Positions 1 through 64,000 of a stretch of 64,000 nucleotides of DNA are shown here, one piece after another. The notes beneath the pieces were generated by a model. It was not told the origin of the DNA. It saw nothing but the letters and a program-made list of their open reading frames with translations, and did no database searches. The position numbers were made by a program, and so were the translations under genes. Position 1 is the stretch's first letter. The number at the start of each line of letters is the position of its first letter. The stretch comes from a virus. The stretch is from IMG/VR virus record IMGVR_UViG_3300012165_000002, positions 1 to 64,000 of that record; one strand, written 5' to 3'.

Positions 1-1589
1 TTAGAATTTCCAATTACTACATCATCAGCCAATATTTCCAAAATAACTTGTGCATTGTTATAATTTAGATTTGATCTAAATGCAACAGTTGCATTAAATT
101 CTCCATTTTGTAATATTTTAAAATTCATATTAGGAATAGTATTATTAGCAGTAAATGTTGCAATCTCTACAAATGTATTTAGAGCAACATTGGATTCAAA
201 TTTACTAGCAATTACTTGCGCTGTCTCGTTTATAGGCGCAATTAGTGAAAGGCCATCAGATACAAAAAACATTGGAAAACCTACCGTTGTGCCAACGCTA
301 CTTTCTATATCATCTATACGTTCCAATAAAGACTCTGTGACATAAGCATTGGTGCTAGTTGCGGGAATATTGTCAGTGTCCAACGATATGTTGTTATTGA
401 CTGCCATAACATTATTAACCGAAGATGCAATTGTGTCAGGTATATCAAATTCTTTGACAAATAATTTAGAATCAGAACCAATTATCAAAGCATTGTCAGT
501 ATCAGTCGATACTAATGAAGATATTACTACATCAGATGGGCCAGATTCTTCAATAAACAGTTTAGAATCAGAACCAATTGTTAAGGCATTATTGGTATCG
601 GTTGATACTAATGAAGATGGCGCTACATCAGGCACAATAACCTCTTCGACAAACAATTTAAGATCTGCACCAACAGTTAAAGTATTATTAGCGTCAGCCG
701 ATATTAGTGATGATGGTACAACATCTCCTGTTCCGCCAGTCTCAAAGTTAGCAAAAGATATTTTACCCTCGGAATTTGTAATTACATTTTTGTTTGCATT
801 TGCTATTCCTGTAGCAATAGGTTGTTTCGTTGTTAGATCATTTTTTATATTAGTAATTGCATTCAGAATTTCTTCAATTAATTCAGGATATTGATCTTCG
901 ATATCGGGATATTCACCAATAATAGTTTCATCAACATCGAATGATGCTGTTAGTGTTTTCCAATTATAATCATCGCTATCCATTATTTGTATATTAAAAC
1001 GTATTGTTCCCGACGATTTAGATACGCCATTACCGATAACCCATCCTATTCTAATTTTGTCATCAACACTTGATACGTTGGTAACATAACTAGAACCCTT
1101 TTCTCCGTCTGCATTCCAATAATTTATTAATATAGTTTTTAGTAGCCTATCGACTCCATCATATTCTCTATCCATTAAAAATGTTAAAATTTGAGAATCG
1201 TTATCATTTTGCACCGCCAACACATAATCAGTTGGCATATTGATAGTTCTGTCTGTAACAATAATTTCAGGATGTTGATCTATTAAGTCTACCACTTCAA
1301 AAGAGTCATCAAATTCTATATCACGAATACGAACTGTATTTGTTGATATAATTCTATCACTATTTGGTTGTTTTATTTCAAGAAATATATCCATGTTTTC
1401 ATTTCTTATAATTCTAGGCAAACTCCAAACCAAATAATTATCTTCTCTTTGCAAATAAAATCTAATATTGTTGTTTAAGACAAGTATTATATATTCTTCT
1501 ATATTCTCAGCATTCTCGATTCTTAACTCGGTATCAGATTCTTGAAGTGTATATTCTCCAACTAGTCGATTACTTATTAATTTTAATAT
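1..1589 (-). CDS. Tail-fibre / receptor-binding-like structural protein (3' end runs off the left edge; start uncertain)
   Basis: Uninterrupted minus-strand frame from the TAA at 1590-1592 down to base 1; absent from the ORF track because it has no in-window stop. Three tandem 32-aa repeats of the type PSSL.S.D.NN.L..G.D.KLF.EE. GAAAGG RBS at 1601-1606, but the first in-frame codon is ATA (1587-1589); first ATG at 1394. Confidence 0.7.
   Translation of the reverse strand, partial: MLKLISNRLVGEYTLQESDTELRIENAENIEEYIILVLNNNIRFYLQREDNYLVWSLPRIIRNENMDIFLEIKQPNSDRIISTNTVRIRDIEFDDSFEVVDLIDQHPEIIVTDRTINMPTDYVLAVQNDNDSQILTFLMDREYDGVDRLLKTILINYWNADGEKGSSYVTNVSSVDDKIRIGWVIGNGVSKSSGTIRFNIQIMDSDDYNWKTLTASFDVDETIIGEYPDIEDQYPELIEEILNAITNIKNDLTTKQPIATGIANANKNVITNSEGKISFANFETGGTGDVVPSSLISADANNTLTVGADLKLFVEEVIVPDVAPSSLVSTDTNNALTIGSDSKLFIEESGPSDVVISSLVSTDTDNALIIGSDSKLFVKEFDIPDTIASSVNNVMAVNNNISLDTDNIPATSTNAYVTESLLERIDDIESSVGTTVGFPMFFVSDGLSLIAPINETAQVIASKFESNVALNTFVEIATFTANNTIPNMNFKILQNGEFNATVAFRSNLNYNNAQVILEILADDVVIGNS
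440..740 (-). repeat. Three tandem 96-nt (32-aa) repeats inside the tail-fibre-like gene
   Basis: Plus-strand unit landmarks at 465, 561 and 657 (tttagaatcagaacc / tttagaatcagaacc / tttaagatctgcacc), exact 96-nt period, diverged mostly at synonymous positions. Confidence 0.8.
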
Positions 1590-1641
1590 TTAAATCACAT
1601 CCTTTCGTTATTTTATGTATACTCGACAAAAGCCGAGTTTG

Positions 1642-1857
1642 TTATTGTGGAATTAGAATGTCTACTTCAAATTCTATATTATCTATTATAAGTATACTTG
1701 GATACAAGTGAGTTTGCATTAATGTTCTAGTCACGTCTATTACATCGTTTAAATCATCGCTTTCATAAATTTCACCATCGACCATATAAAAGGCATACAA
1801 TGGGCCTCGCGTTGTACTTGTGGATTGTAACAACAAAATACGAAACAATTTTATCAC
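1642..1857 (-). CDS. Hypothetical protein (71 aa)
   Basis: ORF-track frame, 1-nt gap to the upstream gene; hairpin ACTCG/CGAGT (1621-1638) downstream. No motif recognised. Confidence 0.55.
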   Translation of the reverse strand: MIKLFRILLLQSTSTTRGPLYAFYMVDGEIYESDDLNDVIDVTRTLMQTHLYPSILIIDNIEFEVDILIPQ

Positions 1858-1858
1858 C

Positions 1859-2344
1859 TCAATCTTTAATTTTTACATATTTCTCTTTGCCAAAAATATT
1901 TTTTTTGAGCATTTTAGTCTCGCCATCCTCAACAATAAACTCCGGCTTTAAATTACCATCATAAGTTACTATATCGAATGTTTGTTCTGGTACAACTTCC
2001 TCAACATCAGACATAATAGTAACTTCTTCTTTGGATATTTCTGCGATTTGCGTTTTAAGCCCCTCTTCCAATTTTTGTATTTGTGCATATATTATTTTTA
2101 TATTTTCATTTAGATTCAACATATTATTATTGACATTGCTTACTGTCGAAGTCAAAAATTCAATATTCGTTGTCTCTAATGGCAATTCTGTTGTATTGGG
2201 TGATGCAGTTGTAGTATTTATGGCTTGTGGTGTATTTAATTCAGCAATAAACATTGGATTACGATTGTATTTGCACCGACTATTTCTACAGACAATGCAT
2301 AAGCGTGGATCGCAATGGTTGGGTACATTATTATAATCGGGCAT
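1859..2344 (-). CDS. Hypothetical protein (161 aa), N-terminal Cys cluster
   Basis: ORF-track frame; CDPRLCIVCRNSRC near the N-terminus, coiled-coil-like middle. The antisense ORF 2031..2336 is judged spurious. Confidence 0.6.
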   Translation of the reverse strand: MPDYNNVPNHCDPRLCIVCRNSRCKYNRNPMFIAELNTPQAINTTTASPNTTELPLETTNIEFLTSTVSNVNNNMLNLNENIKIIYAQIQKLEEGLKTQIAEISKEEVTIMSDVEEVVPEQTFDIVTYDGNLKPEFIVEDGETKMLKKNIFGKEKYVKIKD

Positions 2345-2364
2345 TAAACATCAACTTTCATAAT

Positions 2365-2580
2365 TTATTTTGATTCAGATAATTCTTTTTCTTGTATTTT
2401 TGTTAATTCTAATTCAAATTTTTCAAGATCAGAAACTTTAACATCTTCTACGTCCATTAAATTCGTGTAAATTTCAACTAAATAATTTAAATATTGCGCC
2501 GTATTAGGATGTATGGGCTGATTTTTATAAGCTTTAATATGATTACGAATATTTAACAAGAATTCATGCATCAATATCAT
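2365..2580 (-). CDS. Hypothetical protein (71 aa)
   Basis: ORF-track frame in the same-strand gene string; no motif recognised. Confidence 0.5.
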   Translation of the reverse strand: MILMHEFLLNIRNHIKAYKNQPIHPNTAQYLNYLVEIYTNLMDVEDVKVSDLEKFELELTKIQEKELSESK

Positions 2581-2661
2581 TCCCTTAAAAGATTGCCCCT
2601 AATAATAAATAGAGGCAATCGACATATAATTTAATATGTATAAAATAACTTATTTCAGTGT

Positions 2662-3216
2662 TTATTTCTTGCGCTGAATTTTATCATGAACTTGTTGTTC
2701 ATTTTCCATAATAAAACAACTATCCCATTGGTATTTATCATATTTACTCTCAAGTTTGTTTAACCACTTAATAGCTTTTGTATGTTTGCAAGCCATTTTT
2801 GTCATCATTGTATAATCAAACGCATGATCAAGTTGTAGATCTTTACATGCTTCGCCAAGTATTTTTAATGTCTCTTTTTCCCACTCTTTCATCGTCAGCA
2901 TGATTTTTTTTACTTTTTCAACAAATGTATCGGCACTTATTGATAATGGGCTTACATTAATTTCATCCACCTTCATTAATAAGGCATCAACATACTTCAT
3001 ATTAGGAACAATACCAACTTCATGTATTGATATTCCATAATGCTTCAAATGTTTGTAGTTGCACATAGACTTTTCTGATAACTTTAATAGCTTTCTTTTT
3101 AATCCTAACGCATTAACCACATATGCTGCCGTAGAAAGCTTGTCATATGCCAAAGCACAAGCATATTCTCTGTCCATAACACGCTGATATGCACTCTTTG
3201 CTTTATTGTTGTCCAT
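2662..3216 (-). CDS. Hypothetical protein (184 aa)
   Basis: ORF-track frame; GGGGTGACTG-type RBS upstream; no motif recognised. Confidence 0.6.
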   Translation of the reverse strand: MDNNKAKSAYQRVMDREYACALAYDKLSTAAYVVNALGLKRKLLKLSEKSMCNYKHLKHYGISIHEVGIVPNMKYVDALLMKVDEINVSPLSISADTFVEKVKKIMLTMKEWEKETLKILGEACKDLQLDHAFDYTMMTKMACKHTKAIKWLNKLESKYDKYQWDSCFIMENEQQVHDKIQRKK

Positions 3217-3228
3217 CGACAGTCACCC

Positions 3229-3630
3229 CTATTCTGTTACTGCGGCAGTAGCAGCAGCAGCCACAACTTCTGGAGTTATGATTGATTGACAGAATAATTC
3301 ATTTAATAAAGTGAAGTGTGGTGTCACTGTTACTGGAGCGCCATTTGTAACATTACTAAACCTTAAGCATAGAAGTTCTCTCCTGCGTAAACGTCCTATT
3401 CTAACAGGGTTTCCAAACCTATCTAACACTGGAAATGAAGATGTACCAATACTTATAAGTAAAGGTTCGGTACCAGTAGCATCTTGGAACCTAACACAAT
3501 AACGCAATTTGTACACACATGTATTCATAAATGTTTCAGGAACAACAGTGAGTGTTGCCGATGTTCCCTGAACTAATGTTGCATTTACTAATTGTAAATT
3601 ATTACAACCAAATCCACAATCACAATTCAT
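3229..3630 (-). CDS. Hypothetical Cys-rich protein (133 aa)
   Basis: Start moved to ATG 3630 behind GAGGAGGAAAAATAT. The track start at 3687 has no RBS. N-terminus MNCDCGFGCNN, Ala-rich C-terminus. Confidence 0.55.
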   Translation of the reverse strand: MNCDCGFGCNNLQLVNATLVQGTSATLTVVPETFMNTCVYKLRYCVRFQDATGTEPLLISIGTSSFPVLDRFGNPVRIGRLRRRELLCLRFSNVTNGAPVTVTPHFTLLNELFCQSIITPEVVAAAATAAVTE

Positions 3631-3739
3631 ATATTTTTCCTCCTCAAAAAAAATAGGAGTGGATAATATCTCCACTCCTATAAGCACACGCTCTAAGCGG
3701 GATATTAAATATATAAAATATGTATAAAATTTTTAACTG

Positions 3740-4639
3740 TTAGATACAGCCGCAGCAACCGCAGCCATCCCTAAATCCATCTCTACGTCCGTCAAATCCA
3801 CGTCCGTCAAATCCAAATCCATTTCCACAGCCCCAAGGATTGCATGAAGGGTAAGCAGGAATTGGGCATGGGCGAAGTTGGTTTACAAGGAAACTGTTTT
3901 GCATTAATTGACTGTTTTCAAATCTCTGATCTTGTAATTTGTCACGAAGTTCCTGAATCTCATTACATGTCATTTTGTCAATTACTCTTTGTGCATTTGC
4001 AGTATCGTTTGCCATAATTTCGCACTTGTTCTGTTGTGCTTCAAATCTTACTTGATCTAAGCCACGTTGTGTAGCACAGCAGCATTCTGCGAGTTGTTTT
4101 TCAAGCCCACAAGTAGCCAACTGATTGTCAAAACGAAGCTGATCTATGTTGCGATTGATTCCACAAGATTCTTGTGCAGTGTTGAACCGAAGCTGATCGA
4201 TGTTACCATTGGTTTTGCAGCAGCATTCAATAGCCTCTATTTCGGCATCTTTTAAACCAATTGCTGTATTGAAAAAGCCTTGGGCAGTTTGTGCACCTAA
4301 TGCACTGATATTGTTGTTAATGTTTTCTGTAGTATCACAAATTTCTTTGAAGATACTTTGTTGGAATGTTGCATTAGCATTGCGATCAATTGCGTTGTTT
4401 GTTTCGTTGAAACGGCTATTCATCGTGGTATTGATGAATTCTAGTTCTTTTTCTGCTGTGTGATTGTTGTTTTCGAAATGATGTCCACCACCATCGAAAC
4501 CATCTCTACCGAAACCGCGACCACCGAGAAGAGCTAGGAGCAAAATCGCCCAAATTCCGCTGCCACCGCCAAAGCCGCCGTCACAACCACCATATCCGCC
4601 TCCAGTTGCGATCATGGGAATTCCACCTACGTCAACCAT
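3740..4639 (-). CDS. Gly/Cys-rich membrane-anchored protein with internal IDQLRF repeats (299 aa)
   Basis: N-terminal GGGYGGCDGGFGGGSG, one hydrophobic helix IWAILLLALLGG, three (N/G)(I/L)DQ(L/V)RF repeats flanked by CCC/C motifs, C-terminus GFGFDGRGFDGRRDGFRDGCGCCGCI. GGAGG RBS. Confidence 0.7.
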   Translation of the reverse strand: MVDVGGIPMIATGGGYGGCDGGFGGGSGIWAILLLALLGGRGFGRDGFDGGGHHFENNNHTAEKELEFINTTMNSRFNETNNAIDRNANATFQQSIFKEICDTTENINNNISALGAQTAQGFFNTAIGLKDAEIEAIECCCKTNGNIDQLRFNTAQESCGINRNIDQLRFDNQLATCGLEKQLAECCCATQRGLDQVRFEAQQNKCEIMANDTANAQRVIDKMTCNEIQELRDKLQDQRFENSQLMQNSFLVNQLRPCPIPAYPSCNPWGCGNGFGFDGRGFDGRRDGFRDGCGCCGCI

Positions 4640-4753
4640 TTTAAAACCTCCTATTTTATAAAGTTTACAAAATATATAAGAAGCTCCAACATTAATTGAA
4701 GCTTATTATCAATTTAATTATAAAATGTATAAAATTTAGAAGTTCTGTTTATA

Positions 4754-5485
4754 TCAATTAGTCATTTCAATATCAGATGCATATTTCCAAATATACCCAT
4801 GATGAGTTTTCTGTTTTCCTTTACAGCACTTAGCAATATGTGACCAATCATGTCCATCGATCAATGTATCTTTCATAGTATCCCATCTTTTTATATAATT
4901 CATATCTTTATCATATTGAATAACTGGCTTTGCATTTGCTTCTCTGATTTTATATTTTGTTTCATCGCTATGATGTTTACCATAAAATCCATTTTCAATT
5001 CCATATAACCCATTCATATACCTAGGATTATCTTTACCATAAAAATGTTTCCCGTAAAAATAATTATCTTTACCATAAAGGCGTTTTCCATAAAAATAAT
5101 TTTTTTCACCTACATACAAACCTCTATTTTTCTTTGTTTTACTCATTTGTTGTTTGCTTTTTTCTGAATGTTTAAATCCACGACTTCCATATCCACCGAG
5201 GCTCATATTATATCCATTAATATAAGCATCATATTTATCTATATAATAAATCTCCAATTCATTTAATTTGTTTTCATTACAACATTCTAATATTGTAAAT
5301 TCAAAATTTTCATTACCATATTTGTTCCATGAATATTGGAGATGTTTATTATCATGTCTATTGTCATTTAAGTCCATTTTATGATGTCTCCATCTATCTT
5401 CAATATCGATACTCTGTCCTACATAAATTTTACCATTTAGCATATTTTGTATTTTATAAATCCCACATATTTTTTCTATTGCCAT
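4754..5485 (-). CDS. Free-standing GIY-YIG homing endonuclease (I-TevI-like)
   Basis: N-terminal GIYKIQNMLNGKIYVGQSIDIEDRWRHH (GIY-x10-YVG), repeated N.FYGK (NUMOD3-like) motifs, C-terminal HHGYIWKY. Sits alone between unrelated genes. Confidence 0.85.
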   Translation of the reverse strand: MAIEKICGIYKIQNMLNGKIYVGQSIDIEDRWRHHKMDLNDNRHDNKHLQYSWNKYGNENFEFTILECCNENKLNELEIYYIDKYDAYINGYNMSLGGYGSRGFKHSEKSKQQMSKTKKNRGLYVGEKNYFYGKRLYGKDNYFYGKHFYGKDNPRYMNGLYGIENGFYGKHHSDETKYKIREANAKPVIQYDKDMNYIKRWDTMKDTLIDGHDWSHIAKCCKGKQKTHHGYIWKYASDIEMTN

Positions 5486-5702
5486 TTCAAACCTCCGATT
5501 AAGTTTAATGATTTATTATAAATCTACAATATCATAAGGCAAATCATTTGTCAAGAATTATTTCAAATTTATTTTTATATATCTAAAAGTGGACAATCAT
5601 AAATAAATCGGTATTCACAATCATTTTACATATACAGAATAAAACCACTATGTATGCCTCCCTCTGGTACGCATATTAAGAGGCGTAGGGAGTCCTATTA
5701 CC

Positions 5703-5975
5703 TTACTTTGAACTTAAAAATTCATAAGCAGCTTTTAAAGCAGGAAACTGAGCACTATCAACAGCTGTACCTTCTTTTGAATTGCCTTTAATGTAAACTT
5801 TGTCAATGCTTTCCATAGTTAATTCGGTCTTACCATCAAAACTAGGCCATCCATGAAGTGCAAAAATTTCAGGAAAATCCTTAATTGCTTTGTTATACTT
5901 AGCAAACTTAATGGCGGTATCAACATTATTAGTCGCATGTAGTGTCTTATACTGGTCTAGGTAACAATAACTCAT
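5703..5975 (-). CDS. Hypothetical protein (90 aa)
   Basis: ORF-track frame, AAGGAGTGAATTAA RBS; no motif recognised. Confidence 0.6.
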   Translation of the reverse strand: MSYCYLDQYKTLHATNNVDTAIKFAKYNKAIKDFPEIFALHGWPSFDGKTELTMESIDKVYIKGNSKEGTAVDSAQFPALKAAYEFLSSK

Positions 5976-6082
5976 TTAATTCACTCCTTAAAATATAATT
6001 ATATTTATATAAAAATAAGTTTAACTTATTTCAATATCATTTAAAATTTCAAATGTATGTATAAAATGTTTAAAATATATTA

Positions 6083-6343
6083 CTATTTCATTTGTTGATT
6101 TCCTTGTAAATAAGGTAAATACTGCTGCATCATCTGATTTGCATCCACTCCAAGCGATTTACATGTATTCATAAATACCTGCTGTTGCTCTTCTGGCGTT
6201 TTTCCATTCATCATTTGTTGCACTTGTGGCATATATTGATTTAGCTGTTGAAATTGAGGATTACTCTGCAACATTTGGTTTATCATTTGATTTGGATTTT
6301 GACTTCCCGTTGTCGCTTGTAACAGTTGTGCTATTAGATCCAC
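6083..6343 (-). CDS. Gln/Met/Asn-rich small protein (86 aa)
   Basis: GTG start at 6343, 7 nt after AAGGAGGAG. Overlaps the 3' 83 nt of the upstream gene in another frame. Repeats of the type Q..NPQ..Q. Confidence 0.5.
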   Translation of the reverse strand: MDLIAQLLQATTGSQNPNQMINQMLQSNPQFQQLNQYMPQVQQMMNGKTPEEQQQVFMNTCKSLGVDANQMMQQYLPYLQGNQQMK

Positions 6344-6890
6344 TGCCTAACTCCTCCTTTAAGTTTTTTATTTCATTTTGTAAATTATTTATTCTTTCAT
6401 ATAGCTCTGAAACTTCGCCTTTTTCTGCGTATTCTTTGGGAACTTCAACAACTGGCTCGCTTTCATCTAATATATATGTGTTAAAAGCAGGATTTCCATT
6501 ACTATCTATATTTTTTGTATAAATCCGTTTATTTTGTACACTTGGAAACACATATAAAGAAAGGTCTTCTAATACAGCCCCCCTTGCCTCCTCTTCATTT
6601 GTAACTTGTCTGCCTCTAACATAAGAAGGTTGTTGCTGAACTTGAGGAACGGCTTGCGGTTGCTGTACGACCGGCTGTTGATATTGCTGTACTGGTTGCG
6701 CAACCTGTGGTTGTTGATACTGTTGCGCTGGCTGTTGCTGATATTGCTGCATTTGTTGTGGCATAGGCTGTTGCGCATTTTGATTAAAATAGCCTGGATA
6801 TTGTTGTTGTAATTGTGCCATTCGTTGTTCATATGATTCCATAGGCGAGTTATATCCATAACCATTGCCATAAGGACTGTTTACTGCCAT
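6261..6890 (-). CDS. Protein with about 95-aa Gln/Pro-rich N-terminal low-complexity region (209 aa)
   Basis: ORF-track frame; QQQYPGYFNQNAQQPMPQQMQQYQQQPAQQYQQPQVAQPVQQYQQP, then a globular part, a short coiled coil and a Ser/Lys tail. GGAGAAGATTT RBS. Confidence 0.65.
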   Translation of the reverse strand: MAVNSPYGNGYGYNSPMESYEQRMAQLQQQYPGYFNQNAQQPMPQQMQQYQQQPAQQYQQPQVAQPVQQYQQPVVQQPQAVPQVQQQPSYVRGRQVTNEEEARGAVLEDLSLYVFPSVQNKRIYTKNIDSNGNPAFNTYILDESEPVVEVPKEYAEKGEVSELYERINNLQNEIKNLKEELGSGSNSTTVTSDNGKSKSKSNDKPNVAE

Positions 6891-6936
6891 AAATCTTCTC
6901 CTTTTTTTTTAAAATTCATAGCGAACTATGTAAAAA

Positions 6937-7008
6937 CTCTTTGGGCAGGACTCGAACCTACAACTTACGGATTAACAGTCCGTCGTTCTACCATTGGACT
7001 ACCAAAGA
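6937..7008 (-). tRNA. tRNA-Asn (anticodon GTT)
   Basis: Reverse complement folds as a cloverleaf: acceptor TCTTTGG/CCAAAGA, anticodon arm ACGGA-CTGTTAA-TCCGT, T arm GTAGG-TTCGAGT-CCTGC. CCA not encoded. Confidence 0.85.
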
Positions 7009-7014
7009 ATATTT

Positions 7015-7097
7015 AAGGGCGGTGATGGATTTGAACCACCGTGCCTTTCAGTCGTGATTTACAGTCACGCGCAATCGACCGCTCTGCCAACCGCCCT
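7015..7097 (-). tRNA. tRNA-Tyr (anticodon GTA), long variable arm
   Basis: Reverse complement: acceptor AGGGCGG/CCGCCCT, anticodon arm CGTGA-CTGTAAA-TCACG, long variable arm, T arm GGTGG-TTCAAAT-CCATC. CCA not encoded. Confidence 0.8.
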
Positions 7098-7212
7098 TAT
7101 GCCAGTAAGCATGGAAACTTACCATAACTGTTATTTGGAGGCTCGCAAATTGAATTCTCCACAAGCCATGCGCATCTCAGCGTTATATGTAGGGGTATAG
7201 ACCCCATCATAT

Positions 7213-7497
7213 CTATTCAAAATTTACATAATCGCTTCGCCTATATCCCAGCACAGCTCTATCGTCACTCTCAAAAGGTGCTCCATTTATCATTCCAGAT
7301 TTTCCCTTTATGATCCTCTTAAAGAATGTACAAAACTTATATACTGGAAATTCATTTCCCTTTCCCACTTCATCAACAATTGTGTCAAACACAGTATTCA
7401 TTGCAGTTAGCGTTTCTTTTTTGGTTAATTTAATACCATTCTCCAAAAAATTCTCCTGCAAAATATTAATTTGCTCTGATTTTTTTAACCTACTCAT
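7213..7497 (-). CDS. HU/IHF-family histone-like DNA-binding protein
   Basis: 94 aa. Helical N-terminus LTKKETLTAMNTVFDTIVDEVGKG followed by a beta-arm-like FCTFFKRIIKGKSGMINGAPFESDDRAVLGYR, matching HU-family layout and length. Confidence 0.6.
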   Translation of the reverse strand: MSRLKKSEQINILQENFLENGIKLTKKETLTAMNTVFDTIVDEVGKGNEFPVYKFCTFFKRIIKGKSGMINGAPFESDDRAVLGYRRSDYVNFE

Positions 7498-7547
7498 TTT
7501 TTCTCCTTTTAATCGGCTTGCTGATTTTTCCAGTCAAGACTTATGAT

Positions 7548-8687
7548 TTATACTAATTTCAGTATGCGAATGTCATCCATGCAATCATCTTCAGAAACTA
7601 TAAACAAGTTTTGAGATGGATTACTCGTCTTCCTTAGATCTTTGCTATGCATATCAACACCCGACAAACAGCCATTTGCAAATACATAGCTTCCATGCAC
7701 TTCATCACTCGAAACGTGATGATAATGGGCAGTAAAGGCCGCATCATAAAATCTTTTAGTCATCAATGATAAATTCTGTATTATATTTGTAATCTTATCT
7801 TTGTGACCATGTGTTGCTAAATAATTCCAACCATATACTTCAAATGTGCAAATTTCATTATCAAATTCATTTTTACATATTTTTATATCCGTATCTTTTA
7901 ATCTAACTTCCAAAAACCAATCTATGAGCAAACTGAAATTTTCTTTATCCAAACTTTGCTTTTTATCTGCAATTGCTCTTGAATGATTGTCTAGCGTGCT
8001 ATAATATTCAATCTCGACATATTTACTCAATTCTACTAATAATTCAGCCAGAGTTTCTGAAACTGTCATTATTTGCACAATTAAGTCTTCCCTATTTTGT
8101 AATCTAATGGTCGAATGTATTATGCCAGAGATTAAATCATTTAGATTTACAATATATAGCTTTTCGAGTTTATGAAGCTTGATTGTATCTACCGTCTTTT
8201 GCATTAGTTGATTTATTCTATTTTTAAAAATATCTACATTATACTTATTTACAAAATTGTCTATTTCAATCCCAAAGTGCCAATCTGAAAGCACTAATAT
8301 CCCCGATTTTTTAGTATCATACAATCTATCATATTCAAAATTTAGAAAAGGAATATTGTCATTAAAAGTCTTTGCCATATCTACAGCTATCTCTTTTAAG
8401 CTTTCAAATCTTGATATATCTCTTAATTGCTGATTTATATGAGTTTTGCAATCAAATAATTTATATCTTTCTTTTTGCAATTCGTATTTTTTCATATCAA
8501 TATCATCAATATATTCCTGATCGTTTAACATATGCTTAAATACATTGTCATAATATTTGACTGCCATTTGATACTGTTTTCTATGTGCAGATTCTGTAAG
8601 GTAATCAGACTCATCTTCAAATAATTCGTGGTTAAACAAATCTCCAACTTGCTTCCATGTCATATCAAGCTGCTGATTATCATACAT
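7548..8687 (-). CDS. Calcineurin-like metallophosphoesterase (Mre11/SbcD-type fold); true start may lie upstream
   Basis: Motif series LVLSDWHFG (DxH), NLNDLISG, LDNHS, ATHGH, AHYHH. The frame stays open for 41 codons upstream of ATG 8687 with no ATG/GTG/TTG; an ATA lies 10 nt after AAGGAAGAAG. Confidence 0.7.
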   Translation of the reverse strand: MYDNQQLDMTWKQVGDLFNHELFEDESDYLTESAHRKQYQMAVKYYDNVFKHMLNDQEYIDDIDMKKYELQKERYKLFDCKTHINQQLRDISRFESLKEIAVDMAKTFNDNIPFLNFEYDRLYDTKKSGILVLSDWHFGIEIDNFVNKYNVDIFKNRINQLMQKTVDTIKLHKLEKLYIVNLNDLISGIIHSTIRLQNREDLIVQIMTVSETLAELLVELSKYVEIEYYSTLDNHSRAIADKKQSLDKENFSLLIDWFLEVRLKDTDIKICKNEFDNEICTFEVYGWNYLATHGHKDKITNIIQNLSLMTKRFYDAAFTAHYHHVSSDEVHGSYVFANGCLSGVDMHSKDLRKTSNPSQNLFIVSEDDCMDDIRILKLV

Positions 8688-8785
8688 CTGACCAATGCGC
8701 CATATATATTGCTCTTTATTTTCGTTTGATCTCTTTTTTAATTCATTAATTTGAAAATCACCACACTTATTTAAAATTTTTTGTT

Positions 8786-8944
8786 TTATTCTTGAGTAAC
8801 TTCTTCCTTGAAGTCTACACAGTCCAACATTTTTATATCAACGCCTATAAATCCCTTAATTTCGTTATCGAATTTGTTAATTACTTTGAGCTTATTGCAA
8901 ACATACAGATGATCACAGTTATCACAAAGTTTGCTTTCTATCAT
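8786..8944 (-). CDS. Hypothetical small protein (52 aa)
   Basis: ATG 8944 preceded by AAAGGAGAAAATTATAT; MIESKLCDNCDHLYVCNK. Below the ORF-track size cut-off. Confidence 0.5.
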   Translation of the reverse strand: MIESKLCDNCDHLYVCNKLKVINKFDNEIKGFIGVDIKMLDCVDFKEEVTQE

Positions 8945-8965
8945 ATATAATTTTCTCCTTTAAAA

Positions 8966-9241
8966 TTATTTTGAAGTTCTCAATATATTTTGTTTATTTT
9001 TCAAATTATACCTTAATCTGCTTTTAACGCGTTCCGCCTCTTCATCGCCAAATAAGCAATCATATGCGCTAATTAATTCTTGTAAGTTTGAGATATCTGT
9101 CTCTATATCCCTAGTAAATATTACAGAGTCTTGAATATAAAAACTTCCCCTGTCAGACTTTTTCTTCTGCGTCCGAGTGATTGAAACGTTAGGACATTTT
9201 TCTTTAATCTTTTTGGATTCTTGTTTACTGATCTTATGAAT
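8966..9241 (-). CDS. Hypothetical protein (about 91 aa) with no canonical start codon
   Basis: Stop-to-stop frame with protein-like sequence (..SFYIQDSVIFTRDIETDISNLQELISAYDCLFGDEEAERVKSRL..). GGTGGAG RBS at 9245-9251. Only ATT/ATC codons are available near it. Missing from the track. Confidence 0.4.
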   Translation of the reverse strand: MHKISKQESKKIKEKCPNVSITRTQKKKSDRGSFYIQDSVIFTRDIETDISNLQELISAYDCLFGDEEAERVKSRLRYNLKNKQNILRTSK

Positions 9242-9416
9242 TTACTCCACCAACTTTTAGTTTATTTTTTTATGTTTTTGATATATTATTATTTAGTAAT
9301 TCCGCACCGCCTCATACATACGGGCTTATCCGCAGTAGTTTGCCTAAATCATTTGCGGATGTGATTTTTGGCCAGCTTCGAGTCCGTTGTATTTTTGTTT
9401 AAGGAGGTGATATCTC

Positions 9417-9548
9417 ATGGGGATTAAGAAAAAAAATAGAAAAAAGATAGTAACAACACAATACGGATATGGAAGCTTTATCCCTTCCAACAATCCTAAT
9501 AAAGAAGAAAAAACAAATTCTCATGAGGAAAAATCTGTAAATAAATAG
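9417..9548 (+). CDS. Small basic hydrophilic peptide (43 aa) on the opposite strand to its neighbours
   Basis: AAGGAGGTGA RBS 6 nt before ATG 9417; MGIKKKNRKKIVTTQYGYGSF.. Bracketed by the inverted repeat ATTCCGCACC / GGTGCGGAAT. Confidence 0.4.
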   Translation: MGIKKKNRKKIVTTQYGYGSFIPSNNPNKEEKTNSHEEKSVNK

Positions 9549-9598
9549 ATTTTTTCTTAATATTTATTGGTGCGGAATCTTTTTAATTAATCTAGCTT

Positions 9599-9784
9599 TT
9601 AATGTAGGGTATATTTCGTATTTTTTAAGTGGTTTATTCTATGTTGTGCAACAATTTCTCCAACATTGTCAAAACGTTCTTGCAAATCATTTAGCTGATT
9701 TTCAAGAGCATTTATTTTTTCTTTTAGCTCTTTGATTTCGTTTTCCAATTTTATCACCTTTCTTTGATAGATTTGATGATTCAT
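9599..9784 (-). CDS. Hypothetical coiled-coil protein (61 aa; start uncertain)
   Basis: Frame encodes IKLENEIKELKEKINALENQLNDLQERF. ATG 9784 lacks an RBS; an internal TTG follows AAAGGTGA. Overlaps the tail of 9702..10004. Confidence 0.4.
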   Translation of the reverse strand: MNHQIYQRKVIKLENEIKELKEKINALENQLNDLQERFDNVGEIVAQHRINHLKNTKYTLH

Positions 9785-10004
9785 TTGAGTATAAATAAGG
9801 ACAATTATTATCAATACATCCATTTATTATGCTACTTTTAATACTATCATCAGCCAATGCCATCTCTTCGTCTGAAACAAATTCGACTGCAAATGTGTAA
9901 TTGGTTTTTTGACATAGCCATTGGACACATCTCTCATCTATTTTAGTTTTATTATTAAAGAAATCTATTTGACATTCTGATAAAGTTAAGTTTTCATTTT
10001 TCAT
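9702..10004 (-). CDS. Hypothetical protein (100 aa)
   Basis: ORF-track frame. The basic C-terminal tail KKGDKIGKRNQRAKRKNK looks like an out-of-frame reading of the next gene. Confidence 0.5.
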   Translation of the reverse strand: MKNENLTLSECQIDFFNNKTKIDERCVQWLCQKTNYTFAVEFVSDEEMALADDSIKSSIINGCIDNNCPYLYSNESSNLSKKGDKIGKRNQRAKRKNKCS

Positions 10005-10070
10005 TTTTATACTTCTTTCTTTGATGGATTTTTTCTTTTAAAATATTAAAATATTTGCTATACTTACATT

Positions 10071-10190
10071 AGGCATGATGTGATTAAATCCACTTGGAAA
10101 CACACGTTCCCATTCCGAACACGCCGTTAAGCAAGTGGATGTTGAAAATACTACATTTTATGTGGGAAGATAAATTTTGCATTGCTGCTT
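10071..10190 (+). rRNA. 5S rRNA-like element (divergent, possibly degenerate)
   Basis: CACACGTTCCCATTCCGAACACGCCGTTAAGC (10101-10132) closely matches the Firmicutes 5S loop-C/helix-III core. It is enclosed by a perfect 9-bp helix-II-like pairing, ATCCACTTG (10088-10096) / CAAGTGGAT (10132-10140). Distal half AT-drifted; helix I weak. Confidence 0.55.
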
Positions 10191-10294
10191 AGTTCTATTG
10201 CCCAACGATAGAACGTTAAAGAAGATGCGTACTTCTTATGCACATCGCAAATGTAGCGCATTACATGATGTTGCTTTTTAGGGAGGGGTAATCT

Positions 10295-10420
10295 ATGCCC
10301 TCGATGAAATCGAAATACGGTCTGAGTTACTCCTTGGTTGGAGGGGTTATCATGACCAAGTACGAAAAAATTATGCTTGCAATCAGCATAATCATGCTTG
10401 CTGTCACTATTTTTAAATAA
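10295..10420 (+). CDS. Small hydrophobic peptide (41 aa, or 22 aa from internal ATG 10352); candidate type I toxin-like
   Basis: GGGAGGGG RBS before ATG 10295 and GGAGGGG before ATG 10352. C-terminal MTKYEKIMLAISIIMLAVTIFK is a single TM helix. Rho-independent terminator follows. Confidence 0.45.
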   Translation: MPSMKSKYGLSYSLVGGVIMTKYEKIMLAISIIMLAVTIFK

Positions 10421-10432
10421 ATAGCTTGCAGG

Positions 10433-10463
10433 AAAGAGAGATCAACCAGTTCTCTCTTTTTTT
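10433..10463 (+). terminator. Rho-independent terminator
   Basis: AAGAGAGA (10434-10441) / TCTCTCTT (10451-10458) stem, 9-nt loop, T-run to 10463. Confidence 0.75.
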
Positions 10464-10555
10464 ATCATCTTTCTTTGGTGGGATTTTGCCCCTCCATATA
10501 TGGTTAAAGTAGATATGGGTTATTTTACACTGAATTTAAGCCATTTCCCATATCT

Positions 10556-13330
10556 TCATTTGTGATTTTTCGGAAAATTTAGGCCGTTTTTTGTAAATTT
10601 AAGCCCGTACAAATTAATATTTCCATTTATTTTTTTTTCTAAATTCAACTTTTCTTCCCTATTGTTTATTAATAATTCAAAAAATAATTCTGTTTTTTGT
10701 GATGACAAAATATTAAATAGTTGTTTTGCCATATCCTTATATTCATCCAGATCAATACATTTAATTAGATAAATCATTGTATTATTATTAATACTCATTG
10801 TTTTAATTAAATTTAAAACATCATATTTTAATTCTGTCGATTTTATATATCTCTGATTTAATGACAAATTACTATCCCATATCATTTTTAATTTATAATT
10901 CAATACTCTTATTATTTTTATTATTTTATTAAACTGCTTATAATTAACATCCTTTATATTATACTTACTCAAATCAATAATATCACTAAACTTGCAAAAC
11001 TCCTCAGTTGTCTTTTTATTCCTAAACTTATTCATAGCTCGTTGTAGATAATCCATAGAGGTGTTAAAGTTTTTGTATAAAATATTTGGATTCAACTTAT
11101 ATCCGTTGTTTAGTGTTATCATTTTGAAAAATTTAGGCTTAACAAACTTACCATCTTCATAAACTCTGTATTTTTCTTTGATTTTGTTTATTTCTTTGGC
11201 GTTATCAACTTCAAACTCTTTTTTGGCACGATCTATTTCAATACAGGACATGACAGCCAGTTTGCATATGTCGAGGTATAGTTCGTTTATGCTTTCTATG
11301 GTTTCGTTATGATTTAACTTATGCCAAAACCAACTATTCAACTCCTGGCTTAAATTAATTATTTCGCCAATCTTATTTACACTCGTTCTTATATCTAAAT
11401 CGCATTGATGCTCCCAAGTATAATATCTATCTATTTTTCTCGCCTCTACAAAATTTGTAGGAATTTTAAAGTTATGATAATTTCTTTTGGCTATATCAAT
11501 TAGCAACTTTTCGTTTGATATTAATATTTGATCCGAATCAAAGTCCGCTCCGTTCAATCTTTCCAATATATTATCATTAATACTATTGATACAAACAATC
11601 TCATTAGTTAAACCAAAATACTTATCAATCTCTTCATTGTGCTTATTTACAGGCAACCATACATTGCCATTACATACATGTGGGCTACGTGAAGCAATCA
11701 ACTCTTCGCCATCATTGAAGTTTTTGCTATAAACAGCACCCACTTTAATCTCATTAGCACCATCAAACTGCCCAATCGAATGTTTCAACATTTCAAGTGG
11801 ATTGCCAAACAATACAGAGTAGTTGCCTTTAATTAAAATATGTCCTTCTCTTGAATTGTTAACATAAGACTTAATGACTTTGGCTTTAAAATCATCGTAC
11901 AACTTAGTCTCGTAAAATTTAGTATTTATTCCCATCAGTTTAAATATAATGTCGTTTTTCGTTATCGTTTCATTTTCGTCAAAAGAAATTTCGCTTTTGG
12001 GATATTTAATATGATATCTCAAAACATCGGGGTCTGTCCGTAGCAGATTTAAATAATCAATTGTGGGCTGCAAAAACTCAGTCATTTCATCAAAAGTAAA
12101 TTGTAGTGTATTTAATAGTTGATAATGGGCCTGAACAAGTTTACCATCAAAATAATGAGTCTGTTTCTCATGCTTGACTATTCCAAAATCCTCATCCAAA
12201 TTTTCAAGCCACTTTTTCATCATTTCTACTTTGTCTTTGCCAAACTTTAAATATTTTACACTATTTGGCGTTGTTATTAATTTTATGTCTTTAATATCTT
12301 CTGCCAAAGTAAATCCATTCAACTGATCGACCTGCGTAATTCCGTTGTCATCAAAAAATTTCTGTATTTTAGTTTTAAAAGAACAGGTTTTAAAAAAGCG
12401 ATTACGAAGCAGCAAACTTCCAAAGTCTTTGTAGTTTTCGAACATAGATTCGTCTAATAGCGATTGTCCGTCCCATATTGAATTGCTTATCTCAACAGTT
12501 TCGTCTTTAGCTTCAAGCCAGCCATCAATTACCTTTACAGACACAACATTGTCGTTGAATATACTGTCATAGTCATCAATTAAAAGAATATTTTCTTTTT
12601 TTATTTTTAAAATATCTATTATGCTGCTTGAGGTTAGAGAAATATAACTTTCATATGCCGCCAAATCAATCTTATCGCCAATTTTTACATTTAGACCACA
12701 ATCTTCCCATTTATGAAAAGGTGTATACAGCCTTTCGTTAATGAATAAGCACTTTCCGATACGAGAACTTCCTGAACTTCTCTTAAATCTCCTGTATTTT
12801 ATTCCGTTAGAATAAAAACCATTCTCGTACAATTCATTGCGCAGTTTAGCTACTGTCTGCAATACTTTTATATTTTTTTTATTTACAACATAACATCCCA
12901 ACTCTTCATCAAATTTAAAATAATCTCCCATCAATTCTGAATTAATATTATTTTCAACAGGCTGATTTAGCTTTATTGCGATTAATTCATCATCGACAAT
13001 GCACACATTGTCAACAAACTCGCATTCTTTCAATGTGTATTCAAAAGCTACATACACATCTTTTCCAAATTTATTATAAACCTTATTGCTATAATTGAAA
13101 TTAACATTTATAATATGATTAGTGAATTCTTTTCCGTTCTTATCAAAAAACGAAAAGTCAGACCTCCTATATACCTTTTTATAAATCTCTCTCAATTTTA
13201 TTAAATCTAAACTATAATCAAATGCGTTGAGATATTTTTTGGTATTAATCTCATTATTTTTATTTTTTATATTATATCCTAAAATTTCATCGGCATCTTT
13301 GTCTGAAATTAAGTTGTTACTTATATACAA
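10556..13330 (-). CDS. YonO-like single-subunit DNA-dependent RNA polymerase (double-psi beta-barrel, RdRP/beta-prime related)
   Basis: 924 aa. LNGADFDSDQ (DFDSD codons at 11531-11545) matches the beta-prime metal-binding signature NADFDGDQ and the DxDGD motif of YonO/cellular RdRPs. TTG start 8 nt after GAGG. Confidence 0.7.
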   Translation of the reverse strand: MYISNNLISDKDADEILGYNIKNKNNEINTKKYLNAFDYSLDLIKLREIYKKVYRRSDFSFFDKNGKEFTNHIINVNFNYSNKVYNKFGKDVYVAFEYTLKECEFVDNVCIVDDELIAIKLNQPVENNINSELMGDYFKFDEELGCYVVNKKNIKVLQTVAKLRNELYENGFYSNGIKYRRFKRSSGSSRIGKCLFINERLYTPFHKWEDCGLNVKIGDKIDLAAYESYISLTSSSIIDILKIKKENILLIDDYDSIFNDNVVSVKVIDGWLEAKDETVEISNSIWDGQSLLDESMFENYKDFGSLLLRNRFFKTCSFKTKIQKFFDDNGITQVDQLNGFTLAEDIKDIKLITTPNSVKYLKFGKDKVEMMKKWLENLDEDFGIVKHEKQTHYFDGKLVQAHYQLLNTLQFTFDEMTEFLQPTIDYLNLLRTDPDVLRYHIKYPKSEISFDENETITKNDIIFKLMGINTKFYETKLYDDFKAKVIKSYVNNSREGHILIKGNYSVLFGNPLEMLKHSIGQFDGANEIKVGAVYSKNFNDGEELIASRSPHVCNGNVWLPVNKHNEEIDKYFGLTNEIVCINSINDNILERLNGADFDSDQILISNEKLLIDIAKRNYHNFKIPTNFVEARKIDRYYTWEHQCDLDIRTSVNKIGEIINLSQELNSWFWHKLNHNETIESINELYLDICKLAVMSCIEIDRAKKEFEVDNAKEINKIKEKYRVYEDGKFVKPKFFKMITLNNGYKLNPNILYKNFNTSMDYLQRAMNKFRNKKTTEEFCKFSDIIDLSKYNIKDVNYKQFNKIIKIIRVLNYKLKMIWDSNLSLNQRYIKSTELKYDVLNLIKTMSINNNTMIYLIKCIDLDEYKDMAKQLFNILSSQKTELFFELLINNREEKLNLEKKINGNINLYGLKFTKNGLNFPKNHK

Positions 13331-13423
13331 GTCTTTGGCCTCAGCAGTTAGGATATATACAGACTTTTTTTTAATTATAATGTTTCACTCCAATGCAATA
13401 AATTTTATAAAGCAAGAACTACA

Positions 13424-13442
13424 CCCAAGGCAAATGCTTGGG
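13424..13442. terminator. Intergenic hairpin (terminator-like)
   Basis: CCCAAG / CTTGGG stem between the genes ending at 13464 and starting at 13330; no strong U-run. Confidence 0.4.
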
Positions 13443-13463
13443 CAAGTTCCACTATAAATTCAA

Positions 13464-13766
13464 TTAAAAACTATTATATATTCCTCCTGGCGGCGCGTAA
13501 GTCCCGCCAGACGATATACCATTATTTACATTATTTTTTGGCACAGGCCCTGTATCCACTCTTTGCAATAATACCATATTTTTATTATTTAACATTTCGA
13601 TTACTTCTGTAGTATATAGGGCACCTATCGCATTAATCACCCAATTATCCATATCAACACATAGAATATCTCCAAATGAAATATTGCCATTAAAAATCTC
13701 TAGCATCAAAGACTTCCGCTCTTCAAATGTGTCACCAATCATGTGGTACCTTACATTATTATTCAT
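13464..13766 (-). CDS. Hypothetical protein (100 aa)
   Basis: Start moved to ATG 13766 behind AAAGGAGAG. The track start at 13844 would overlap dut by 65 nt. Confidence 0.6.
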   Translation of the reverse strand: MNNNVRYHMIGDTFEERKSLMLEIFNGNISFGDILCVDMDNWVINAIGALYTTEVIEMLNNKNMVLLQRVDTGPVPKNNVNNGISSGGTYAPPGGIYNSF

Positions 13767-13779
13767 TATATTCTCTCCT

Positions 13780-14211
13780 TTAATTTTTTCCGGTGCTTCC
13801 AAAACCGCCCCTGTTATCGTTTCCCAAATCTTCAACCTCGACAATATTAACCTTATCCATCACTTTATTAATTCTAAACTGACAAATGCGGTCATTCTTA
13901 CATATAAAAGTATTTTCTAGGGCATAAGCCATAAATCCCCATATATCATCATTGCCTGAATAAGATGGGTCAATTACGCCAAAATGATTGCACTGAAGAA
14001 TTTTAAAATTCCTTGCAGTAGAAGATCGTGGCACAATATTTGCCTCATATCCATCGGGAAGTTGCATAGATACTCCCAACGAAATCAGCCTTATCTCACC
14101 TTTCTTAATAGTCACAGTCTCAGCGGCACGTAAATCAATCCAAGCGCCTATATCTATTTGCTTAATTTTGTCAATTTCCTTGTCATGATATTTAACTTTA
14201 ATTTCTAACAT
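13780..14211 (-). CDS. dut: dUTP diphosphatase (trimeric dUTPase)
   Basis: 143 aa; [13 protein letters not shown] and C-terminal RGGFGSTG motifs in canonical order. Confidence 0.9.
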
Positions 14212-14223
14212 TTATCATTCTCC

Positions 14224-17200
14224 TTATAATCCACATTTTGAATATCCACAATTATGACATGTTTTACAACCTTCCGACATTTCTGCCTCACATCCACATT
14301 CGGGACATACATTGTTTATTATTGTGGCCTGTAGAGAAGACGTAATATTTGAAACGCTGCAATCTTCTACGTCATCACCAAACTCTTCTTGAACCTCATT
14401 ATACATATCTTTGATTGCATGAGCTATCGCACTAGGACAACATATCCCTCTTGAAGTATCGCACTTTGTTGATCGCCTTACCAAATATGAAGGACACGCA
14501 GGAACACTAAGCAACTGATCTATTGCATAATCAAGACTCATGCCCGTTCTTAGCGCACCACTTAATATACGAGATAATCCAACCATATACGAATTGCAGC
14601 CTCCACTACTTCCATGATCAAGAAATACTTCATATAGTGTGCCATCTATTTTATCAAAGAAACAATGAACATGAACAGAGCCACAACCCGTTACAATCTT
14701 TCGCTTTCTGCCAATTAAATCGTCTGAAGAATTTAGCGTTGTTCCCCAAGGTAGATTTTCTACTCTATTCGGTTCCAACTTAACACTATCTTCGCTTATA
14801 CTGGTCAAAATACCACTACGACTACAGTTGTCTCTATATAAAGTCAACCCCTTTAAGCCCGATTCCCAAGCCAACATATATAAATCTTCAACTTGATCCA
14901 CTGTAAAATCTTCTGGAACATTGACTGTTGAACTAATAGAAGCGTCTATATGCTTTTGCCAAACTGATTGCATTGCCACTCTGTCTTTATAGTCTAATAA
15001 CATTGCGTTGGTAAAAAAATCAGGGAGCATACTTTCGTCAGATAAATTAAATTGATCCATAAACTTTTTTACTATAGGTGTGTACACAGTGTAATATACA
15101 TCTTCGCCGTGTAATGATTCAGTTTTTCGTTTATATCCGTAATTGTAAATCGGTTCTATACCACCGGATATTCCCAGCATGGTTGATAGTGTGCCTGTAG
15201 GAGCGCATGTTAAGAGCTGACTATTTCTCAATCCATACCTCATAACAATATCTTTTGTATCCACAGATGCATTCTCAATGAAAAACGGACTACTTAATAC
15301 GGCATCCCTGTTGTATTTGGGGTAACAACCAAACTCTTTGGCCAGTAAGGAAGAACTTGCTAATGCTTGGTCGATCATTATTGATGCTATACGATTACAT
15401 AATGATGATGATGTCTGGCTTCCATATTTGATTCCCATTTTTATTAACATATCACTTAAGCCAAAAATTCCCAAACCAATTTGTCGCCAATCCCTAACAC
15501 TGTCTTGCTGCTCTTGAAGTGGATGTAGTGGCAAACCTTCGTCCAGCACATCGTTTAATGCTTTTACAGAAATATCTACAGTCTTTCTAAAATCTTCATA
15601 ATTAAAATATACAGCTTCACTAAATGGATTTACTACAAATTCAGATACATTTATACTTCCGAGTAAACATGAACCTCCACTTGGGAGCGGCTCTTCGGCG
15701 CAATTATGAACAATTATTCCATCAACCACACCCCAATGAGTTAATGGTTCTGTAAAATCATAAACAGTTTCAATTCCTAAATGTTTAATTGACTTAACAT
15801 ATGGCGATCTTTGAATAATTACACATTTTAATGCCTCTGTCTTATAGGAGTGTATGAAGTTGATTTTTTCATAAAAAGTTATTATATCTTTAATGCGGAC
15901 TATATTTAAATCATAACTTTCTTTGCACCGATATGTTCCATTATCAAATTTATTATTTTTTGATTTATTTGTTGTTATATATGAATGTATGCCAAAATCA
16001 TTTAATAAAGTATATTGCAATTGTTTGATAAAATCTTTACAAATAGACTTATATGCAATTCTCCCACTGCTGATAACACTACCATTGGCAGAAAAGCATC
16101 CTTTCAAGAAAGATTTCTTCTGCTCTAAACTCCATAAATCATAAGTTTCAGGAAGCAATCTTATAAACATTGTGTTGTGAGAAAATTCTAATTCTAAAAG
16201 CTTATCTTTATAATCATACAAACAAATTGCTCTATTATTTTTAAATTTAAAATTGTCATCAGAAAACAAATTTAAAACTTCAGAATCTTTTGCACCAATA
16301 TTAACAGTTATATATTCTACACTTTTGTCCAAATCATTTAATTGTCCGTCACCTTGTATGAATCCAAGTTTAACATATAAATTGTCATACATATTGTCAT
16401 TATAAATTAGTGGCATTACTCTTTTATGATATAAATCCTTAGCTTCGCATTGTTCGCCATTATTTAGTAAGAAAATATGATTGGGAGTGCATTTAATTAT
16501 TCTGCCATCTTCAAATTTTACACTCATTACTTCCTTTTCGCCACTATTCCAAACTCTGCTTTCAGAAATCTGTCCATCTTTATTAATTATTTTTATACTT
16601 TTTCCTGCAAGCTCATTAAATGTTTTATACCCTTCTGTTGTCAACAACTTCATATCGCCTGTAAAGCATGGATTAACACCGGCATATTCGAAGTTTTCAT
16701 CTTCAGATAATAAACTCCAACTTTTTATCCTGTCCCACATTAAAAATCCAGGCTCTGCCATACTCCAATTGCTTTTAGCAATTTTATAAAATAAATCTCT
16801 AGCATTGACTATCTTCGAAATAACTTCGCCCGTTTCTTGTCTTGTATAACTCATTTCCCAATCTAAATCATTTTTTACAGCATTCATAAAGTCGTTTGTT
16901 ATTCTTATAGATATATTGGCTTTTGTAATTCGTTCTAAATCATTTTTTACTTCTATATATTCTTCCAAGTCTGGATGATTGCAGTCTAACGAAATCATTA
17001 ATGCTCCCCTACGATTGTTTTGACCTATTAGTCCAGTAACTAATGAATATAAGTCCATAAAACTTACTGCGCCTGTTGTTGAATGTGCGGCGTTATTGAT
17101 CTTGGCGTTACGTGGGGATAACTTTGATAAATCAATGCCACATCCACCACCATAAGAAAATGTTCTAGCTAACTTTGTTGCACATGCAAATATTGATTCC

Positions 17201-17481
17201 AGGTTATCTTCTGGTGGTTCAATTACATAACAATTGCTGAGCGAAATTTTTCGTCCTTCATTTTGTAATCCTCTGTTTGCCAGTATCCTTCCACCAAACA
17301 GAAATTTCTTATCTATAATTAACTGCCTAACTTCATTGTCACTACCAGACACCCTATCTAGCCACTTTTCGAATGTTTCATTCTCGTATTGGTATTTATT
17401 CCTCCATATATCTACCGCTAATTGCGAATCCAACCAATCACATTCGTTTATCACTTGCGTTTTGTTATCAATTGTAGTCAT
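14224..17481 (-). CDS. nrdJ: Class II (adenosylcobalamin-type, NrdJ-like) ribonucleotide reductase containing an intein
   Basis: After removing the intein, the junction reads GVNP-CAEEPLPSGGSCLLGSIN, matching the class II active-site signature NPCGEQPL..SCNLGSIN. Cys-rich C-terminal tail CPECGC..CKTCHNCG. Confidence 0.85.
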   Translation of the reverse strand: MTTIDNKTQVINECDWLDSQLAVDIWRNKYQYENETFEKWLDRVSGSDNEVRQLIIDKKFLFGGRILANRGLQNEGRKISLSNCYVIEPPEDNLESIFACATKLARTFSYGGGCGIDLSKLSPRNAKINNAAHSTTGAVSFMDLYSLVTGLIGQNNRRGALMISLDCNHPDLEEYIEVKNDLERITKANISIRITNDFMNAVKNDLDWEMSYTRQETGEVISKIVNARDLFYKIAKSNWSMAEPGFLMWDRIKSWSLLSEDENFEYAGVNPCFTGDMKLLTTEGYKTFNELAGKSIKIINKDGQISESRVWNSGEKEVMSVKFEDGRIIKCTPNHIFLLNNGEQCEAKDLYHKRVMPLIYNDNMYDNLYVKLGFIQGDGQLNDLDKSVEYITVNIGAKDSEVLNLFSDDNFKFKNNRAICLYDYKDKLLELEFSHNTMFIRLLPETYDLWSLEQKKSFLKGCFSANGSVISSGRIAYKSICKDFIKQLQYTLLNDFGIHSYITTNKSKNNKFDNGTYRCKESYDLNIVRIKDIITFYEKINFIHSYKTEALKCVIIQRSPYVKSIKHLGIETVYDFTEPLTHWGVVDGIIVHNCAEEPLPSGGSCLLGSINVSEFVVNPFSEAVYFNYEDFRKTVDISVKALNDVLDEGLPLHPLQEQQDSVRDWRQIGLGIFGLSDMLIKMGIKYGSQTSSSLCNRIASIMIDQALASSSLLAKEFGCYPKYNRDAVLSSPFFIENASVDTKDIVMRYGLRNSQLLTCAPTGTLSTMLGISGGIEPIYNYGYKRKTESLHGEDVYYTVYTPIVKKFMDQFNLSDESMLPDFFTNAMLLDYKDRVAMQSVWQKHIDASISSTVNVPEDFTVDQVEDLYMLAWESGLKGLTLYRDNCSRSGILTSISEDSVKLEPNRVENLPWGTTLNSSDDLIGRKRKIVTGCGSVHVHCFFDKIDGTLYEVFLDHGSSGGCNSYMVGLSRILSGALRTGMSLDYAIDQLLSVPACPSYLVRRSTKCDTSRGICCPSAIAHAIKDMYNEVQEEFGDDVEDCSVSNITSSLQATIINNVCPECGCEAEMSEGCKTCHNCGYSKCGL
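15703..16668 (-). mobile_element. Intein (322 aa) with LAGLIDADG homing-endonuclease domain, inserted at the catalytic-Cys loop of NrdJ
   Basis: Begins CFTGDMKLLT (Cys1 codon 16666-16668) and ends IIVHN (Asn codon 15703-15705), followed by +1 Cys. LAGLIDADG-like motifs LGFIQGDGQ and LKGCFSANGSV. Confidence 0.85.
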
Positions 17482-17569
17482 ATCATCTCTTCTTTCTACT
17501 TATATGATCTCACAATTTTATTTAGCCTGAGATTTTACATATACACTATGATGTGGCTAATTTGTTTAA

Positions 17570-17722
17570 TTATTTATTGTAGGGACTCACATTAGTAATC
17601 ATTTCAATAAGTTGATCCATACTAAGTTCACTACCATTGACGATAGGCTTTCCTTTTTGTGTTGGGGCCTCGGCAATATCATAAGCTTTACAAACCTCCA
17701 AATAAATTTCTTCATCAAACAT
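17570..17722 (-). CDS. Hypothetical small protein (50 aa)
   Basis: ATG 17722 behind GAGGTGATTTAAA; MFDEEIYLEVCKAYDIAEAP.. Below the track cut-off. Confidence 0.45.
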   Translation of the reverse strand: MFDEEIYLEVCKAYDIAEAPTQKGKPIVNGSELSMDQLIEMITNVSPYNK

Positions 17723-17734
17723 TTTAAATCACCT

Positions 17735-18145
17735 CTAATCAACTAAAGTTTCGCATGAATATCCAAGATTTGTCGTGTAATAAATATTTTTAATACCTAA
17801 ATCCTTAATCATTGCCATACAGCTAGGACATGGATGCGCAAGCGCCGGTTTTCCATTTTTAAATTCGCGGTATGTGTAAAGTTTAACTTTGCTCCAGTCT
17901 AAATCCATATCCTTAATGCGAATTAAACAAGCAATTTCAGAATGCAATTTTCCCACATCATACCCATCAAATCTAAATCTGTTGTACTTGTACTGTATCA
18001 CATGCCCCTTATTGGAATTAAATCCACTTGAAATTATTGCATTTCGATAAACAGCTATTGATCCAATATGAACTTTTTGAAAATCCGACAATTCAGATAC
18101 CGCCTTTGCGCATTTAAAGTATCGAATATCATTATCATTAATCAT
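17735..18145 (-). CDS. dCMP (deoxycytidylate) deaminase
   Basis: Zinc-binding motifs HSEIACL (H-x-E) and PCPSCMAMI (PCxxC) with ComEB/dCMP-deaminase spacing and size (136 aa). Confidence 0.85.
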   Translation of the reverse strand: MINDNDIRYFKCAKAVSELSDFQKVHIGSIAVYRNAIISSGFNSNKGHVIQYKYNRFRFDGYDVGKLHSEIACLIRIKDMDLDWSKVKLYTYREFKNGKPALAHPCPSCMAMIKDLGIKNIYYTTNLGYSCETLVD

Positions 18146-18306
18146 ATATCTATATCATTTTCGAAATCCGCATTATCTCCAGATTTTATTTTCTTATACT
18201 CAATTCTATATAAATAATATTTATTTTTATATTTATCATACGTAACAGAGTATTTAGGAGTTTTGTTCTGTAAATAAGTGGCCTGTATAACTTCATTTTT
18301 AGTCAT
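18142..18306 (-). CDS. Hypothetical protein (54 aa)
   Basis: Start moved to ATG 18306 behind GGGAGGATAG; the track start at 18342 overlaps the upstream gene. Confidence 0.45.
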   Translation of the reverse strand: MTKNEVIQATYLQNKTPKYSVTYDKYKNKYYLYRIEYKKIKSGDNADFENDIDI

Positions 18307-18523
18307 AATATTTTCTATCCTCCCATTTAGATATATATTCATTATATTCTAATAAATATTCTTCCTTGTCTCTATTAATATGTCTATAAATATATTCGTC
18401 AGTAGCATCTTCTGTAATTGGATAATAATGTCGGCACTTAGCTCCATTAGTCTCACCACTACAACCCATATCTGCAAATAAACAATTCTTACAACTAAGT
18501 TTATGTCTCTCCGTTTTTGTCAT
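18299..18523 (-). CDS. Hypothetical Cys-containing protein (74 aa)
   Basis: ATG 18523 behind AAGGCGG; the track GTG 18562 lies inside its own RBS. CKNCLFADMGCSGETNGAKC. Confidence 0.45.
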   Translation of the reverse strand: MTKTERHKLSCKNCLFADMGCSGETNGAKCRHYYPITEDATDEYIYRHINRDKEEYLLEYNEYISKWEDRKYYD

Positions 18524-18580
18524 AAATTCTACCGCCTTTGTTGTTGATATGCATATGTTCACCCCTTAACTATTGCGGAA

Positions 18581-18883
18581 TCAATATTTTTCACCAATAA
18601 TATTATCTATTTCATCTTGTTGTTGAGTAGCTTTCTTGTAAGTTTCAAACAGCCTTTCAATAAATATACTATATTGCTTTTCAAAATGTCTTAATGACTT
18701 GTAGATGATATTATATTTGTGTTGTGTCTTCTTCAATTTGTATTTTGCCTTTGCTAATCTTATACCGAATTCTTCATCAAACTCATCTTCAGAACTACAT
18801 CTTGCAATTGCTTTAAGCTGTTTACCAGCATAGTAACCGGTGCAAATAACTACTTTATTTTTATTATCAATTTTTATTTTCAT
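18581..18883 (-). CDS. Hypothetical protein (100 aa)
   Basis: ORF-track frame, AAAGGATATAATT RBS; motif AIARCSSEDEFDEEFGIRLAKAK recurs in small phage proteins of unknown function. Confidence 0.6.
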   Translation of the reverse strand: MKIKIDNKNKVVICTGYYAGKQLKAIARCSSEDEFDEEFGIRLAKAKYKLKKTQHKYNIIYKSLRHFEKQYSIFIERLFETYKKATQQQDEIDNIIGEKY

Positions 18884-18899
18884 AATTATATCCTTTCTT

Positions 18900-19121
18900 T
18901 TAATCTAACGCAACTTTGTATCTTCTGTCATCCTCTATACACTCTTGATTATCTCCAAATAGTACAAAAGTAAATTCAGCGCTATTATCCGCTTCGTTAT
19001 GATGTACTTTCACCATCTTAATAACTTTATTTCTATACTCTTCTGGTATTTTATTTCGTACACCTCCCTCAATTTCCTGTGCTGTCATGTATGTCTTTAT
19101 TTGATATATATTATTATCCAT
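18900..19121 (-). CDS. Hypothetical protein (73 aa)
   Basis: ORF-track frame, 8-nt overlap with the upstream gene. Confidence 0.55.
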   Translation of the reverse strand: MDNNIYQIKTYMTAQEIEGGVRNKIPEEYRNKVIKMVKVHHNEADNSAEFTFVLFGDNQECIEDDRRYKVALD

Positions 19122-19665
19122 TCTTTTCGCGCTCCTTTAGCGCAGCATCGGCTTCATCTTGGCTAAGAAACCATTCCGAATACATATCAATCGCTCCCCA
19201 GCCCACATCAATATTCCAATCATGACTAGTAATGTCACCAACATAATATATACCGCTAACTTGTTTTTCAAATATTTGTTTTCTATGCATCCCATAACCA
19301 AAAACATATACTATGTCGCCATGTTTTACATTTGGTAATTCCACTGTATTTTTAGCATGTGCTATCCAAGTCTTACGGTCAGATGCGATATGTGCTAACC
19401 TTTGTATAAGTGACTTTTTAGATTTACATATTTCATCACAAGCTTCCCATGTACGCAACGGACAAGTATTACAATCCACATCATTCCAAGTTTCATATTC
19501 GGATTTAATTTCATCATACATAACTTCAAGACATTCTGAAGCGTGTTGATATTGCAACGCTTTAAGCTCCATTGCGCTTAACTTTTCCTTCAAAACCTCA
19601 ATTTCACACATCGCAAGTGATTCAATGCCCCGTAGAGATTCTGACAATTCAGACACATTAGTCAT
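19114..19665 (-). CDS. Hypothetical protein (183 aa)
   Basis: ORF-track frame, AAAGGAGAGTTGTA RBS; no motif recognised. Confidence 0.6.
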   Translation of the reverse strand: MTNVSELSESLRGIESLAMCEIEVLKEKLSAMELKALQYQHASECLEVMYDEIKSEYETWNDVDCNTCPLRTWEACDEICKSKKSLIQRLAHIASDRKTWIAHAKNTVELPNVKHGDIVYVFGYGMHRKQIFEKQVSGIYYVGDITSHDWNIDVGWGAIDMYSEWFLSQDEADAALKEREKNG

Positions 19666-19689
19666 TACAACTCTCCTTTTTTCTCACTC

Positions 19690-19968
19690 TCACTTTCCCA
19701 TTTTGCCAAGACCATGCCATTCAAACTTTACGTTATCCGGTGTAAGACAAATCCAATCGCCATCACAACAAAATGGATATGATTTACAATATCTACACTC
19801 TCTACTTCCTGTGATAACATCAATCATCTCTGCGTTTTCAACTTGTAGGATAACAATTTCCTCTGGAGTTAGTTTGGTATCTTGATAAGCGCAAAGTTCG
19901 TGAAACATGTCAATATCTTTATATTTTCTATGTGCTGCATGAAAACCAATTTTACTTAATTGCTCCAT
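19690..19968 (-). CDS. Hypothetical protein (92 aa)
   Basis: ORF-track frame, GAGGAGTGATTTA RBS; Cys-rich CRYCKSYPFCCDGDWIC. Confidence 0.6.
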   Translation of the reverse strand: MEQLSKIGFHAAHRKYKDIDMFHELCAYQDTKLTPEEIVILQVENAEMIDVITGSRECRYCKSYPFCCDGDWICLTPDNVKFEWHGLGKMGK

Positions 19969-19972
19969 TAAA

Positions 19973-20368
19973 TCACTCCTCTAAAAAACAAAATAGGTTT
20001 AAAATATTACTTAATATCATTTCATCTTCTGTAATCTTTTTTTTATCGGCGCTATTGAACAGTAAATCCTTATCGATATTAAATCCTTGGCTTTTAAGAA
20101 TGACACTTGCAAGGTTTCTTTCTGCTTCTCTTGCACGATCATAGTCTTTTCCATAATAACATTTGATATATTCATTTTGCGCTTGTAACAATTCTATTTG
20201 TGATTCTAAATACTCAACCCACCAATCCCTAGCTTTGATATCATTTAGTAATGTCGGTATGTCATTTAAACTATCGTTTATACAGTTGTATACTGTATCG
20301 CTAAAAAATCCTTTTGTCCTTTCCTGCATTGCTCTTGCTGTTTGATACCTTGAAATAATACTATTCAT
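19973..20368 (-). CDS. Hypothetical protein (131 aa)
   Basis: ORF-track frame, ATGA-type overlap with the upstream gene. Confidence 0.6.
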   Translation of the reverse strand: MNSIISRYQTARAMQERTKGFFSDTVYNCINDSLNDIPTLLNDIKARDWWVEYLESQIELLQAQNEYIKCYYGKDYDRAREAERNLASVILKSQGFNIDKDLLFNSADKKKITEDEMILSNILNLFCFLEE

Positions 20369-20763
20369 TTTTTATCTCCTATTCTTGGTTTATGTGCGTA
20401 AAATTTTAATAAATATTTAAAATTTTCGTTATCAATTGCCGTAGGCAGTCCCATACGGATAAAATCTATATAACCATTAGAAATACTCATAATTTTCCAA
20501 ACTTTAAAAGCATTACAGTCATCATAAAGACGAAACCACTCTTTTGTACTTTCTATCCAAACTGGCTCCCCGTCCATCTCCCGTAACTTTTTCAAACTCA
20601 ATGACTTTTGCTGGGTGAGTGGTTCGCCACACCAGCCGCAAAAACTATGAGCTATATCTTCAATGATTTTTCCGCAAGCAGCACAATAAGGGAATTTTTC
20701 AACTATATATTTATTATCCTTATCTGACCAGACATGACGTTCATTGTACTTGACTCCATTCAT
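20365..20763 (-). CDS. Hypothetical zinc-ribbon protein (132 aa)
   Basis: Start moved to ATG 20763 (GAGGAGGGAGGAAG RBS, ATGA overlap with the upstream stop). CAACGK..CGWCGEPLTQ. Confidence 0.6.
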   Translation of the reverse strand: MNGVKYNERHVWSDKDNKYIVEKFPYCAACGKIIEDIAHSFCGWCGEPLTQQKSLSLKKLREMDGEPVWIESTKEWFRLYDDCNAFKVWKIMSISNGYIDFIRMGLPTAIDNENFKYLLKFYAHKPRIGDKK

Positions 20764-21056
20764 ACATCTTCCTCCCTCCTCGGCCACGGCTCCAGCTGGG
20801 TGAGAGGTTCCATGCATATAGGACAACATTTTATTTCTATCGCCCATTGGCAACACAAAAACTGTATTTGCTCATCAGTCATGTTTTTTGTCAACCCTTG
20901 AAATAGTCTGAAATATTTAGGGTTAATATACGATTTCATTACAGGTACCTTCCCAATGTATTCAATGCGCGTTCCGTGTAAATCATCGAATTTAGAGCCA
21001 TCATAATAAACTTTATCGGTCAATGGTTTTTCACCTCTGCAATACTCACAACTCAT
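20760..21056 (-). CDS. Hypothetical zinc-ribbon protein (98 aa), paralogous motif to 20365..20763
   Basis: Start moved to ATG 21056 behind GAGGGAGGAAAATTT. CEYCRG..CCPICMEPLTQ. Confidence 0.6.
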   Translation of the reverse strand: MSCEYCRGEKPLTDKVYYDGSKFDDLHGTRIEYIGKVPVMKSYINPKYFRLFQGLTKNMTDEQIQFLCCQWAIEIKCCPICMEPLTQLEPWPRREEDV

Positions 21057-21427
21057 AAATTTTCCTCCCTCGGCGGTTCTGGTACATTCGCTGGCATCCA
21101 ATGTGTAAAGTAGGTACCATAATAAGTCATACCATTATCTGCCCAATAAAGCCCCTCTCCCACATATTTCGCAAGTATAATTTCTTCATCAACAGAATAA
21201 GCCCATACCAATTGTCCGATATTGTCTGGTGGTTGTTCTTCATTCTCAATCCATCCATCCGGCGTCCTTTTCTCATCAAACTGTGCCTGAAGGATTTGAA
21301 TTGCCAAATTATAGTATTTATCTCTATTTTCATAAACAATTGGATCTCCGAATACTTCATCCATAACAAAATTTCTATCCTTGTAATTTTTTAAATGCTT
21401 TATTACCTGTTCAATATCATTGCTCAT
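21053..21427 (-). CDS. Hypothetical protein (124 aa)
   Basis: ORF-track frame, AAGGGGGGAGAAT RBS. Antisense and overlapping ORFs 21101..21394 and 21127..21369 judged spurious. Confidence 0.6.
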   Translation of the reverse strand: MSNDIEQVIKHLKNYKDRNFVMDEVFGDPIVYENRDKYYNLAIQILQAQFDEKRTPDGWIENEEQPPDNIGQLVWAYSVDEEIILAKYVGEGLYWADNGMTYYGTYFTHWMPANVPEPPREENL

Positions 21428-21445
21428 ATTCTCCCCCCTTCCGCT

Positions 21446-22447
21446 CTACAATTTATAATACATATCGGAACTCCATTTACTGCCCCTAAAAAATCTTATA
21501 ATTGAATCCAACAGACTGCGCTCCGGTTTAGTGCCCAAATCTAAAGCATCCAACTTAGCCTCGCCATACGGCATAACTTCATCTCCATGAATTTCATACC
21601 CACCTCGCCTCGTCAAACTCTCAATATATTGCCTTTCCTGCTTTTTAACTCCAGACTTTAAATACATTTTTTTCGTTGTAGTTTGTAAGGTTAAAACGTA
21701 TTCTCCGCTTTCTGGCTCATAATCAGGACTTGGAAGATCTTGAATTGAATATATTTTGCCATACTCGACTGAAAAATTTGTTTTTTGAATACTGGGAACT
21801 TCTGTGGAAGATTTTGGAATTTTAGCAATAATAGGATTGCCTCTACTACCATGTACATATGTTTCTTCTATGCAACAACACGCTTGTTGTTGAGCGTAAA
21901 AATATGAGGCAGGAGGTGTAGGTATTTTATACTTTGGCATAGGCGCTTTGCATTGGCCACATTGAGGTATAGGTATGGGTCTTAGTGCATCAATTAAAAT
22001 TTGATTTTGTTTTGCTTGCTCAATCTGCATTTTAGCTTGTTGAAGTCGCTGTATTCCTTTTCCAATCTCCCGCTTTGACACGCCCATCATATCGCGATAA
22101 CTATAACTTTGAATATAGTCATACAAATCTATAAATATTGTGATGTTGTTACGATGTAATGCCATCCCATCATGTTTACTTAAGTAATTATAGAGCGATT
22201 TACTAACAGGAATTCCAGTTATACGATATACATCTAACTCTCTCTCATTTTGAACCATCCAGTGTACTATTGCCTCAGTGGGAAATTCGGTATAAACAGT
22301 TGCTCCACCACTTCTATAAGAAATAAGTGTTGAATCATAAGCAGTTGATCCTTTAACATTTTCTATGGCTACATTGTAATCTGACAAATATAACATACCC
22401 AAAAGATTCTCTAATCTGGCAATATCGTCTGCATAAATCGAAATCAT
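21446..22447 (-). CDS. Hypothetical protein (333 aa)
   Basis: ORF-track frame, 4-nt overlap with the upstream gene; no motif recognised. Confidence 0.65.
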   Translation of the reverse strand: MISIYADDIARLENLLGMLYLSDYNVAIENVKGSTAYDSTLISYRSGGATVYTEFPTEAIVHWMVQNERELDVYRITGIPVSKSLYNYLSKHDGMALHRNNITIFIDLYDYIQSYSYRDMMGVSKREIGKGIQRLQQAKMQIEQAKQNQILIDALRPIPIPQCGQCKAPMPKYKIPTPPASYFYAQQQACCCIEETYVHGSRGNPIIAKIPKSSTEVPSIQKTNFSVEYGKIYSIQDLPSPDYEPESGEYVLTLQTTTKKMYLKSGVKKQERQYIESLTRRGGYEIHGDEVMPYGEAKLDALDLGTKPERSLLDSIIRFFRGSKWSSDMYYKL

Positions 22448-22644
22448 ATCTTTTTCCTCTTAATAACCATAAATATTAGAAGCGTTGGCGCAAATACAAT
22501 CAAAACTATAATTCCCTGAATTTTATTTCCGTTACTAATATCCAAAACATCATTTATAAGTTCTGAAATTTTCATATTTTTTGGCATAATTAAAAGAATG
22601 AAGTCAAATAATATCCATACCAGTAATACTAAAACAATTCTCAA
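22444..22644 (-). CDS. Small membrane protein (66 aa, two hydrophobic helices)
   Basis: ORF-track frame; MRIVLVLLVWILFDFILLI.. and ..IIVLIVFAPTLLIFMVI. Confidence 0.55.
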   Translation of the reverse strand: MRIVLVLLVWILFDFILLIMPKNMKISELINDVLDISNGNKIQGIIVLIVFAPTLLIFMVIKRKKI

Positions 22645-22646
22645 GT

Positions 22647-23054
22647 CTACTCCTCCTTTGGCATTTTATTAATGATATTATCATATTTGCATTGTAACAC
22701 TTCAGCCGAGTGAGGGTCATTCATATCAATCCAACATGTTCCGCAAAATCCACTTCGAAGATTATCTAGGTCTTTTAATACCCTATAAACTATCCTCGCT
22801 TCGCTTTCAGTCATTTCAATTCTAGCCGTAAATACATCATCAGCAGACAAACCCATTTGATATAATAATTTTTCTTCTTTTTGCGAATTCTCAATCAAAT
22901 CAGCAGCTTCGCTTATAATATACGGCTCAGGTTCTGTCCATACATAATGGCATCCACGCGCAAAACATTCTGCTCCAACCAATTCTGCATAATCTACTTG
23001 AGGCGGCAACATTTCGCGCAATCCCTTTACAATTTCAGCAGCAATCACAATCAA
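22647..23054 (-). CDS. Hypothetical protein (135 aa)
   Basis: ORF-track frame (TTG 23054 or GTG 23048). N-terminus IAAEIVKGLREM and EPEPYIISEAADLIEN are duplicated in the upstream mini-ORF. Confidence 0.6.
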   Translation of the reverse strand: MIVIAAEIVKGLREMLPPQVDYAELVGAECFARGCHYVWTEPEPYIISEAADLIENSQKEEKLLYQMGLSADDVFTARIEMTESEARIVYRVLKDLDNLRSGFCGTCWIDMNDPHSAEVLQCKYDNIINKMPKEE

Positions 23055-23170
23055 TCCCCCTCTACAAGTTTAATTAAATTCTCAATTAAATCGGCAGCTT
23101 CATTTATAACATATGGCTCAGGATCATCTATCCATTCACGCAATTCCTTTACAATTTCAGTGGCAGTCAT
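23051..23170 (-). CDS. Mini-paralogue (39 aa) of the N-terminal part of 22647..23054
   Basis: AAAGGAGGATTGATT RBS, ATG 23170; MTATEIVKELREWIDDPEPYVINEAADLIENL. Confidence 0.4.
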   Translation of the reverse strand: MTATEIVKELREWIDDPEPYVINEAADLIENLIKLVEGD

Positions 23171-23172
23171 AA

Positions 23173-23307
23173 TCAATCCTCCTTTGGCTTATAAAATAAG
23201 CAATAATATTGTGCGTTTGAAAAAGTCTTCTGCAACCTACTACAATAATGCGGTTCAATTCCGTTTAGCGATACTCCGTGGTATTTACATGTACTGCAAT
23301 CCATCAT
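23173..23307 (-). CDS. Hypothetical small Cys-containing protein (44 aa)
   Basis: AAAGGATGACAA RBS, ATG 23307; MMDCSTCKYHG..HYC. Confidence 0.4.
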   Translation of the reverse strand: MMDCSTCKYHGVSLNGIEPHYCSRLQKTFSNAQYYCLFYKPKED

Positions 23308-23396
23308 TTGTCATCCTTTTATAATTTGATTATACACTATTCATTCTTATTTGTCAAGTATTTTTTCTGTCTATTTAAATACTGAATTTTGCTCTA

Positions 23397-23729
23397 TTAT
23401 CTTCTGCCCGTCTCTGAACAATCGCATTCGTCATGTGTTTTCATACAAATACCACAATGATCGTCCCAAAAACTATCATATAATAAATTCCTCCAGTTAA
23501 AATACGTTCCTTTACACAAACAAAACGAATCCTCCTGATTATTCCTATCTATAATTCTTATACTTTCATTTCCATTATTCGTACTAAGATCTTTCAATTC
23601 AGACAAACATTTTTTACATATGCCCACAACTCCCGTTGGCCCAAAATCATTCTTTCTCATTATAAATATTTCTGTATCGGCGCTTTGTTTGTTGCAAACC
23701 TCACAATTAAATTCCACTGTTATGCTCAA
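23397..23729 (-). CDS. Hypothetical zinc-ribbon protein (110 aa; start uncertain)
   Basis: ORF-track frame. TTG 23729 abuts the GAGGGGAG RBS; GTG 23717 is better spaced. CEVCNK..CKKC..CGIC..CDC. Confidence 0.55.
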   Translation of the reverse strand: MSITVEFNCEVCNKQSADTEIFIMRKNDFGPTGVVGICKKCLSELKDLSTNNGNESIRIIDRNNQEDSFCLCKGTYFNWRNLLYDSFWDDHCGICMKTHDECDCSETGRR

Positions 23730-24177
23730 CTCCCCTCAACACATCGCTATGACCGACAATCATCATATCAATCAGCGCTTTCTGATACTGGAATAACTCA
23801 ACACTCAAAATGTCCTCAACATATTCCGATGGACTCTTTTTCACTGTATCATTTTCCACCTTAAAATTCCCCCTAATGGTTATTCCGTTGTCAAACTGCA
23901 CATATCCCTCGCCTGTTCCATGTCCGCAACAAGCATTCATTACATTTCCAAGATTTGCTATACAATAATCTTGCCCATATTCATTTGGAGACATCCCACA
24001 CTTTTTGCAAATATGTGGTGTGCATCTACTCTCAATTGACGATTGTCTCTCAATCGTATAAACTCTAATATACTTCTCCAATAAATCTGAAATATTATCT
24101 TTGCCAACAATATTTTCAAACGCATCTCCCAAATCCTTATCAATTTCAATCGAGATTACTTTATTCACTTTTGCCAT
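23707..24177 (-). CDS. Hypothetical protein (156 aa)
   Basis: Start moved to ATG 24177 behind GGGAGGGC. C-terminal LIDMMIVGHSDVLRG is shared with the upstream ATP-grasp-like protein. Confidence 0.55.
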   Translation of the reverse strand: MAKVNKVISIEIDKDLGDAFENIVGKDNISDLLEKYIRVYTIERQSSIESRCTPHICKKCGMSPNEYGQDYCIANLGNVMNACCGHGTGEGYVQFDNGITIRGNFKVENDTVKKSPSEYVEDILSVELFQYQKALIDMMIVGHSDVLRGVEHNSGI

Positions 24178-24928
24178 GCCCTCCCAACACTTCTTTATGC
24201 CCAGCAATCATCATATCGAGCAGCTTAGGATGATTGAAGCCATACAGCCCACAAGCAAAGAAATCATGTAACTCAACAATATCGCTTGCTCCATTCCAAT
24301 CAACCATGATATCTAAAGTATACGCCCGCTTCTCGTAAGTGTCAACAATTCTTTGCACATAGCCTTTATCTGGCATTACCCACTCATTGCCGAGATAGTT
24401 TTTTATTCCTAAAATTTCGCCATCATACACAAAGCAGCGCCATTCTGAAATAATATCATGATTCCACTTGCTTATAAAATATCTGTCTTCTGGAAATTCA
24501 AGCGTTTTATCAGGAATAAAATACGCTCCATTGACTTCTGCCTTAATCTTAGTGGCCGATTTTATAAAGTAAGTACCTTTAAAAAAATCGTCACCAATAA
24601 AATCATTAACATCATCTTCCACAAAACAACCTCTTCTTACAAATTCGAATAATTCTTCTGGAATGTTTAATGGCTTAATATTGTCAATACCAAGCATCCG
24701 GTAATAATCTAAGCAAAATTTAACGCTTCCAACGGGAATTGTTTCATATCTGTAGTCGGGAACATATTTTTCATAGCATTCCAAATAATCATCTTTTGCA
24801 AATATAAACCAATGATTATTTTGATTGAGCCATTTACGATACTCGATAGCTTCAATTGTTGCATATCCGAAATCTTGTGCTGGCAATCTTACTCCTTCAA
24901 CTACTTTGGATTCAATTAAGAATAACAT
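24161..24928 (-). CDS. ATP-grasp-like protein (phage DUF4343/R2K-type), tentative
   Basis: 255 aa. YFIKSATKIK.., EWRCFVYDGEILG, YTLDIMV..DIVELHDFFACGLYG resemble the Lys / acidic-residue layout of small phage ATP-grasp enzymes. Recognised from memory only. Confidence 0.45.
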   Translation of the reverse strand: MLFLIESKVVEGVRLPAQDFGYATIEAIEYRKWLNQNNHWFIFAKDDYLECYEKYVPDYRYETIPVGSVKFCLDYYRMLGIDNIKPLNIPEELFEFVRRGCFVEDDVNDFIGDDFFKGTYFIKSATKIKAEVNGAYFIPDKTLEFPEDRYFISKWNHDIISEWRCFVYDGEILGIKNYLGNEWVMPDKGYVQRIVDTYEKRAYTLDIMVDWNGASDIVELHDFFACGLYGFNHPKLLDMMIAGHKEVLGGHGKSE

Positions 24929-24991
24929 TTTTACCTCCTAACGACTCTTTTATTAATTCATCTACCTGTGGTGAAAAATTTGTTTTAACTT

Positions 24992-25147
24992 TCACTTGTC
25001 ACCCCTCCTTATTTGTGGTGAAGAAATTCCTTTGGCAGGGTTTTCGGACATTTTTTTTATCAATTTCTCTGCTTGATCCATGCTAATTGCTTGAGCGTTC
25101 TTTCTTTTGAAATATTTAAGCATTTCTTGCTCCAGTTCTTTATTCAT
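24992..25147 (-). CDS. Hypothetical small protein (51 aa)
   Basis: ATG 25147 shares its A with the upstream TAA; GGAGGATGAGTA RBS; MNKELEQEMLKYFKRK.. Confidence 0.4.
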   Translation of the reverse strand: MNKELEQEMLKYFKRKNAQAISMDQAEKLIKKMSENPAKGISSPQIRRGDK

Positions 25148-25413
25148 TACTCATCCTCCCCATCTGCGCTCAAAAACGCTTTCCAACATTGCGCACAAGT
25201 AACCGGCAATCCTAAAATTGAATTGCATCGAGCGTCTGGTGCTGGTGGACATCCATAGTCCGCTAAAATTTTACATATTTCATCATCCGTTTTATCAATA
25301 TTGCGCAAAATACGCAGCACTAAATCATAATCATTCTCAGCCTGATAATGCTCACCAAATGAGTAGGTGGTATTTTTTAAGTGCTCAATAAGCTTGTTTA
25401 AATTTTCTCTCAT
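25147..25413 (-). CDS. Hypothetical protein (88 aa)
   Basis: ORF-track frame, TAGGAGGAATTTTT RBS. Confidence 0.6.
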   Translation of the reverse strand: MRENLNKLIEHLKNTTYSFGEHYQAENDYDLVLRILRNIDKTDDEICKILADYGCPPAPDARCNSILGLPVTCAQCWKAFLSADGEDE

Positions 25414-25424
25414 AAAAATTCCTC

Positions 25425-26009
25425 CTATCGCCTAGCAACAAGATAAAGATTTAGGTACAACCCTCCGCAATACCCGCAGTCACTTTCAATACGACTAAAA
25501 TCCGTAACCGCATATTCAGCTCTGCGCTCCTCGATATCTTTTCCGCATTCTTCGCAAATATTCAAATATTCTTCATGGCTATATTCATCTATGACATATG
25601 AAAATGCACTGTGCAACAAATCATGCAAGGAATTTCTTTCATAAACATCTCGCTCGTTCTTAAACATTTTTTCTACAAAGCCAAATGGTTCAACCTCTGC
25701 GGAATTCCATCCATATTTACCCTTAGCTTTTTGAATAAAAAACTTGTCAGAAGCATTCGCTAAATATTCGTTGGTTAAAAACTTGTTGGGGAGACAATCA
25801 GTCTCAAACAAATCCCAATCTGCGCAATAGGCTTTATACATGTTTTGCTCCGGCTTCATCCACAAACATACTGGAGCGTCCGTACCAAAAGGATAATGGT
25901 CTGAGCAAATAATAATTTCTTCATAGCCGCTACACGTTTCCGCTATCCACTTTTCGGCATCTGCCAATTCATCAATCGTCCTCTGGCGATATTCCTTTGC
26001 GGTTAACAT
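25425..26009 (-). CDS. Hypothetical protein (194 aa)
   Basis: ORF-track frame, GGAGGGTTAAAT RBS; C-terminal CEECGK..CGYCGG. Confidence 0.6.
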   Translation of the reverse strand: MLTAKEYRQRTIDELADAEKWIAETCSGYEEIIICSDHYPFGTDAPVCLWMKPEQNMYKAYCADWDLFETDCLPNKFLTNEYLANASDKFFIQKAKGKYGWNSAEVEPFGFVEKMFKNERDVYERNSLHDLLHSAFSYVIDEYSHEEYLNICEECGKDIEERRAEYAVTDFSRIESDCGYCGGLYLNLYLVARR

Positions 26010-26011
26010 AT

Positions 26012-26152
26012 TTAACCCTCCATCATCAAAGCTACTCGCACAGAAGTTATTATGATTATACCTATCAAAACAATCATCAATTTAACTTCGTCTACGATAA
26101 AGCATTCAAGAGTTTTTGTCACCAAGTTTTCACACTTGTCTAGTAAATTCAT
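26012..26152 (-). CDS. Small membrane peptide (46 aa)
   Basis: Start moved to ATG 26152 (GAGGAGGGATCGGA RBS, 4-nt overlap with the upstream stop); LMIVLIGIIIITSV helix. Confidence 0.45.
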   Translation of the reverse strand: MNLLDKCENLVTKTLECFIVDEVKLMIVLIGIIIITSVRVALMMEG

Positions 26153-26511
26153 TCCGATCCCTCCTCGTCTCCCCACACCTCCGCACAAGATAGTTTTTTG
26201 TCCAACTTCAAAATGAGTAGACTTGCATCTTGATGTTCTCCACATCCAATTTGCACCGCTGCATAACCATCCGCTTCCCAGGTGTTGTAAACTGAGTCAT
26301 CAACTGTAACGTCTGTACAGTAATAATCCCCCGATTCAAAATCTGCTTTGCTATCAGCCCAATACAAACAATTGTTGTATACAAACCAATACATGTCAAT
26401 ATAGCTTGTGTCAATATACAGTTGCACCCGATGATCCTCCTTTATGCCAAAGTATGCAAAAATTTCTGCTTTTGCGCTTTCATATTTGTCTAGTAGGTGT
26501 TTAAATTTCAT
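26149..26511 (-). CDS. Hypothetical protein (120 aa)
   Basis: ORF-track frame, overlaps the helicase-like gene end by 11 nt. Confidence 0.6.
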   Translation of the reverse strand: MKFKHLLDKYESAKAEIFAYFGIKEDHRVQLYIDTSYIDMYWFVYNNCLYWADSKADFESGDYYCTDVTVDDSVYNTWEADGYAAVQIGCGEHQDASLLILKLDKKLSCAEVWGDEEGSE

Positions 26512-27724
26512 TTTGTTTCATCTCGCTTTCCGATTTAATATTTTCAATCCATCTTTTTAAAATATTTCTCATTCTGCTGCTTGGAATATACAACCATATT
26601 TCGTTACCCTCCCTTATTGCCGACCTCCATATGAATTGTATCATTTCGCTTAAAGCATAAGACTCTTCATCTACCTCAACGCCATTCATAATAAAAAAGT
26701 TTTTAATATGTGGGTTAAAAAACTTGTTAACCAAATAAGCAATTGCAATTCTGTCTTTGTATTCATTTGTTGCCCTCATATTAGAAGATAGAAACCCCTT
26801 TGTGTAACCTTTACCACTGATCAGTGGTTGATAATCCTTAAATGTAGTCCATAAATTTAGTTGCGTTTTAGTTTTAGTATAATGTTTAAAAAAATTAGCA
26901 GTATTATTTTTAAGCACTTGCATTAATCTGTTTTCTTTATTCCTATAATACCAGCTAACCGAAAGTGATGTTTCTAAATCTCCTATTTGATTTAATTTTT
27001 CTATATCACATATATTAATTAATTTATCATAATTTTGATAATTGTACTCTATTACATCACTTGTTAAATTATAATTTTCAACATTATCTCCCGTAATGTA
27101 CAAATAATCATATTTAATATTATATAAATCAAAATAATATTTTTGTGTCTGTGCCTTAAATAAATAAGTTAATATATATATTTCTTTAAAAGCTTTAAAA
27201 GTAGATATTGGAAATAACCAAAGGATTGCAACGTTATCATATATACCAATACATTCTAATTCACATAATCTTTTATATTTCTCGAATTCGCCCTCATACG
27301 TGCTCGCTGTCCACTTCAATAAATGTCCATCAACTATTTCTGTATATTTTTCTAATAATGTATCCAAATCATCTTTGCTTATATCTAATGGCTGTATAAC
27401 ATCAGCCACCTCATCCATCACAAGTACATAATTATTATTATAAGCTAATTCAATTATTTCTTGGTCAAACGATCTGAATAAAGAATGAGTTGAAACTATA
27501 TTTACTCCTCTTTCAAATAAATATTTAATTCCTCGGATTTTAGATCCATTCGTTTTCTTTGTTTCGCTCTTTCCAAATGCATCTGGTTGTCTAAATTTTT
27601 TACTTGGACACTTTTGTATTATCCTTTCAACCTCGGTCAAATATGGTGTGATGTACAAAAATTTAATATCATCATCGCACTGATTTATATAATTTATCAA
27701 TGCGGACGTTTTACCCATGCCCAT
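26501..27724 (-). CDS. SF2 helicase-like P-loop ATPase (true start probably at ATC/ATA 27751-27754)
   Basis: Walker A GMGKTS at the extreme N-terminus, Walker B VLVMDEV, motif-VI-like FIWRSAIREG. The frame is open upstream (IIEIKIVDAL), supplying the beta-strand expected before a P-loop. GGAGGG RBS at 27760-27765. Confidence 0.7.
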   Translation of the reverse strand: MGMGKTSALINYINQCDDDIKFLYITPYLTEVERIIQKCPSKKFRQPDAFGKSETKKTNGSKIRGIKYLFERGVNIVSTHSLFRSFDQEIIELAYNNNYVLVMDEVADVIQPLDISKDDLDTLLEKYTEIVDGHLLKWTASTYEGEFEKYKRLCELECIGIYDNVAILWLFPISTFKAFKEIYILTYLFKAQTQKYYFDLYNIKYDYLYITGDNVENYNLTSDVIEYNYQNYDKLINICDIEKLNQIGDLETSLSVSWYYRNKENRLMQVLKNNTANFFKHYTKTKTQLNLWTTFKDYQPLISGKGYTKGFLSSNMRATNEYKDRIAIAYLVNKFFNPHIKNFFIMNGVEVDEESYALSEMIQFIWRSAIREGNEIWLYIPSSRMRNILKRWIENIKSESEMKQNEI

Positions 27725-27775
27725 TAACGCATCTACAATTTTTATCTCTATGATTCATACCCTCCATTTCTATTC

Positions 27776-27941
27776 GGAACTTTTTTTAAGAAATAAGTTC
27801 CAATACCAATTTTTAAATGTCGATTTAATCACGTTGTCAATTTACTTGAAAAATACAAAAGTTCCAAAATTGAAATTTTATGTCAGTTTTAAGCCATTTG
27901 TAAGCCCTTGCCTATAAGGAAATATATTATAAAAGTTCCAA
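27776..27941. repeat. Dispersed AAGTTCC(AA) motif: three direct copies plus one inverted copy
   Basis: AAGTTCCAA at 27795-27803, 27859-27867 and 27933-27941; the last two sit inside an identical 14-mer AAAAGTTCCAAAAT. Inverted GGAACTT at 27776-27782. Confidence 0.7.
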
Positions 27942-28055
27942 AATATTTTACAATTTTGACCGATAACTTATATGGTGCCAACTTTCCGTTTTTACGCGAG
28001 CCTGTCACGGTTTACGTGTAATTTTAATCATCTAAATCCACATTTTTATAATCCA

Positions 28056-28084
28056 AGTATATCACATAAAAATTCCGTTGTCAA
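28056..28084 (-). promoter_or_regulatory. SigA-type promoter reading leftwards into the helicase-like operon
   Basis: Minus strand: TTGACA (28084-28079), 17-nt spacer, TATACT (28061-28056), with TG one base upstream of the -10. A weaker twin (TTGACA 27840-27835 / TTTAAA) shares the extended box AATTGACAACG. Confidence 0.55.
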
Positions 28085-28662
28085 TTACATTTCGGTTACA
28101 TCTCCTATTATATTTGAAACGATCAGACAACGACATTCCCCAGCCGTTACGTGTGGCATTTGACACACAATTCGACATTCGTTCCTTTAAAAAATAAAAA
28201 AAAGAAAGGTTTTGACCTTAAAACTATAACAGCCAGTAACTTCCGGTCAGCCAACCAGAAGAAGATTGCCTGTAACAAAAAAAAAGGAAATGATGGACGG
28301 TTCAGCTATACACTCAAGCATTGTAACCGTTTCAGCTTCAAAGGTCAAGACCGTGGGGATACCCCACACCCCGCTTAACTCTCGGTTAAGCTAAAAGATC
28401 TTTTTCCAGTAGACATGTATGTCTTTTGCCACTCATGTTTATAGCTATGTAAAGGTATCCCCCGCCCAGTAAGTGGCTAAACAGAAATGTGCCGGTTAGA
28501 GGCATTTCGTTTATCGAATGTTTCAAATATAATATAGGTGCTTCGACCCGATGTCGCTCAAATCCGCATGTCACCAACGTTCCGCTACATCTAAGCTTAA
28601 TCGCTCGCCCATTGAACAATCAATCGCTTGGCTCCGTTTCGGCTCAAAGTTAGGCTGTGAGC

Positions 28663-28806
28663 TGAGTGTAAGATTGGAAATATTGGGAAATTGTTTGGTT
28701 AATTGTGAAAAAGTGTAGGAATAATGAGGGAAAGTTGATTTTTGTGAGGAAAGTTTGAGAATGGGGAGATTTTTTGATTGTGGAGGAGAGAATGGGGATG
28801 TGATAT
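28663..28806. other. 144-nt tract with no C on the plus strand
   Basis: Direct count: no c between c28662 and c28807. Contains GAGAATGGGGA twice (28757-28767, 28788-28798; 31-bp spacing). Confidence 0.95.
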
Positions 28807-29095
28807 CGATGTAAAGGCCGATATAGGTGATTCGGAATCGGAATTGGTTGAGAGTGTCGAGAAATATGGACTGGAGGGCTTTGGTCTTGCCAACCTGCCA
28901 TGGGATATGCGAACGCACCCGCCGGTGCGCAAACCGGTATGATTTACGTGATTTTTGTAACCAGTTTATGACGGCTTGCGACGTGTGGGCGTGTCGTGCA
29001 TCCGCTTGTCACGTGCATATCGTCGCAACGTTGTGTCGTGCTATGCCCACATGTTCGGCCCTAGCCTCCTTTTCTCCGATGGGCTGCTTTTGAAG

Positions 29096-29282
29096 CCTTA
29101 CAATACATCATTTATTCCCTTCATTCCCTCTATTCCCATCATTCAATCCATTCTTTCTACTCATTCACTTCAATTTCTTCCCATTATTCACCCTTTTCAT
29201 TTATATTTATCCATTCATCCTTTTCAATTCATTCAAACTACACCAAATTTTCAAACAATTATCCTTCAAACTATCCAATACA
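29096..29282. other. 187-nt tract with no G on the plus strand (mirror of 28663-28806)
   Basis: Direct count: no g between g29095 and g29283. At least six CATTC/TCATTC copies, the complement of the GAATG motifs in the left tract. Confidence 0.95.
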
Positions 29283-29713
29283 GTTATCAATACTGCGTTA
29301 TTCGTGATCCAGCGGCATTTATTTAATTACGGCGAATATTCCGACAATTCATCCCGTCAATCTGTACAATTTACGCTTTAACGGCGGCTATTTTATCGTT
29401 ATATGCTGCCACAATCGTTTTAGGGCGCTGCTTGATACAATGTACCAACGACATCTATCGTCGCTCTACGTGCATCCTGTGACCATACGGCGGCATACGG
29501 CGCTTAACGGCGACGGCTGTAACATATGTTTGTGTCATATTGCACTAGCGGCATGCTGTTTTATTGTGCACATTGCTATATTTTCTATGCGGCTTGTTTT
29601 TGTCGTGTTTTTGCTTGTGTCGTTGCTTACATATGTGAGATAATAACATCCTAACAGTTAATTGTTAGGGCAACGGCACGGCCAATGATGCCATACATAA
29701 AGGAGATACAACC

Positions 29714-30679
29714 ATGAAAAAGGCTAATTATTTAGACAAATTGAACAAGTCCATAGAGACTTGCAAGCGCAATATCATGGCCGAAAACAAGCGGCCACAG
29801 CCTGACCACAGGGTTGTCAAGTCCACGCTTGACAGGCTTGCAAAGCTGACAGCGGAGGTTGAAGCGTTACAGGCAACAAGCACCGACAGCTTGATTGTCA
29901 GCAAGGCAAAGCAAGCTGTATATGTAGCATGTCGTACGATACACGCCAAAACGGGCGACAAGCAAGTCGAGTCTGTCATGCTCAACTTGTACATGTCAGA
30001 CAGGTTTGATGATACTATGGGTGTATCATCGGACTTGTTGGGCGTGGCTGCATTAGCTATAGTCGAGACGGCGCAAGCAAGCAATCTTGCGCTTGACAGT
30101 TTCTTGGCGTGTGAGTATTACGACATGCCGTATCGGCAGTACACTAACAAGAATGGTCAGGAGGCGTACCACACGCCTTTTAGCTGGACATTGACACAAA
30201 TCAACAAATCTATTCACGCTCAAAAGACAGGGCGTGGACGTAAGACAGTATCAAATTACGCCGTTGTGCGTGATGCTGACTGTCACGTATATAATGCAAT
30301 CAGCGGGGAGTTGACGGGGATTGAAACATTTGAAACCCGTCAAGTAGCTGTGACAAGCTCATACGCAATAGAGCTTGTCAGCCTTGACGCTGTTATTGAC
30401 GGCGCTGGACTAGACGCAAGCTCTTACGACATTGAGCGGGATAGCTCAATGGACTTAGAGAGGTTATACATGTGTAAAAACCTCTCACCGCAGGAAAAGG
30501 TTATCTTTGATATGCTCCAAGACGGCCTCAAGCAGGTTGAAATAGCTGACTTGCTCAAGAAAAAGATGACTACCATCAATACGGTAGTCAATCGAATCCG
30601 TACCAAAATAGCCAACCTCCAATGTGGAGAAGGCTATGCTTACAACTATGACGTTGTGAGCAAGTACCGGACGAAATAA
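29714..30679 (+). CDS. DNA-binding regulator with C-terminal sigma-70 region-4 / LuxR-type HTH (possible phage sigma-like factor)
   Basis: 321 aa. LSPQEKVIFDMLQDGLKQVEIADLLKKKMTTINTVVNRIRTKI matches the region-4/LuxR HTH pattern. AAAGGAGATACAACC RBS. G+C content clearly above the rest of the window. N-terminal 250 aa unrecognised. Confidence 0.6.
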   Translation: MKKANYLDKLNKSIETCKRNIMAENKRPQPDHRVVKSTLDRLAKLTAEVEALQATSTDSLIVSKAKQAVYVACRTIHAKTGDKQVESVMLNLYMSDRFDDTMGVSSDLLGVAALAIVETAQASNLALDSFLACEYYDMPYRQYTNKNGQEAYHTPFSWTLTQINKSIHAQKTGRGRKTVSNYAVVRDADCHVYNAISGELTGIETFETRQVAVTSSYAIELVSLDAVIDGAGLDASSYDIERDSSMDLERLYMCKNLSPQEKVIFDMLQDGLKQVEIADLLKKKMTTINTVVNRIRTKIANLQCGEGYAYNYDVVSKYRTK

Positions 30680-30685
30680 ACAACA

Positions 30686-30712
30686 ATTCCCCTGCAATGG
30701 GGAATTTTTTTG
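30686..30712 (+). terminator. Rho-independent terminator
   Basis: AATTCCCC (30686-30693) / GGGGAATT (30700-30707), followed by a T-run. Confidence 0.8.
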
Positions 30713-30730
30713 TGCAAAATTATTTTAAAT

Positions 30731-30763
30731 CCTTGTAGTAGTTTGGCTTTTGCCGTTGCTTAT
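30731..30763 (+). repeat. 33-bp direct repeat, copy 1
   Basis: CCTTGTAGTAGTTTGGCTTTTGCCGTTGCTTAT, identical to 30848-30880. Confidence 0.9.
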
Positions 30764-30847
30764 ATTGTGCAGGGCTTTCACACACGCCTTGTGGCACACG
30801 CCACACGCTACTTTTTTTTCACCAAAAAACTTTCAAAAAAGTTTTTG

Positions 30848-30880
30848 CCTTGTAGTAGTTTGGCTTTTGCCGTTGCTTAT
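30848..30880 (+). repeat. 33-bp direct repeat, copy 2
   Basis: Identical 33-mer 117 bp downstream of copy 1. The near-palindrome CAAAAAACTTTCAAAAAAGTTTTTG lies between the copies. Confidence 0.9.
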
Positions 30881-31150
30881 TTAGTGAGAGGCTTTTTTGC
30901 TCTTACTTCTCCGGCGGCTTTTCAGTCGGGTCAGTTGTGGGACACGTCGCAACAGTTTAGACGTTTGCTTAAAACGTGGTCAGGTTTACGGATTGTCCTA
31001 CAAAATCCGATGTTTGCAAACTACAGTTTCACGGCGGTGAGTGGTTGCGGATTAAACGCAATGTAGGCTTGTGAATGCCCTCACAGTAAAGCATAATACT
31101 TAACCTTGCGCCAAAAATGTGCTAGGCAAGAATTTGCCTGTAAATGCAAA

Positions 31151-31251
31151 ACGGAATTCTACCTATAAATTGGCTACGTTCTACGAGTGTGGCCATGTGG
31201 GCAGCTGACGGAATTACAGTCCCGTTCTACGAGTGGGATTGTACGGAAATT
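31151..31251 (+). repeat. Bipartite repeats ACGGAATT ... CGTTCTACGAGTG
   Basis: ACGGAATT at 31151 and 31208 (ACGGAAATT at 31243). CGTTCTACGAGTG at 31177-31189 and 31223-31235. Confidence 0.8.
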
Positions 31252-31346
31252 GGTTACTGAATGAAGTTTTACAGGAGCGTGCAAAGAATTGCCGAAAATG
31301 ATGAAAAAACCGGCCTTGTGGTTATGAGACGCAAGGCTTTAAAATG

Positions 31347-31388
31347 CCGCATCAGCTTTTTAGGTGTAGAATTCAAATTCAAATGCGG
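31347..31388 (+). ncRNA. 42-nt nested-hairpin element, copy 1 (structured RNA or DNA palindrome)
   Basis: CCGCAT..ATGCGG outer stem and GAAT(T)/(A)ATTC inner stem. Compare with copy 2. Confidence 0.45.
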
Positions 31389-31416
31389 CTTCATTAAAAA
31401 ATAGGAGGAAATAAAA

Positions 31417-31563
31417 ATGAAAAATAATTTAAAAGAATGTACATTGGTAGAATTACAGGCAGCTTTTGACGAAATATTTGTCAACGGCTGGGATCTTGCT
31501 GACGTGTCCATGGAAATGGATGCAAACAGGATTTTTTCTGAGATTCAGAGAAGAAAAGCCTGA
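31417..31563 (+). CDS. Hypothetical small protein (48 aa)
   Basis: TAGGAGGAAATAAAA RBS, ATG 31417; MKNNLKECTLVELQAAFDEIFVNGWDLADV.. Flanked by the two 42-nt elements. Confidence 0.5.
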   Translation: MKNNLKECTLVELQAAFDEIFVNGWDLADVSMEMDANRIFSEIQRRKA

Positions 31564-31571
31564 ATAACTTA

Positions 31572-31613
31572 CCGCATCGGCTTGTCAGGCGTGGCGTTCA
31601 AACGCAAATGCGG
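31572..31613 (+). ncRNA. 42-nt nested-hairpin element, copy 2
   Basis: Same length and outer stem as copy 1. The inner stem is GCGT/ACGC, so two base pairs changed in a compensatory way. Confidence 0.45.
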
Positions 31614-31667
31614 TTTAGGGTTTGGCCATTGATCCTCAAAATGGCATACATATGAAAGGGGAACAAC

Positions 31668-32456
31668 ATGAATAAGAAATTTGAGAGCATCCAAGAATTC
31701 TTAACAACAAATGAGGCCAGAATAGCCTATGAGAATGCGCTGGGCGATGATAAGGCATCTGAAATTGCAAAAACTAAGGCAATTTTAGATGAAGCGTTAA
31801 AGGTTTTCAATGAGAAAATTATTGGTATGCAGTATGATGACATTCTAATCGAGTGTCAGACAGATCCAGAAAGCAAAAACCCGACATTAAAGGCGATTAC
31901 ATTAGGATCGCTTGTGGCTTATGGTTGCAAACCTAACAAAAAGACCGGAATGGTCGATTTTGTTGAAAAAATGGTAATCATCGACTTGCATGACTTAAAT
32001 GCAAGAGCGAAGAAAATTAACAGAGATACAAAAATATTTAATAACCCAAGTTGGGTTTATTGGGTAGAAGCGCTGAATCACGCTCTTTTTGAGGAGCGGA
32101 AGGGAAGTTCAGAAATCAAGTCCCTCTCTGACAAGTATGAGACATTTAAAATCACAGAACCAGCAAGGGAATTGAAAATCGATTTTTCAACAATCGCAGG
32201 GAAAACAAAGTGCATTCAGGCTGTAATGGATGCTATTTTGTTTGCTCCTTATGTAGGTAAAGACGGCAAGGAAGACGAAACGAAAAATCGGTACAAAGTC
32301 CTTACGAAACACGCAAAAACGTTGAATGATAACTATTCGACGTGGAGCAGAAAAACGAAAACCGGAATCGTATTGCCTACAGAGGGCGCATTTCGGCAGC
32401 AATTGATGCGAATTCTGTTCTCAATAGTGACTGGAACGGAATTCAAGGCTGAGTAA
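31668..32456 (+). CDS. Hypothetical protein (262 aa), first large gene of the rightward arm
   Basis: GAAAGGGGAACAAC RBS; own terminator downstream; no motif recognised. Confidence 0.7.
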   Translation: MNKKFESIQEFLTTNEARIAYENALGDDKASEIAKTKAILDEALKVFNEKIIGMQYDDILIECQTDPESKNPTLKAITLGSLVAYGCKPNKKTGMVDFVEKMVIIDLHDLNARAKKINRDTKIFNNPSWVYWVEALNHALFEERKGSSEIKSLSDKYETFKITEPARELKIDFSTIAGKTKCIQAVMDAILFAPYVGKDGKEDETKNRYKVLTKHAKTLNDNYSTWSRKTKTGIVLPTEGAFRQQLMRILFSIVTGTEFKAE

Positions 32457-32466
32457 TCGGCCTTTC

Positions 32467-32502
32467 AATCCCGCAACTATTTCACTGGTTGCGGGATTTT
32501 TT
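32467..32502 (+). terminator. Rho-independent terminator
   Basis: AATCCCGCAAC (32467-32477) / GTTGCGGGATT (32488-32498) plus a T-run. Confidence 0.85.
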
Positions 32503-32579
32503 AAATCTGATTTGAGAATGTAATAGGAATTGCATTTTGAAATGGGATTTAAAAATTGAAAAACGGGAGGAAAACGAAA

Positions 32580-32858
32580 ATGAAAATCGGACTTTGCAAA
32601 TCTCGTCACGAAATTGATGGCGTTGTTGAGTATTTGTTTCCAAATTCCGTAAATCCGCTTGATTTGAGTGGGCTTGAGGAAACGGCGTTCATAGCCATTT
32701 CTAAAATGGAAATTGGAAAGTCAATTGATTTATATGTCACCGGATTGACAGTGGCATTAGTGGCGGCGTTAAATGTGTGCCGTCGTGAAGGTATAGCTGT
32801 AACGCTATATCATTTTAATCGTGAAAGTGGGGAATATTATCCTCAAATAGTCCAGTAG
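32580..32858 (+). CDS. Hypothetical protein (92 aa)
   Basis: Start moved to ATG 32580 behind GGGAGGAAAACGAAA. Confidence 0.6.
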   Translation: MKIGLCKSRHEIDGVVEYLFPNSVNPLDLSGLEETAFIAISKMEIGKSIDLYVTGLTVALVAALNVCRREGIAVTLYHFNRESGEYYPQIVQ

Positions 32859-32866
32859 GAAAGGAA

Positions 32867-33166
32867 GTGATTGTCATTCTTGGAAAAGTTTTTGAATTTC
32901 CAAAATGGAATCGGCGGGATCAATCCAAAATAGATTCCGTTTTGGGAATTGTGGATGCATTTCTAACAGAAAATGGTTATCAATTTGAAAACGAAACTGT
33001 AAAATTGATTGAGTTTCCAAATCCGATAATCAAATACAAAATTGATTTTTTGGACTTGATGGAAAACGATTTTGGTTTTGTAAAATCGTTATCAAATAGC
33101 GTGAACGGGCTTTCATTGTGTCCATTGACGGATGGGAAATTGGAAATGCTGATTGAATTGAAGTGA
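32867..33166 (+). CDS. Hypothetical protein (99 aa)
   Basis: GTG start behind AGGAAAGGAA; ORF-track frame. Confidence 0.55.
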   Translation: MIVILGKVFEFPKWNRRDQSKIDSVLGIVDAFLTENGYQFENETVKLIEFPNPIIKYKIDFLDLMENDFGFVKSLSNSVNGLSLCPLTDGKLEMLIELK

Positions 33167-33181
33167 ATGGAGGAAATAAAA

Positions 33182-33424
33182 ATGGAAAATATTAATTTAA
33201 ATGCAATAATGGACGATTTAAGAAATGGAATGAAATTTTATGGCAATCTTGCATGGAGTCACCTTTGCATTGGCAATTCGTGCGAAGGTTTTAATTGCAA
33301 TAATTGCTCAATGCGTGAAGGGCGCGCCTATGCGATTATCGAAAACAATAATCTAATCGGTTGTCGGCTGGTTAGGCAAATTTCCGATGATGAATCGGAA
33401 GTTGTAGAATGTAGATTTATGTGA
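33182..33424 (+). CDS. Hypothetical Cys-rich protein (80 aa)
   Basis: Second ATG of ATGGAGGAAATAAAAATG, because the first ATG lies inside the RBS. CIGNSCEGFNCNNC. Confidence 0.55.
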   Translation: MENINLNAIMDDLRNGMKFYGNLAWSHLCIGNSCEGFNCNNCSMREGRAYAIIENNNLIGCRLVRQISDDESEVVECRFM

Positions 33425-33439
33425 ATGGAGGAAATGAAA

Positions 33440-33622
33440 ATGAAAATTCAAAATATTGACCGTGAAATTGAACGAAATCGGTCAACTGAATTCTGCGGAG
33501 AGTTTGAAAATCCGCAACGAAAACAAAAACGGAAACCAATTTCAATTCCGTGTGACAATTGCGATTGCGCAAAAGGTTGCACGTTTGAAAAGTTTATGGG
33601 ATGTCAGGAGGAATGGAAATGA
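33440..33622 (+). CDS. Hypothetical Cys-rich protein (60 aa)
   Basis: Third ATG of ATGGAGGAAATGAAAATG, 8 nt after GGAGG. CDNCDCAKGC. Confidence 0.5.
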   Translation: MKIQNIDREIERNRSTEFCGEFENPQRKQKRKPISIPCDNCDCAKGCTFEKFMGCQEEWK

Positions 33623-33798
33623 TTGTAAACGCTTGTGTAAAAAGAAATACAATGGTTGATGAAAATATTTGCAAAAATTGCAAAGATAAAAACTGTCGTC
33701 ATGCTGGAGAGCCGACGACAAAAGAGAGATTAGACATGTCAACATATGGCACAGCAGAATATTGGAACGGAGAGAAGGATTGCGATGAAAGCAACTAA
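33619..33798 (+). CDS. Hypothetical Cys-rich protein (59 aa)
   Basis: ATG 33619, 8 nt after CAGGAGGA, ATGA overlap with the upstream stop. CKNCKDKNC. Confidence 0.5.
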   Translation: MIVNACVKRNTMVDENICKNCKDKNCRHAGEPTTKERLDMSTYGTAEYWNGEKDCDESN

Positions 33799-34048
33799 AA
33801 AGCTTTTACAAAAAGCAAATTCCATTGCTGCAAAATATTCAAAATGGATTCTGCCTCAAGAATTACAGAATATGTATGCCGAATTGAATGCGATTGGCGT
33901 AAGTACCGGAGCTATTTACAATGACAACAAGCGTTGTGAATGGTATTATGAAGGTGAAGAAATTGAAAATTCGTATTTCTGCTATTCGGTTTACAAAGAT
34001 TCAAATCCGGATAATGTGAAAAACGAATACACAATTTATTTCTCATAA
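33785..34048 (+). CDS. Hypothetical protein (87 aa)
   Basis: ATG 33785 behind GGAGAGAAGG. Confidence 0.5.
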   Translation: MKATKKLLQKANSIAAKYSKWILPQELQNMYAELNAIGVSTGAIYNDNKRCEWYYEGEEIENSYFCYSVYKDSNPDNVKNEYTIYFS

Positions 34049-34058
34049 GGAGGACGAA

Positions 34059-34361
34059 ATGGAAATGATAAATTACGAAACATGTAAAAATTACAATCTA
34101 AAACCGATTTTGAAAGAAAAAGGCTGGCTTGCAATTCCTCTTACAAAGCATAGTATTTACAAAAAGGGTCATACCTACTATTGCACATATTGGGCCAAAT
34201 ATTACACGGTTTTAGATGTGGAATTTGAACAGCCATACAACCGGCTTAAATGTGTTACCATTCAGTGGCAGAATGGAAGTGTCAAAACACATTGTACGCA
34301 GTTACATGAAAGAGATTACGAGTTGGTGGAGGAGGACGAAAATGAAAATCAAAAGCGTTGA
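34059..34361 (+). CDS. Hypothetical protein (100 aa)
   Basis: TAAGGAGGACGAA RBS. Confidence 0.6.
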   Translation: MEMINYETCKNYNLKPILKEKGWLAIPLTKHSIYKKGHTYYCTYWAKYYTVLDVEFEQPYNRLKCVTIQWQNGSVKTHCTQLHERDYELVEEDENENQKR

Positions 34362-34482
34362 AGAAGCAATTCAGCTTTGGAATAAGTACAGGATGCACAT
34401 CAAATCCAAAGAATCAGAATTGGAATTGGAAGAATGGAAGACGTTTTTAAGTAGGATTAACGATGGAGTTTTATTTTATTGA
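34342..34482 (+). CDS. Hypothetical small protein (46 aa)
   Basis: ATG 34342 behind GGAGGAGGACGAAA. Confidence 0.45.
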   Translation: MKIKSVEEAIQLWNKYRMHIKSKESELELEEWKTFLSRINDGVLFY

Positions 34483-34497
34483 ATGGAGGAAGTGAAA

Positions 34498-34731
34498 ATG
34501 GAAAAGAAATATTTAACAGTCAAGACTTTAATTGAGGAACTTTCAAAATATGATGGGGATTTGCCTATCATGATTTATTCTGAAATGGATGAAGGTGGAG
34601 GAATTGCTGATTCTGTATCCATAGAGACAAAAGACAAAAAGCATGGCTGTCAAGCTGATCACCCATTTGATTTTAGTCCAAACGGGATTAAAGAGGCTAT
34701 TTGTATAAGCGGTGGCAATAGGGCATATTAA
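34498..34731 (+). CDS. Hypothetical protein (77 aa)
   Basis: Second ATG of ATGGAGGAAGTGAAAATG. Confidence 0.55.
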   Translation: MEKKYLTVKTLIEELSKYDGDLPIMIYSEMDEGGGIADSVSIETKDKKHGCQADHPFDFSPNGIKEAICISGGNRAY

Positions 34732-34750
34732 AAAAAAGGAGAATGAAAAA

Positions 34751-35035
34751 ATGAAAAAGACATTAGCAACAATTTTAATTTCTATCTTAATGGCTCAGAA
34801 CGTAATGGCTTGCGAGAGGGTAATTCCAGTTTCGCAAATCGAAGTGATGCAAGGTGTAATCGCAGAATCGGGTTTGTCTGAGTATACATACGTGGATACT
34901 GAGGATGGAAACGGCTGGGCGATTGACAATTCCGATTTTGAAACCGGTGAGCATGTCATAATCGTGTTTGACAACATGGGTACGGATGATATTTTTGATG
35001 ACGAAATTATTCAAGTTAGGAGGATTACAAAATGA
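34751..35035 (+). CDS. Secreted protein or lipoprotein (94 aa)
   Basis: ATG 34751 behind AAAGGAGAATGAAAAA. Signal peptide MKKTLATILISILMAQNVMAC with a lipobox-like VMAC. Confidence 0.55.
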   Translation: MKKTLATILISILMAQNVMACERVIPVSQIEVMQGVIAESGLSEYTYVDTEDGNGWAIDNSDFETGEHVIIVFDNMGTDDIFDDEIIQVRRITK

Positions 35036-35409
35036 GTTTAAAAGATGAATTATACAACGGTTGTTTGGTGGAAGACAGAAGTGGAACTAAATTAATTTAT
35101 CTTAGTTCTGCCCGGTTTTATGATGAATATTATAATGGCAATGCTTGTTTTCTTCATATTGACATGGGCACTCATTGTATGATTGATGCATTTGATGATG
35201 ATTTAAGATGTGAAAGTGGAAAATGTTTCGACATAATGAAAATCTACAATCCCGAATACACAGGCGAAGTTATTCGTAATAGATATAAAATACCATGGAC
35301 ATGGGAACGGGAAGAGAAGACGCAACAAGAAATTGAAATGGAGAAGTTACAAGAGAAGATTACCGAATTACAGAAACAATATAACAAATTAAAGGAGTGT
35401 GCAAAGTGA
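35032..35409 (+). CDS. Paralogue family A member 1 (125 aa)
   Basis: NGCLVE.., DIMKIYNPEYTGEVIR, PWTWEREEKTQQEIEMEKLQEKITELQKQYNKLKEC. Shared with 35406..35792 and 49966..50334. Confidence 0.65.
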   Translation: MSLKDELYNGCLVEDRSGTKLIYLSSARFYDEYYNGNACFLHIDMGTHCMIDAFDDDLRCESGKCFDIMKIYNPEYTGEVIRNRYKIPWTWEREEKTQQEIEMEKLQEKITELQKQYNKLKECAK

Positions 35410-35792
35410 ATTTGAAAAACAAATTAAGAAATGGTTGTTTGATACAATATAGAGATGAAAGTAGGGCGATTTATTTTGATCCTTTAATGTATGCTGACAA
35501 AACCATCATTGGTTTCGCTGATATCGATAGTGCAAGCTATATGGGAATCCATCAGTTTGATGAAGAATTAAAGTGTGATTGTGCGGATAGATGGGACGTA
35601 ATGAAAATATACAATCCTCCATTCACTTGTGATGTTGTTGCAAATATAAATAAGGAAGTCCCTTGGACTTGGCAGCGTAATGAGAAAACGCAAATGGAAA
35701 TCGAAAAGGAGGAGTTGCTAAAGGAGATTGGTAGACACGAATATAAAATCGAGCAATTATGGGAACGATATTGTAAAGTAACAAACAGCTAA
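35406..35792 (+). CDS. Paralogue family A member 2 (128 aa)
   Basis: GTG 35406, 8 nt after AAGGAG, GTGA overlap. MNLKNKLRNGCL.., DVMKIYNPPFTCDV.., PWTWQRNEKTQMEIEKEELL. Confidence 0.6.
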   Translation: MNLKNKLRNGCLIQYRDESRAIYFDPLMYADKTIIGFADIDSASYMGIHQFDEELKCDCADRWDVMKIYNPPFTCDVVANINKEVPWTWQRNEKTQMEIEKEELLKEIGRHEYKIEQLWERYCKVTNS

Positions 35793-35882
35793 TTTTGTAA
35801 ATTGATAAAGCCACAGCTCTGAAGTTAAATTAGGATTCGGCGTTGTGGTTTCAATGAGTTTACAAAAAAAGGAGGAACTAAA

Positions 35883-36092
35883 ATGAGTTTAGAAATTGAT
35901 AGGCGTGACGATCTTGTAAAAATGCATAGAGTTTTGCGGAAGCTAAACGAGCGAAGATTGCAAATCGCAAAACGTAATTCACAATCGGAAAGCAACAGAG
36001 TGCTGATTGACATGTATGAGAATAGTGTGAAGTGGCACAAAACACAAACTGCGTGGTTTAGAAATGTCAATATGCCAATAGCGTGGTTATAA
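35883..36092 (+). CDS. Hypothetical protein (69 aa)
   Basis: AAAGGAGGAACTAAA RBS; N-terminus MSLEI shared with the next gene. Confidence 0.55.
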   Translation: MSLEIDRRDDLVKMHRVLRKLNERRLQIAKRNSQSESNRVLIDMYENSVKWHKTQTAWFRNVNMPIAWL

Positions 36093-36105
36093 AGGAGGAG
36101 CTAAA

Positions 36106-36315
36106 ATGAGCTTGGAAATAATTAATGTAACGGAAATCGAAAAAGGAGATTTATATTGGAAGAAAATTGAGTTAGAGGACAAGGCGTTTATCTGCAAAAA
36201 TTACATAAACTCAAACACGCCTAAAAGCTTAAAGCAAAGCTACAAACGGATGTATGATTACATTGCAGAATTGATTTTCCAAATCAATTGTAGAATGGAG
36301 GCGTTAGGAATTTGA
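36106..36315 (+). CDS. Hypothetical protein (69 aa)
   Basis: AAAGGAGGAGCTAAA RBS. Confidence 0.55.
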   Translation: MSLEIINVTEIEKGDLYWKKIELEDKAFICKNYINSNTPKSLKQSYKRMYDYIAELIFQINCRMEALGI

Positions 36316-36506
36316 ATTATGAATTTACTGATTTTACGGAATGCTCTCGTAACGTTAAAATATATGAGCAAAAGTTTTTGATGTTTACAAGGTATATTGT
36401 AGCGGTGTTTAGCTTTCCGGAAAACGAATTGATCCGGTCATACCGGACATGGAGCAAGGCAAAGGCATATGAATTTATGCTATTTGATTATGAAACGGAG
36501 GAATAA
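36312..36506 (+). CDS. Hypothetical protein (64 aa)
   Basis: TTG start overlapping the upstream TGA; ORF-track frame. Confidence 0.45.
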   Translation: MNYEFTDFTECSRNVKIYEQKFLMFTRYIVAVFSFPENELIRSYRTWSKAKAYEFMLFDYETEE

Positions 36507-36508
36507 AA

Positions 36509-36745
36509 ATGACAATCGAAATCAAAAATGCATTTGAACATGAAATTCAAAACGGATTTCTAAAAGCAATTGACGTAATTAATTACATGATAGAAACTTG
36601 TGGACTAAAATCGGATAAGGAAATAGAAAACACATCTCTATCTGATTTGTATTGTGAGATTGAAAACGAAAAACATTTCATAAGTCATGCATATGTTGAT
36701 AAAGCAGAAGGGAGTTTTTATGTTGAAATGCGAAAATTGTCTTAA
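36509..36745 (+). CDS. Hypothetical protein (78 aa)
   Basis: ACGGAGGAATAAAA RBS. Confidence 0.55.
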   Translation: MTIEIKNAFEHEIQNGFLKAIDVINYMIETCGLKSDKEIENTSLSDLYCEIENEKHFISHAYVDKAEGSFYVEMRKLS

Positions 36746-36905
36746 TAACCTTTTTAAAAGCCGAAACGAAGCAAGCAAAAATCAAGACGAATTGCAATGC
36801 CATATCGTGAAATGCGATAATGGGTATTGCGAGAACGCCGAAAACGAATTCTGTTTTAAGAATTTGACACACAGCGAATTTAAATTATGGAGGACAACGA
36901 GATGA
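36720..36905 (+). CDS. Hypothetical Cys-rich protein (61 aa)
   Basis: ATG 36720 behind GAAGGGAG. CENC..C..C..C pattern. Confidence 0.5.
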   Translation: MLKCENCLNNLFKSRNEASKNQDELQCHIVKCDNGYCENAENEFCFKNLTHSEFKLWRTTR

Positions 36906-37180
36906 ATCTATATTTGCAAATCAAAAATCATAAGCGCAAAGCGGCGCTAAAAGCCAAAATCAAACCATGCCTTGGAATGCTATTATTTGCCACTCTAGGG
37001 CTTTTAAGTTTGTTGTTGAGTGCTGTATCGACTTGCGAGTTTATATTCGTCCTACGTCAATTTAAGGCACAAATAATGCCTATGTGGATGATTGTGTCCG
37101 GAATGCTAATCGGATATGGAATGTCAATATTGTTTGCAAGGTATTGCGAATTCTATTTTGAAGAATTGAAAGGAGAATGA
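36902..37180 (+). CDS. Membrane protein (92 aa, two TM helices)
   Basis: ATG 36902 (ATGA overlap) behind TGGAGGACAACG. Confidence 0.55.
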   Translation: MNLYLQIKNHKRKAALKAKIKPCLGMLLFATLGLLSLLLSAVSTCEFIFVLRQFKAQIMPMWMIVSGMLIGYGMSILFARYCEFYFEELKGE

Positions 37181-37182
37181 AA

Positions 37183-37371
37183 ATGAATGACAAATTGATA
37201 CAAGAGTTGAAAGATTTAAGGCTTCATGGGGATTCAGATTTGTCTAGCTTCTATGCAATTGTAAACGCAATTAAAACAATTCAAGATCAAGAAAAGGAAA
37301 TCGAGCAGCTGAAGGAAAAGGTTCTAAAATACAAAACCAAATACGCCGAATGTTGGAAAAACAATTTGTAA
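37183..37371 (+). CDS. Hypothetical coiled-coil protein (62 aa)
   Basis: Second ATG, 7 nt after AAGGAG. Confidence 0.5.
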   Translation: MNDKLIQELKDLRLHGDSDLSSFYAIVNAIKTIQDQEKEIEQLKEKVLKYKTKYAECWKNNL

Positions 37372-37384
37372 AGGAGGAACGAAA

Positions 37385-37549
37385 ATGAGTTTGGCATTGA
37401 CAGCATGTGCAATCTGTTTGGTAATATACACATTTGTAACCTTGACAGGAATGAGTGAGGGTTTCACGTTTTCAAGATTCAACAATTATTTTCTTTGGTT
37501 TCTGTATATCACTGCTGTTCTGATATACATAGTGAATGGAGGAGTTTAA
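37385..37549 (+). CDS. Small membrane protein (54 aa)
   Basis: AAGGAGGAACGAAA RBS; two hydrophobic helices; below the track cut-off. Confidence 0.5.
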   Translation: MSLALTACAICLVIYTFVTLTGMSEGFTFSRFNNYFLWFLYITAVLIYIVNGGV

Positions 37550-37804
37550 ATGAAAAGTTATAAAATAACAATTGGAACGGGATTAGTGTGGCCTCATGAA
37601 GAAGTAATTCAAGTTGAAGATTGGGAATGTGAGCAGGACGCGCTTGACAGACTAGTTGATAAATTTGAAAGTGAAAATCAGATGGGATATTTCATTACGA
37701 ATGAGGAAGCGGCTGAATACGGCGAGGATGAATATACTTTTACGGGAAATCACGGCTTGAATTTGTTGCATTGTGGGGAATTATATATTGAGGAGGTAAA
37801 TTGA
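37550..37804 (+). CDS. Acidic hypothetical protein (84 aa)
   Basis: ATG immediately after the upstream TAA; TGGAGGAGTTTAA RBS. Confidence 0.6.
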   Translation: MKSYKITIGTGLVWPHEEVIQVEDWECEQDALDRLVDKFESENQMGYFITNEEAAEYGEDEYTFTGNHGLNLLHCGELYIEEVN

Positions 37805-37805
37805 A

Positions 37806-37985
37806 ATGAAAATAGCAGGAAAAACAGAAACATTGCATGTGTGTGATCCGTCAATAGATGACATAAACTGTTTAATTGATGAGGGTTATGTATATATGGA
37901 AGCCGAAGACATATTTGGCAATGAAATATGGGAAAGGGAAACAAATTTTCATGTTGAAACGGAGGAAGTAAAGTGTTTATACTAA
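37806..37985 (+). CDS. Hypothetical protein (59 aa)
   Basis: GAGGAGGTAAATTGAA RBS; below the track cut-off. Confidence 0.5.
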   Translation: MKIAGKTETLHVCDPSIDDINCLIDEGYVYMEAEDIFGNEIWERETNFHVETEEVKCLY

Positions 37986-38128
37986 TCATGATTACACTTT
38001 TTTTAGTTTTATATCTTGCAATATTCCAAAGTGTTAATGTGATTATGCTGGTTGGTATTCCAATTATTTTAAGTTTGATTTTATCTATTATTTTGCGATG
38101 CATTGAGCATATCACAAGGAGGAAGTAA
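37973..38128 (+). CDS. Small membrane protein (51 aa)
   Basis: GTG 37973 behind ACGGAGGAAGTAAA; almost entirely hydrophobic. Confidence 0.45.
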   Translation: MFILIMITLFLVLYLAIFQSVNVIMLVGIPIILSLILSIILRCIEHITRRK

Positions 38129-38129
38129 A

Positions 38130-38297
38130 ATGACTATACGATACGATCTGTTATTATCCTGCTATTGGGCGTTCTTTGGAAATTCCAGAACGTCAATAAA
38201 CGGAAATTGGAGTTGGGAAACTAAATCTGAATTGGAATTCGATTTGGACGCTTGTAACTTGGAGTTAATCGGAAACGAAGTTGTGAGTATAAATTGA
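38130..38297 (+). CDS. Hypothetical protein (55 aa)
   Basis: ATG 38130 behind AAGGAGGAAGTAAA. Confidence 0.5.
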   Translation: MTIRYDLLLSCYWAFFGNSRTSINGNWSWETKSELEFDLDACNLELIGNEVVSIN

Positions 38298-38309
38298 GGA
38301 GGATTTAAA

Positions 38310-38489
38310 ATGAGTATTAACATATCTTTTGAGAATGTAAAAACAGAACGTGAAAGCCAATTAATGGCAACAATACAATACCTTGCTGATATTATAAATC
38401 ACATTGGTTGTCAAGAGTACATTAATGATATGACAGAATCGTTACACGAAAACGAAGTTAGTTATAGTTTTGGTGAATTTTTAGAATAA
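38310..38489 (+). CDS. Hypothetical protein (59 aa)
   Basis: TGAGGAGGATTTAAA RBS. Confidence 0.5.
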   Translation: MSINISFENVKTERESQLMATIQYLADIINHIGCQEYINDMTESLHENEVSYSFGEFLE

Positions 38490-38506
38490 TTAAAGGAGGG
38501 TTTAAA

Positions 38507-38701
38507 ATGGTTATGGCGATAGTAATGTTTTTAATTGGAATCGGATTGCATATAGTCAACGCAAATGGAATATTGATTGTTGACTTATGGATAATGCGAA
38601 GTGTATTCGGAGTTGCAGGACTTTTACTCGGCGTTTCGATTATCAATATGATAAGAGCCAGCCTAATGGTAGGCAGCGCTAAAAGAAGAATGAGACGATA
38701 A
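38507..38701 (+). CDS. Small membrane protein (64 aa)
   Basis: AAAGGAGGGTTTAAA RBS; two TM helices. Confidence 0.6.
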   Translation: MVMAIVMFLIGIGLHIVNANGILIVDLWIMRSVFGVAGLLLGVSIINMIRASLMVGSAKRRMRR

Positions 38702-38720
38702 AATTAAGGAGGAGTAGAGT

Positions 38721-38891
38721 ATGACATTGAAGGAGTTAATTCAGTGGCTTGAAAAATACAAAATGGATTCAAAAATACAAATCGCATCTCTTGATGGAAC
38801 AAGTGACACTTTTCATTGGGCAATCGAGGACGTTTATGATGATTGTGGTGGAAGGCTTACAATAATACGCATAAAGGAAATCACAGAATAA
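38721..38891 (+). CDS. Hypothetical protein (56 aa)
   Basis: TAAGGAGGAGTAGAGT RBS. Confidence 0.5.
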   Translation: MTLKELIQWLEKYKMDSKIQIASLDGTSDTFHWAIEDVYDDCGGRLTIIRIKEITE

Positions 38892-38921
38892 GAATTGTGG
38901 GAGAATGGGAAGGAGTAAAGC

Positions 38922-39218
38922 ATGGGCTATCTTACGAGAAGCGAAATCGAAGACACAATTTTAGGTATGGGCGATATCATATTTGAAAATAAGCAAATGA
39001 GAAAACGAATCGCCGAATTGGAATTGGAAGTTGCTCGCAATAAAGCATGGCTATATCATAAAGACGAGTTGAAAGAAAAACTTGATAAAAGAATAAGTGA
39101 AAACTTGTCTTATAATTTAGTCCAATCGGCAGGATGGTCAAGCTCAGACGAGTTTTACACCTTGGAAGATATGAATTTGACAGAAGATGAATACAGATTT
39201 TGCAAATCAACTTATTAA
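38922..39218 (+). CDS. Hypothetical protein (98 aa)
   Basis: GGGAAGGAGTAAAGC RBS. Confidence 0.6.
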   Translation: MGYLTRSEIEDTILGMGDIIFENKQMRKRIAELELEVARNKAWLYHKDELKEKLDKRISENLSYNLVQSAGWSSSDEFYTLEDMNLTEDEYRFCKSTY

Positions 39219-39235
39219 TATGAGGAGGTAACAAA

Positions 39236-39454
39236 ATGAAATGCATAGGTAGAAATTGTGTTTACAACAAATGCAATAGCGGAAATTTTTGCGGGTTGCC
39301 GTGGGCGTTCCCCACTCAAGAAGGAGACAATTGCGTGATTGACAAAGAAATAGAACTTTCTTTGCTGGAATTGAATAGTGTAAAAGAACGTTATGAAAGA
39401 ATGTTGTCGGAAAAAGAAAATATAATCAACAATCAAAATATTATAAGGAGGTAA
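39236..39454 (+). CDS. Paralogue family B member 1 (72 aa), Cys-rich N-terminus
   Basis: MKCIGRNCVYNKCNSGNFCGLP..EGDNCVID..KERYERML. Paralogue at 42494..42697. Confidence 0.6.
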   Translation: MKCIGRNCVYNKCNSGNFCGLPWAFPTQEGDNCVIDKEIELSLLELNSVKERYERMLSEKENIINNQNIIRR

Positions 39455-39458
39455 CAAA

Positions 39459-39644
39459 ATGGATAATTTAGACGAATTGAAAAATGATTTAGAAAGTTTG
39501 ACTAGAAAAATAAACTCAATCAATATTGAAGATGCAGCTTTTGAGGCAAAGTTAATGCATATGGATTTTGAGGATCTTGTCATATTGCAAAAAAGGATAA
39601 TTGACTTAATGGAAGCGAAATATGATTTGGCTTGTGAATACTAA
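39459..39644 (+). CDS. Hypothetical protein (61 aa)
   Basis: TAAGGAGGTAACAAA RBS, the same junction as the previous gene. Confidence 0.55.
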   Translation: MDNLDELKNDLESLTRKINSINIEDAAFEAKLMHMDFEDLVILQKRIIDLMEAKYDLACEY

Positions 39645-39658
39645 AGGAGGAAATGAAA

Positions 39659-40111
39659 ATGGAAGACAAAACTAATGGTAGAATTGTAAATTCTGGAATG
39701 GGTGGATTTTTAAATCCTCCAGAACATCCAGAACACTTTTATAGTGTCAAACAATTTGGGCCTGACTATTTTGGTGGTGCGTTTTCAATGAGTTTGTCAT
39801 CGGCGGTAGAATGCGATTGGCTATTAGACTCTGTAAAAGCAAAGGCAAAAGCAGTTTTAGATCAATGGATAAAGCCAGAGTTGGAATCCGAAGCCGTTCA
39901 AGATTGGATATGCCGTTGCCTTGGATATTTCAAAAACTGCTATTCAAAAGATGGAGTTGGACGAAATGTAAATACAGATTTGATAGTTTCAAAAGAGCCT
40001 TTGGATGTCAATAGACATCTTGGAGTTATGCATATAAGAAAATTTTATCCCGAATACATACCAAGCGAAAAGGATTTTGAAGGTGCATATTGGGGAGCGA
40101 AAGGAGAATGA
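39659..40111 (+). CDS. Hypothetical protein (150 aa)
   Basis: Second ATG, 8 nt after AGGAGG. Confidence 0.6.
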   Translation: MEDKTNGRIVNSGMGGFLNPPEHPEHFYSVKQFGPDYFGGAFSMSLSSAVECDWLLDSVKAKAKAVLDQWIKPELESEAVQDWICRCLGYFKNCYSKDGVGRNVNTDLIVSKEPLDVNRHLGVMHIRKFYPEYIPSEKDFEGAYWGAKGE

Positions 40112-40112
40112 A

Positions 40113-40514
40113 ATGAGAGACACAATATATGTTGTGAAACGCTCAAACGGTTTCTACGAAATTTATAAAAACGGCAAATCACAAGTTGATTTGGTTAGCA
40201 ATTTGCCATTATATGCCAGCTCTGAAATGTTGATCAATAGCATATTAATGGAATCGAAATTTGAAAATCCAAAAATTATATTTACCGACAAAGAAATCAA
40301 ATTTAAAAGTAATTTACCAAACGCTTGGCAAGTATTTATTAAAAGCGTGAAAAGTAAAATGAAAAGAGATAAAAATCCAAACATATGCAAGCCGGTGACA
40401 AGCTTTGACACAAAGAAGTTTGTGTTTTTGTTGTTAATTCTTATGATAATTTGTGTTGTTACTAGGATATGGTTTTTTAATTGCCTATATGCATCATTAG
40501 GCATAATAAGATGA
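40113..40514 (+). CDS. Hypothetical protein with C-terminal TM helix (133 aa)
   Basis: ATG 40113 behind AAAGGAGAATGAA. Confidence 0.55.
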   Translation: MRDTIYVVKRSNGFYEIYKNGKSQVDLVSNLPLYASSEMLINSILMESKFENPKIIFTDKEIKFKSNLPNAWQVFIKSVKSKMKRDKNPNICKPVTSFDTKKFVFLLLILMIICVVTRIWFFNCLYASLGIIR

Positions 40515-40528
40515 AGGAGGAAATGAAA

Positions 40529-40837
40529 ATGAGTTTTAGTGTATTTGGTAGAGTAGAAGGAGTAAAACCGGCAGATGAAAAATATCAAGCTATGATTGAA
40601 GTCGTGAAGAATATGCGGAAACTTGATATAAGAATTCCAAACGAAATTTTAGAGTATTTTGGAGTGTATGATGAATATGACATTGATATAAACGTAAATG
40701 GGGTTGCTATTTACATTGGAAACCAAGATTATGTTCATTATTCAGAAGGTGACAGATATGAGAACATATACACAATTGACATTTCAAAAATACCTACCGA
40801 TTTTAAAGAGATTAGATTGATATATGGAGGGTGTTAA
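40529..40837 (+). CDS. Hypothetical protein (102 aa)
   Basis: ATG 40529 behind GAAGGAGGAAATGAAA. Confidence 0.6.
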   Translation: MSFSVFGRVEGVKPADEKYQAMIEVVKNMRKLDIRIPNEILEYFGVYDEYDIDINVNGVAIYIGNQDYVHYSEGDRYENIYTIDISKIPTDFKEIRLIYGGC

Positions 40838-40838
40838 T

Positions 40839-41021
40839 ATGTATAAAAGAAAAACGAAGGACGTTTATGAAATTCAGTGTAATTATGGCTATGGATGGGA
40901 TTGTGAAACGGTAGAGGAAACTTGGAAAGATGCAAAGAGTCAACTAAAATGCTATCATGAAAACATAAGTTATCCAGTCAGAATTGTAAAAAAGCGTGAG
41001 AAAATAGAGGGAGTTGTATAA
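40839..41021 (+). CDS. Hypothetical protein (60 aa)
   Basis: ATG 40839 behind TGGAGGGTGTTAAT. Confidence 0.55.
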   Translation: MYKRKTKDVYEIQCNYGYGWDCETVEETWKDAKSQLKCYHENISYPVRIVKKREKIEGVV

Positions 41022-41023
41022 TT

Positions 41024-41269
41024 ATGCATAGAGTCATAAAAATAGCAACAGGTGACGGAAAGCATTTTGATTCCGAAAAAGAGGCAAGAAGATACCTCGA
41101 CAAAGAATATGGAAATCGCTTAACGTCGATTGCTCACAAAATAGTAAGGACAGATTGCAAATATACACAATTATGCGAATTTTTAGATACAAACTTGAAT
41201 TTATTTCAAGAATTAATTGATTTGAAGAATGAACTTAAAAATGGTATTAAAGAGGAGGAATTAGAATGA
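41024..41269 (+). CDS. Hypothetical protein (81 aa)
   Basis: ORF-track frame, GGGAG RBS. Confidence 0.55.
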   Translation: MHRVIKIATGDGKHFDSEKEARRYLDKEYGNRLTSIAHKIVRTDCKYTQLCEFLDTNLNLFQELIDLKNELKNGIKEEELE

Positions 41270-41499
41270 AATTCTATTTTACATTTGGAACTGATAAGCA
41301 ATTCCCATATCAAGGAGGATGGGTGGAAGTTGTTGCAAATAGTCGAGGGGAAGCATGTGAGAAATTCAGAACACGTTTTCCCGATAGGCATAAAGGAACT
41401 ATGAATTGTGCATTCGTTTATAGCGAAGATGAGTTTTCTGAAACAACTATGGCACAAGATGGGAATTGGGGAGAGTATTGTCATGAAGTGATTGAATAA
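41266..41499 (+). CDS. Hypothetical protein (77 aa)
   Basis: AGAGGAGGAATTAGA RBS, ATGA overlap. Confidence 0.6.
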   Translation: MKFYFTFGTDKQFPYQGGWVEVVANSRGEACEKFRTRFPDRHKGTMNCAFVYSEDEFSETTMAQDGNWGEYCHEVIE

Positions 41500-41519
41500 A
41501 AACATGAGGAGGAATTAGA

Positions 41520-41675
41520 ATGACAGAGTATGAATTTGAAATTATTGACGATGCAATTGGCGATTATTGTATGCGTTGTTCTGAAGATACATTAAATGAC
41601 GATACAATATGTGATAAGTGTCATATTCGCAAATTCATGTATTATATAGACAATGCATATGAAAGGGAGAATTAA
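41520..41675 (+). CDS. Hypothetical zinc-ribbon-like protein (51 aa)
   Basis: TGAGGAGGAATTAGA RBS; CMRC..CDKC. Confidence 0.5.
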   Translation: MTEYEFEIIDDAIGDYCMRCSEDTLNDDTICDKCHIRKFMYYIDNAYEREN

Positions 41676-41679
41676 TATC

Positions 41680-41880
41680 ATGAAGCAAGAATATAAACTT
41701 ATACGAGATGGTTTTGAAACTTTTTACTTTGCTCACAGTTTTAAATCTGCTTATGAATGGGCATATGAAGCATATAGCAATGCTATACAACTAAATAAAT
41801 ACAACAATGTTTCACTATATTGTTTGAATGATGGTAATTTTGGAGAACGGTGGAAACTTTATGCAAAACAATGCATATGA
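41680..41880 (+). CDS. Hypothetical protein (66 aa)
   Basis: ATG 41680 behind the duplicated junction GCATATGAAAGGGAGAATTAATATC. Confidence 0.55.
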   Translation: MKQEYKLIRDGFETFYFAHSFKSAYEWAYEAYSNAIQLNKYNNVSLYCLNDGNFGERWKLYAKQCI

Positions 41881-41896
41881 AAGGAAAACTAATATC

Positions 41897-42076
41897 ATGA
41901 AGCAAACAAATGCCACAATGTTTATTATCTTTGCAGCTTTTGGAATGCTATGGATTGGATTGAAAATATTTTCACCAGATGGAATTGAAATTTATCCCAA
42001 TATATATTGGGGAATTTTGAGTTTAGTTGGTAGTTGTGTTTTTGGTGTGCTATGGTTTTTGAGTGATGAATACTAA
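41897..42076 (+). CDS. Small membrane protein (59 aa)
   Basis: ATG 41897 behind the duplicated junction GCATATGAAAGGAAAACTAATATC; two TM helices. Confidence 0.55.
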   Translation: MKQTNATMFIIFAAFGMLWIGLKIFSPDGIEIYPNIYWGILSLVGSCVFGVLWFLSDEY

Positions 42077-42089
42077 ATGAATGTTTTTA

Positions 42090-42120
42090 GAATACCAAAA
42101 CCGATTTGATTTTGGTATTC
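42090..42120 (+). terminator. Terminator-like hairpin
   Basis: GAATACCAAAA / TTTTGGTATTC 11-bp stem, 9-nt loop. Confidence 0.6.
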
Positions 42121-42157
42121 AATAAAGCATTTAAAATTAAAAAGGAGGAATAAAAAG

Positions 42158-42439
42158 ATGAGAAGTAAATATTACAACGTAACACTTATTGAAGAATATC
42201 CGATTTATGAACCAGCAGAAGGTGGTTATTATTACACTGGTGAGGAATGTCGCTCAGTGCCGTGTAAAACAAGGAAGGAGGCTCGGAAAATCCTTAAAGA
42301 AATTGGGGATGATTATTGGCTTGAAAAGAAAAATGAAGATTGCTATGCAAATTACAGCAAATATATTGGTGGGAATGTGATTTGCAGAATTGAAAAGAAG
42401 TATGTAACAAAATCAAGAGGACGAGAGCCGTATTGTTAA
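42158..42439 (+). CDS. Hypothetical protein (93 aa)
   Basis: AAAGGAGGAATAAAAAG RBS. Confidence 0.6.
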   Translation: MRSKYYNVTLIEEYPIYEPAEGGYYYTGEECRSVPCKTRKEARKILKEIGDDYWLEKKNEDCYANYSKYIGGNVICRIEKKYVTKSRGREPYC

Positions 42440-42493
42440 TCGAAAATAATGGACGATAGCATTATGAGGAAATAATTAGAAAGTGGGGATAAT

Positions 42494-42697
42494 ATGAAAT
42501 GCGTAGGTAAAGATTGTAATTACATGAGAGGTAATCATTGTGGATTGCCAATTACGTTCTTCACAAGAGAAGGTGATGATTGTGTCATTGATGAAGGATT
42601 GGAATTTGCTTTAGTAATGTTAAATGATGCAAAAGAACGTTATGAAAGAATGTTATTGGAAAAAGAGAAATTATTAAAAATTGAGAGGGGAATATAA
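42494..42697 (+). CDS. Paralogue family B member 2 (67 aa)
   Basis: MKCVGKDCNYMRGNHCGLP..EGDDCVID..KERYERML. Confidence 0.6.
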   Translation: MKCVGKDCNYMRGNHCGLPITFFTREGDDCVIDEGLEFALVMLNDAKERYERMLLEKEKLLKIERGI

Positions 42698-42698
42698 A

Positions 42699-43280
42699 AT
42701 GAGAGTTTGTGATGTGTGCGGCACAAGAGTATTTTTAAATTCACATACAAATTTTTCACACAATCTTGGTGTGACTTTTTGGAGAATGAGAAACAAAACC
42801 AACAAGGAAAAGGCAGAGGAATTTATATATTGCATCTTTGATGATTACTCTAAAAAATATCGAAAGGAAAGTATTTTTGAAGTTATGGAATGCACTAGCC
42901 ATTATGTAAATATGATTCCTGAGTTGTGGGATGCTATTGAAGATTTAGTATCATCAGAATACAGCGATTATCAAAAATGCAAATTGAAATATCCAGCAAA
43001 ATATGATTATTCAAAATTCCAATACGAAATAAAAGGTGTGCGTGGGGTATATGCTACAAAGAATTTGGATATAAATAATACAATTATAACGGAGATCTTT
43101 GATGAAAGTGGAAAACGTATAGGTTTGCTTTATCCGAATGAGCGTGGAGAAGAATATACTAAAGAGGAAATTGATATTTGGTATCGGGGATATAAGCAAG
43201 GAAAATTGAATGGTAAAAACGAAATAAGAAATGCTATGTATAACGCTTTGGGAATAAGCGAGTTGATACATAATAATTGA
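42699..43280 (+). CDS. Hypothetical protein (193 aa)
   Basis: ATG 42699 behind GAGAGGGGAATATAAA; N-terminal CDVCGT. Confidence 0.6.
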   Translation: MRVCDVCGTRVFLNSHTNFSHNLGVTFWRMRNKTNKEKAEEFIYCIFDDYSKKYRKESIFEVMECTSHYVNMIPELWDAIEDLVSSEYSDYQKCKLKYPAKYDYSKFQYEIKGVRGVYATKNLDINNTIITEIFDESGKRIGLLYPNERGEEYTKEEIDIWYRGYKQGKLNGKNEIRNAMYNALGISELIHNN

Positions 43281-43288
43281 AAGGAGAA

Positions 43289-44803
43289 ATGAAAGTGTTT
43301 AGAATCGGAGACAAAATAATGATAATTGAAGCGGGAGATGGAGCGAGAGGGTGTAATGGGCGCATTGGAATTGTTACTAACAATCCACATGTGTGTGGTA
43401 TACATGCAAACAATCGAGGATTCAATGTAGAATTAGAATCCGGTGTTTATGATCCGGATGAAAAAGAAGTGTGGCGAGTAAATCATGATGGAAAATATAC
43501 TTTGATGGAGGGAAATGATATCATGTCAAATGAAGATGAATTTGTGTGTTTAGATTGTGGAGCAATTTACGATAAAGTTGATGGTCACTCCTATGAAGAT
43601 GGATATCTTTGTGACGATTGCTATGAAGATTATTTCATATGTGAGGATTGTGGAGAAACTTATAAGAAAAGTGACGGTTATTCTTATGGTAATGGATATA
43701 TTTGTGAAAGCTGCTATGATGATGATTATTTTACATGTGAGCATTGTGGCGGTATTCATTATCATGATGATATGGCTACTGTAAATCCCAATAGCTGTTA
43801 TATAGAACATGTGTGTATGGCTTGTGCAGAGTCATATTACTATTTCTGTACTGAGTGTGATGAATGGTATTCTTATTCATTTATGTGGGTGACTGGAGAT
43901 GATTGTATTTGTGTCAACTGTTCAGATCTTTACACAAGGTGTGATGATTGTGATGCTGTAATATTGTGTGAAGATGCTTGTGGAGGTGACTATAGTACTT
44001 ACTGCGAAAGTTGTTTTAATGATAGACAATACCGTTCCCTACACGATTATGGTTATAAGCCAGATCCGAATTTCTTAGGAGAAATGGATGACAATTTATA
44101 TATGGGAATTGAATTGGAAGTTGATAAAGGTGATGGAATAATGGATTGTTGTGATGCAATACAAGAAATTACTGATGATGTATATATGAAAGAGGATGGA
44201 AGTATCAGTAACGGATTTGAAATCGTATCTCATCCAGCAACAATTGAATACCACATGACTGAACTTCCTTGGGAATCCATCATGAAAAAGTGCATAGAGT
44301 ATGGATTTCGAAGCCACGACACAACGACATGCGGAATTCATGTTCATGTAAGTAGAAAATATTTTGGAACAGCGCTTGAGACGCAGGATTTAAATATAGC
44401 CAAAGCTATTTTATTGATAAACAGGTTTTGGGATACTCACATTACAACTTTTAGCAGAAGAAATTATAGTAGTTTGATTCATTGGGCAAAGAAATCTGAA
44501 TTGATATTGGAGCCAGATGATACAACGGAAAAATTGATTTACAAAATGAAAGATGAAAATTGTCGTGGAGACAGATATATGGCAGTTAATTTGCAAAACC
44601 GCAACACAATTGAATTCAGGATATTCCGAGGAACGTTAAAAATAGATACGTTCTTTGCAATATTACAATTTGTAAAAACGATTTGCGAATTTGCAAAGGG
44701 AGTAAGTTTGCAAGATATTGATGGGACAACGTGGAATGACATCTTTGGAAATTCGGAATATGAAGAATTAAACGCTTATAACAAGTCGAAGGATCTTAAT
44801 TAA
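43289..44803 (+). CDS. Amidoligase-family protein 1 (glutamine-synthetase-like 'putative amidoligase' domain) with SH3-like domain and five zinc-ribbon modules
   Basis: C-terminal motifs MGIELEVD, EDGSISNGFEIVSHPAT, TCGIHVHVS, RYMAVNLQNRNTIEFRIFRGTL. Start is ATG 43289 or GTG 43295, after AAGGAG at 43281-43286. Confidence 0.75.
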   Translation: MKVFRIGDKIMIIEAGDGARGCNGRIGIVTNNPHVCGIHANNRGFNVELESGVYDPDEKEVWRVNHDGKYTLMEGNDIMSNEDEFVCLDCGAIYDKVDGHSYEDGYLCDDCYEDYFICEDCGETYKKSDGYSYGNGYICESCYDDDYFTCEHCGGIHYHDDMATVNPNSCYIEHVCMACAESYYYFCTECDEWYSYSFMWVTGDDCICVNCSDLYTRCDDCDAVILCEDACGGDYSTYCESCFNDRQYRSLHDYGYKPDPNFLGEMDDNLYMGIELEVDKGDGIMDCCDAIQEITDDVYMKEDGSISNGFEIVSHPATIEYHMTELPWESIMKKCIEYGFRSHDTTTCGIHVHVSRKYFGTALETQDLNIAKAILLINRFWDTHITTFSRRNYSSLIHWAKKSELILEPDDTTEKLIYKMKDENCRGDRYMAVNLQNRNTIEFRIFRGTLKIDTFFAILQFVKTICEFAKGVSLQDIDGTTWNDIFGNSEYEELNAYNKSKDLN

Positions 44804-44824
44804 AAAAAAAGGAGAATGATTATT

Positions 44825-45742
44825 ATGTGTATAATTGCAGCGAAGAATAAAGGTGTAAGTCTTCCAGAGATTGGAATCATAGAGCAAATGTGGTATAACA
44901 ACAGCGACGGAGCGGGATTGATGTGGCGTGAAGGAAATAAAGTCTGCATATCAAAAGGATATATGACTTTGAAATCATTCAAAAGAGCAATTTCAGAATT
45001 GGAAAGTCGATTGGATTTGACAGAAACGCCAATGGTAATGCATTTTAGAATTGGAACGCATGGAGGAAATATCCCTTCAAATACTCATCCATTTCCCATC
45101 ATGGAGAGTGTTTCTGCATTACAAAAGTTGGATTTCAAAACAAATATTGGTGTGGCGCACAACGGAATAATCCCCATTGATCCAAGATCGAAAAATATTT
45201 CTGATACTATGGAATATATCGCTGCTCAACTATATCCAATCAAGTGTATTAAGCCCACATTCTACAAAGATAAGAATTGCCAAAAGCTAATATACAATGC
45301 GATTCAAAGTAAAATGGCATTTCTAAATTATGATGGGAAAATATATACAATTGGCGACTTCATTACAGAAGAAGATGGAATGATTTATAGCAATACTTCC
45401 TACAAGCCAAAAACGTATTATCAAAGATGGGATTATTCCAATTGGGAATATTCAGACTACTTGTCAGGTTATAATTGGCCAAAAAAGGCCGATGATAACG
45501 AGCCACATTACGAATACCTTATGTGGTTAGATGACCGAGATGGTTGGGTTGTAGATGAAGATGGTGAAATGTATGATGGCGATTGGATATATCTATTCGA
45601 TAAAGAATTTAATGTATACAAGTATGATTATAACAATTGCGACGTAATAAAATTGTCAAAATATCATCTAGTTTCGGTTAATAGGAATTTGGAATTTGAT
45701 GAAGAAAAAGCGGAAGTTATTTGTGTTAATGAAGTTATATAA
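44825..45742 (+). CDS. Class II (Ntn-type) glutamine-amidotransferase-like protein
   Basis: Start at ATG 44825 gives MCIIAAK, with Cys2 as the nucleophile after Met removal. HFRIGTHGG..NTHPF and GVAHNGII motifs. AAGGAGAA RBS 8 nt upstream. Confidence 0.75.
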   Translation: MCIIAAKNKGVSLPEIGIIEQMWYNNSDGAGLMWREGNKVCISKGYMTLKSFKRAISELESRLDLTETPMVMHFRIGTHGGNIPSNTHPFPIMESVSALQKLDFKTNIGVAHNGIIPIDPRSKNISDTMEYIAAQLYPIKCIKPTFYKDKNCQKLIYNAIQSKMAFLNYDGKIYTIGDFITEEDGMIYSNTSYKPKTYYQRWDYSNWEYSDYLSGYNWPKKADDNEPHYEYLMWLDDRDGWVVDEDGEMYDGDWIYLFDKEFNVYKYDYNNCDVIKLSKYHLVSVNRNLEFDEEKAEVICVNEVI

Positions 45743-45762
45743 AACAAAAGGAGGAAATTGAA

Positions 45763-47031
45763 ATGCCATTTGATGATATGTTTGTAGAACAACGAAGCTT
45801 AGACAGTATATCTATAGATATAGATCCCCGCACATTTTATAATCAACATTACTTCTCCGTCGGCGATAGAATGGATGCGGGTAGAGCAGTAAGAGCGGTT
45901 TGTACCGATATTCCCGTATCTGACAGTTTAGCTCCAGGAACTAAAGTAAGAATTCATGATTACGAAACTTTAAGCCAATGCAGTGGCATTGGAGATGGCA
46001 CATTCTTCGACTATGCTGGAATGGTTGTGACAATTAGCCACCATCAAGACTGGGATGATGGATGGTATAGAATATGCGAAGATGATGGTGAGTGGTCTTG
46101 GAGCCGGTCAATGTTTACAGTAAGCGAGTTAGGTGATTTCGAAATTCCAGAAACAAGATTAGCACGTTGTCAAAGATGTAGTCATACATTCGTAAAGAAA
46201 TACGAGAGCACCGAAAACCTGTGCGAAAACTGTAGAAAAAGGAATTATATTTTACCATATCATAGGTGGTATCCGGAATTGGAATTCTATGGCGTTGCTC
46301 AAAACAAAAATCAAAAGCAACTATTCCTAGGAGTGGAGCTTGAAGTTGGCGTTGGAGGTGAATGGGATAGTTCTGTTGAAAAGATTATGCCCTTACTAAA
46401 TCAAGGCATAGATGAAGATTCTATATTTGCCTACTGTTCCCATGATGGAAGTATTGATGATGGTTTTGAAATTATAACTCAGCCAGCAACAATAAAATAT
46501 CACAAAAATCAAAGTGAAATGTATGGAAAGCTTTTCAAAAGGCTAATTGAAATGGGATATCGCTCACATAATGCAAGGACGTGTGGTATTCATGTTCATT
46601 TTAACAGAGATTATTATGAAGAGAATGACGATTTGTATTGCGCTCGATTAGTATTTCTGATTGAAAAGTTTTGGGATGAGATTGTCATATTTTCAAGAAG
46701 AGATAAGTACAGAATGGATAGATACACTAAGAAGATTGATTGTGAGTGTAATGACTTTGTGGCGAAATACAACAAGACAGATAGCCATGAAGCTCACTAT
46801 TATGCAATCAATTTAGCAAACAAGAACACGATTGAATTCCGGATGTTCAGAGGTACACTAAACTTAGACACATTCATAGCGATTTTGGAATTTGTAAACA
46901 ACTGTGTAAAGATTGCCAAAAACAATTCGACAGAAGATATTCAAAAGATGGAATTTATGGATATTCTAACTACAAATTGCAAATCGTATTATCGGCGCAG
47001 ATTGGTAAGCTTAAAGCTTGATGAAGTATAA
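45763..47031 (+). CDS. Amidoligase-family protein 2 with SH3-like N-terminal domain and one zinc ribbon
   Basis: LGVELEVG, HDGSIDDGFEIITQPAT, TCGIHVHFN, HYYAINLANKNTIEFRMFRGTL. Paralogous to 43289..44803 over the C-terminal 230 aa or so. Confidence 0.75.
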   Translation: MPFDDMFVEQRSLDSISIDIDPRTFYNQHYFSVGDRMDAGRAVRAVCTDIPVSDSLAPGTKVRIHDYETLSQCSGIGDGTFFDYAGMVVTISHHQDWDDGWYRICEDDGEWSWSRSMFTVSELGDFEIPETRLARCQRCSHTFVKKYESTENLCENCRKRNYILPYHRWYPELEFYGVAQNKNQKQLFLGVELEVGVGGEWDSSVEKIMPLLNQGIDEDSIFAYCSHDGSIDDGFEIITQPATIKYHKNQSEMYGKLFKRLIEMGYRSHNARTCGIHVHFNRDYYEENDDLYCARLVFLIEKFWDEIVIFSRRDKYRMDRYTKKIDCECNDFVAKYNKTDSHEAHYYAINLANKNTIEFRMFRGTLNLDTFIAILEFVNNCVKIAKNNSTEDIQKMEFMDILTTNCKSYYRRRLVSLKLDEV

Positions 47032-47039
47032 GCTGGGCG

Positions 47040-47060
47040 AGAGCGGGATATCCGCTCTTT
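47040..47060 (+). terminator. Terminator-like hairpin
   Basis: AGAGCGG / CCGCTCT 7-bp stem, 5-nt loop, short T-run. Confidence 0.55.
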
Positions 47061-47087
47061 ACATATAAAAAGAATGGAGGATTTAAA

Positions 47088-47405
47088 ATGAAAAAGTTAA
47101 ATTACAAAGAGTTTGTGGGTAGAATTGAGAAGATGAATGTGGGTGATACATTTGATTTTTATGAGAATTATGGTGAAGAATCGGGTGAGACATTCAACGC
47201 TTATGGTGTCAAATGCATTGCAATGTTTGATGCTATAATGGTAATTATAAATTATTATGGTGGTGGAATGCCATTTATAATTGATGTCACAATGTCTGAT
47301 TATGAAATTAATAGTGTTGAACTTTTCAATTATTTTTATATGTGCTCAGACATAATTTATAACCATTCCAGCTTTAGAGATTATTTTGTTTTTGTTAAGG
47401 AATAG
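47088..47405 (+). CDS. Hypothetical protein (105 aa)
   Basis: ATGGAGGATTTAAA RBS. Confidence 0.6.
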   Translation: MKKLNYKEFVGRIEKMNVGDTFDFYENYGEESGETFNAYGVKCIAMFDAIMVIINYYGGGMPFIIDVTMSDYEINSVELFNYFYMCSDIIYNHSSFRDYFVFVKE

Positions 47406-47420
47406 AGAGGAGATCATATT

Positions 47421-47759
47421 ATGAATTATGAATGGATTCTAACAGATGATGACAGTTTTCAACATGTCAAATGCATTTCAGATGACACATATCATTTAAT
47501 TGAAATGGGATTGATTAATCCTGAAACAGATGAATATGAAGTGTATACAGATGTAATTTGCATAACGGATTATCTTAATGAACTTGATGAAATTTTAAGC
47601 GAGTTTGGATATGGGGATGGTGCATGCGAAAATGAATCTAATCAGATAATTGCAGAATGTATCTTTGAACATAATGGAATTTTTCAGGCAAGCCAGCTAA
47701 TTGCTGGAAGCGAAGGTGAATGCGAAAAATTTATTTTGGATTTTATAAAAAATAGTTAG
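47421..47759 (+). CDS. Strongly acidic hypothetical protein (112 aa)
   Basis: AGAGGAGATCATATT RBS. Asp/Glu greatly outnumber Lys/Arg. Confidence 0.6.
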   Translation: MNYEWILTDDDSFQHVKCISDDTYHLIEMGLINPETDEYEVYTDVICITDYLNELDEILSEFGYGDGACENESNQIIAECIFEHNGIFQASQLIAGSEGECEKFILDFIKNS

Positions 47760-47770
47760 GAGGATTTAAA

Positions 47771-48088
47771 ATGAGAAGACCTTGGAAATACCGACTAGAA
47801 AATGAAGGTGTGAAACTAAGGGAAATTATAGACTGCGGAGGAAATGACGTGAAGTCATGTGTCAGCACTCTTAAACAGGTGAAATTGTGTTGTGCTGAAT
47901 TATTAAATCAACTTGAAATAGTTGATAAGAATAATTATATGAGGCAGATTGAAAATCTAATTGATGAAATGGATTTGCTTGGAAGCTTGGACGGATATGA
48001 TGCTTGTTTAGCAGAAGATGAAGTCAATTATATTTTGGGAGAGTTTTATGATATCTGCGATGATTGCAGATGTTGGATTCCACTATGA
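47771..48088 (+). CDS. Acidic hypothetical protein (105 aa)
   Basis: TAGGAGGATTTAAA RBS. Confidence 0.6.
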   Translation: MRRPWKYRLENEGVKLREIIDCGGNDVKSCVSTLKQVKLCCAELLNQLEIVDKNNYMRQIENLIDEMDLLGSLDGYDACLAEDEVNYILGEFYDICDDCRCWIPL

Positions 48089-48101
48089 GGAGGGTGATAA
48101 C

Positions 48102-48365
48102 ATGGATTACAAAGAAGCTTTTGAATATGGAAGCAAAATAATATTTACACAACAAATACCAAATAAGCCATCCGAATATAATGCAGTTTGTTTGAAAGCA
48201 ATAAAATTTCAAATACCACAAGAAATTAAAATTGAAAAATGGAGTCCAACATATTGTCCAAATTGTAAAGAGGAATTAAGTCAGTCTGAAGGAGATGGAT
48301 ATTATTCTCATCCAAAATTTCTTGAGATGTGTCCACATTGCGGACAAAAAATATTTTGGAGTTAA
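48102..48365 (+). CDS. Hypothetical zinc-ribbon protein (87 aa)
   Basis: ATG 48102 behind GAGGAGGGTGATAAC; CPNC..CPHCG. Confidence 0.55.
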   Translation: MDYKEAFEYGSKIIFTQQIPNKPSEYNAVCLKAIKFQIPQEIKIEKWSPTYCPNCKEELSQSEGDGYYSHPKFLEMCPHCGQKIFWS

Positions 48366-48380
48366 AAAGGAGGATTTAAA

Positions 48381-48575
48381 ATGCTTGGAGAATTAGCTAG
48401 AATTATCAATGTTCAAAATTCAATTGACGTTATAAGGGATTATATGAATGAAAGTAATAATCGGGAGATAGTGAGATGTAATCCGTTTATAAGTTATGAC
48501 AGGTTTGCAGAATTTTTAATATCTCTTCAAAAATTAGAAGATTCTATTGCAGAAGTTTATGATGCAATAAAATAA
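48381..48575 (+). CDS. Hypothetical protein (64 aa)
   Basis: AAAGGAGGATTTAAA RBS. Confidence 0.55.
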   Translation: MLGELARIINVQNSIDVIRDYMNESNNREIVRCNPFISYDRFAEFLISLQKLEDSIAEVYDAIK

Positions 48576-48604
48576 TTGACTTTTGACAAAATGTATATTA
48601 CAAT
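48576..48604 (+). promoter_or_regulatory. SigA-type promoter
   Basis: TTGACT (48576-48581), 17-nt spacer, TACAAT (48599-48604), upstream of the gene at 48627. Confidence 0.5.
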
Positions 48605-48626
48605 ATTTTAAAAGGAGGAAATAATT

Positions 48627-48884
48627 ATGAGAACATATCTACAAACAAAATATGATAGCATGAAGTCGTTTTGTAATAAGGCCGAGGTTGAAACAGCAAA
48701 AAGCGGATTGAAATTATACAGCTACAATACACTTGTAGCAGAAATTGAAAACGGCGTTGCAAAAGTTTACAATTTGCAAAGTACGACTACAGTTAGGCAT
48801 GTAAAGGAATTTTTGTTGCAAAACGGATATAATGCGGAAAGTAAAAAGCAAATTGAGAGAAATTACTTTAGGGGAGGAGAGTGA
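48627..48884 (+). CDS. Hypothetical protein (85 aa)
   Basis: AAAGGAGGAAATAATT RBS. Confidence 0.6.
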   Translation: MRTYLQTKYDSMKSFCNKAEVETAKSGLKLYSYNTLVAEIENGVAKVYNLQSTTTVRHVKEFLLQNGYNAESKKQIERNYFRGGE

Positions 48885-48885
48885 A

Positions 48886-49272
48886 ATGCTAAGATTTTTT
48901 AAAGAGATTTATTATGCGTTTAAGCTGCAATGTTTTAGTTTAGCTTATAAAATTGATTTAAAATTGAGTGAAATATTATATGATTCACTCAAATTAGGAA
49001 TCAAAAGTATAGAAAGAGAAGAAGAAGAATTTTATGGTTTAAGAATTGCAAACATAAATGGCATAGGTTTTGAACTTTGGGATCATGGCGAATATTATTC
49101 ATGGCTTTGTCGCGGAAGAATTTTTAAAAACCGCCAAGTTATATATCAATGGGACGAAAAATGTATATCAAGAGAATACATGTTCAAAATAAGAGAATTA
49201 ATAAATCATGAAAATAATGCTTATGATAATTTGAGAGGAGAAATATGCGAAAAGATATCTAATGGATATTAA
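48886..49272 (+). CDS. Hypothetical protein (128 aa)
   Basis: ATG 48886 behind GGGGAGGAGAGTGAA. Confidence 0.6.
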   Translation: MLRFFKEIYYAFKLQCFSLAYKIDLKLSEILYDSLKLGIKSIEREEEEFYGLRIANINGIGFELWDHGEYYSWLCRGRIFKNRQVIYQWDEKCISREYMFKIRELINHENNAYDNLRGEICEKISNGY

Positions 49273-49287
49273 AAGGAGGAGAAGATT

Positions 49288-49953
49288 ATGATTAAAAAGT
49301 TCACACTGATTAGTATGATAGTAATTACATTATCTTCCTGCATGCCAGTAGAAAATAAAACAAACACTGAAAAGATATCGGCAAGCGACACATTGGAATT
49401 GTTGGAAAATTCAAGCGAAATCAAAATTGATAAAGCATTAATTTCGTTTAAAGCATCTTACGATGTTTCTTGTGGTGATAAAAAAATCGGCACAATTACT
49501 GGCAAATATGCCAATATTACCGGAGATAAATTCACATTTAAAAATGTTGATGGAGAGATTTTAAGTAGTGAAAAGCAGATTAAAAGATGGGGAGTTAAGT
49601 TTAATCGCCTGGCAGAAATTTATGACAAAGACGATAATATTGTTGGATACATCGGAGAAGAAAAGATTCAAGATTTCTTCAAATGGGGTTATAGATTTCA
49701 TTTCTATGACAAAGACAAGAATGAAATAGCCTATACAAAAGATATTTTGTTTTCTTTATTGTCAAGGTATGAGATATATAATTTAGAAGATAAACTTATT
49801 TGCACAATTGACGCACAGTTTTCGATTAATAATCAATACAAAATATCAATTGAAGAAGGGAATCATATTCCAAAAGACCAGTTAATATATTTTACTTGTA
49901 TAGTTGATTCAATTAAAACAAGTGATGATGAAAAAGCAAAAAAGAAAAATTGA
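49288..49953 (+). CDS. Lipoprotein (221 aa)
   Basis: Signal peptide MIKKFTLISMIVITLSSC with lipobox LSSC; AAAGGAGGAGAAGATT RBS. Confidence 0.65.
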   Translation: MIKKFTLISMIVITLSSCMPVENKTNTEKISASDTLELLENSSEIKIDKALISFKASYDVSCGDKKIGTITGKYANITGDKFTFKNVDGEILSSEKQIKRWGVKFNRLAEIYDKDDNIVGYIGEEKIQDFFKWGYRFHFYDKDKNEIAYTKDILFSLLSRYEIYNLEDKLICTIDAQFSINNQYKISIEEGNHIPKDQLIYFTCIVDSIKTSDDEKAKKKN

Positions 49954-49965
49954 GGAGGAAATAAA

Positions 49966-50334
49966 ATGAATTTAAAAGAACTGTTATCTAATGGATGTTT
50001 GGTGGAATATAGAAGTGGCCAAAGGGCGATTTTTTTAAAAGATGCTAATGTTATGGGTGGCGTTAAAAGTGCTTTTTTTGGAATTAAAAGTGGTCGGTAT
50101 ACAACACTTGATGTTTATAGTTGTGACTTAATTCAGTTTTGTGATTTATTGGACGTTATGAAAATCTATAACCCCGAATACACCGGTGATGCTATTCGCA
50201 GAATGAGCGAGTATGAAGTTCCTTGGACGTGGGAACGAGCTGAGAAGACGGAACGGGAAATTGAAATGGAAAAGTTACAGGAAAAGATAAATGAACTTCA
50301 AGAGCAATATAACAAACTGAAAGGATGTGAATAG
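49966..50334 (+). CDS. Paralogue family A member 3 (122 aa)
   Basis: MNLKELLSNGCLVEY.., DVMKIYNPEYTGDAIR, PWTWERAEKTEREIEMEKLQEKINELQEQYNKLKGC. Confidence 0.65.
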   Translation: MNLKELLSNGCLVEYRSGQRAIFLKDANVMGGVKSAFFGIKSGRYTTLDVYSCDLIQFCDLLDVMKIYNPEYTGDAIRRMSEYEVPWTWERAEKTEREIEMEKLQEKINELQEQYNKLKGCE

Positions 50335-50335
50335 T

Positions 50336-50506
50336 ATGTTAGTTTTCAAGGAAGTTTTGCTGAGAGTGTTTATTGCATCATTTTTTATAATCAGTGGCAC
50401 TATAGTTAATAAAGCGAATGATTATTATTTATTACTTCCGCTTTACATGATTGGTTGTACAATGATGGATGTGTGGTATAATTATAGGCACAAACATAAT
50501 ATTTAA
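50336..50506 (+). CDS. Small membrane protein (56 aa)
   Basis: ATG 50336 behind AAAGGATGTGAATAGT; below the track cut-off. Confidence 0.4.
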   Translation: MLVFKEVLLRVFIASFFIISGTIVNKANDYYLLLPLYMIGCTMMDVWYNYRHKHNI

Positions 50507-50521
50507 ATGGGAGGAGTAATT

Positions 50522-50800
50522 ATGAAATTAAAGTGGAACGATATTACAAGTTATAGCAAAGGAGACAAAGAAAGAACGCCAAAAGTTTTAAGAACTTGTA
50601 TAAAAAACTTTGAAATAACGATTCATAGGCATATATACTACGAAAATACATGGCTTTTGACTACTGATGATTTTCAAATAGAAAAAGAAGATTTATATAC
50701 TGATAAATTTGAAGAAGCAGAAACAAGAGCTATTGATTGTATTTTAGATAAATTAAGATTGTACATTGAAGATTATGAATATTTAAGATTATTAATATAA
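50522..50800 (+). CDS. Hypothetical protein (92 aa)
   Basis: ATG 50522 behind TGGGAGGAGTAATT. Confidence 0.6.
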   Translation: MKLKWNDITSYSKGDKERTPKVLRTCIKNFEITIHRHIYYENTWLLTTDDFQIEKEDLYTDKFEEAETRAIDCILDKLRLYIEDYEYLRLLI

Positions 50801-50813
50801 AGGAGGATAAAAA

Positions 50814-51101
50814 ATGATAAATCATAAAAAGGAAGTTGCTGAATTGTTGGAAGATGGTTTGTGCGATTGGTCGTATGAAGATATAAGCGTTGAAATGTAT
50901 TCGATTCCTAAACAGCAAATAAAAATCATTAAGAATATTATTGAACAACTTAAAAATGCTCCGGAAGATTATGATAAAGATTTTGGAGATGATAAGTTGT
51001 GTACATGTGGACATCAGTATTACAGGCACTTTGATACTTATGAAGATATGTATCCTTGTGGTTGTAAATATTGTGATTGTGAGAGATTTGAAGAAGCATA
51101 A
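50814..51101 (+). CDS. Hypothetical protein (95 aa)
   Basis: AAAGGAGGATAAAAA RBS; C-terminal CTCGH..CGCKYCDC. Confidence 0.6.
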   Translation: MINHKKEVAELLEDGLCDWSYEDISVEMYSIPKQQIKIIKNIIEQLKNAPEDYDKDFGDDKLCTCGHQYYRHFDTYEDMYPCGCKYCDCERFEEA

Positions 51102-51165
51102 GAAAGGATAGTAGATATGTATGCCAACATAGATGTTGTTTTAAAACATTATAAGGAGGATTAAA

Positions 51166-51486
51166 ATGAATAGATGGAAACTTACCGAAGAAGTAAGAAA
51201 TAAATACACGCCAATAGTGACAAAATTTATTGAAGAGCTGGAATCAATTCCAGAAACTTCTACTGAATTATTGGAAAAAGATTTTTCGGATACGGAATTA
51301 AACCCCTCAACGTTATTGGAATTACTAGAATATCTTGGATACGAAAACCAACGCCAAGAAGATAATGGATGGGAGCTTGATTTTTGGATTTATGTATCAA
51401 AACCAAATTTCAAACCAATTTGTATACAAGGTTGTGGAATGACTTTTGAATTAAGATTGTCAGGAGCAGAGGAGGATGAATTATGA
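51166..51486 (+). CDS. Acidic hypothetical protein (106 aa)
   Basis: TAAGGAGGATTAAA RBS; translationally coupled to the SprT-like gene. Confidence 0.6.
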   Translation: MNRWKLTEEVRNKYTPIVTKFIEELESIPETSTELLEKDFSDTELNPSTLLELLEYLGYENQRQEDNGWELDFWIYVSKPNFKPICIQGCGMTFELRLSGAEEDEL

Positions 51487-52091
51487 ATTATATACCAAGC
51501 GTAATAACAGAAATCGAGAGATGGCATTCACTTTTCAATGAAAAGTATTTTAATAATGAATTACTGCCAGTAATTATCACAATTCAAAAAACTCGCCCAA
51601 ACAATTTGGGATATATTACATGTGGAAAGGTTTGGAGAAGTGTTGATGGTGAAGATGCTTATTACGAAATCAATTTGAGCGCAAGTATCCTCCATAATAA
51701 TGTCACTGATATTGCAGGAGTTCTTTTACATGAAATGGTGCATGAGGATAATTTGATGAAAGAAATAAAAGATTGTAACGGACAAGTACACAATAAAAAG
51801 TTCAAAGTGAGTGCAGAACGAGTTGGATTGGAAGTTGAGCGCAGTAAAAAATATGGATTTGGCCATACGAAAGTTGTGCAAGGAACAGAACTTGAGGAGT
51901 TTATCACAAATGAAATTCAACCTAACTCTGAGACATTTCAATATGCTCGTATGATAGAACCGGCAAGACCACGTGCAGAAAAGAGAATCTTCAAGTATGT
52001 CTGCCCAAATTGCGAAACTAAAGCGATGGCAAAAAGAGATGTTGAATTGGTTTGTGGAGCTTGTGATAGCCGTATGGAAATGGAGGAATAG
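51483..52091 (+). CDS. SprT-like zinc metalloprotease domain protein with C-terminal zinc ribbon
   Basis: HEMVH (HExxH) inside an SprT-like context (YEINLSASILHNNVTDIAGVLLHEMVHE). C-terminal CPNC..CGAC. Confidence 0.7.
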   Translation: MNYIPSVITEIERWHSLFNEKYFNNELLPVIITIQKTRPNNLGYITCGKVWRSVDGEDAYYEINLSASILHNNVTDIAGVLLHEMVHEDNLMKEIKDCNGQVHNKKFKVSAERVGLEVERSKKYGFGHTKVVQGTELEEFITNEIQPNSETFQYARMIEPARPRAEKRIFKYVCPNCETKAMAKRDVELVCGACDSRMEMEE

Positions 52092-52160
52092 GATGGGAAA
52101 TTACATTGAAGCAAATGTGAGATTGTTGTTATCTGAATTATCACCGAAAGGGGTGAGTGG

Positions 52161-52367
52161 ATGACATTATTTTGGATTATAATATTGTTTTGGATTTGGT
52201 GTAAATCTTATAAAACGCCATATCAGAAATACCAAGAGCAGCATCCTGAATTATTTCCACCACCAGAGCCGTTTCATATTGTAGAATATGAATCGTGTGA
52301 TGAACGATTGGCGGCGGCTATCCGCAGATTTAATAATGTTGGAAAACCTAAAGATGAATGTGAGTGA
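52161..52367 (+). CDS. Small membrane-anchored protein (68 aa)
   Basis: AAAGGGGTGAGTGG RBS; N-terminal helix LFWIIILFWIW. Confidence 0.5.
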   Translation: MTLFWIIILFWIWCKSYKTPYQKYQEQHPELFPPPEPFHIVEYESCDERLAAAIRRFNNVGKPKDECE

Positions 52368-52373
52368 AATTGA

Positions 52374-52401
52374 TTTGGTACCGGCACAAATGTCGGTACC
52401 A
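52374..52401 (+). terminator. Hairpin upstream of the MazF-like gene (terminator or regulatory)
   Basis: TTGGTACCG / CGGTACCAA 9-bp stem, 10-nt loop, no U-run. Confidence 0.45.
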
Positions 52402-52433
52402 AACTATATTATAATAGGAGGTTACATAACAAA

Positions 52434-52775
52434 ATGAGAAGTATAAAAAGAGGAGAAGTGTATACAATAGATTTTGGAAACGAAGTTGTAGGTTCTGAAC
52501 AGGGTGGCAAGCGATTGGGAGTGATCCTGCAAAATAATAAAGGGAATTTACATTCACCAACAGTTATTGTGGCTACTATCACAAGCAAATGTAAAAAAGT
52601 AAAACAGCCAACACATGTAATAGTACATGATCCATTAAGAGAGGTGTCTTGTATTTTATTGGAGCAATTAAAAACAATTTCTGTAGACAGATTAGGTATG
52701 AAAATTGGAGAGTTAAGCGAAAGAGATATGAAGAGAGTTGATAGGGCATTAAGTATTTCATTGGGATTAAATTAA
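52434..52775 (+). CDS. MazF/PemK/Kid-family endoribonuclease toxin
   Basis: 113 aa; RGEVYTIDFG..VGSEQGGKRLGVILQNN..PTVIVATITSK..ILLEQLKTISVDRLG..GELSERDMKRVDRALSISLGL follows the family pattern end to end. Confidence 0.85.
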   Translation: MRSIKRGEVYTIDFGNEVVGSEQGGKRLGVILQNNKGNLHSPTVIVATITSKCKKVKQPTHVIVHDPLREVSCILLEQLKTISVDRLGMKIGELSERDMKRVDRALSISLGLN

Positions 52776-52792
52776 AATAAGGAGATGTTGCT

Positions 52793-53374
52793 ATGTATTT
52801 TATAAAATGTCAAGACCATTATATCGGAAAAGATAATAACAATCGGCCAACCAAAGTGGCCAATATAAAATTGGCAATAAAATTTAACAGTATAACCAAA
52901 GCCAATAATTATAAAATGACTCTTCCCAAAATATACACTGATCCAATAATTGAAGAGAGTTGTGAGACAGTACGTGTGGAAGACCGAATTGAAAATATGG
53001 ATATGAGTATAATCGAAGGGATTTCAGATGCAATCAATGAATTTAATCTTAGTTTACAAAAACTTAAACGGGCAAAAGAAGAAGTGGAGTTGTCGATGTC
53101 TTATTATGACACCAAGAAATCTGAATTTGAACATTTGTTTGAGTTTAGTAAGCTTCCGGCTAATGTGCGCTCAATAATGGATAAGGCGTATGATGAATGT
53201 TTGAGAGAGCGGAGAGAGAACAAAAGGAAATATGCTAAATTGTGCTCAATCAACGCCGCGTTAAAAAGATCTGGAATAAATACAAGAATTGATAATAAAG
53301 TAATGGGAGGAGATAAATTTATTCCAACTATATTGAAAAACGAATTTGAAGTTTGCAAAAGGTGGTTAATTTAA
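52793..53374 (+). CDS. Hypothetical protein (193 aa)
   Basis: TAAGGAGATGTTGCT RBS; no motif recognised. Confidence 0.6.
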   Translation: MYFIKCQDHYIGKDNNNRPTKVANIKLAIKFNSITKANNYKMTLPKIYTDPIIEESCETVRVEDRIENMDMSIIEGISDAINEFNLSLQKLKRAKEEVELSMSYYDTKKSEFEHLFEFSKLPANVRSIMDKAYDECLRERRENKRKYAKLCSINAALKRSGINTRIDNKVMGGDKFIPTILKNEFEVCKRWLI

Positions 53375-53384
53375 TTCAAATATT

Positions 53385-53426
53385 TTAGTTGACATTATGT
53401 AAATAATAAGATATAATGTCAACTAA
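53385..53426 (+). promoter_or_regulatory. Consensus SigA promoter embedded in a perfect 14-bp inverted repeat
   Basis: TTGACA (53389-53394), 17-nt spacer, TATAAT (53412-53417). Arms TTAGTTGACATTAT (53385-53398) / ATAATGTCAACTAA (53413-53426). Confidence 0.75.
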
Positions 53427-53447
53427 ACTACATAAAGGAGGATATAT

Positions 53448-54344
53448 ATGGATAATTTAGCAAGAGTATTTAGCATAGAGGAATATAAAAACAAGATGCA
53501 GTTGGAAAGACAGGTAGCAGAGCGAAATGATGGCGAGTTATCAACCGAAGAAATGTTCAGAATAATGATGAAGAGGATGGATAAATTAGAAGAACAAGCT
53601 GAGAGTAGAAAGCCAAAGACGAATAAGAAAAATAAAGCAGAACATACAGGAGTAGTAGAGCAGAAAAAAGAATACAGCAAAAACATAATAAAGAATATTG
53701 ATCAAATAGATCTTATTAGAGATACATTTTTAAAAAATGCTAGAGGGCGATATAGAGTGTCTAATTTGAAAAATAGATTATATGTAAGTTGTCAATTATA
53801 TACAGCTCTTAGATGTTCTGATGTTTTGACGTTAAGGTTCTGTGATTTTTTAGACGAATTAGATTTGGATAATGACATTATCAAATTCAAAGATAAACTC
53901 GTTATTTCTGAAATTAAAACAAGAGAACATAATCCAAATAGACATGTTTTTATAAACAAGGCAATTAAAGATGATATATTAATGTACTTGAATGTCAATA
54001 AAAATGTCAAATTAGATTCATATATTTTCAGCAGTAAGTCTGTGAATTCAAAAGACGAAGATAGTAAACCTATGAGCATTAATGCTGTCAATTCCATGCT
54101 TGACAAGGTTGGTAAAAGAGCTGGATTGGACTTCAAAATTACGTCGCATTGTTTGAGGCGAACGTCCTGTTATCATTTGTATATGCAAAACGGGCAAAGC
54201 AATCGTACACTACACTTAATCCAGAGTATGTTGAACCATTCCAGTGAGAGACAGACACTTGTATATTTGGGATTTGATGAAGAAGAGCAGAAAGAGGCAT
54301 ATTTAAATTTGAACTTGCAAAAGGGGTGTAAAGATGATATATAA
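53448..54344 (+). CDS. Tyrosine recombinase (XerC/D / phage-integrase family)
   Basis: TALRCSDVLTLRF (catalytic Arg box), HCLRRT (HxxR), LNHSSERQTLVYLG (His/Tyr box). Confidence 0.8.
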   Translation: MDNLARVFSIEEYKNKMQLERQVAERNDGELSTEEMFRIMMKRMDKLEEQAESRKPKTNKKNKAEHTGVVEQKKEYSKNIIKNIDQIDLIRDTFLKNARGRYRVSNLKNRLYVSCQLYTALRCSDVLTLRFCDFLDELDLDNDIIKFKDKLVISEIKTREHNPNRHVFINKAIKDDILMYLNVNKNVKLDSYIFSSKSVNSKDEDSKPMSINAVNSMLDKVGKRAGLDFKITSHCLRRTSCYHLYMQNGQSNRTLHLIQSMLNHSSERQTLVYLGFDEEEQKEAYLNLNLQKGCKDDI

Positions 54345-54462
54345 AGTATTCTTTACTGATGGCTCAAGTCTTGAGATTCAAGCAGCAAATACTTCAGAGG
54401 CGAGGTTAAAAGCCAGTAACATTAGAACACAGCCAATTGCAAACGTAATATTCATAAGATAA
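54334..54462 (+). CDS. Hypothetical small protein (42 aa)
   Basis: ATG 54334 behind AAAGGGGTGTAAAG; overlaps the recombinase stop. Confidence 0.4.
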   Translation: MIYKVFFTDGSSLEIQAANTSEARLKASNIRTQPIANVIFIR

Positions 54463-54485
54463 AAAACCACTACAAAGGAGAAAAT

Positions 54486-55091
54486 ATGAGAAAAATTATT
54501 AAAACGCTAATAATATCGCTAGTTATGATAGCAATAATATTCATTAATGCAAAAGAAGTAGTCGCCAACAATGACAATTATGTGGAAGTTATAGATGAAG
54601 TTATAAACTTCTTTGAAGAATTAGTAGTTGAAACTGAAGAAGTTGATGAAAGTCTGATTTCAATAAACGTACTATATGATAGTTCCACAAAAACTTACAT
54701 GGATTATAGACTGATAACAAATAAATCATCAGCCCAATATGATTATATTTATAATTCAGGACTAATTGAGTTTTGTGATGATGGACATTTGAGAGAAGAT
54801 GAACATATTGGAGTTGCTTTGGGATCGTATTTTGGCGATATCGGTGATAAATTTATTTTCAAATTGGATTCCGGTATTGAATTGAAGCTTATAAAGTTGG
54901 ATGAAAAGGATGATGATCACACAGTTGATGGTTTTATACACAATGAAGACGAATCGGTGATAGAGTTTATTATCGATGAGGATTTGATGGAGGATAAGCG
55001 AGCCAGAAATGGATATATTTACAACGGAAATTTTAATAATGCGCAGCAATACAAGGGAAAAATAATAGAAATATGGAAGGTGGTAAATTAA
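54486..55091 (+). CDS. Secreted protein (201 aa)
   Basis: Signal-peptide-like MRKIIKTLIISLVMIAIIFINAKEVVA; AAAGGAGAAAAT RBS. Antisense ORF 54762..55415 judged spurious. Confidence 0.6.
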   Translation: MRKIIKTLIISLVMIAIIFINAKEVVANNDNYVEVIDEVINFFEELVVETEEVDESLISINVLYDSSTKTYMDYRLITNKSSAQYDYIYNSGLIEFCDDGHLREDEHIGVALGSYFGDIGDKFIFKLDSGIELKLIKLDEKDDDHTVDGFIHNEDESVIEFIIDEDLMEDKRARNGYIYNGNFNNAQQYKGKIIEIWKVVN

Positions 55092-55092
55092 A

Positions 55093-55239
55093 GTGAAGTT
55101 GGTTTGTGATTGTGGTAATGTTGAGGAGTTAAGTATGCATGATAATCCTGATAGCTTTGAAGTAGGCGCTTCATCTTCTGGCGAATATATTTCAATTGAA
55201 TGCAGTAAATGTGGTGCATATATCGAATTTATTTGTTGA
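55093..55239 (+). CDS. Hypothetical zinc-ribbon protein (48 aa)
   Basis: GTG 55093 behind GAAGGTGG; CDCG..CSKCG. Confidence 0.4.
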   Translation: MKLVCDCGNVEELSMHDNPDSFEVGASSSGEYISIECSKCGAYIEFIC

Positions 55240-55257
55240 TAGTATAAGGAGGAGACT

Positions 55258-55659
55258 ATGTTTAAATTTATTAAAGACAAATATACAATTGAAGATGCAA
55301 TACAAGATAGAAAAAATAAAACGTATATGAAAAAGGCGAATGCTATTGTAGATGATTTCAAATTATGGTTTGAAAATGAGGTTAAATGGAAATTAAGAAA
55401 TAGTAATATGCCCACTATAGCTTGTTTTGGAATATCTTCTGTTAGAGATAGGCTTGAGTACAGTAATAAATATATTTACACAGGAACTATGACTTATGAA
55501 ATATACAAGCTAATTAAGCATTATGTACAAGAGATGTGCGATAAATATAATTGGGAATTGATAGAAAAGGGGCAGTTGAATTTTGCAGGAGGAGGAAGAA
55601 ATGGAGTTGATTTTTGGGTAAATACTAAGGAATTGGAGGAAGAAAATGTCAGTATATAA
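55258..55659 (+). CDS. Hypothetical protein (133 aa)
   Basis: TAAGGAGGAGACT RBS. Confidence 0.6.
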   Translation: MFKFIKDKYTIEDAIQDRKNKTYMKKANAIVDDFKLWFENEVKWKLRNSNMPTIACFGISSVRDRLEYSNKYIYTGTMTYEIYKLIKHYVQEMCDKYNWELIEKGQLNFAGGGRNGVDFWVNTKELEEENVSI

Positions 55660-55840
55660 AGAAAACGGAGGCTACACAGATTTAGCTGAACGATGTGAAA
55701 ATGAAATAAAAAAAGATTTGAGATATGTAGTTGAAAAGTATATGAGGGATGAAAAAATGAAACCAGAAGAGATACATTATATAATCTCTGGCGCTTTAAG
55801 TGAAGTGTTGCTTGCAACAAAGAGGAAAATTAAATTGTAA
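55646..55840 (+). CDS. Hypothetical protein (64 aa)
   Basis: TGGAGGAAGAAA RBS. Confidence 0.55.
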   Translation: MSVYKENGGYTDLAERCENEIKKDLRYVVEKYMRDEKMKPEEIHYIISGALSEVLLATKRKIKL

Positions 55841-55854
55841 ATAGGAGGAGTAAA

Positions 55855-56319
55855 ATGTTTGAATTTAACGAAAATGGATTATACAAAATGAAAGCTCCAT
55901 CGTGGGAAGAATGTAAGAATCGCGATCCATACTGGTGTCAAAATTGGACTTTTAGGCCAGTTAAAAACTCTAATGGTGAATGGTATATGCATGATACTTA
56001 TTATAATTCTTGGGGATATCATAATATAAAAGTCACAGAAGAAAATGTTAATGATTTCAAATTTGTATTTGACTTCAGAGAAGTTAAGCAGATACCCGAT
56101 GGGACTGAAAATGAATATAATGAAAGTGACTTGTATATGGTTGCAACTAATAGCGGCGGGTATAGTTGTGGAAATTTGCATTGGGTTAAAAAAGATGCCA
56201 AAAGATCAATTGATAAATTGATTGCCAAACAGAAAAGAAAAGTTAAATATTTGGAGAGCGATTTGAAATATGAAAGTGAACAATTAAAAAAGATGGAGAG
56301 TGGTGAATATCGGTTATGA
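55855..56319 (+). CDS. Hypothetical protein (154 aa)
   Basis: TAGGAGGAGTAAA RBS. Confidence 0.6.
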   Translation: MFEFNENGLYKMKAPSWEECKNRDPYWCQNWTFRPVKNSNGEWYMHDTYYNSWGYHNIKVTEENVNDFKFVFDFREVKQIPDGTENEYNESDLYMVATNSGGYSCGNLHWVKKDAKRSIDKLIAKQKRKVKYLESDLKYESEQLKKMESGEYRL

Positions 56320-56546
56320 AAAATAATTGGAAAAAATTTGCAGAAATATGCAACGTCCCATACAATAAAAGATTTTCAACGAACGGCTATGGCGATATGA
56401 GAATTAATAATAGGGGCCTGTATATTTATAAAATCAGTGAAGAAGATTTTTATGGATATTGGTATGAAGATTATTACTGGAATGGCGATATGATACAGGG
56501 TTTGTTGGATGGGGAAATTAAGGTGGGTGAAAAGTGCGATGGATAA
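56316..56546 (+). CDS. Hypothetical protein (76 aa)
   Basis: ATGA overlap with the upstream gene. Confidence 0.55.
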   Translation: MKNNWKKFAEICNVPYNKRFSTNGYGDMRINNRGLYIYKISEEDFYGYWYEDYYWNGDMIQGLLDGEIKVGEKCDG

Positions 56547-56835
56547 ATCCGATTTGGGAAATATTAAAAACATGAGAGGAGAGCGACGTCCGTTTGATTA
56601 CTATAGTTATCCTTTGCAATATGATCATCTTGGCAAGTATGGATGGGCTTATTTCCCTAATCAAGTTATAGTTCAATTCGATATTTATAATATGTTGTCA
56701 GGAAGCAATCTTTGTGGTGATAAATTATATATTTATTTGTCATTTTATGATTGGGAAAAATTAATGTACGATGAAAATATAGAAGCACTTAATTTACTAG
56801 AATTTGAATGGGGGAAATCATATGACAAAAAATGA
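56539..56835 (+). CDS. Hypothetical protein (98 aa)
   Basis: ATG 56539 behind AAGGTGGGTG. Confidence 0.5.
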   Translation: MDKSDLGNIKNMRGERRPFDYYSYPLQYDHLGKYGWAYFPNQVIVQFDIYNMLSGSNLCGDKLYIYLSFYDWEKLMYDENIEALNLLEFEWGKSYDKK

Positions 56836-57022
56836 AATCAAATTAGTAGAAGAATATTTATACAAATATGACGATGAAGATAGACGAGAGGCGCAACATA
56901 GAAGCCACATAAACTACACATATTTACTAGAGCAATATATAAAAAATAAAAAAAGAGTTGAGCCATTCGTAATTAAGGAAGTTATTAATATTTCTTCGAC
57001 TGGAGGAGGATTGTATGAATAG
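56822..57022 (+). CDS. Hypothetical protein (66 aa)
   Basis: ATG 56822 behind GGGGGAAATCAT. Confidence 0.5.
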   Translation: MTKNEIKLVEEYLYKYDDEDRREAQHRSHINYTYLLEQYIKNKKRVEPFVIKEVINISSTGGGLYE

Positions 57023-57314
57023 TTTTGAAGAGAAGGTTTCTGTCGTAGAAGCTTATATTGATTCTATATATCGCATTGAGAACATAATATCGCAAGGCAT
57101 GTCTGGTATGTATGGTCTTGAACAAGATAGAATAGAAAAGCATGAACGTTTGTGTGAATGTATGATGCTTGATAGAGAAGCAACAAAAGAAGTATGTTTG
57201 AACTTAGATAAATATATTGGATTTGATTTGATAGAACTTGAGTCTGATTATGATTTTTATCTTGAAAAATATGCTCAGAGACTTATTCAACAATTGGGTA
57301 AGCTTGTAAGATAA
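57015..57314 (+). CDS. Hypothetical protein (99 aa)
   Basis: TGGAGGAGGATTGT RBS. Confidence 0.6.
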   Translation: MNSFEEKVSVVEAYIDSIYRIENIISQGMSGMYGLEQDRIEKHERLCECMMLDREATKEVCLNLDKYIGFDLIELESDYDFYLEKYAQRLIQQLGKLVR

Positions 57315-57328
57315 ATAGGAGGAAATAA

Positions 57329-57658
57329 ATGAATACTTTATGGATATTTTTAGTATTAAACTTTATAAATTATATCTGCGATTACCCATTACAAAACTTC
57401 TTTCTTGCCGAATGGAAGCAGAAAAGTAACTATGCTTTATTTGTTCATTGCTTTATTTGGGCAATGGGAGTAGCTTTGGGGTTGAGATATTTTGGTATAT
57501 TTGCATGGTGGAAGTTGATATGGCTTTTTGTTGGTCATTTACTTATGGATTTATGGAAGTGCAGAGGTTATTATAAAGAAATTAATTGGTCTGATGAAAA
57601 GAGTTTTAATATTGATCAAGTATTTCATTTGTTGCAGATTATTATGTGTTTAATATGA
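57329..57658 (+). CDS. Integral membrane protein (109 aa), DUF3307-like (tentative)
   Basis: TAGGAGGAAATAA RBS; three or four hydrophobic helices. ICDYPLQ and GHLLMD resemble the His/Asp-containing motifs of that family. Confidence 0.5.
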   Translation: MNTLWIFLVLNFINYICDYPLQNFFLAEWKQKSNYALFVHCFIWAMGVALGLRYFGIFAWWKLIWLFVGHLLMDLWKCRGYYKEINWSDEKSFNIDQVFHLLQIIMCLI

Positions 57659-57672
57659 AGGGGGAATAAGCT

Positions 57673-57903
57673 ATGTGTGCTACAAAAAATCAAAGATTTT
57701 TAATCAAGTATTCTGACAAGTATTTAAACATTAAAATCTCAAATCTAAAAGTATTTTTTGTAGAAACTCCAAGAGAAGCAAAGGGATATAGTAAAACAAA
57801 TGCGTTTAAATACTTGACAAAGTTATTTGAAAGTGATATATTGCAAGATAAGGATATTAATAATTACAAACTTGTGACTAAATCACAAGAAATGTATGGT
57901 TAA
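57673..57903 (+). CDS. Hypothetical protein (76 aa)
   Basis: GAAGGGGGAATAAGCT RBS. Confidence 0.55.
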   Translation: MCATKNQRFLIKYSDKYLNIKISNLKVFFVETPREAKGYSKTNAFKYLTKLFESDILQDKDINNYKLVTKSQEMYG

Positions 57904-57917
57904 AGGGAGGAATAAAT

Positions 57918-59888
57918 ATGTTATTGCATAAGGGGTTTATTGACATTCAGAGATTTCAAACAAAACATGCAGATTGTTTTGAAAAAGGAGATATAATTTC
58001 AGTTCAAGAAAAGTTGGATGGAAGTTGTAGCAGCATCCAGCACGACAACGAAGAAAATAAATTAATGTGCTTCTCAAGAAGAAAAACATTAAGTCCAACA
58101 GAAACATTAATGGGATTTTATGAATATGTTCAGAAATTAGACATGGATATATTTAAAAAGTATTCAACATATAGGCTATTCGGCGAGTGGAACTTGTCTC
58201 ATCTTGTTAAATATGCTCAAGAGGAAATTAAAAAGTTCCACTGCTTTGATATTTATGACACAATGAATAAAGTTTGGTTGCCACAAGATATAGTCAAAGC
58301 GATTTGTAAAGAGGGAAATATTCAAATGGTTCCGATATTTTATGAAGGAGAGTTTATTTCATGGGATCATATTCAAGAATTTATTGGAAAAACTCAATTC
58401 GGATTGAATAAGGGCGAAGGTTGTTTTCATGGTAAGACACAGATATTAATGAGTGATGAAACATCTAAGCCAATATCACAAGTAAAAGTGGGCGATATGG
58501 TTAAATCATATAATGAAAAAACAGGATTAATAGAAGATAAAAAAGTATTAAATGTATTTAATAATGGAGAAAAACCTATCACAGAATGGGGGAGATATGG
58601 GGTATCGGTATATCGACATAAACATTGTGATGTGCCAGAATCAAATATGCTTATTGTAACACACAACCATAAAATTTGGAATGGCAATGGGTACACTCCA
58701 ATATCACAAAGTAATACATTTTATCAATATGATTATGTAATTACAAAAGAAATTAAACAAGCTATTTTGGGTTTACTTTTATCTGATGGTAGTATTGACA
58801 ATAGATCAAATTTGGTTATTATTACACAAAAAAAAGAAAATCGTGGAGATGATTTATATAGATTGTTTTCGCCAATATCTAATAAACCTTATTACCATAT
58901 TAGCGGAAAAGGTACTGAGATGATAACATTTACTATAAATAAAAGACACACAAGAGATTGGATCAACAAATATATAAACTCAAATGGAAGAAAAAATTGC
59001 AAAGCTATTATTGAGGATTTAGACGAAATTGGAATGGCATTTTTTTACATGGGTGACGGCACTTCATATAAAAAAGGCAGAGCAGAAATATCAACGCACT
59101 CTTTTTCTTTAGAAGAAATTGATGCAATGAAAAATAAAATTAATGACCTATATAATGAATATCCGACAGAAAAAATAGATAAAAGAGTTAATTTACAAAA
59201 ATATTCTGGTATTTCACTACTATTTAATGCTCAACTTCGAGAAAGATTTGAGTCTATAAGTGGTAAATATTTTTTACCATCTTTTAGATATAAAATAAGA
59301 AATGAACATGAATGGATTTCGCTATCAATAGAAAAGGGATTAGTGAAAAAACCAATATTATCACACCACAATGACATTACAGAAAACAATACTAATTATA
59401 AAAAGTGGCGCAATATTGAAGCTTTTGATATTGAAGTAGAAGATAATCATAATTATTTCGCAGAAAAAGTGCTTGTTCATAATTGTGTAATCAAGAATCA
59501 GACCAAACTTAATAATCCTGACGAAAGAAAACCGTTTGTTGTAAAGTTAGTATCAACTGAGTATCAAGAAACTGCAAAAAACAGACACATTAGAGAGCCT
59601 TTGAGTGCAGATGAGATTGCTAAAAGAGAATACTTGAGCGATCTGACAGCAAGTATTGTTACTGAAAATAGAGTTGAAAAAAATCTTTATAAAATGATTA
59701 CTGAAAATGTTTTGCCTGAAGATTGGGATGAAACAAGTATGAGTTTGATTGCAAAAGAGCTTCCAAGAATTATTTATAATGATTGTGTCAAAGAAGAAAA
59801 TGATACTGTAGAAAAAATAGAAAACTTTGGCAAACTTTGTGCTTCTCACACAATGCAGATTGTAAGAAAAATGTTGCAAAATAGATAA
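57918..59888 (+). CDS. Rnl2-family ATP-dependent RNA ligase containing an intein
   Basis: Nucleotidyltransferase motifs in order: I QEKLDGSC, III LFGEW, IIIa FHCFDIYD, IV GEG-[intein]-CVIK, V FVVKLVS. Followed by an Rnl2-like helical C-terminal domain. Confidence 0.75.
   Translation: MLLHKGFIDIQRFQTKHADCFEKGDIISVQEKLDGSCSSIQHDNEENKLMCFSRRKTLSPTETLMGFYEYVQKLDMDIFKKYSTYRLFGEWNLSHLVKYAQEEIKKFHCFDIYDTMNKVWLPQDIVKAICKEGNIQMVPIFYEGEFISWDHIQEFIGKTQFGLNKGEGCFHGKTQILMSDETSKPISQVKVGDMVKSYNEKTGLIEDKKVLNVFNNGEKPITEWGRYGVSVYRHKHCDVPESNMLIVTHNHKIWNGNGYTPISQSNTFYQYDYVITKEIKQAILGLLLSDGSIDNRSNLVIITQKKENRGDDLYRLFSPISNKPYYHISGKGTEMITFTINKRHTRDWINKYINSNGRKNCKAIIEDLDEIGMAFFYMGDGTSYKKGRAEISTHSFSLEEIDAMKNKINDLYNEYPTEKIDKRVNLQKYSGISLLFNAQLRERFESISGKYFLPSFRYKIRNEHEWISLSIEKGLVKKPILSHHNDITENNTNYKKWRNIEAFDIEVEDNHNYFAEKVLVHNCVIKNQTKLNNPDERKPFVVKLVSTEYQETAKNRHIREPLSADEIAKREYLSDLTASIVTENRVEKNLYKMITENVLPEDWDETSMSLIAKELPRIIYNDCVKEENDTVEKIENFGKLCASHTMQIVRKMLQNR
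58422..59483 (+). mobile_element. Intein (354 aa) with LAGLIDADG endonuclease domain, inserted in ligase motif IV
   Basis: Starts CFHGKTQILM (Cys codon 58422-58424) and ends KVLVHN (Asn codon 59481-59483), followed by +1 Cys. LGLLLSDGSI and FFYMGDGTSY motifs. Confidence 0.85.
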
Positions 59889-59910
59889 TGCTTGAAAGGA
59901 GAAAATTAAT

Positions 59911-60099
59911 ATGACAACTAATCAGCTTAATAAATTATTTTGCAAACATAAATATGATATATTTTTAGAGCAACATATTATTAATAGTGGTATGGATAAA
60001 CTCATATATAGAAAATGTTCTAAATGTGGAAAAATTACATGTGGCAATATTGATTATTGGTTTAAAAAGGAGAATGATTATGCAATATGTATTAAATGA
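59911..60099 (+). CDS. Hypothetical zinc-ribbon protein (62 aa)
   Basis: GAAAGGAGAAAATTAAT RBS; CKHK..CSKCGKITC. Confidence 0.55.
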   Translation: MTTNQLNKLFCKHKYDIFLEQHIINSGMDKLIYRKCSKCGKITCGNIDYWFKKENDYAICIK

Positions 60100-60337
60100 T
60101 GAGGAATATAAAGAATATTTAGAATTAAAAGATTTAAAAATTAAATATGACAACCAAAAACAAAGAATATTAGAAAGTTTTGAAAGTATTCCAAATGAAA
60201 TTAAAGGTAGAGATGACCAAATTTTAAAAGTTTTTAACACATCACATTTATCTCTAAATGTTCAACAAATATTAAAATATTTTGAAATTGAATATTGGGG
60301 AAGTTTTAGTATAAATTTTCATATGACTAAATTTTAA
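60080..60337 (+). CDS. Hypothetical protein (85 aa)
   Basis: ATG 60080 behind AAAAGGAGAATGATT. Confidence 0.55.
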   Translation: MQYVLNDEEYKEYLELKDLKIKYDNQKQRILESFESIPNEIKGRDDQILKVFNTSHLSLNVQQILKYFEIEYWGSFSINFHMTKF

Positions 60338-60469
60338 AAATATTTTTTTAAAATCTGTTGATAAATTAAATATTATAGTGTATCAACACAAATAGAAATT
60401 ATATTGGATTTGAAAATGATAAAGTATATTTTGATATTGCTAAAAACAGAATAAAGGGAGGATAATACT

Positions 60470-60691
60470 ATGGAATTTTGGACTTCGGAAAATCAAAAAG
60501 ATAAAATTTTAAAATGGGAAAATATGACTAAAAAAGATTTAATAAAAAGTTTATTAGAATATGATAAAAAATTATTTTATGCAGAAGAAAAAATTGCAAA
60601 TAGAGATGAAAGAATTGGAAGACAAAGTAATGATATATTTAGAGCAAATCATAATGGTAGAAGTAGAGACGATATTTATTATAAGGATTAA
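60470..60691 (+). CDS. Hypothetical protein (73 aa)
   Basis: AAAGGGAGGATAATACT RBS. Confidence 0.6.
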   Translation: MEFWTSENQKDKILKWENMTKKDLIKSLLEYDKKLFYAEEKIANRDERIGRQSNDIFRANHNGRSRDDIYYKD

Positions 60692-60705
60692 TAAAGGAGG
60701 AAAAC

Positions 60706-62013
60706 ATGTATAATTATAACTGGAGTCCAGTTTATAATTTAGTTATGCAAATCAAGTATGAATATATTGAAAAATTTGGAAATATAAATTATGAGCAAAC
60801 CGAAAACCAAACTTGCTTGGAGATTTGGATTGAGAAACTAAATAACAAAAAATATTTAGATATTTTTAAATACATTCAAGTGAATCAAAAAGATACAAAA
60901 GTATTAATCAGATATGGGAATTATGCCGACGTGTTTGGCGGCGAAGAAGATATTACATCTGATAAATTTTGGGCTATGCACGACGGATTTTATACAGAAT
61001 GCAGAAGTATAACGATTGATTTGCAATTAGAAATTATTTTACTATCTGGATTCAAAAAATTCAAGAACCTAAATGAAGGAGCCGAGAATCAGTTAAATGT
61101 TATTCTTGAAGAAATTGAAACTGCAAAAAATATTGAAATAACCAACAAATTAGATGGAAGTCTTCAATTGGCACGTTATATTTGGATGTATGGCAAAATA
61201 TTTATGTCTGGCTCACAAGCAATTGATGTTGATAAATCATGGAGATTGCAAGACGGATACAATATGCTATTATCAGATAACAATTACAAAACTATGCTGA
61301 TAGAGCATCCAAGCTTAACTTTTATATTCGAATTTATTAGCATGAAAGATGCACATGTTGTTAATTATCAAAAAGAGCAAGAGGGTTTATATTTGATTGG
61401 AATGAGGAATGTGTATACTGGAGAACAATTTTCCTATAAAAAAGTAAAAGAGTTTGCCGATAAATATAATGTAAAAACAACTGAGATATTCAATAAAACG
61501 TTTGATGAAGTTTTGGAGGATGTTAAGACTAAAAAATCTAATGAAGCCGAGGGATTCGTGATTGATATTGAAAATCAAGATGGATATGTTCATAAGATAA
61601 AAGTCAAGGTCGATGATTACATTGCAATACACCGGATTCTATCTAAAATATCCTCTATAAACCTGATTATCAAATCAATTGCGCTGGATTCGTTTGATGA
61701 TTTAATTTCTAAAATTCCAGAATCTTACCGCGACAGAGTATATAAAGTTGCAAATGTCGTTCTTGACTATATAAGAAACATGGATAAGAACGTAAAAGAA
61801 TACTTTAGCGAGGCTCCAAAGGATACAAAGAAAAATTTTATGATATATGTTGATGCGAATGTACCTGTTGAATATCGGGGATATGTTAAAAATTTATATC
61901 TAGGAAAGAAAAATAATTATATTATGGGTGGAAGTGAAAAATGTCCATCGTTCAAGACTTTGAAAGAGATTGGAATTGAAAATTATTCTGAAATATTTGA
62001 ATTGGAGGAATGA
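60706..62013 (+). CDS. Rnl1-family (T4 RnlA-like) RNA ligase
   Basis: Motif I NKLDGSL. Motifs IV-V AEGFVIDIENQDGYVHKIKVKVDDY, compared with my memory of T4 Rnl1 EGYV..HFKIKSDWY. Size and extra N- and C-terminal regions fit Rnl1. Confidence 0.7.
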   Translation: MYNYNWSPVYNLVMQIKYEYIEKFGNINYEQTENQTCLEIWIEKLNNKKYLDIFKYIQVNQKDTKVLIRYGNYADVFGGEEDITSDKFWAMHDGFYTECRSITIDLQLEIILLSGFKKFKNLNEGAENQLNVILEEIETAKNIEITNKLDGSLQLARYIWMYGKIFMSGSQAIDVDKSWRLQDGYNMLLSDNNYKTMLIEHPSLTFIFEFISMKDAHVVNYQKEQEGLYLIGMRNVYTGEQFSYKKVKEFADKYNVKTTEIFNKTFDEVLEDVKTKKSNEAEGFVIDIENQDGYVHKIKVKVDDYIAIHRILSKISSINLIIKSIALDSFDDLISKIPESYRDRVYKVANVVLDYIRNMDKNVKEYFSEAPKDTKKNFMIYVDANVPVEYRGYVKNLYLGKKNNYIMGGSEKCPSFKTLKEIGIENYSEIFELEE

Positions 62014-62735
62014 AATTGATAAAATATATTCACGGCTCAGAAGATAGTATTGATTTAGATATTTATTATGTATTTGATGAAATGCCTGAATTTAAAGAAT
62101 GCCAAGAGTTTTGTTCTTCTAAAATTGAAAATAGAAATATTATTGTTATTAAAAATGGAATTGTTGTAGAGTGCTTTAAAGGGCCGACGGACGAAGTAAA
62201 CAACAGTTTGTTGGACACATATAATTTACATCAACAAGAATGCCCATTATTAATCACAAAAAGACTTTCAAGGGATGTTTTGATTAAAGATTTAAGAGCA
62301 TTAAGAGGAATGATTTCATACTTATCAAGAACAGAATATAGGACAATTGTAAAGAAAGCATTAAAAGGAAATTTCACAGACAGATTAAATGTCATGAAGA
62401 ATGTGAATTTCAATGTTTTGTTAGAGCAAGAGTTGAGCAAGACTTTTAACTTGAAAGATATATTGAAAGTTTATGCTTTTCAATTAGGTCAGTCGCTTGG
62501 ATTGCACAGAGAAAAAGAATTGTATACAAAAACAGATATTGCAAATGAGTTTGCTGAACTTAAACCGTTTTTATATAGACATGATGATTTTGATTTGAAT
62601 GACTTGGTTGATTATATTGAAATGTTTACTGACGTTTTGGATACGTACAATATTGAGGAGCTAGATAATAATATAACATTTTTCAAGGATTTAAATAGAA
62701 AAATCAATATAAAAAATGAAAAGGATGTGATATAA
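62010..62735 (+). CDS. Hypothetical protein (241 aa); possible minimal nucleotidyltransferase-fold protein (weak)
   Basis: N-terminal IHGSEDSIDLDIYYV loosely resembles the GS..DxD signature of Pol-beta-type nucleotidyltransferases. Translationally coupled on both sides (ATGA, TAATG). Confidence 0.3.
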   Translation: MKLIKYIHGSEDSIDLDIYYVFDEMPEFKECQEFCSSKIENRNIIVIKNGIVVECFKGPTDEVNNSLLDTYNLHQQECPLLITKRLSRDVLIKDLRALRGMISYLSRTEYRTIVKKALKGNFTDRLNVMKNVNFNVLLEQELSKTFNLKDILKVYAFQLGQSLGLHREKELYTKTDIANEFAELKPFLYRHDDFDLNDLVDYIEMFTDVLDTYNIEELDNNITFFKDLNRKINIKNEKDVI

Positions 62736-63655
62736 TGGATAAAGCGACGTTAATCGTAATGTGTGGGCTTCCGGCGAGCGGAAAATCTACTCAATCTAAA
62801 ATATTATCAGAAAAATTTAATGCCAAAATTCATGCGTCAGACGAAATCCGAAAAGAATTAAACATAACAGAAGAAACAAAAGAAAGTAATGCTGAAGTTT
62901 TTCAGTTGCTGCATAGTAGAATTAAGGGCGATTTAAAAAATGGAAAAAATGTGATATATGATGCAACAAATATAAATTATAAGAGACGCATGAATTTTTT
63001 GAAAGAATTGAGCAGAATAGATTGTGAAAAGATATGTTATTTTATGGCAACGCCTTATGAGGATTGCGTTAAGAATAATAACAAAAGAGAAAGTGGCATT
63101 CCAGAACATGTTATTAAGAGAATGTATAAGAATATTTATATTCCACAATATTTTGAGGGATGGGATAATATACGAATTATTTGGAATTTTAAAGAAAACG
63201 ACTTCAATGTATGGTCTTTATTTGATAAACTAGATTATATCAGTCAAGACAATCCCCATCACAGTCTGACAATCGGAGAGCACTGTCGTGAATGTTGTAA
63301 AAATATTGGGTCAGATGGCAAAGATAATTTATTGCTGTCTGCATTATTACATGATAGCGGAAAAGCATTTTGTAAGGATTTTAAAAATTCAAAAGGAGAA
63401 ATAACAGAACACGCGCATTTTTTTCAGCATCATTTGGTTTCTGCATATATGGCATTATTTTATTTAGAAGGAGAGCATAAAATTGCCAATAATGAGATGC
63501 TTGAAATTTGTAAGCTTATCACTTGGCACATGCAACCTCATTTTATTGAAACAGACAAACAGATTAATAAATACAAAAAATTATTGGGAGAAGAATTCTG
63601 GAATGACCTTATGATTTTGCATGAGGCTGACATTAAGGCTAAAAATAAAAATTAA
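62735..63655 (+). CDS. Bifunctional end-healing enzyme: P-loop polynucleotide 5'-kinase domain fused to an HD phosphohydrolase domain
   Basis: N-terminus VMCGLPASGKST (Walker A), ASDEIR, IYDATN. C-terminus NPHHSLTIGEH, LLHDSGK, FQHHL, LHEADIKA (H..HD..H..D layout). Confidence 0.7.
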   Translation: MDKATLIVMCGLPASGKSTQSKILSEKFNAKIHASDEIRKELNITEETKESNAEVFQLLHSRIKGDLKNGKNVIYDATNINYKRRMNFLKELSRIDCEKICYFMATPYEDCVKNNNKRESGIPEHVIKRMYKNIYIPQYFEGWDNIRIIWNFKENDFNVWSLFDKLDYISQDNPHHSLTIGEHCRECCKNIGSDGKDNLLLSALLHDSGKAFCKDFKNSKGEITEHAHFFQHHLVSAYMALFYLEGEHKIANNEMLEICKLITWHMQPHFIETDKQINKYKKLLGEEFWNDLMILHEADIKAKNKN

Positions 63656-63660
63656 TTTTC

Positions 63661-63716
63661 AAAGACTATTGACATTCTTTCACTATTGTAGTATAGTAAA
63701 GATGTCAATGGTCTTT
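63661..63716 (+). promoter_or_regulatory. SigA-type promoter embedded in a 15-bp inverted repeat
   Basis: TTGACA (63669-63674), 17-nt spacer, TATAGT (63692-63697). Arms AAAGACTATTGACAT (63661-63675) / ATGTCAATGGTCTTT (63702-63716), one mismatch. Confidence 0.65.
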
Positions 63717-63736
63717 TAATATAAGGAGGAACGAAT

Positions 63737-64000
63737 ATGGAATTAAATATCGGAATTGACGATTATGAAAAAATATCAAAACAAATAGCAAAAGATGTAA
63801 TAGATAAGATTGGAATTTCTCAGCTTAGAAATGAAGTTGTGAATATGATTTGTAAAGAAATTAAGGCAGAGATAATGGGTGATAAAGAAACACAGTTAAG
63901 AATTGAAGATATATTTAAGAGATGTGAAAAATCAATAGATGATAGGATTCATAATAGTATAACTAAAAAACTTAATAATTTGGATTTTCAGATTAAATTG
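63737..64000 (+). CDS. Hypothetical protein (5' part; continues beyond the right edge)
   Basis: ATG 63737 behind TAAGGAGGAACGAAT; open frame to the window end (88 codons). Confidence 0.6.
   Translation, partial: MELNIGIDDYEKISKQIAKDVIDKIGISQLRNEVVNMICKEIKAEIMGDKETQLRIEDIFKRCEKSIDDRIHNSITKKLNNLDFQIKL

Follow-up and report, generated by a model that had tools for sequence, protein, structure and literature searches.

Genes for tRNAs, tmRNA and a few ribosomal proteins have been found in phages. The locus described here raises the question of whether a phage can also carry a copy of 5S rRNA and, if so, what that copy does. An earlier note on this DNA had pointed to a 5S-like segment at positions 10071-10190, lying on the plus strand within a block of minus-strand phage genes, and had proposed that it could be a decoy for ribosomal proteins, a ribosome-modifying variant or a decaying captured fragment. 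The window is the whole stretch of 64,000 nucleotides that was analysed, and all coordinates given below are positions within it.

A 5S rRNA homologue among phage genes

The phage is a large (~149 kb) SPbeta-like phage of a low-GC Firmicute. A host with genetic code 4 (a Mollicute) was considered and rejected because TGA is used as a stop codon. The 5S-like segment lies in a gap of 550 nt (10004-10556) that holds no minus-strand ORF of at least 40 aa. On one side of the gap is a minus-strand ORF of 100 aa without an assigned function (9702-10004), the start of which abuts the promoter side of the cassette that contains the segment. On the other side, and convergent with the cassette, is the minus-strand gene for a YonO-like single-subunit RNA polymerase of 924 aa (10556-13330). 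The earlier note had named this neighbour, and the assignment is confirmed by phrog_8308 and phrog_4291, a GADFDSD motif, PF05183 in homologues of the protein and YonK, YonJ and YonV neighbours in relatives of the phage; a relative of the polymerase was not found by sequence in the PDB. Further minus-strand neighbours encode an exonuclease, a dUTPase and an intein-containing ribonucleotide reductase. The window also codes for two RNA ligases, a polynucleotide kinase, a MazF-like RNase and a tyrosine recombinase, the last of these 43 kb from the 5S-like element, while no ribosomal-protein gene was found among the 128 window ORFs scanned against Pfam.

A covariance-model search was one of the checks that the earlier note had put forward, and its outcome is significant. 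Rfam family RF00001 (5S_rRNA) matches positions 10076-10185 of the plus strand over the full model (model positions 1-120) with a score of 52.4 bits, compared with a gathering score of 38, and an E-value of 4.6e-8 for the 64-kb window and 4227 Rfam families. The minus strand of the window gives no match to RF00001. Judged by this match, which is far above chance, the 5S-like element is a true 5S rRNA homologue, and the match and the gene map together bear out the placement of a plus-strand 5S-like sequence inside a minus-strand gene block. The conserved 32-mer CACACGTTCCCATTCCGAACACGCCGTTAAGC occurs at 10101-10132 exactly as it had been quoted. Other Rfam matches above the gathering score in the window are limited to tRNA-Asn and tRNA-Tyr (6936-7097, minus strand), which are 3 kb from the cassette. 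Fragments of 23S or 16S rRNA were not found by Rfam within the 64-kb window, and the 5S-like element is embedded among phage genes, outside any rrn operon. Two genuine Firmicute 5S genes from plasmid-borne rrn operons served as comparators. The 5S of Brevibacillus laterosporus (L020) scores 82.5 bits and that of Peribacillus simplex (L021) scores 105.6 bits, and the phage copy, at 52.4 bits, is therefore strongly diverged. As far as alignment and score can tell, the segment is a long-resident, strongly diverged copy of a Firmicute 5S rRNA gene.

The earlier note had remarked that a phage 5S was not known to be described. That view held up, as no report of a phage-encoded 5S was found in the literature and no comparable case was found in GenBank phages or IMG/VR. 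A blastn search of the region against 50,697 GenBank phages returned nothing, near or distant, and exact and relaxed patterns of the conserved core gave no further copy in IMG/VR (2.9 million contigs). Broader Firmicute 5S patterns picked out four IMG/VR contigs with a 5S-type core only (L012, L013, L022 and L023). L012 carries a GC-rich 5S followed by tRNAs, L013 carries a 5S truncated at its 5' end and located next to an IS transposase and a serine recombinase, and L022 and L023 were read as host flanks from contig-end position alone; none of the four is comparable. An 18-mer had four other matches in IMG/VR, which is the level expected by chance. The element is apparently the first 5S-type copy seen in a phage, and it can be classed either as a host-type translation RNA in a phage or as a displaced 5S gene.

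In bacteria, chromosomes and plasmids can carry 5S pseudogenes as well as displaced 5S genes that stand alone (Stepanov and Fox 2021, PMC7812874). The phage copy is like these in its location outside an rRNA operon, its foreign promoter and terminator elements, its uncertain functionality and its association with mobile DNA (PMC7812874). It differs from them in several respects. The displaced bacterial genes are cellular or plasmid-borne and are either near the host's own 5S or truncated, whereas the full-length copy described here belongs to a phage, lacks a close cellular counterpart and appears to have a selectively retained core.

Core and fold of the 5S-like domain

Divergence is distributed unevenly over the domain, whose extent (10071-10190, plus strand) is given by the Rfam match, the fold and the alignment. 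Alignment with genuine 5S places the beta-domain core, which consists of loop B, helix III and loop C, at 10097-10132 of the plus strand. This core is that of the Brevibacillus laterosporus 5S minus one A, a 1-nt deletion in helix III. Retention was counted in a three-way alignment and only at columns where both genuine Bacillales 5S agree. By this count, 31 of the 33 core columns are kept, compared with 14/28 in the gamma domain (Fisher p = 1e-4) and 26/56 over all non-core columns (p = 3e-6 vs core). Base composition follows the same division, with a GC content of 0.51 in the core and 0.32 in the remainder, the latter being that of the phage background (0.29-0.32). Genuine 5S have a GC content of 0.60-0.63 outside the core and 0.59-0.60 overall. 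The AT drift outside the core that had been suspected earlier is borne out by these values, and changes at conserved columns are from G/C to A/T in 19 of 32 cases. The core with its 1-nt deletion is absent from 185,579 species genomes (exact 31-mer and relaxed 26-mer), a collection in which many metagenome-assembled genomes lack rRNA genes.

Two ribosomal proteins contact 5S rRNA at known positions, uL18 at positions 29-30 and uL5 at positions 42-43 and 57-58 (PMC7812874), and these positions fall within the core kept by the phage copy. An intact core next to sequence that has ameliorated but is still paired suggests that the fold and the uL5/uL18 contact region are under purifying selection. 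Selection on the core with loop E released from constraint would in turn favour a 5S mimic that binds protein over a normal ribosomal 5S.

The minimum free energy (MFE) fold of 10071-10190 is the Y-shape of 5S rRNA, with a three-way junction and 34 canonical pairs, and the centroid fold is also Y-shaped. Helix I (10072-10083 with 10177-10189) had been described as poor, with about 5 bp, a claim that did not hold. The helix has 12 bp in the MFE fold, in which 8/9 consensus pairs form and 4 more pairs, GGCA/UGCU, extend it to 10072/10189, and the limits originally proposed for the element (10071-10190) fit this extended helix. Among the 8 consensus pairs, 4 are G-U, and 2 of these 4 have a G-U counterpart in genuine Bacillales 5S; the tandem U-G/G-U of helix I is kept in the phage copy. 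The 9-bp pairing ATCCACTTG/CAAGTGGAT reported earlier at the site of helix II was confirmed at 10088-10096 with 10132-10140. The MFE and centroid folds contain this 9-bp helix II as well as helix III of 3+4 bp and a helix IV hairpin of 6 bp (10151-10156 with 10160-10165), while helix V is seen only in the model alignment, with 5/6 pairs.

Some elements of genuine 5S have been lost from the phage copy. The bulged A of helix II, common to both genuine 5S, is missing and helix II is a continuous 9-bp helix. Since the helix II bulged A contributes to L18 binding in E. coli, binding of uL18 by the phage domain is uncertain. The loop E strands, AUGGUA/GAGAGUA in genuine 5S, are AAAAUA/GAAGAUA in the phage copy, and helix IV is shortened relative to genuine 5S. 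Of the loop E/helix IV layout that the earlier note had recognised, the helix IV hairpin is thus present, but the bacterial loop E consensus is gone. Loop E is the site of bL25, and its degeneration makes the L25 decoy suggested at that time unlikely.

Canonical pairs occur at 17/18 positions in helices I and II, many with both sides changed relative to genuine 5S. The binomial probability of such pairing is ~2.5e-4 if about half of the sites had changed without compensation, a rough value that assumes an ancestor resembling the comparators. It is possible that these seemingly compensatory changes simply come from an AT-rich donor. All six copies of the domain found (see below) are identical and offer no variable column for covariation. 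The folding energy of the 120-mer is unremarkable compared with shuffled sequences (z = -0.88), and the evidence for 5S is therefore the covariance-model match rather than the folding energy. Taken as a whole, the phage domain shares with bacterial 5S (RF00001) the full-length match, the three-way junction with helices I-IV, the core minus one A and the U-G/G-U of helix I. It is unlike bacterial 5S in being located outside an rrn operon, in its score (52 vs 82-106 bits), in its non-core GC content of 0.32 and in being followed 3' by an mRNA-like part with an ORF.

The cassette, its predicted transcript and its distribution

The 5S-like domain makes up the first ~120 nt of a plus-strand cassette of ~430 bp. 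The idea of a lone antisense 5S therefore stands in part: the domain is antisense to the neighbouring genes, but it is not free-standing and forms the 5' part of a cassette with an ORF and a terminator. A promoter-like site on the plus strand (10037-10064) consists of TTTAAA, 16 nt and an extended -10 element TGcTATACT (10056-10064), a 9/12 match with TG. The +1 predicted from this site, at ~10071-10072, is the first base of the extended helix I. Promoter-like motifs of this type are not enriched in the window (13 found vs 11.5 expected), and for this reason the promoter is only plausible. Directly 3' of the domain on the plus strand is a 9-bp hairpin (10192-10214) which is not followed by a U-run and is therefore not a terminator. 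Further downstream on the same strand, a weak hairpin (-4.4 kcal/mol) followed by T5 (10275-10279) occupies 10255-10279 and would be an attenuator at most.

The remainder of the cassette resembles a small mRNA. A strong plus-strand Shine-Dalgarno sequence (SD), AGGGAGGGG at 10280-10288, precedes a plus-strand ORF of 41 aa (10295-10420) with the predicted product MPSMKSKYGLSYSLVGGVIMTKYEKIMLAISIIMLAVTIFK, the C-terminal half of which is hydrophobic. The SD and start codon of this ORF are enclosed in a hairpin, and an internal SD and ATG are located within the ORF region at 10340-10354. No homologue of the 41-aa peptide was found in Pfam, PHROGs, NCBIfam, GenBank phages (tblastn), IMG/VR or an index of 5.8 billion proteins. 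Its N-terminus may resemble that of BsrG, a likeness that was given no weight. The evidence that the small ORF is a coding sequence is modest. The cassette ends in a predicted intrinsic terminator on the plus strand (10430-10464), identified by folding, in which a 12-bp stem (-12.8 kcal/mol, z = -2.1) leads into a U-run; the U-run is present on the plus strand only, with none after the stem on the minus strand. A simple terminator scanner that allowed loops of 3-8 nt missed this terminator, apparently because its loop is longer.

The orientation of the unit follows from the SD, ORF and terminator on the plus strand, and no antisense promoter for the cassette was detected. Between the 5S-like domain and the ORF, neither a strong terminator nor a recognised processing site was found, which suggests a single transcript of ~390 nt with the 5S-like domain at its 5' end. 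Over 400 nt, the cassette transcript is structured (z = -4.4). The longer transcript also allows an alternative 12-bp pairing between 10072-10084 and 10260-10272 that opens helix I.

Five contigs, drawn from ENA, JGI and Logan assemblies, carry the cassette sequence base for base, and one of these contigs is 148,644 bp in length. An assembly chimera is excluded by this identity across five assemblies from three pipelines. A sixth copy, the sole match of a metagenome scan, is a recombinant allele (L015). It matches the window exactly as far as ~10274, a stretch that covers the promoter-like site, the 5S-like domain and the hairpins, with the point of divergence at 10255-10279. Beyond ~10274, the part with the SD, ORF and terminator is homologous to that of the window at ~55-60% identity (estimated by eye). 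The peptide of L015 is 41% identical to the window peptide, only under the assumption of a +1 frame shift, and just two differences between them are synonymous. L015 also has a hairpin that encloses the SD and start codon, made of different bases, and the gene order around its cassette differs from that of the window. A Logan contig (L005) ends exactly at the module boundary between L015 and the window.

Relatives of the phage were found by way of the adjacent 100-aa ORF and the RNA polymerase. The closest of these, one from IMG/VR (L001) and three from the same sample series (L016-L018), have 90% polymerase identity and lack the cassette; they have ~90-100 nt at the junction where the window has its 550-nt gap. 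Distant relatives with polymerase identities of 69%, 53%, 46% and 34% lack it as well. Related phages had been named in the earlier note as a place where the region might be seen to decay without structural constraint. The nearest relatives are without the whole cassette, which counts in part against the element.

The position of the cassette coincides with a family of repeats of 25-34 nt, termed D1, with three copies at 9741-9774, 9998-10031 and 10452-10485. The copy at 9998-10031 bounds the cassette on the left and belongs to the ribosome-binding site and start region of minus-strand genes. The right copy (10452-10485) has no gene start behind it and marks the right edge of a ~430-bp insertion. 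Cassette-free L001 has a single D1 copy at the junction. Because the outgroups are without the cassette, its gain by recombination at the D1 repeats is the parsimonious history; loss from L001 through recombination between the repeats is a possible alternative. With its putative promoter and terminator, its orientation opposite to that of the neighbouring genes and its presence/absence polymorphism, the cassette has the attributes of an accessory element, or 'moron'. In a gut phage with 46% polymerase identity, the equivalent position, immediately downstream of the YonO-like gene, is occupied by a GOLLD RNA and three tRNAs, so that RNA genes seem to accumulate in this part of the genome. Like the 5S homologue, phage tRNAs, tmRNA and GOLLD are structured RNAs, either host-type or large, whose genes lie in the accessory regions of big phages. 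Phage tRNAs are nevertheless common, conserved among relatives and of demonstrated use, whereas the 5S homologue is so far limited to one lineage and has at most a putative function.

Possible roles of the 5S-like domain

The explanation tentatively preferred for this locus is that selection has retained the domain as a 5S mimic, which would form a ribonucleoprotein at the 5' end of an accessory transcript. According to this model, recombination between repeated gene-start sequences would have brought the cassette into a hyperplastic region located downstream of the YonO-like gene. The cassette would then give rise to a moron transcript of ~390 nt with the 5S-like domain at +1, two hairpins, a hydrophobic ORF with an occluded SD and a terminator. 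Selection would keep the Y-fold together with loop B, helix III and loop C, while loop E and the rest would be released. The 5S mimic would recruit one or more 5S-binding proteins, and the resulting compact, nuclease-resistant ribonucleoprotein at the 5' end would stabilise the transcript and/or gate expression of the small membrane peptide. The phage domain would not serve as a standard ribosomal 5S. A 5'-terminal ribonucleoprotein module is favoured since the domain begins at the predicted +1 and probably shares a transcript with the SD-occluded ORF. Several observations count against this explanation. The cassette is dispensable, as near-identical phages without it co-occur with those that have it, and the competing fold opens helix I. 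The loss of the helix II bulged A, the lack of enrichment of the promoter motif, a folding energy no better than that of shuffled 120-mers and the modest coding evidence for the ORF also weigh against it.

Ribosomal-protein operon leaders, such as those for L20, L10 and S15, are short convergent mimics of a single rRNA binding site that regulate ribosomal-protein genes. The phage cassette is similar to these leaders in that an rRNA-like protein-binding fold would be located in a 5' UTR upstream of a sequestered Shine-Dalgarno sequence. It is dissimilar in that the phage element is a full-length homologue by descent and is positioned upstream of an orphan membrane peptide.

In the main alternative, the domain would be a non-functional relic, either a captured piece of an rrn operon or a displaced 5S, that travels as a passenger with the peptide cassette and is decaying to phage composition downstream of a fortuitous promoter. 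This is close to the decaying captured fragment of the earlier note, and although somewhat doubtful it is still a serious rival. A relic would be expected to score well under genuine Firmicute 5S, as the phage copy does by 30-50 bits, and to drift toward A/T, as seen in 19/32 changes. Its degenerate loop E and a helix III deletion that is absent from 185,579 species genomes are also in keeping with decay. The cassette is missing from relatives and polymorphic among co-occurring phages, and its uniqueness among 2.9 million IMG/VR contigs and 50,697 GenBank phages is what a rare accident would leave behind. Bacteria, moreover, provide documented cases of displaced 5S genes and of 5S pseudogenes that gained control elements by accident (PMC7812874). 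Neutral decay, however, accounts poorly for the retention of 31/33 core columns next to an ameliorated remainder of which about 50% has changed, or for helices I, II and IV still being paired. It likewise does not readily explain why a full-length element should start precisely at the predicted +1 without any 23S or other rrn sequence left beside it.

A less probable reading, and one that must be regarded as unlikely, is that the domain works as a true alternative 5S, or else in trans as a decoy. It would be freed from the transcript, perhaps through cleavage of the extended helix I by RNase M5, and would then enter the central protuberance of the 50S subunit or titrate uL5/uL18. Firmicute 5S precursors have a helix I that extends past the mature ends, and the phage domain has both the full-length topology and a 4-bp extension of helix I beyond the mature ends. 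Its uL5/uL18 contact region is intact, and the phage carries tRNA-Asn, tRNA-Tyr, two RNA ligases, a polynucleotide kinase and a MazF-like RNase. In reduced genomes, genuine AT-rich 5S may likewise appear drifted in the gamma domain. On the other hand, the phage domain has neither the loop E consensus nor the helix II bulge, the score is far under those of the two genuine 5S tested, and none of the 128 window ORFs encodes a ribosomal protein according to Pfam. The element is also dispensable and limited to one lineage, and neither a strong terminator nor a recognised processing site lies 3' of the domain. The low score and the changes in helix II and loop E speak against the ribosome-modifying role suggested in the earlier note. 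It is similarly improbable that a phage-expressed 5S variant is excised, binds host uL5 (and uL18) and either modifies the 50S subunit or blocks host ribosome assembly.

It has to be considered, with still less confidence, that the domain is the leader of a type I toxin-like unit or of a unit that senses a ribosomal protein. In such a unit, the 5S fold and the pairing of 10072-10084 with 10260-10272 would be the two states of a switch controlling read-through or SD access for a toxic membrane peptide, and antisense read-through from the polymerase gene would act as antitoxin. The type I toxin modules bsrG/SR4 and yonT/SR6 are known in SPbeta-type prophages (PMC5848175, PMC8309996). The phage cassette is like them in its small hydrophobic peptide, structured mRNA and occluded SD, as well as in the phage group and genome region. 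Occlusion of the SD is seen in both alleles, and the long structured UTR (z = -4.4, 400 nt) includes the 12-bp helix that competes with helix I. To our knowledge, no 5S-like leader occurs in the bsrG/SR4 or yonT/SR6 systems. Unlike the SPbeta toxins, the phage peptide matches no toxin family, and neither an antisense RNA gene nor an antisense promoter was identified here. Alternative pairings arise easily in AT-rich RNA, which weakens the case for a switch, and the gene downstream encodes an orphan peptide rather than a ribosomal protein, which argues against a ribosomal-protein leader.

Finally, an artefact or a site acting at the DNA level is highly improbable and these readings are essentially excluded: although the 5S-like matches in L012, L013, L022 and L023 were read as host flanks and the window has a tyrosine recombinase gene, a host-5S assembly chimera conflicts with five identical assemblies plus a recombinant allele and with phage sequence on both flanks, an attP core in a host 5S gene conflicts with a core found in none of 185,579 species genomes and a recombinase gene 43 kb away, and a minus-strand 'anti-5S' conflicts with the orientation fixed by the plus-strand SD, ORF and terminator.

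What the element does is open to direct test, since phages with the cassette are found alongside phages that lack it in a single sample series. If the domain is merely a relic, it still documents the capture of rrn sequence by an SPbeta-like phage and the speed of amelioration in parts that are free of constraint. If a phage 5S variant is truly made and is built into the 50S subunit or sequesters uL5/uL18, the 5S would be the first virus-encoded ribosomal RNA known. If the domain is expressed and bound by 5S-binding proteins, the preservation of only the beta domain would amount to a natural experiment on which parts of 5S rRNA serve which interaction, and the element would represent either a new viral route to the ribosome or a borrowed ribosomal fold that stabilises or regulates an accessory gene.

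Edges and transcript of the 5S-like cassette

The 5S-like cassette is flanked by a 25-34-nt repeated gene-start (RBS) sequence that lies upstream of consecutive small minus-strand genes. Copies of this repeat occur at 9741-9774, 9998-10031 and 10452-10485 of the window, as well as at about 2805-2835 and 2993-3020 (reverse complement) of L015, the contig with the recombinant cassette allele. The order of genes is not the same in the window, L015 and the cassette-free relative L001, and the gene-start repeats appear to be points of recombination within a hyperplastic region. The alleles of the window and L015 part where the 5S-like module gives way to the ORF module. A 55-kb Logan contig from sample SRR6448494 ends exactly at the position equivalent to window 10271, which is this same module boundary, and the contig end fits the presence of both alleles in that sample.

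Folds predicted for the longer transcript of the cassette include an alternative pairing of 12 bp in which the 5' strand of helix I (10072-10084) is engaged by 10260-10272, AUUACAUGAUGUU. This sequence is located immediately 5' of T5 and the Shine-Dalgarno sequence, and in the predicted folds it displaces the 5S partner of the helix I 5' strand. The pairing could constitute a switch, or it could have arisen by chance. The small ORF of the cassette contains an internal 17-nt direct repeat (10369-10406, plus strand), which results in a duplicated motif, IMLAIS/IMLAVT, in the peptide.

RNA genes in other viral contigs

In L002 (MT835469.1), a 46%-related human-gut phage of 176 kb, a GOLLD RNA at 12365-12855 (172.6 bits versus a gathering score of 150) and three tRNAs are located immediately downstream of the YonO-like polymerase gene, a site that corresponds to that of the 5S-like cassette in the window. 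A GC-rich, Bacillus-type 5S gene is found at a predicted prophage edge in IMGVR_UViG_2724679199_000003 (4873-5040), where a stretch of about 77 nt is tandemly duplicated inside the gene, with the core present twice, and two tRNAs follow; the duplication could be real or an effect of assembly. In IMGVR_UViG_3300031853_002777 (11740-13395), a 5S gene with its 5' quarter replaced (38.8 bits) adjoins an IS-type DDE transposase, a tRNA and a serine recombinase, and looks like a host 5S gene truncated via IS insertion at a prophage end.

Selfish elements, RNA repair and a toxin gene

Several selfish elements reside in one gene block, including an intein with a LAGLIDADG domain in the large subunit of the ribonucleotide reductase (14224-17481, minus strand) and, nearby, a free-standing GIY-YIG/NUMOD homing endonuclease gene (4754-5485, minus strand). 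The strand-switch region that separates the two divergent gene blocks (28000-32000) has a GC content of 0.425 versus about 0.32 elsewhere. It holds, in addition to a sigma-factor-like ORF (29714-30679), a RAGATH-16 match below threshold (31015-31086; 33.9 bits versus a gathering score of 65.6). Two amidoligase_2-domain paralogues of 508 and 422 amino acids (phrog_16683) are encoded at 43277-47031 (plus strand), separated by a 308-amino-acid ORF without matches.

On the plus strand at 52161-52772, a 68-amino-acid ORF lies upstream of a gene for a MazF/PemK-like endoribonuclease toxin (52434-52772; Pfam E 2.7e-27), and its product could be the antitoxin. A tyrosine recombinase gene (53448-54341, plus strand) is located about 700 bp further downstream. 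An RNA-repair gene set (57918-63655, plus strand) encodes two ligases and a polynucleotide-kinase-like protein (62735-63655). One ligase is T4 Rnl1-like and has an intein/LAGLIDADG element inserted into it (57918-59888), and the other is Rnl2-like (60706-62013). Taken together with tRNA-Asn(GTT) and tRNA-Tyr(GTA) at 6936-7097, this gene set suggests that the phage responds to anticodon nucleases of its host.

Follow-up and report, generated by a model that had tools for sequence, protein, structure and literature searches.

A ligase-amidohydrolase-ligase operon in a phage of gut Clostridia and its possible role in gamma-glutamyl-amide chemistry

Pairs of an ATP-dependent ligase of the glutamine synthetase (GS) superfamily and a GATase-like hydrolase acting on the gamma-glutamyl amide of the ligase are known as PuuA/PuuD, EgtA/EgtC and IpuC/IpuF. 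To our knowledge, every characterised ligase with a GS fold, such as GS, gamma-glutamylmethylamide synthetase, PuuA, GCS2 and PafA, uses ATP to convert the gamma-carboxylate of glutamate into an acyl-phosphate, which is joined to an amine. The pairing of an amidoligase with a GATase-like protein is presumably also written into the Pfam description. According to papers that cite the work, this pairing was predicted computationally by Iyer et al. (2009), and many cultured phages, LUZ24-like ones and Marvin (gp105/106) among them, have the cassette annotated; the locus described here, put forward in a first-pass annotation as its best candidate for an undescribed enzymatic system, thus belongs to a pairing already defined. 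Clostridium prophages possess an amidoligase-X-amidoligase layout with a gamma-glutamyl cyclotransferase (PMC11318856). Literature searches found an experimental substrate, product or phenotype for no member of the cassette, in agreement with the earlier statement that neither substrate nor product has been established.

A phage of approximately 150 kb from gut Clostridia carries the cassette as three genes, AL1-GAT-AL2, on the + strand. The window, the whole stretch of 64,000 nucleotides that was analysed, includes the following features:

43289..44803, + strand: AL1, amidoligase, 504 aa from ATG 43289 (likely true start GTG 43295)
43289..43540, + strand: AL1 N-terminal accessory domain, possibly SH3-like, residues 1-84
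43547..44014, + strand: AL1 predicted zinc-ribbon array, LIM/RING-like, 10 CxxC motifs, residues 87-242
44036..44803, + strand: AL1 predicted catalytic GS-like carboxylate-amine ligase domain, residues about 250-504
44804..44824, + strand: AL1-GAT spacer, 21 nt, Shine-Dalgarno AGGAG at 44810-44814
44825..45742, + strand: GAT, class-II (Ntn) glutamine-amidotransferase-like amidohydrolase, 305 aa, predicted mature N-terminus Cys2
45413..45739, + strand: GAT linker and C-terminal domain, Tyr/Asp/Trp-rich disordered 197-224, conserved beta-rich 225-305
45743..45762, + strand: GAT-AL2 spacer, 20 nt, Shine-Dalgarno GGAGG at 45750-45754
45763..47031, + strand: AL2, second amidoligase, 422 aa, Shine-Dalgarno GGAGG 8 nt upstream
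46168..46233, + strand: AL2 predicted single zinc ribbon, C136, C139, C154, C157, followed by a PYHRY linker
46255..47031, + strand: AL2 predicted catalytic GS-like ligase domain, residues about 165-422

The three genes form one tight, co-transcribed operon with spacers of 20-21 nt, each with a strong Shine-Dalgarno sequence, and no terminator was found inside the three-gene module. The operon is surrounded by small genes that follow one another on the + strand and presumably belong to the early or middle class. All three open reading frames called in the first-pass annotation are present on this strand, as are the ligase motifs quoted there, G(I/V)ELEV, DGS..GFEI..PAT, TCGIHVH and Y.A(V/I)NL.N.NTIEFR.FRGTL. 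Shine-Dalgarno spacing and a 90%-identical homologue make GTG 43295, rather than ATG 43289, the likely start of AL1.

Both outer proteins, previously recognised as Amidoligase_2, pass the Pfam gathering score of 22 bits (AL1, 36.1 bits; AL2, 31.8 bits) and match PHROG 16683 (E 5.5e-69 and E 5.9e-62, respectively); that they end in the same domain was borne out by 39% identity over 250 aa (E 1e-44). By sequence comparison, AL2, for which 625 homologues were found, is placed in a ligase clade separate from that of AL1. The motifs YKP.P.F, G.ELE.D, Y.K.DGS, G.EIVSHP, TCG.H.H, FSRR and RY.A.NL.N..T.E.R.F.GTL are invariant in the catalytic domain throughout the AL1 alignment, while G190, E192, E194, D228, S230, G234, E236, H277, H279, R282, R312, R313, N350, N353, T356, E358 and R360 are invariant among 33 AL2-type sequences, with the set of acidic, His and Arg motifs invariant in both clades. 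The AF2 model of AL1 (overall pLDDT 82) retrieved the folds of glutamine synthetase, GmaS and Dop/PafA in Foldseek, and its catalytic domain models as a glutamine-synthetase-like fold. These matches have a probability of 1.0 yet low TM-scores of 0.27-0.34, which we count against the gamma-glutamyl reading introduced below.

The zinc-ribbon and SH3-like modules are variable accessories, with 0, 8 or 10 CxxC motifs in the zinc modules of ligases from different phages, and SH3-like and analogous modules located at the N- or C-terminus depending on the phage. We read the ten CxxC motifs of AL1 as five zinc ribbons; the final six CxxC pairs are invariant or almost so among homologues, the array is modelled at pLDDT 75-95 and matched by LIM domains in Foldseek, and Prok-RING_2 lies slightly under the Pfam cut-off (E 4e-4). 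The single ribbon of AL2 has its four cysteines invariant in the 33 AL2-type sequences. Of the SH3-like plus zinc-ribbon N-terminal module previously assigned to each ligase, the zinc part therefore stands, whereas the SH3-like part is only faintly suggested by sub-threshold SH3-clan matches, the only Pfam matches of the N-terminal segments (E 0.012, SH3_13 in AL1, and E 0.2). Residues 1-80 of AL1 are modelled at a pLDDT of about 42, and this accessory domain is common only to AL1 and its closest homologue. Comparison of AL1 with a 98.5%-identical relative (locus L086) showed zero differences in the catalytic domain and a hot spot of divergence in the zinc array, with the targeting modules as the only diverged part. 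As N-terminal modules and clades differ, it is plausible that AL1 and AL2 have different targets.

The middle frame begins MCIIAAK, and the Met-Cys start at ATG 44825 is the supported one, since GGAG is located 10 nt 5' of it but just 1 nt 5' of the alternative ATG 44816; 143 of the 149 family representatives have a Met-Cys start. Homologues preserve C2, H73-R75, N86-H88-P89-F90, H112-N113-G114 and D127-T128 without exception. As proposed in the first-pass annotation, GAT is, judged from model and alignment, a class-II Ntn glutaminase fold with Cys2 as the cysteine nucleophile; neither an unrelated C-terminal fold in the ligases nor a lack of conservation of Cys2 or the acidic ligase motifs was found. 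The AF2 model (pLDDT 81) matched the GFAT/GlmS glutaminase domain, EgtC and PurF at a probability of 1.0 in Foldseek, and HFRIGTHG and AHNGII align to HTRWATHG and VHNGII of GlmS. That GFAT/GlmS (E 3e-6) outranks EgtC (E 2e-3) is also counted against the gamma-glutamyl reading. The nearest Pfam family, matched by 31 of 32 members, is GATase_4, which we take to be the stand-alone YafJ/EgtC type as opposed to the synthase-fused families, and among the 149 representatives no fusion to a synthase or ligase domain was found. Downstream of residues 197-224 (pLDDT <50), beta strands are modelled over 228-304, with W234, D259 and other positions conserved in the C-terminal domain, for which Foldseek gave no fold match.

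We tentatively favour, at somewhat less than an even chance, that the ligases build gamma-glutamyl amide bonds and that GAT cleaves them. The bonds made by AL1 and AL2 would be gamma-Glu-NH-R on amine acceptors, which the variable zinc-ribbon/SH3-like modules at the N-termini would select or recruit, with glutamate as the activated carboxylate extrapolated from the GS superfamily. In GAT, Cys2 would act as the nucleophile and Asn-Gly as the oxyanion hole, with Arg75 and Asp127 holding the free alpha-carboxylate and alpha-amine of the glutamyl group, so that the same type of bond might be hydrolysed as by EgtC or PuuD, either to remove a transient gamma-glutamyl group or to release the amine for a next ligation. 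GATase_4 as nearest family and the missing synthase fusions point to such a hydrolase. The location among small genes and zinc modules of the protein-interaction type make core metabolism a less likely target than a macromolecule of the host or phage or a polyamine-like amine. A Pup-like tagging, in which a ligase would attach a small protein or peptide through its C-terminal Glu to lysines of the target and GAT would deamidate or de-conjugate, would fit the Dop and PafA matches of AL1 and its Prok-RING-like and LIM-like modules, typical protein-interaction adaptors. We regard it as highly improbable, as class-II Ntn enzymes bind a glutamyl group with alpha-amine and alpha-carboxylate both free, the invariant R75 and D127 fitting free Gln or gamma-Glu-X and not a polypeptide end, and as 80 GAT-seeded loci show no small tag gene conserved alongside the cassette.

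Gene neighbourhoods were compared in these 80 viral loci seeded with GAT and in 79 loci seeded with AL. A ligase is near GAT in 79 of the 80, directly upstream in 65, and no third family common to these loci was found. Ligase and GAT are thus a genuine pair with a very wide distribution among phages, and this two-gene unit is conserved across very different phages; in the three-gene module of the first-pass annotation this core holds, whereas the second ligase occurs in a minority of relatives and synteny of all three genes is not general. An AL2-type ligase immediately follows GAT in four independent loci, and several divergent large phages share the order AL-GAT-AL, in some cases with a gamma-glutamyl cyclotransferase in the cluster. 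Such GGACT/AIG2 proteins inside multi-ligase clusters, together with those of the Clostridium prophages (PMC11318856), argue for gamma-glutamyl chemistry. Against the gamma-glutamyl reading we count that GGACT and GAT, present together in at least one cluster (L088), are no simple alternatives, that most cassettes contain just one ligase, and that 61 of the 79 AL-seeded loci lack a GAT within 7 kb.

That GAT practically never lacks a ligase, whereas ligases often occur alone, is what would be expected of an accessory glutaminase subunit on a synthetase that can also use free ammonia. The close rival, possible though doubtful, is a two-subunit glutamine-dependent amidotransferase in which ammonia from GAT would attack a ligase-made acyl-phosphate to give a primary amide, following the logic of GatD/MurT on peptidoglycan iso-Glu or of asparagine synthetase B, with AL1 and AL2 amidating two different carboxylates. 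The full class-II glutaminase residue set, GFAT/GlmS as top fold matches and the tight, probably translationally coupled adjacency, suggestive of a complex, agree with it, and in GS itself ammonia is the nucleophile on the acyl-phosphate; the catalytic residues of GAT serve glutaminases and gamma-glutamyl hydrolases alike and do not separate the two readings. However, we know of no GS-fold enzyme that receives ammonia from a GATase partner; the cyclotransferases in the same ligase clusters would be left unexplained; GATase_4 and the absent fusions speak against it; and some clusters have one GAT for two to four ligases, an uncommon arrangement among channelled amidotransferases.

Amidoligase/amidotransferase genes of unknown function also accompany 5-HMUDK/aGPT-Pplase thymidine-hypermodification clusters in viral metagenomes (PMC8989533), and in one cluster (L089) the AL genes adjoin a dCMP deaminase. 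In a DNA or nucleotide hypermodification pathway, modified bases might receive amino-acid or polyamine moieties from the ligases, or have them elaborated, with nitrogen provided or a protecting group taken off by GAT. This is very unlikely, as dUMP hydroxymethylase, 5-HMUDK, aGPT-Pplase and TET/JBP were not found among the larger ORFs of the 64-kb window, no such family is co-conserved in the 80 loci, and the nucleotide-metabolism genes of the phage are >25 kb away on the opposite strand. A superinfection exclusion, credited to Iyer et al. (2009) by later papers and in citing papers proposed for the phiEco32-type amidoligase/GATase, might be achieved by an amino acid added or amidated on peptidoglycan, teichoic acid or a surface polymer precursor. 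MurT/GatD (PMC3267633) gives a chemical precedent, and the cassette is also located on >300 kb contigs in Clostridia MAGs, likely prophages. Strictly lytic phages such as the LUZ24-like ones possess it as well, though, and we consider envelope modification unlikely, with no pointer to membrane targeting upon sequence inspection, no envelope-biosynthesis genes co-conserved in the 80 loci, and zinc-ribbon, LIM-like and SH3-like modules that suggest cytoplasmic macromolecular partners.

Compared with known systems, PafA/Dop shares the GS-like fold and the combination of ligase and amidase on a glutamyl gamma-amide, yet the amidase here is of an unrelated Ntn fold rather than a ligase paralogue, and a Pup-like tag gene is missing. 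GatD/MurT, AsnB and GlmS/GFAT resemble the locus in the Cys1 Ntn glutaminase fold and residues combined with an ATP-using carboxylate activator; however, GatD is a class-I and GAT a class-II GATase, the synthetase fold is of Mur-ligase or PP-loop type as against GS-like here, and GAT and ligase are separate polypeptides in all 149 representatives. For PuuA/PuuD, EgtA/EgtC and IpuC/IpuF, where EgtC is a class-II Ntn enzyme and structural match of GAT whereas PuuD and IpuF are class-I GATase-like, no orthology is detectable at the sequence level: the ligases here are Amidoligase_2, carry putative zinc-ribbon and SH3-like targeting modules, and reside in a phage and not in catabolic or cofactor operons. 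Closest are the phage neighbourhoods of Amidoligase_2 (PF12224) and a GAT-II-like thiol peptidase, with the same two families, usually ligase then GATase-like, among replication/accessory rather than structural genes, as in UFV-P2 (ORF23/ORF25, LUZ24-like), Pseudomonas phage tf, OM43 phages MEP401/402 and Mycobacterium phage Marvin, where gp105 keeps GVELEV, KHDGS, H.H and RY.AVN and gp106 keeps MC..., HSRWATHG, CHPF, HNG and SDT. In LUZ24-like clusters COOH-NH2_lig and ATP-grasp genes adjoin the pair, whereas here an R2K ATP-grasp gene is 19 kb off on the other strand, and GAT is, with 305 aa and a beta-rich C-terminal domain, short compared with the 486 aa of the LUZ24-type GATase. To these neighbourhoods the present locus adds, downstream of GAT, a second ligase from another clade, and an AL1 with a putative five-ribbon zinc array and an extra N-terminal domain.

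The three genes are placed in tandem, and the positions proposed for them in the first-pass annotation, which had described a three-gene amidoligase/amidotransferase/amidoligase module, were borne out by the ORF calls:

43289-44803, + strand: first amidoligase (AL1)
44825-45742, + strand: class-II (Ntn) amidohydrolase-like protein (GAT)
45763-47031, + strand: second amidoligase (AL2)

They sit within a long series of small + strand genes; AL1, GAT and AL2 each possess a strong Shine-Dalgarno sequence, the spacers amount to 21 nt (AL1-GAT) and 20 nt (GAT-AL2), and no terminator-like site was found inside the module. A GGAG motif precedes the ATG of GAT at 44825 by 10 nt and an alternative ATG at 44816 by 1 nt, a spacing that favours the former, so that the GAT product begins with Met-Cys; for AL1, the GTG at 43295 is the favoured start as suggested by Shine-Dalgarno spacing and the start of a homologue. 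The content of the window is phage-like, including ribonucleotide reductase, an intein-bearing RNA ligase, Rnl1, a PNK/HD protein, a sigma-like factor and two tRNAs, with a GC content of ~32% and a switch of strand and GC skew near 29-30 kb. As a contig of 149,330 bp with 98.5% identity over the region keeps the same three genes, the phage genome is probably ~150 kb in size. Related loci in cellular assemblies derive almost all from Clostridia MAGs. No similarity match to the module DNA was obtained among 50,697 phage records, so that relatives there are found at the protein level only, and none of the three proteins matched the PADLOC defence-system models at E 0.1 or better.

Additional genes of the window have been recorded as observations in their own right:

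10556-13330, - strand: 924-aa protein with a match to PHROG 8308 (function unannotated; E 5e-90) and a weak one to a family that bears the label RNA-dependent RNA polymerase
14224-17481, - strand: ribonucleotide reductase large subunit, unusually long (1085 aa), profile matched in two stretches
39236-39454 and 42494-42697, both + strand: small Cys-rich proteins of 72 and 67 aa, clear paralogues with the consensus MKC(I/V)G..C.Y......CGLP..F.T.EGD.CVID...E..L..LN..KERYERML.EKE
51483-52091, + strand: SprT-like protein, downstream of the module
53448-54344, + strand: tyrosine recombinase (Phage_integrase), downstream of the module
57918-59888, + strand: RNA ligase gene (PF09414) split by an intein with LAGLIDADG homing endonuclease (Intein_splicing, Hint, LAGLIDADG_2)
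60706-62013, + strand: Rnl1-type RNA ligase
62735-63655, + strand: P-loop kinase/HD-phosphatase protein

The ribonucleotide reductase may contain inserted sequence, perhaps a second intein. With an unassigned 241-aa + strand gene between the Rnl1-type ligase and the kinase/HD protein, the group at 60706-63655 looks like a tRNA-repair module; genes for tRNA-Asn(GTT) and tRNA-Tyr(GTA) are located elsewhere in the window (6936-7097, - strand). In L086, a near-identical relative of the locus, a PemK-type toxin gene (19161-19502) lies between the tyrosine recombinase and SprT-like genes.

The two ligases have a C-terminal domain in common (39% identity over 250 aa, E 1e-44), and both exceed the gathering cut-off of 22 for Pfam Amidoligase_2 (PF12224) with 36.1 bits for AL1 and 31.8 bits for AL2, a call that is also precomputed for most ligase homologues; both also match PHROG 16683 (function unannotated) at about 1e-60 to 1e-69. 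Searches of the catalytic domains against PDB sequences, by single sequence and by profile, gave nothing useful; fold comparison alone was informative. In the AlphaFold model of AL1, confidence is good from residue 84 on; the catalytic domain (pLDDT about 90) matches glutamine synthetase (GS; 8tfc, 4lnn), gamma-glutamylmethylamide synthetase (GmaS; 9qur, 7cqn) and Dop/PafA with a probability of 0.9-1.0, at TM-scores of only 0.27-0.34. The motifs G.ELE.D, DGS, G.E, H.H, SRR and N..T.E.R.F.G.L are invariant throughout 37 AL1-type and 33 AL2-type sequences and retained in gp105, the amidoligase of mycobacteriophage Marvin; these acidic, His and Arg residues would be in keeping with a chemistry that involves metal, ATP and an acyl-phosphate. 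Pfam scores, fold match and invariant residues together uphold the previous assignment of both ligases to Amidoligase_2, with a GS-like fold seen in the AL1 model. AL1 and AL2 are no recent duplicates; AL1-type proteins carry a zinc-ribbon array followed by a YKP.P.F linker, and AL2-type proteins one invariant ribbon followed by PYHRY. The SH3-like modules also proposed for both ligases found no confirmation beyond sub-threshold SH3-clan hits and a low-confidence model. Two apparent leads were discarded, namely a weak match of the AL2 zinc ribbon to 9mqx, where the ribbon is a structural element of a tungsten oxidoreductase complex (PMC12318220) and of no relevance here, and a 2025-26 Klebsiella 'amidoligase-like' PTM enzyme, which is an ATP-grasp enzyme of a different family.

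For the middle protein, the Pfam evidence taken by itself is weak, but that from its family is strong. Against Pfam GATase_4 (PF13230), the YafJ/EgtC-type stand-alone class-II amidohydrolases, GAT scores 13.6 bits (E 0.03) and does not reach the gathering cut-off of 23, so that it is a divergent superfamily-level relative instead of a threshold-passing member; 31 of 32 GAT family members, however, match GATase_4 and no other amidotransferase family (best E 9.6e-7). The family is large, with about 2,000 full-length homologues in a word-indexed search and about 11,000 representative clusters at 50% identity in an exhaustive one. Met-Cys starts 143 of 149 family representatives, and in 33 sequences Cys2 is invariant, as are H73-R75, N86-H88-P89-F90, H112-N113-G114 and D127-T128. 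PDB sequence searches by single sequence and profile again gave nothing useful, with only fold comparison being informative: the GAT model (pLDDT 81) finds its best matches in the glutaminase domains of GFAT-1 and GlmS, followed by EgtC and PurF, each with probability 1.0 and with a TM-score of about 0.5 relative to the single-domain targets 1xff and 4zfk, and its viral structure matches are annotated as 'Gn_AT_II domain containing' or 'YafJ'. Upon profile alignment (hhalign) with a GlmS sequence, HFRIGTHG of GAT pairs with HTRWATHG and AHNGII with VHNGII. The glutamyl-binding and oxyanion residues of GlmS, R73, N98-G99 and D123, have their counterparts in R75, N113-G114 and, judging by the SDT/TDT motif beyond the aligned stretch, probably D127. 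The earlier class-II Ntn assignment with Cys2 is corroborated by the invariant cysteine and the Ntn glutaminase fold of the model. Past residue 196, a disordered Tyr/Asp/Trp-rich linker leads to a domain of some 80 aa, beta-rich and conserved, for which no recognisable relatives were found.

How tightly the genes are associated was assessed in 80 IMG/VR loci seeded with the GATase-like family. A ligase is present in 79 of them, directly upstream in 65, further upstream in 13 and downstream in one, with the remaining locus cut by the contig edge. All-against-all clustering of the neighbouring ORFs identified the ligase and the GATase-like protein as the only families in all loci, gaps between the two being filled by lineage-specific genes, and no conserved third gene for a substrate, tag or adaptor was found among them. 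In ligases, the number of CxxC motifs varies widely (none in 18 of 86, 8 in 36 and 10 in 17) and the zinc array is dispensable. With only two families conserved and the array dispensable, the core is a two-gene cassette; of the three-gene module initially proposed, it is the ligase-GATase-like pair that persists. The pair is also present in cultured, unrelated phages such as Marvin (gp105/gp106), OM43 phages and LUZ24-like phages. AL2-type ligases have a GATase-like protein starting with MCIAI directly upstream in four independent contexts (E 1e-57 to 1e-66), with further ligases nearby and, in two contexts, a GGACT/AIG2 gamma-glutamyl cyclotransferase. The two cyclotransferase genes belong to multi-ligase clusters of other large phages, where they adjoin AL2-type ligases:

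L088, 7424-7840: GGACT/AIG2-type cyclotransferase, with a GATase-like gene also in the cluster
L090, 1179-1598, - strand: GGACT/AIG2-type cyclotransferase

The order is AL-GAT-AL in L091 and AL-GAT-AL-AL in L089, while L092 and L116 show a looser AL-GAT-AL arrangement with an adjacent GAT-AL pair and a ligase further upstream. In a published Clostridium prophage analysis, ORFs 35 and 37 are given as amidoligases and ORF 39 as a gamma-glutamyl cyclotransferase (PMC11318856). On seeding with the ligase, on the other hand, a GATase-like gene is missing within 7 kb in 61 of 79 loci, most of the 61 belonging to one gut-phage lineage; in large gut phages with lone amidoligases, a 954-aa gene is located just downstream of the ligase. 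In the Clostridioides phage AR1086-1 (C. difficile), a lone AL2-like amidoligase, in the neighbourhood of which a GATase-like gene was not found, is followed by a 336-aa protein (6760-7770 of locus L001), which looks nucleotidyltransferase-like by its motif GGSFAYG...DLD.

The zinc array of AL1, which resembles LIM-type fingers by fold and Prok-RING_2 just below threshold, is also where the locus diverges most from L086. Compared with this relative, 74 of 490 positions differ in the array (15.1%), 8.7% in the N-terminal domain of AL1 and 6.4% in the upstream 193-aa gene (42699-43280), whereas the roughly 3,000 nt of the AL1 catalytic domain and the complete GAT and AL2 genes are identical in both, as is the stretch 50001-54803. 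Within the array every CxxC cysteine is kept, with 41 nonsynonymous versus 23 synonymous changes, and the break coincides with the boundary between zinc array and catalytic domain (43289-44030 being diverged). This pattern looks as if a targeting module were exchanged as a unit, or evolved faster, next to a catalytic core that stays fixed. Diversifying or positive selection is not demonstrated thereby; since the divergent block extends into the upstream gene and stops abruptly at the domain boundary, recombination is no less likely an explanation than selection. In Marvin, the GATase-like gp106 (L171, 4666-5565) has its own Cys-rich zinc-ribbon-like segment at the C-terminal end, so that zinc modules can sit on either cassette partner.

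Two GS-fold ligases and one Cys-Ntn amidohydrolase are thus tightly and widely coupled. To our knowledge, all characterised GS-superfamily ligases activate the gamma-carboxylate of glutamate by forming an acyl-phosphate and then link it to an amine. Enzymes of the class-II Ntn amidotransferase type bind a glutamyl group whose alpha-amine and alpha-carboxylate are free, the gamma-amide of which they cleave, and GGACT enzymes likewise act on gamma-glutamyl amines. The co-occurrence of the three families points to one common moiety, the gamma-glutamyl amide, and because of this convergence we tentatively favour, at somewhat below even chances, a reading in which the ligases would make gamma-Glu-NH-R bonds and the Ntn enzyme would cleave them. 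Pairing of a ligase with a hydrolase has precedents in PuuA/PuuD, EgtA/EgtC and IpuC/IpuF. A close rival, which we hold to be somewhat less likely, is a glutamine-dependent amidation complex with GAT feeding ammonia to a ligase-activated carboxylate; the GlmS-like structural matches of GAT, the strict adjacency of the pair and the finding that GAT is not found alone (ligase in 79 of 80 GAT-seeded loci) are in line with such a complex, but the gamma-glutamyl cyclotransferase link, the GATase_4 affinity of the GAT family and the outcome of a Rosetta-stone search, with no ligase-GAT fusion in 149 GAT representatives, make it the less favoured of the two. Extending the gamma-glutamyl amide reading, AL1-GAT-AL2 could constitute a three-step relay by which a macromolecule of host or phage acquires a new covalent modification, although we consider this improbable: AL1 would put an amine on glutamate, the Ntn enzyme would unload it inside a complex and AL2 would couple it to a carboxylate, activated by ATP, of a target picked by the fast-evolving zinc-ribbon and SH3 modules. 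Glutamate in the role of an amine carrier is known from hydrazine natural-product pathways, and, if true, such a relay would amount to host takeover or counter-defence by a new class of post-translational or nucleic-acid modification in thousands of phages. As to the target, cell-wall modification has been considered, but no envelope genes are co-conserved with the cassette in the 80 loci. Equally, DNA hypermodification is opposed by the absence of dUMP hydroxymethylase, 5-hmdU kinase (5-HMUDK) and aGPT-Pplase among the scanned ORFs of at least 130 aa in the window (64 kb of the roughly 149-kb genome) and of such genes among the families co-conserved with the cassette in the 80 loci.

Amidoligase_2 is said in its Pfam description to neighbour a GAT-like thiol peptidase or an AIG2/GGACT cyclotransferase, and at the present locus GAT is indeed adjacent to the ligases. 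The pairing of ligase and GATase-like gene is routinely annotated in phages, the neighbourhood of amidoligase and GAT-like peptidase/AIG2 having been defined, according to citing papers, in 2009 by Iyer, Abhiman, Burroughs and Aravind. In full-text literature searches neither an experimental substrate or phenotype nor a demonstration of ATP-dependent amide-bond formation was found for any member of the cassette family, and a 2021 study on thymidine hypermodification still lists amidoligase/amidotransferase-type genes as function-unknown (PMC8989533). The locus consequently belongs to a known, uncharacterised cassette type, modestly distinctive by two ligase clades around one Ntn enzyme, by its five-ribbon array and by divergence limited to the upstream gene and the N-terminal half of AL1. 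The cassette, with an annotation purely computational since 2009, counts as one of the more widespread enzyme pairs in phage genomes that still lack an explanation, occurring in phages of Clostridia, Actinobacteria and Proteobacteria, and would represent new takeover or counter-defence chemistry should it modify host proteins, polyamines, cell wall or nucleic acids. What this locus contributes are two ligase clades each adjoining the same Ntn enzyme, a cyclotransferase link and a diverged N-terminal zinc module, while for the broad and real question of function the cultured Marvin or LUZ24 are better test beds than an uncultured phage.

Pup-like tagging (PafA/Dop/Pup) was considered, but the Pup system uses a small tag protein with a C-terminal Gln/Glu, whereas no tag gene is co-conserved with the phage cassette in 80 loci. 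A further ligase is encoded in the window at 24161-24928 (- strand), a 255-aa protein of the R2K clade of ATP-grasp enzymes (R2K_2 E 3.4e-16, R2K_3 E 1.9e-12) and as such another predicted peptide- or protein-modifying ligase; with AL1 and AL2, this brings the predicted amide-bond ligases of the phage to three, representing two folds, and in LUZ24-like phages an ATP-grasp gene directly adjoins the amidoligase and the GATase.

Follow-up and report, generated by a model that had tools for sequence, protein, structure and literature searches.

A viral cassette of an Rnl1-family RNA ligase, a predicted Pol-beta-fold protein and a kinase-HD protein, and its possible role in RNA repair

Organization of the cassette

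The cassette comprised three close-packed ORFs on the + strand, in the order of an Rnl1-family RNA ligase, a protein of 241 aa (protein X) and a fusion protein in which a P-loop polynucleotide kinase is followed by an HD phosphohydrolase (Table 1). As read from the sequence, the ligase stop codon TGA (62011-62013) overlapped the ATG of X at 62010, and the TAA of X (62733-62735) overlapped the ATG of the kinase-HD gene at 62735 by one base. The coordinates and the overlapping stop and start codons thus agreed with the first-pass annotation, which had described three coupled genes, except that the start of X probably lies slightly further downstream. For X, a GGAGG sequence was located only 1 nt before ATG 62010, yet 7 nt before a TTG at 62016, and the protein read from this TTG began with MIKYIHGS, in agreement with the N-termini of the X homologs. 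Because of this spacing and this fit, TTG 62016 is probably the true start. The genes are tightly packed even if it is used. Directly past the cassette lay a strong promoter-like site, at which the following transcription unit probably begins and which would thereby delimit the cassette on its 3' side.

The window, which here means the whole 64-kb stretch of DNA analysed, also contained the other elements that had been claimed for it, namely tRNA-Asn and tRNA-Tyr, a MazF-like RNase of the PemK/MazF type and the ORF of an Rnl2-like ligase. The last was interrupted by an intein. No RlaP, 210-aa Pol-beta protein or CCA-type enzyme was found within the 64-kb window.

Table 1. Coordinates of the cassette and of other features in the window
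Feature	Position	Strand	Basis
Shine-Dalgarno GGAGG, 5 nt before the ligase ATG	60696..60700	+	sequence read
Rnl1-family ATP-dependent RNA ligase, 435 aa	60706..62013	+	PF09511, phrog_562, motifs
Protein X, 241 aa (ATG 62010) or more likely 239 aa (TTG 62016)	62010..62735	+	homologs, AF2 model, Foldseek
Kinase-HD protein, whole ORF	62735..63655	+	
Polynucleotide 5'-kinase domain of kinase-HD, residues ~1-150	62735..63184	+	AAA_33, phrog_505, TIGR04075, PDB matches
HD phosphohydrolase domain of kinase-HD, residues ~170-306	63243..63655	+	PF01966, motifs
Promoter-like site TTGACA-17 nt-TATAGT, 11/12	63669..63697	+	consensus match alone
tRNA-Asn and tRNA-Tyr	6936-7097		
PemK/MazF ORF	52374-52772		PF02452, E 4.6e-27
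Rnl2-like ligase ORF	57918..59888		

The ligase and the kinase-HD protein

Profile searches, on which the first-pass annotation had staked the ligase, kinase and HD assignments, supported all three, and the motifs that it had quoted for the three proteins were all located in the translations. The ligase matched PF09511 (RNA_lig_T4_1) at residues 98-305 with an E-value of 4e-22 and 79.6 bits, far above the cutoff of 28.3. It also matched phrog_562 (E 1.4e-37), from residue 44 and profile position 28 to residue 403 and profile position 352 of 377, so that the match reached into the C-terminal part, in which a helical domain specific to Rnl1 may lie. About 95 additional N-terminal residues preceded the Pfam domain. 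The covalent nucleotidyltransferase motifs were present as KLDGS at 148 (motif I, lysine K148), EGFV at 282 (motif IV) and HKIKVK at 296 (motif V). On these sequence grounds the protein belongs to the Rnl1 family, the same Pfam and PHROG family as T4 Rnl1. Its nearest cultured relative was the RNA ligase of Bacillus phage KLEB27-3 (37% identity), and a phmmer search of the PDB sequences gave no match at E<=0.01.

The kinase domain matched AAA_33 at residues 6-134 (E 9e-19), the polynucleotide kinase family phrog_505 (E 3.7e-19) and bacterial Pnkp (TIGR04075, E 3.7e-12). Among the PDB sequences, it matched 4gp7, the kinase domain of CthPnkp (E 8e-7), and 1ly1, which is T4 Pnk (E 2e-3). The Walker A motif GLPASGKST was located at 11-19, and SDEIR, which fits the SDxxR pattern with the catalytic Asp and Arg, was aligned to SDFCR of the Clostridium thermocellum Pnkp kinase. 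The HD domain matched PF01966 at residues 176-299 (E 1.6e-7, 32.1 bits, cutoff 22) and showed similarity (TIGR02692, E 7.7e-6) to the HD domain found in CCA-adding enzymes. Its motifs HHSL at 175, LHD at 205, QHH at 231 and HEAD at 296 supplied the metal-binding residues H175-H176, H206-D207, H232-H233 and D299. A P-loop 5'-kinase fused to an HD domain, as first read from the motifs, was thus recovered by profiles above threshold. By analogy with the HD domains of RM378, Runella and the Escherichia coli CCA enzyme, this domain was predicted to be a 2',3'-cyclic phosphodiesterase/3'-phosphatase.

Ligase-linked fusions of a kinase and an HD domain are also known as HD-Pnk of Runella slithyformis, PNKP of Deinococcus radiodurans and PNK of phage RM378, the last of which shares the HD motif ALLHDSGK with the cassette protein. 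In these three enzymes the HD domain precedes the kinase, an order that the first-pass annotation had given and that proved correct, for RM378 by a check of the genome. The cassette protein is reversed: its P-loop was found at 11 and its HD motif at 206, whereas the HD motif of Rm378p110 was at 66 and the P-loop at 193. The same kinase-then-HD order, with Rnl1 and kinase-HD directly adjoining, was found in Bacillus phages PK-3, PBC2, Tsamsa and FADO and in gp264/gp265 of phage G. The kinase-HD proteins of these phages shared 32-35% identity with the cassette protein over 97-99% of its length. The heal-and-seal pair is therefore ordinary, because it is annotated in the same order in cultured Bacillus phages, and it is not new. 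However, the cassettes of these phages have no gene between ligase and kinase-HD, where X intervenes in this cassette, and their nucleotidyltransferase is a short RlaP-like protein encoded 1.5-2 kb upstream. No biochemical characterization of any of these phage proteins was found in the literature.

Protein X: family, neighborhoods and predicted structure

The middle gene had been called an unknown, and the searches agreed: X had no meaningful family match in Pfam (none at E<=1), PHROG or NCBIfam. No name for its family was present in these databases or in any other source searched. A total of 235 homologs were found, and the family formed 866 clusters at 50% identity; all members observed came from large phages, contigs resembling giant viruses, or MAG contigs. 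The only cultured carrier of X found was Bacillus phage G (gp208). X carried the motifs HGSEDS at 8 and DLD at 15. Across 171 members sharing <60% identity, G9, S10, D15, D17, D61 and E62 were at least 98% conserved, and nine Arg/Lys residues of the helical domain were at least 90% conserved. H74 and Q76 were also almost totally conserved, with members as low as 31% identical. Within the cassette, X showed the strongest conservation of the three proteins (37-50% identity vs. 27-34% for the ligase). A search of the PDB sequences with the X profile returned only noise, and no sequence method that was tried linked X to any nucleotidyltransferase.

The genomic neighborhoods tied X to RNA ligases and phosphatases. 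Rnl1, X and kinase-HD were contiguous in four gene orders belonging to three clades, in which the ligases shared only 27-34% identity. Full X-Rnl1 fusions with an intact KxDG were present in five clusters; 15 had been presumed at first, and inspection reduced them to these five. Fusions of X to HAD_PNKP, the T4-Pnkp-type phosphatase, were found in three clusters and one phage contig, and HAD-X fusions in six. A fusion to a phosphatase would suit an enzyme that requires a 3'-OH. The short ligase-like tails of the HAD-X proteins were degenerate and had no catalytic lysine. Other X loci adjoined RNase T, PolyA_pol/CCA-type enzymes, a stand-alone HD homolog, Rnl2 or RlaP. The adjacency of X and repair genes became clear only with domain profiles and additional MAG loci: BLAST clustering of the neighbors at 23 X loci gave almost no recurring neighbor. 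In the two unbiased scans, ligase and kinase-HD were adjacent at only about 5 of 33 distinct X loci, most neighborhoods being uninformative, which speaks against the linkage. A gene of ~200 aa upstream of X was considered as a conserved partner and rejected, as it was heterogeneous (RlaP-like, RNase T or no assignment).

The AF2 model of X (pLDDT 94.7, pTM 0.90) comprised a Pol-beta-like nucleotidyltransferase domain (~1-75), a helical domain (~90-210) and, at the C-terminus, a small beta unit (215-233). When the model was compared with the PDB by Foldseek, the best nine matches were without exception nucleotidyltransferases of the Pol-beta fold whose C-terminal domain is helical, namely HalB and ANT(4'). 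The residues H8-G9-S10 came after the strand 4-8 and D15-L-D17-I began the strand 17-22, as in the Pol-beta fold, so that the hG[GS] and [DE]h[DE]h motifs of this superfamily were placed on adjacent strands. D61/E62, candidates for the third catalytic carboxylate, stood at the start of a helix and not on strand 3. The weak nucleotidyltransferase guess made for X at first reading was strengthened by the model, by the conservation of GS, DxD and DE, and by the fusions and neighborhoods, and it extends to activity only as a prediction.

The spacing from GS to DxD in the Pol-beta fold is usually 9-13 residues. In X it is 4 residues, and the usual intervening helix is absent. This unusually short loop, together with the lack of a sequence match to active nucleotidyltransferases, would suit a non-catalytic subunit that has kept a nucleotidyltransferase-like shape and gives specificity or a scaffold to the ligase or kinase-HD. 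The physical joining of X to the ligase in fusions is in line with such a role, and the degenerate tails of the HAD-X proteins demonstrate that inactive domains do arise in this family. However, the acidic triad, GS, H74, Q76 and many basic residues are conserved almost totally, as is typical of an active site and not of a scaffold, and a purely structural role was considered very improbable.

The nearest solved structure was HalB of the Hailong system (PDB 9dbh, 9dbi and 9dbj). The model of X shares with HalB a Pol-beta core, the position of the catalytic DxD close to the N-terminus (D15/D17, corresponding to D21/D23 of HalB) and a helical domain at the C-terminus that is about as large. The similarity is at the level of the fold only: over eight chains the Foldseek probability was 0.57-0.99, with TM 0.30-0.46 and 11-13% identity, and the Foldseek E-values were weak (0.01-0.06, and up to 0.1 over the best nine hits). 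HalB is a component of bacterial defense that makes tyrosine-primed oligo-dA, which inhibits HalA, whereas X comes from viruses and is associated with RNA ligases. This match raises the idea that X modifies a protein or a small molecule as an anti-defense factor, and that it lies near repair genes for no other reason than that X and these genes oppose one and the same host attack. In one version X would be an MNT-like AMPylase and silence a HEPN-type RNase of the host; in another it would synthesize oligonucleotides, as HalB does, and hold a Hailong-type channel closed. The best structural matches included, besides HalB, the MNT antitoxin chain 7bxo_D and the HEPN-like helical domain 2hsb. Many X loci had no repair gene nearby, and in the Lak megaphages, which carry X, tblastn with this ligase or kinase-HD gave no match. 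Against this, the fusions of X to an Rnl1 ligase and to a T4-Pnkp-type phosphatase are hard to reconcile with an enzyme that neutralizes toxins, and no HEPN or HalA-like partner was seen adjoining X. We regarded an anti-defense function as unlikely.

A nucleotidyltransferase within an RNA-repair operon is a known theme in the form of RlaP (PF10127), which gives a precedent for the 3'-end rebuilder suggested in the first-pass annotation, and what is new is that X is not RlaP. Like X, RlaP consists of a nucleotidyltransferase and a helical domain, ranges from ~200 to 340 aa and is encoded, in bacteria as well as phages, with RNA ligases and end-healing enzymes, an association also found for X. 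The possibility that X is a divergent RlaP was rejected at the sequence level, because hhalign gave no relationship (0.1% against both T4 NrdC.11 and a phage RlaP profile of six sequences). The 210-aa Pol-beta family, used as a positive control, matched the same profile at 96.5% (E 8.6e-10), and no relationship between this family and X was found by hhalign. The RlaP motif GSxxYGxxxxxSDxD, with ~10 residues from GS to DxD, was not recognized in X, which has HGSEDSxDxD with 4 residues. Against the X model, viral proteins that carry an annotation as nucleotidyltransferase or RNA-repair protein, which alone gives their family, reached only TM<=0.3.

Possible role of the cassette

We consider it somewhat probable that this phage operon mends RNA, likely tRNA, cut by ribotoxins, with X as an RNA 3'-end nucleotidyltransferase that acts between healing and sealing. 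From homology and context we infer each enzymatic activity, RNA as the substrate, the sequence of the steps and, above all, the reaction of X. The cuts of the ribotoxins would leave a 2',3'-cyclic phosphate and a 5'-OH as the substrate of repair. The kinase domain would phosphorylate the 5'-OH, and the HD domain would then open and take off the phosphate, cyclic or 3', so that a 3'-OH is left. Where the nuclease or later trimming had removed residues, X would extend this 3'-OH by one or a few nucleotides, with NTP as its substrate. Finally, the Rnl1-type ligase, adenylylated on K148, would close the break between the 3'-OH and the 5'-phosphate.

The classic phage response to anticodon nucleases is the repair of tRNA, and in T4 the Pnkp and Rnl1 enzymes counter PrrC in this way. 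The logic is the same in the cassette, with a phage-encoded 5'-kinase, a 3'-end phosphoesterase and an Rnl1-family ligase, and the kinases are related. The phosphoesterase of T4 Pnkp is a HAD domain, whereas that of the cassette is an HD domain. Also, the cassette genes form one operon with the nucleotidyltransferase-like gene inside, whereas the RlaP of T4 (NrdC.11) is encoded elsewhere.

The RlaPs of Pseudomonas were reported to add 1-2 NMP to the 3'-OH ends of RNA (PMC12776372), and RlaP restores the aminoacylation of tRNA without one anticodon-loop nucleotide. Jumbo phages have been described as combining ligase, kinase, phosphatase and nucleotidyltransferase. Recent work on RlaP suggested that repair needs a nucleotide-restoring enzyme against nucleases that also remove a base, and the present cassette points to a second enzyme family, unrelated to RlaP in sequence, in that position. 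X was the sole nucleotidyltransferase in the window and in four other cassettes, which fits an RlaP-like role. However, a sister cassette (L008 type) contained both X and an RlaP-like gene. X may therefore do something different from simple 3' nucleotide addition, since the coexistence argues against redundancy.

Such a reaction could still act on RNA ends in repair by a chemistry unlike RlaP-type extension. The candidates are adenylylation of the 5'-phosphate, undoing of abortive ligation intermediates, rebuilding of the tRNA CCA end, and marking of the junction, which would block re-cleavage in a role akin to methylation by Hen1. At one locus X was flanked by an RNase T-like exonuclease on one side and a PolyA_pol/CCA-type enzyme on the other, and the stronger conservation of X relative to the ligase also leans toward a different chemistry. 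Nothing points to any one of these reactions in particular, and we found this explanation rather doubtful, with 3'-end nucleotide addition as the favored reaction.

We tentatively propose that X founds a new, essentially virus-restricted family with the Pol-beta fold, unrelated to RlaP in sequence, and that it serves a distinct step of RNA repair. Its own substrate or chemistry, as opposed to a simple replacement of RlaP, is suggested by the RlaP-like enzyme in the sister cassette. If this is true, the operon would be a self-contained system for healing, rebuilding and sealing, able to beat ribotoxins of the RloC type that excise nucleotides. The cassette thus hints at an extra step in the viral undoing of host attacks on tRNA. 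As a compact three-protein system, it offers the joint in vitro reconstitution of kinase, phosphoesterase, nucleotide addition and ligation, and biotechnology might gain from it new enzymes that modify RNA 3' ends or are coupled to ligation. The X family is large, extremely well conserved and common to jumbo phages and giant-virus-like contigs.

Gene organization and the heal-and-seal pair

The cassette comprised three plus-strand genes encoding an Rnl1-family ligase (LIG), a middle protein here called X and a kinase-HD protein (KH; a P-loop polynucleotide kinase with a C-terminal HD phosphohydrolase), all recovered where the first-pass annotation had placed them. Their close coupling was also borne out: no spacers separated the genes, and stop and start codons overlapped, the ligase stop TGA with ATG 62010, and the TAA of the X gene by one base with the ATG of the kinase-HD gene. 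The GGAGG box of the X gene lay 1 nt ahead of its ATG and 7 nt ahead of TTG 62016. The latter is probably the real start, because the resulting MIKYIHGS is the N-terminus of most X homologs. The 73-aa ORF upstream may be part of the ligase transcription unit. The GC content around the cassette was low (about 27–30%), and the strand switch of the window was near 29–30 kb. The closest relative contig of the window was a 180.8-kb IMG/VR viral contig.

Locations of features in the window and in compared loci (L-numbers)
Feature	Location	Strand	Length or details
tRNA-Asn, tRNA-Tyr	window 6936-7097		
5S rRNA match	window 10076-10185	+	
PemK/MazF-type ORF	window 52374-52772	+	
Rnl2 gene	window 57918-59888	+	residues: ligase N-part 27-168; intein N-terminus from about 169; LAGLIDADG_2 281-413; intein C-terminal motif 501-523; Rnl2 C-terminal part 511-654
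Small ORF	window 60470-60691	+	73 aa; ends 15 nt upstream of ligase start
Rnl1-family ligase gene	window 60706-62013	+	435 aa
X gene	window 62010-62735	+	241 aa
Kinase-HD gene	window 62735-63655	+	306 aa
Promoter-like site, strong	window 63669-63697		TTGACA, 17 nt, TATAGT; just 3' of cassette
Short RlaP-related nucleotidyltransferase	L008 7372-8004 (also L009, L010, L021); L011 1922-2527; L012 1682-2272		about 200-210 aa
Rm378p110	L072 (phage RM378) 48060-49145		
Region with X-Rnl1 fusion and metallophosphoesterase genes	L048 594-7671		

The ligase matched RNA_lig_T4_1 (PF09511) in Pfam at residues 98–305 (E 4e-22, 79.6 bits; cutoff 28.3) and, at residues 44–403, the T4 RnlA family phrog_562 (E 1.4e-37), annotated as "RNA ligase and tail fiber attachment catalyst". 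Motifs I (KLDGS, K148), IV (EGFV, 282) and V (HKIKVK, 296) were all present, and among cultured phages Bacillus phage KLEB27-3 had the nearest relative, an RNA ligase (37% identity, 91% coverage). On this profile and motif evidence, the protein is an Rnl1-family ligase, as had been proposed. Three profiles matched residues 6–134 of KH: AAA_33 (E 9e-19), the polynucleotide kinase family phrog_505 (E 3.7e-19) and TIGR04075, the model for bacterial Pnkp (E 3.7e-12). Residues 176–299 matched HD (PF01966) above threshold (E 1.6e-7), which supported both parts of the claimed fusion of a 5'-kinase with an HD phosphohydrolase. The top solved relatives of the kinase domain were C. thermocellum Pnkp 4gp7 (E 8e-7), PSTK and T4 Pnk 1ly1 (E 2e-3), with which its Walker A and SDxxR motifs aligned. 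The HD domain was similar to that of CCA-adding enzymes (TIGR02692, E 7.7e-6).

Polynucleotide kinases fused to HD domains have an established role in end healing; Runella HD-Pnk combines 2',3'-phosphoesterase and 5'-kinase activities, and the 3'-phosphatase activity of RM378 PNK was ascribed to its HD domain. The order HD then kinase, given for the known enzymes in the first-pass annotation, was correct. In Rm378p110 of phage RM378, the HD motif (residue 66) preceded the P-loop (residue 193); in the window enzyme, the P-loop came first (residue 11) and the HD motif followed (residue 206). The window enzyme thus has the domains of the characterised HD-kinase enzymes in permuted order. Rm378p110 is presumably the published RM378 PNK, because no other ORF of that genome resembles a polynucleotide kinase and it has an N-terminal HD and a C-terminal P-loop; its RefSeq name, "probable poly A polymerase", is misleading. 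At least 80% of KH was matched in 42 phage records, and the high-coverage matches listed were chiefly Bacillus phages (PK-3, FADO, PBC2, Tsamsa and relatives) and phage G (gp264). Judged by sequence, the kinase-then-HD permutation is not rare; it is common, and no characterised example was found in the literature searched. The kinase-HD gene directly adjoined an Rnl1-type ligase gene in PK-3, PBC2 and phage G. Thus, the heal-and-seal pair is ordinary in phages of this kind, and annotated examples already exist among cultured phages.

The X family and its relation to RlaP

What appears to be new is the X family itself, which is large, virus-restricted, unnamed and unrelated in sequence to RlaP. 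X had no Pfam match (E<=1) and nothing meaningful in PHROGs, NCBIfam or PDB sequences, yet it is highly conserved. A word-indexed search found 235 homologs, and an exhaustive HMM search found 866 clusters at 50% identity (383 below E 1e-30). No member carried an informative name in public sources; an earlier informal classification of phage G gp208 is possible. Among deposited phages, X was confined to the Lak megaphages, an uncultured phage of 636 kb and Bacillus phage G, whose gp208 had 48% identity. The IMG/VR contigs with X ranged from 72 to 508 kb, and the 18 matches among 185,579 reference genomes were all MAG contigs.

The AlphaFold model of X, built on a 47-sequence alignment (pLDDT 94.7, pTM 0.90), comprised a small alpha/beta domain (1–75), a helical domain (90–210) and a C-terminal beta unit. 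From the PDB, Foldseek returned nothing significant apart from one coherent group of matches, Pol-beta-fold nucleotidyltransferases in which the C-terminal domain is helical. Eight chains of Hailong HalB were matched (E 0.01–0.11, probability 0.57–0.99, TM 0.30–0.46), as was ANT(4')/kanamycin nucleotidyltransferase; weaker matches were MNT antitoxin chain 7bxo_D and the HEPN-like protein 2hsb. The similarity to solved nucleotidyltransferases was at the fold level only, and X is less likely to be an anti-defence AMPylase or a HalB-like enzyme. Among 171 members with <60% identity to one another, the residues conserved in at least 96% were G9, S10, S13, D15, D17, N43, G58, D61, E62, N64, N65, T70, H74, Q76, R88, K93, R99, R111, K115, K153, Q158, Q161, E170, K174 and R190. 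The N-terminal domain thus contributes GS and an acidic triad, and the helical domain a set of basic residues, as would be expected if a metal-dependent site of nucleotidyl transfer faced a surface that binds polyanions; a non-catalytic scaffold is the less likely reading. The nucleotidyltransferase-like GS..DLD N-terminus suspected at first was strengthened by the conservation of G9, S10, D15 and D17 and by the Foldseek matches; a caveat is the GS to DxD spacing of 4 residues versus the usual 9–13.

A nucleotidyltransferase within a repair operon is already known. RlaP (PF10127), named for its RNA-ligase association, extends RNA 3'-OH ends by one or two NMPs (PMC12776372), and it partially rescued aminoacylation for tRNA missing one anticodon-loop nucleotide; T4 NrdC.11 is a member. 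Jumbo phages have been described that combine ligases, kinases and phosphatases with RlaP, CCA-adding or Thg1 nucleotidyltransferases. The identity of X with RlaP was rejected at the sequence level: the Pfam scan gave no PF10127 match, and hhalign of X with T4 NrdC.11 and with a six-sequence phage RlaP profile gave a probability of 0.1%. As a positive control, that same RlaP profile recognised the Pol-beta protein of 210 aa from the sister cassette (L008 group) at 96.5% (E 8.6e-10). Against viral proteins annotated as nucleotidyltransferase or RNA-repair (families taken from annotation), the X model reached only TM<=0.3.

The short nucleotidyltransferase family was below the Pfam RlaP threshold and, with a profile-profile match of 96.5% (E 8.6e-10), is clearly RlaP-related; in Bacillus phages PK-3 and PBC2 it is annotated just as "nucleotidyltransferase". 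In L008-type cassettes, its gene was placed between the ligase and X. Since X and an RlaP-like protein occur together in the sister cassette, X may have a substrate or chemistry other than that of RlaP, and we give this explanation substantial weight.

Linkage of X to RNA repair and a proposed pathway

Fusions and neighbourhoods link the X family, at the level of sequence, to Rnl1 and Pnkp-type domains. The module was contiguous in four gene orders: LIG-X-KH (window), LIG-RlaP-like-X-KH (L008 group), KH-LIG-X (L055, L058) and X-KH-LIG (L063, L065). Identities across three module clades were 27–34% for the ligase, 36–41% for KH and 37–50% for X, the best conserved of the three. With clades so deeply diverged, the linkage has evidently outlasted long divergence and rearrangement. 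Five clusters (P0152, P0161, P0171, P0188, P0219) fused X to a full Rnl1 domain with KxDG intact, and three clusters and one 437-kb phage contig fused it to a T4-Pnkp-type phosphatase domain (PF25109, E 2e-17). Six clusters carried an NT5C-like HAD domain at the N-terminus, and five of them also had a short ligase-like tail without the catalytic lysine. Other neighbourhoods held RNase T with a PolyA_pol/CCA-type enzyme, Rnl2 or RlaP; another X locus was near a homolog of the cassette HD domain encoded on its own, and the phage G X gene was near a poly(A) polymerase-like gene. Other observations count against the linkage. In two unbiased scans, the full module was present in only about 5 of 33 distinct X loci, and most neighbourhoods were small unknown genes. 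In phage G, X was about 52 kb from kinase-HD and Rnl1, and the 15 Lak records were absent among matches to the window ligase or kinase-HD.

The best-supported reading of the cassette is a heal, rebuild and seal pathway with proposed activities. The kinase would make the 5'-phosphate, the HD domain would take off the 2',3'-cyclic or 3'-phosphate, X would extend the resulting 3'-OH, and Rnl1 would seal the nick. The phosphatase-X fusions fit a need of X for a 3'-OH, and the X-ligase fusions fit an X step just ahead of sealing.

X-Rnl1 or X-HAD_PNKP fusion genes were also observed on giant-virus-like or eukaryote-like contigs (L048, L050, L051), which encoded ThrRS-like aaRS, WD40, ankyrin, Bax1-I and ribosomal protein S6e; the X-Rnl1 fusion of L048 immediately followed a metallophosphoesterase gene. 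This content, together with strong viral-structure-library matches of X to uncharacterised Klosneuvirus, Terrestrivirus and Indivirus proteins, suggests that the X family spans phages and giant viruses.

Other RNA-related genes in the window

The Rnl2-like ORF, the MazF-like RNase and the tRNA-Asn and tRNA-Tyr genes reported in the first-pass annotation were all found. The first is a real Rnl2-family ligase split by an intein, which carries a LAGLIDADG homing endonuclease. The PemK/MazF-type endoribonuclease toxin (PF02452, E 4.6e-27) is itself phage-encoded, and related contigs (L008–L010) had one or two PemK/MazF genes at a distance of a few kb from their repair cassette.

Rfam gave a 5S rRNA match (52.4 bits; gathering score 38) over the full model, 1–120, with the loop C/helix III core conserved. 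Neither 16S nor 23S accompanied it in the window, and blastn found no similar sequence in 50,697 deposited phage records. The match lay within an ORF-free gap (10004–10556) flanked by minus-strand genes; a 5S-like gene would be an unusual find in what appears to be a large phage.
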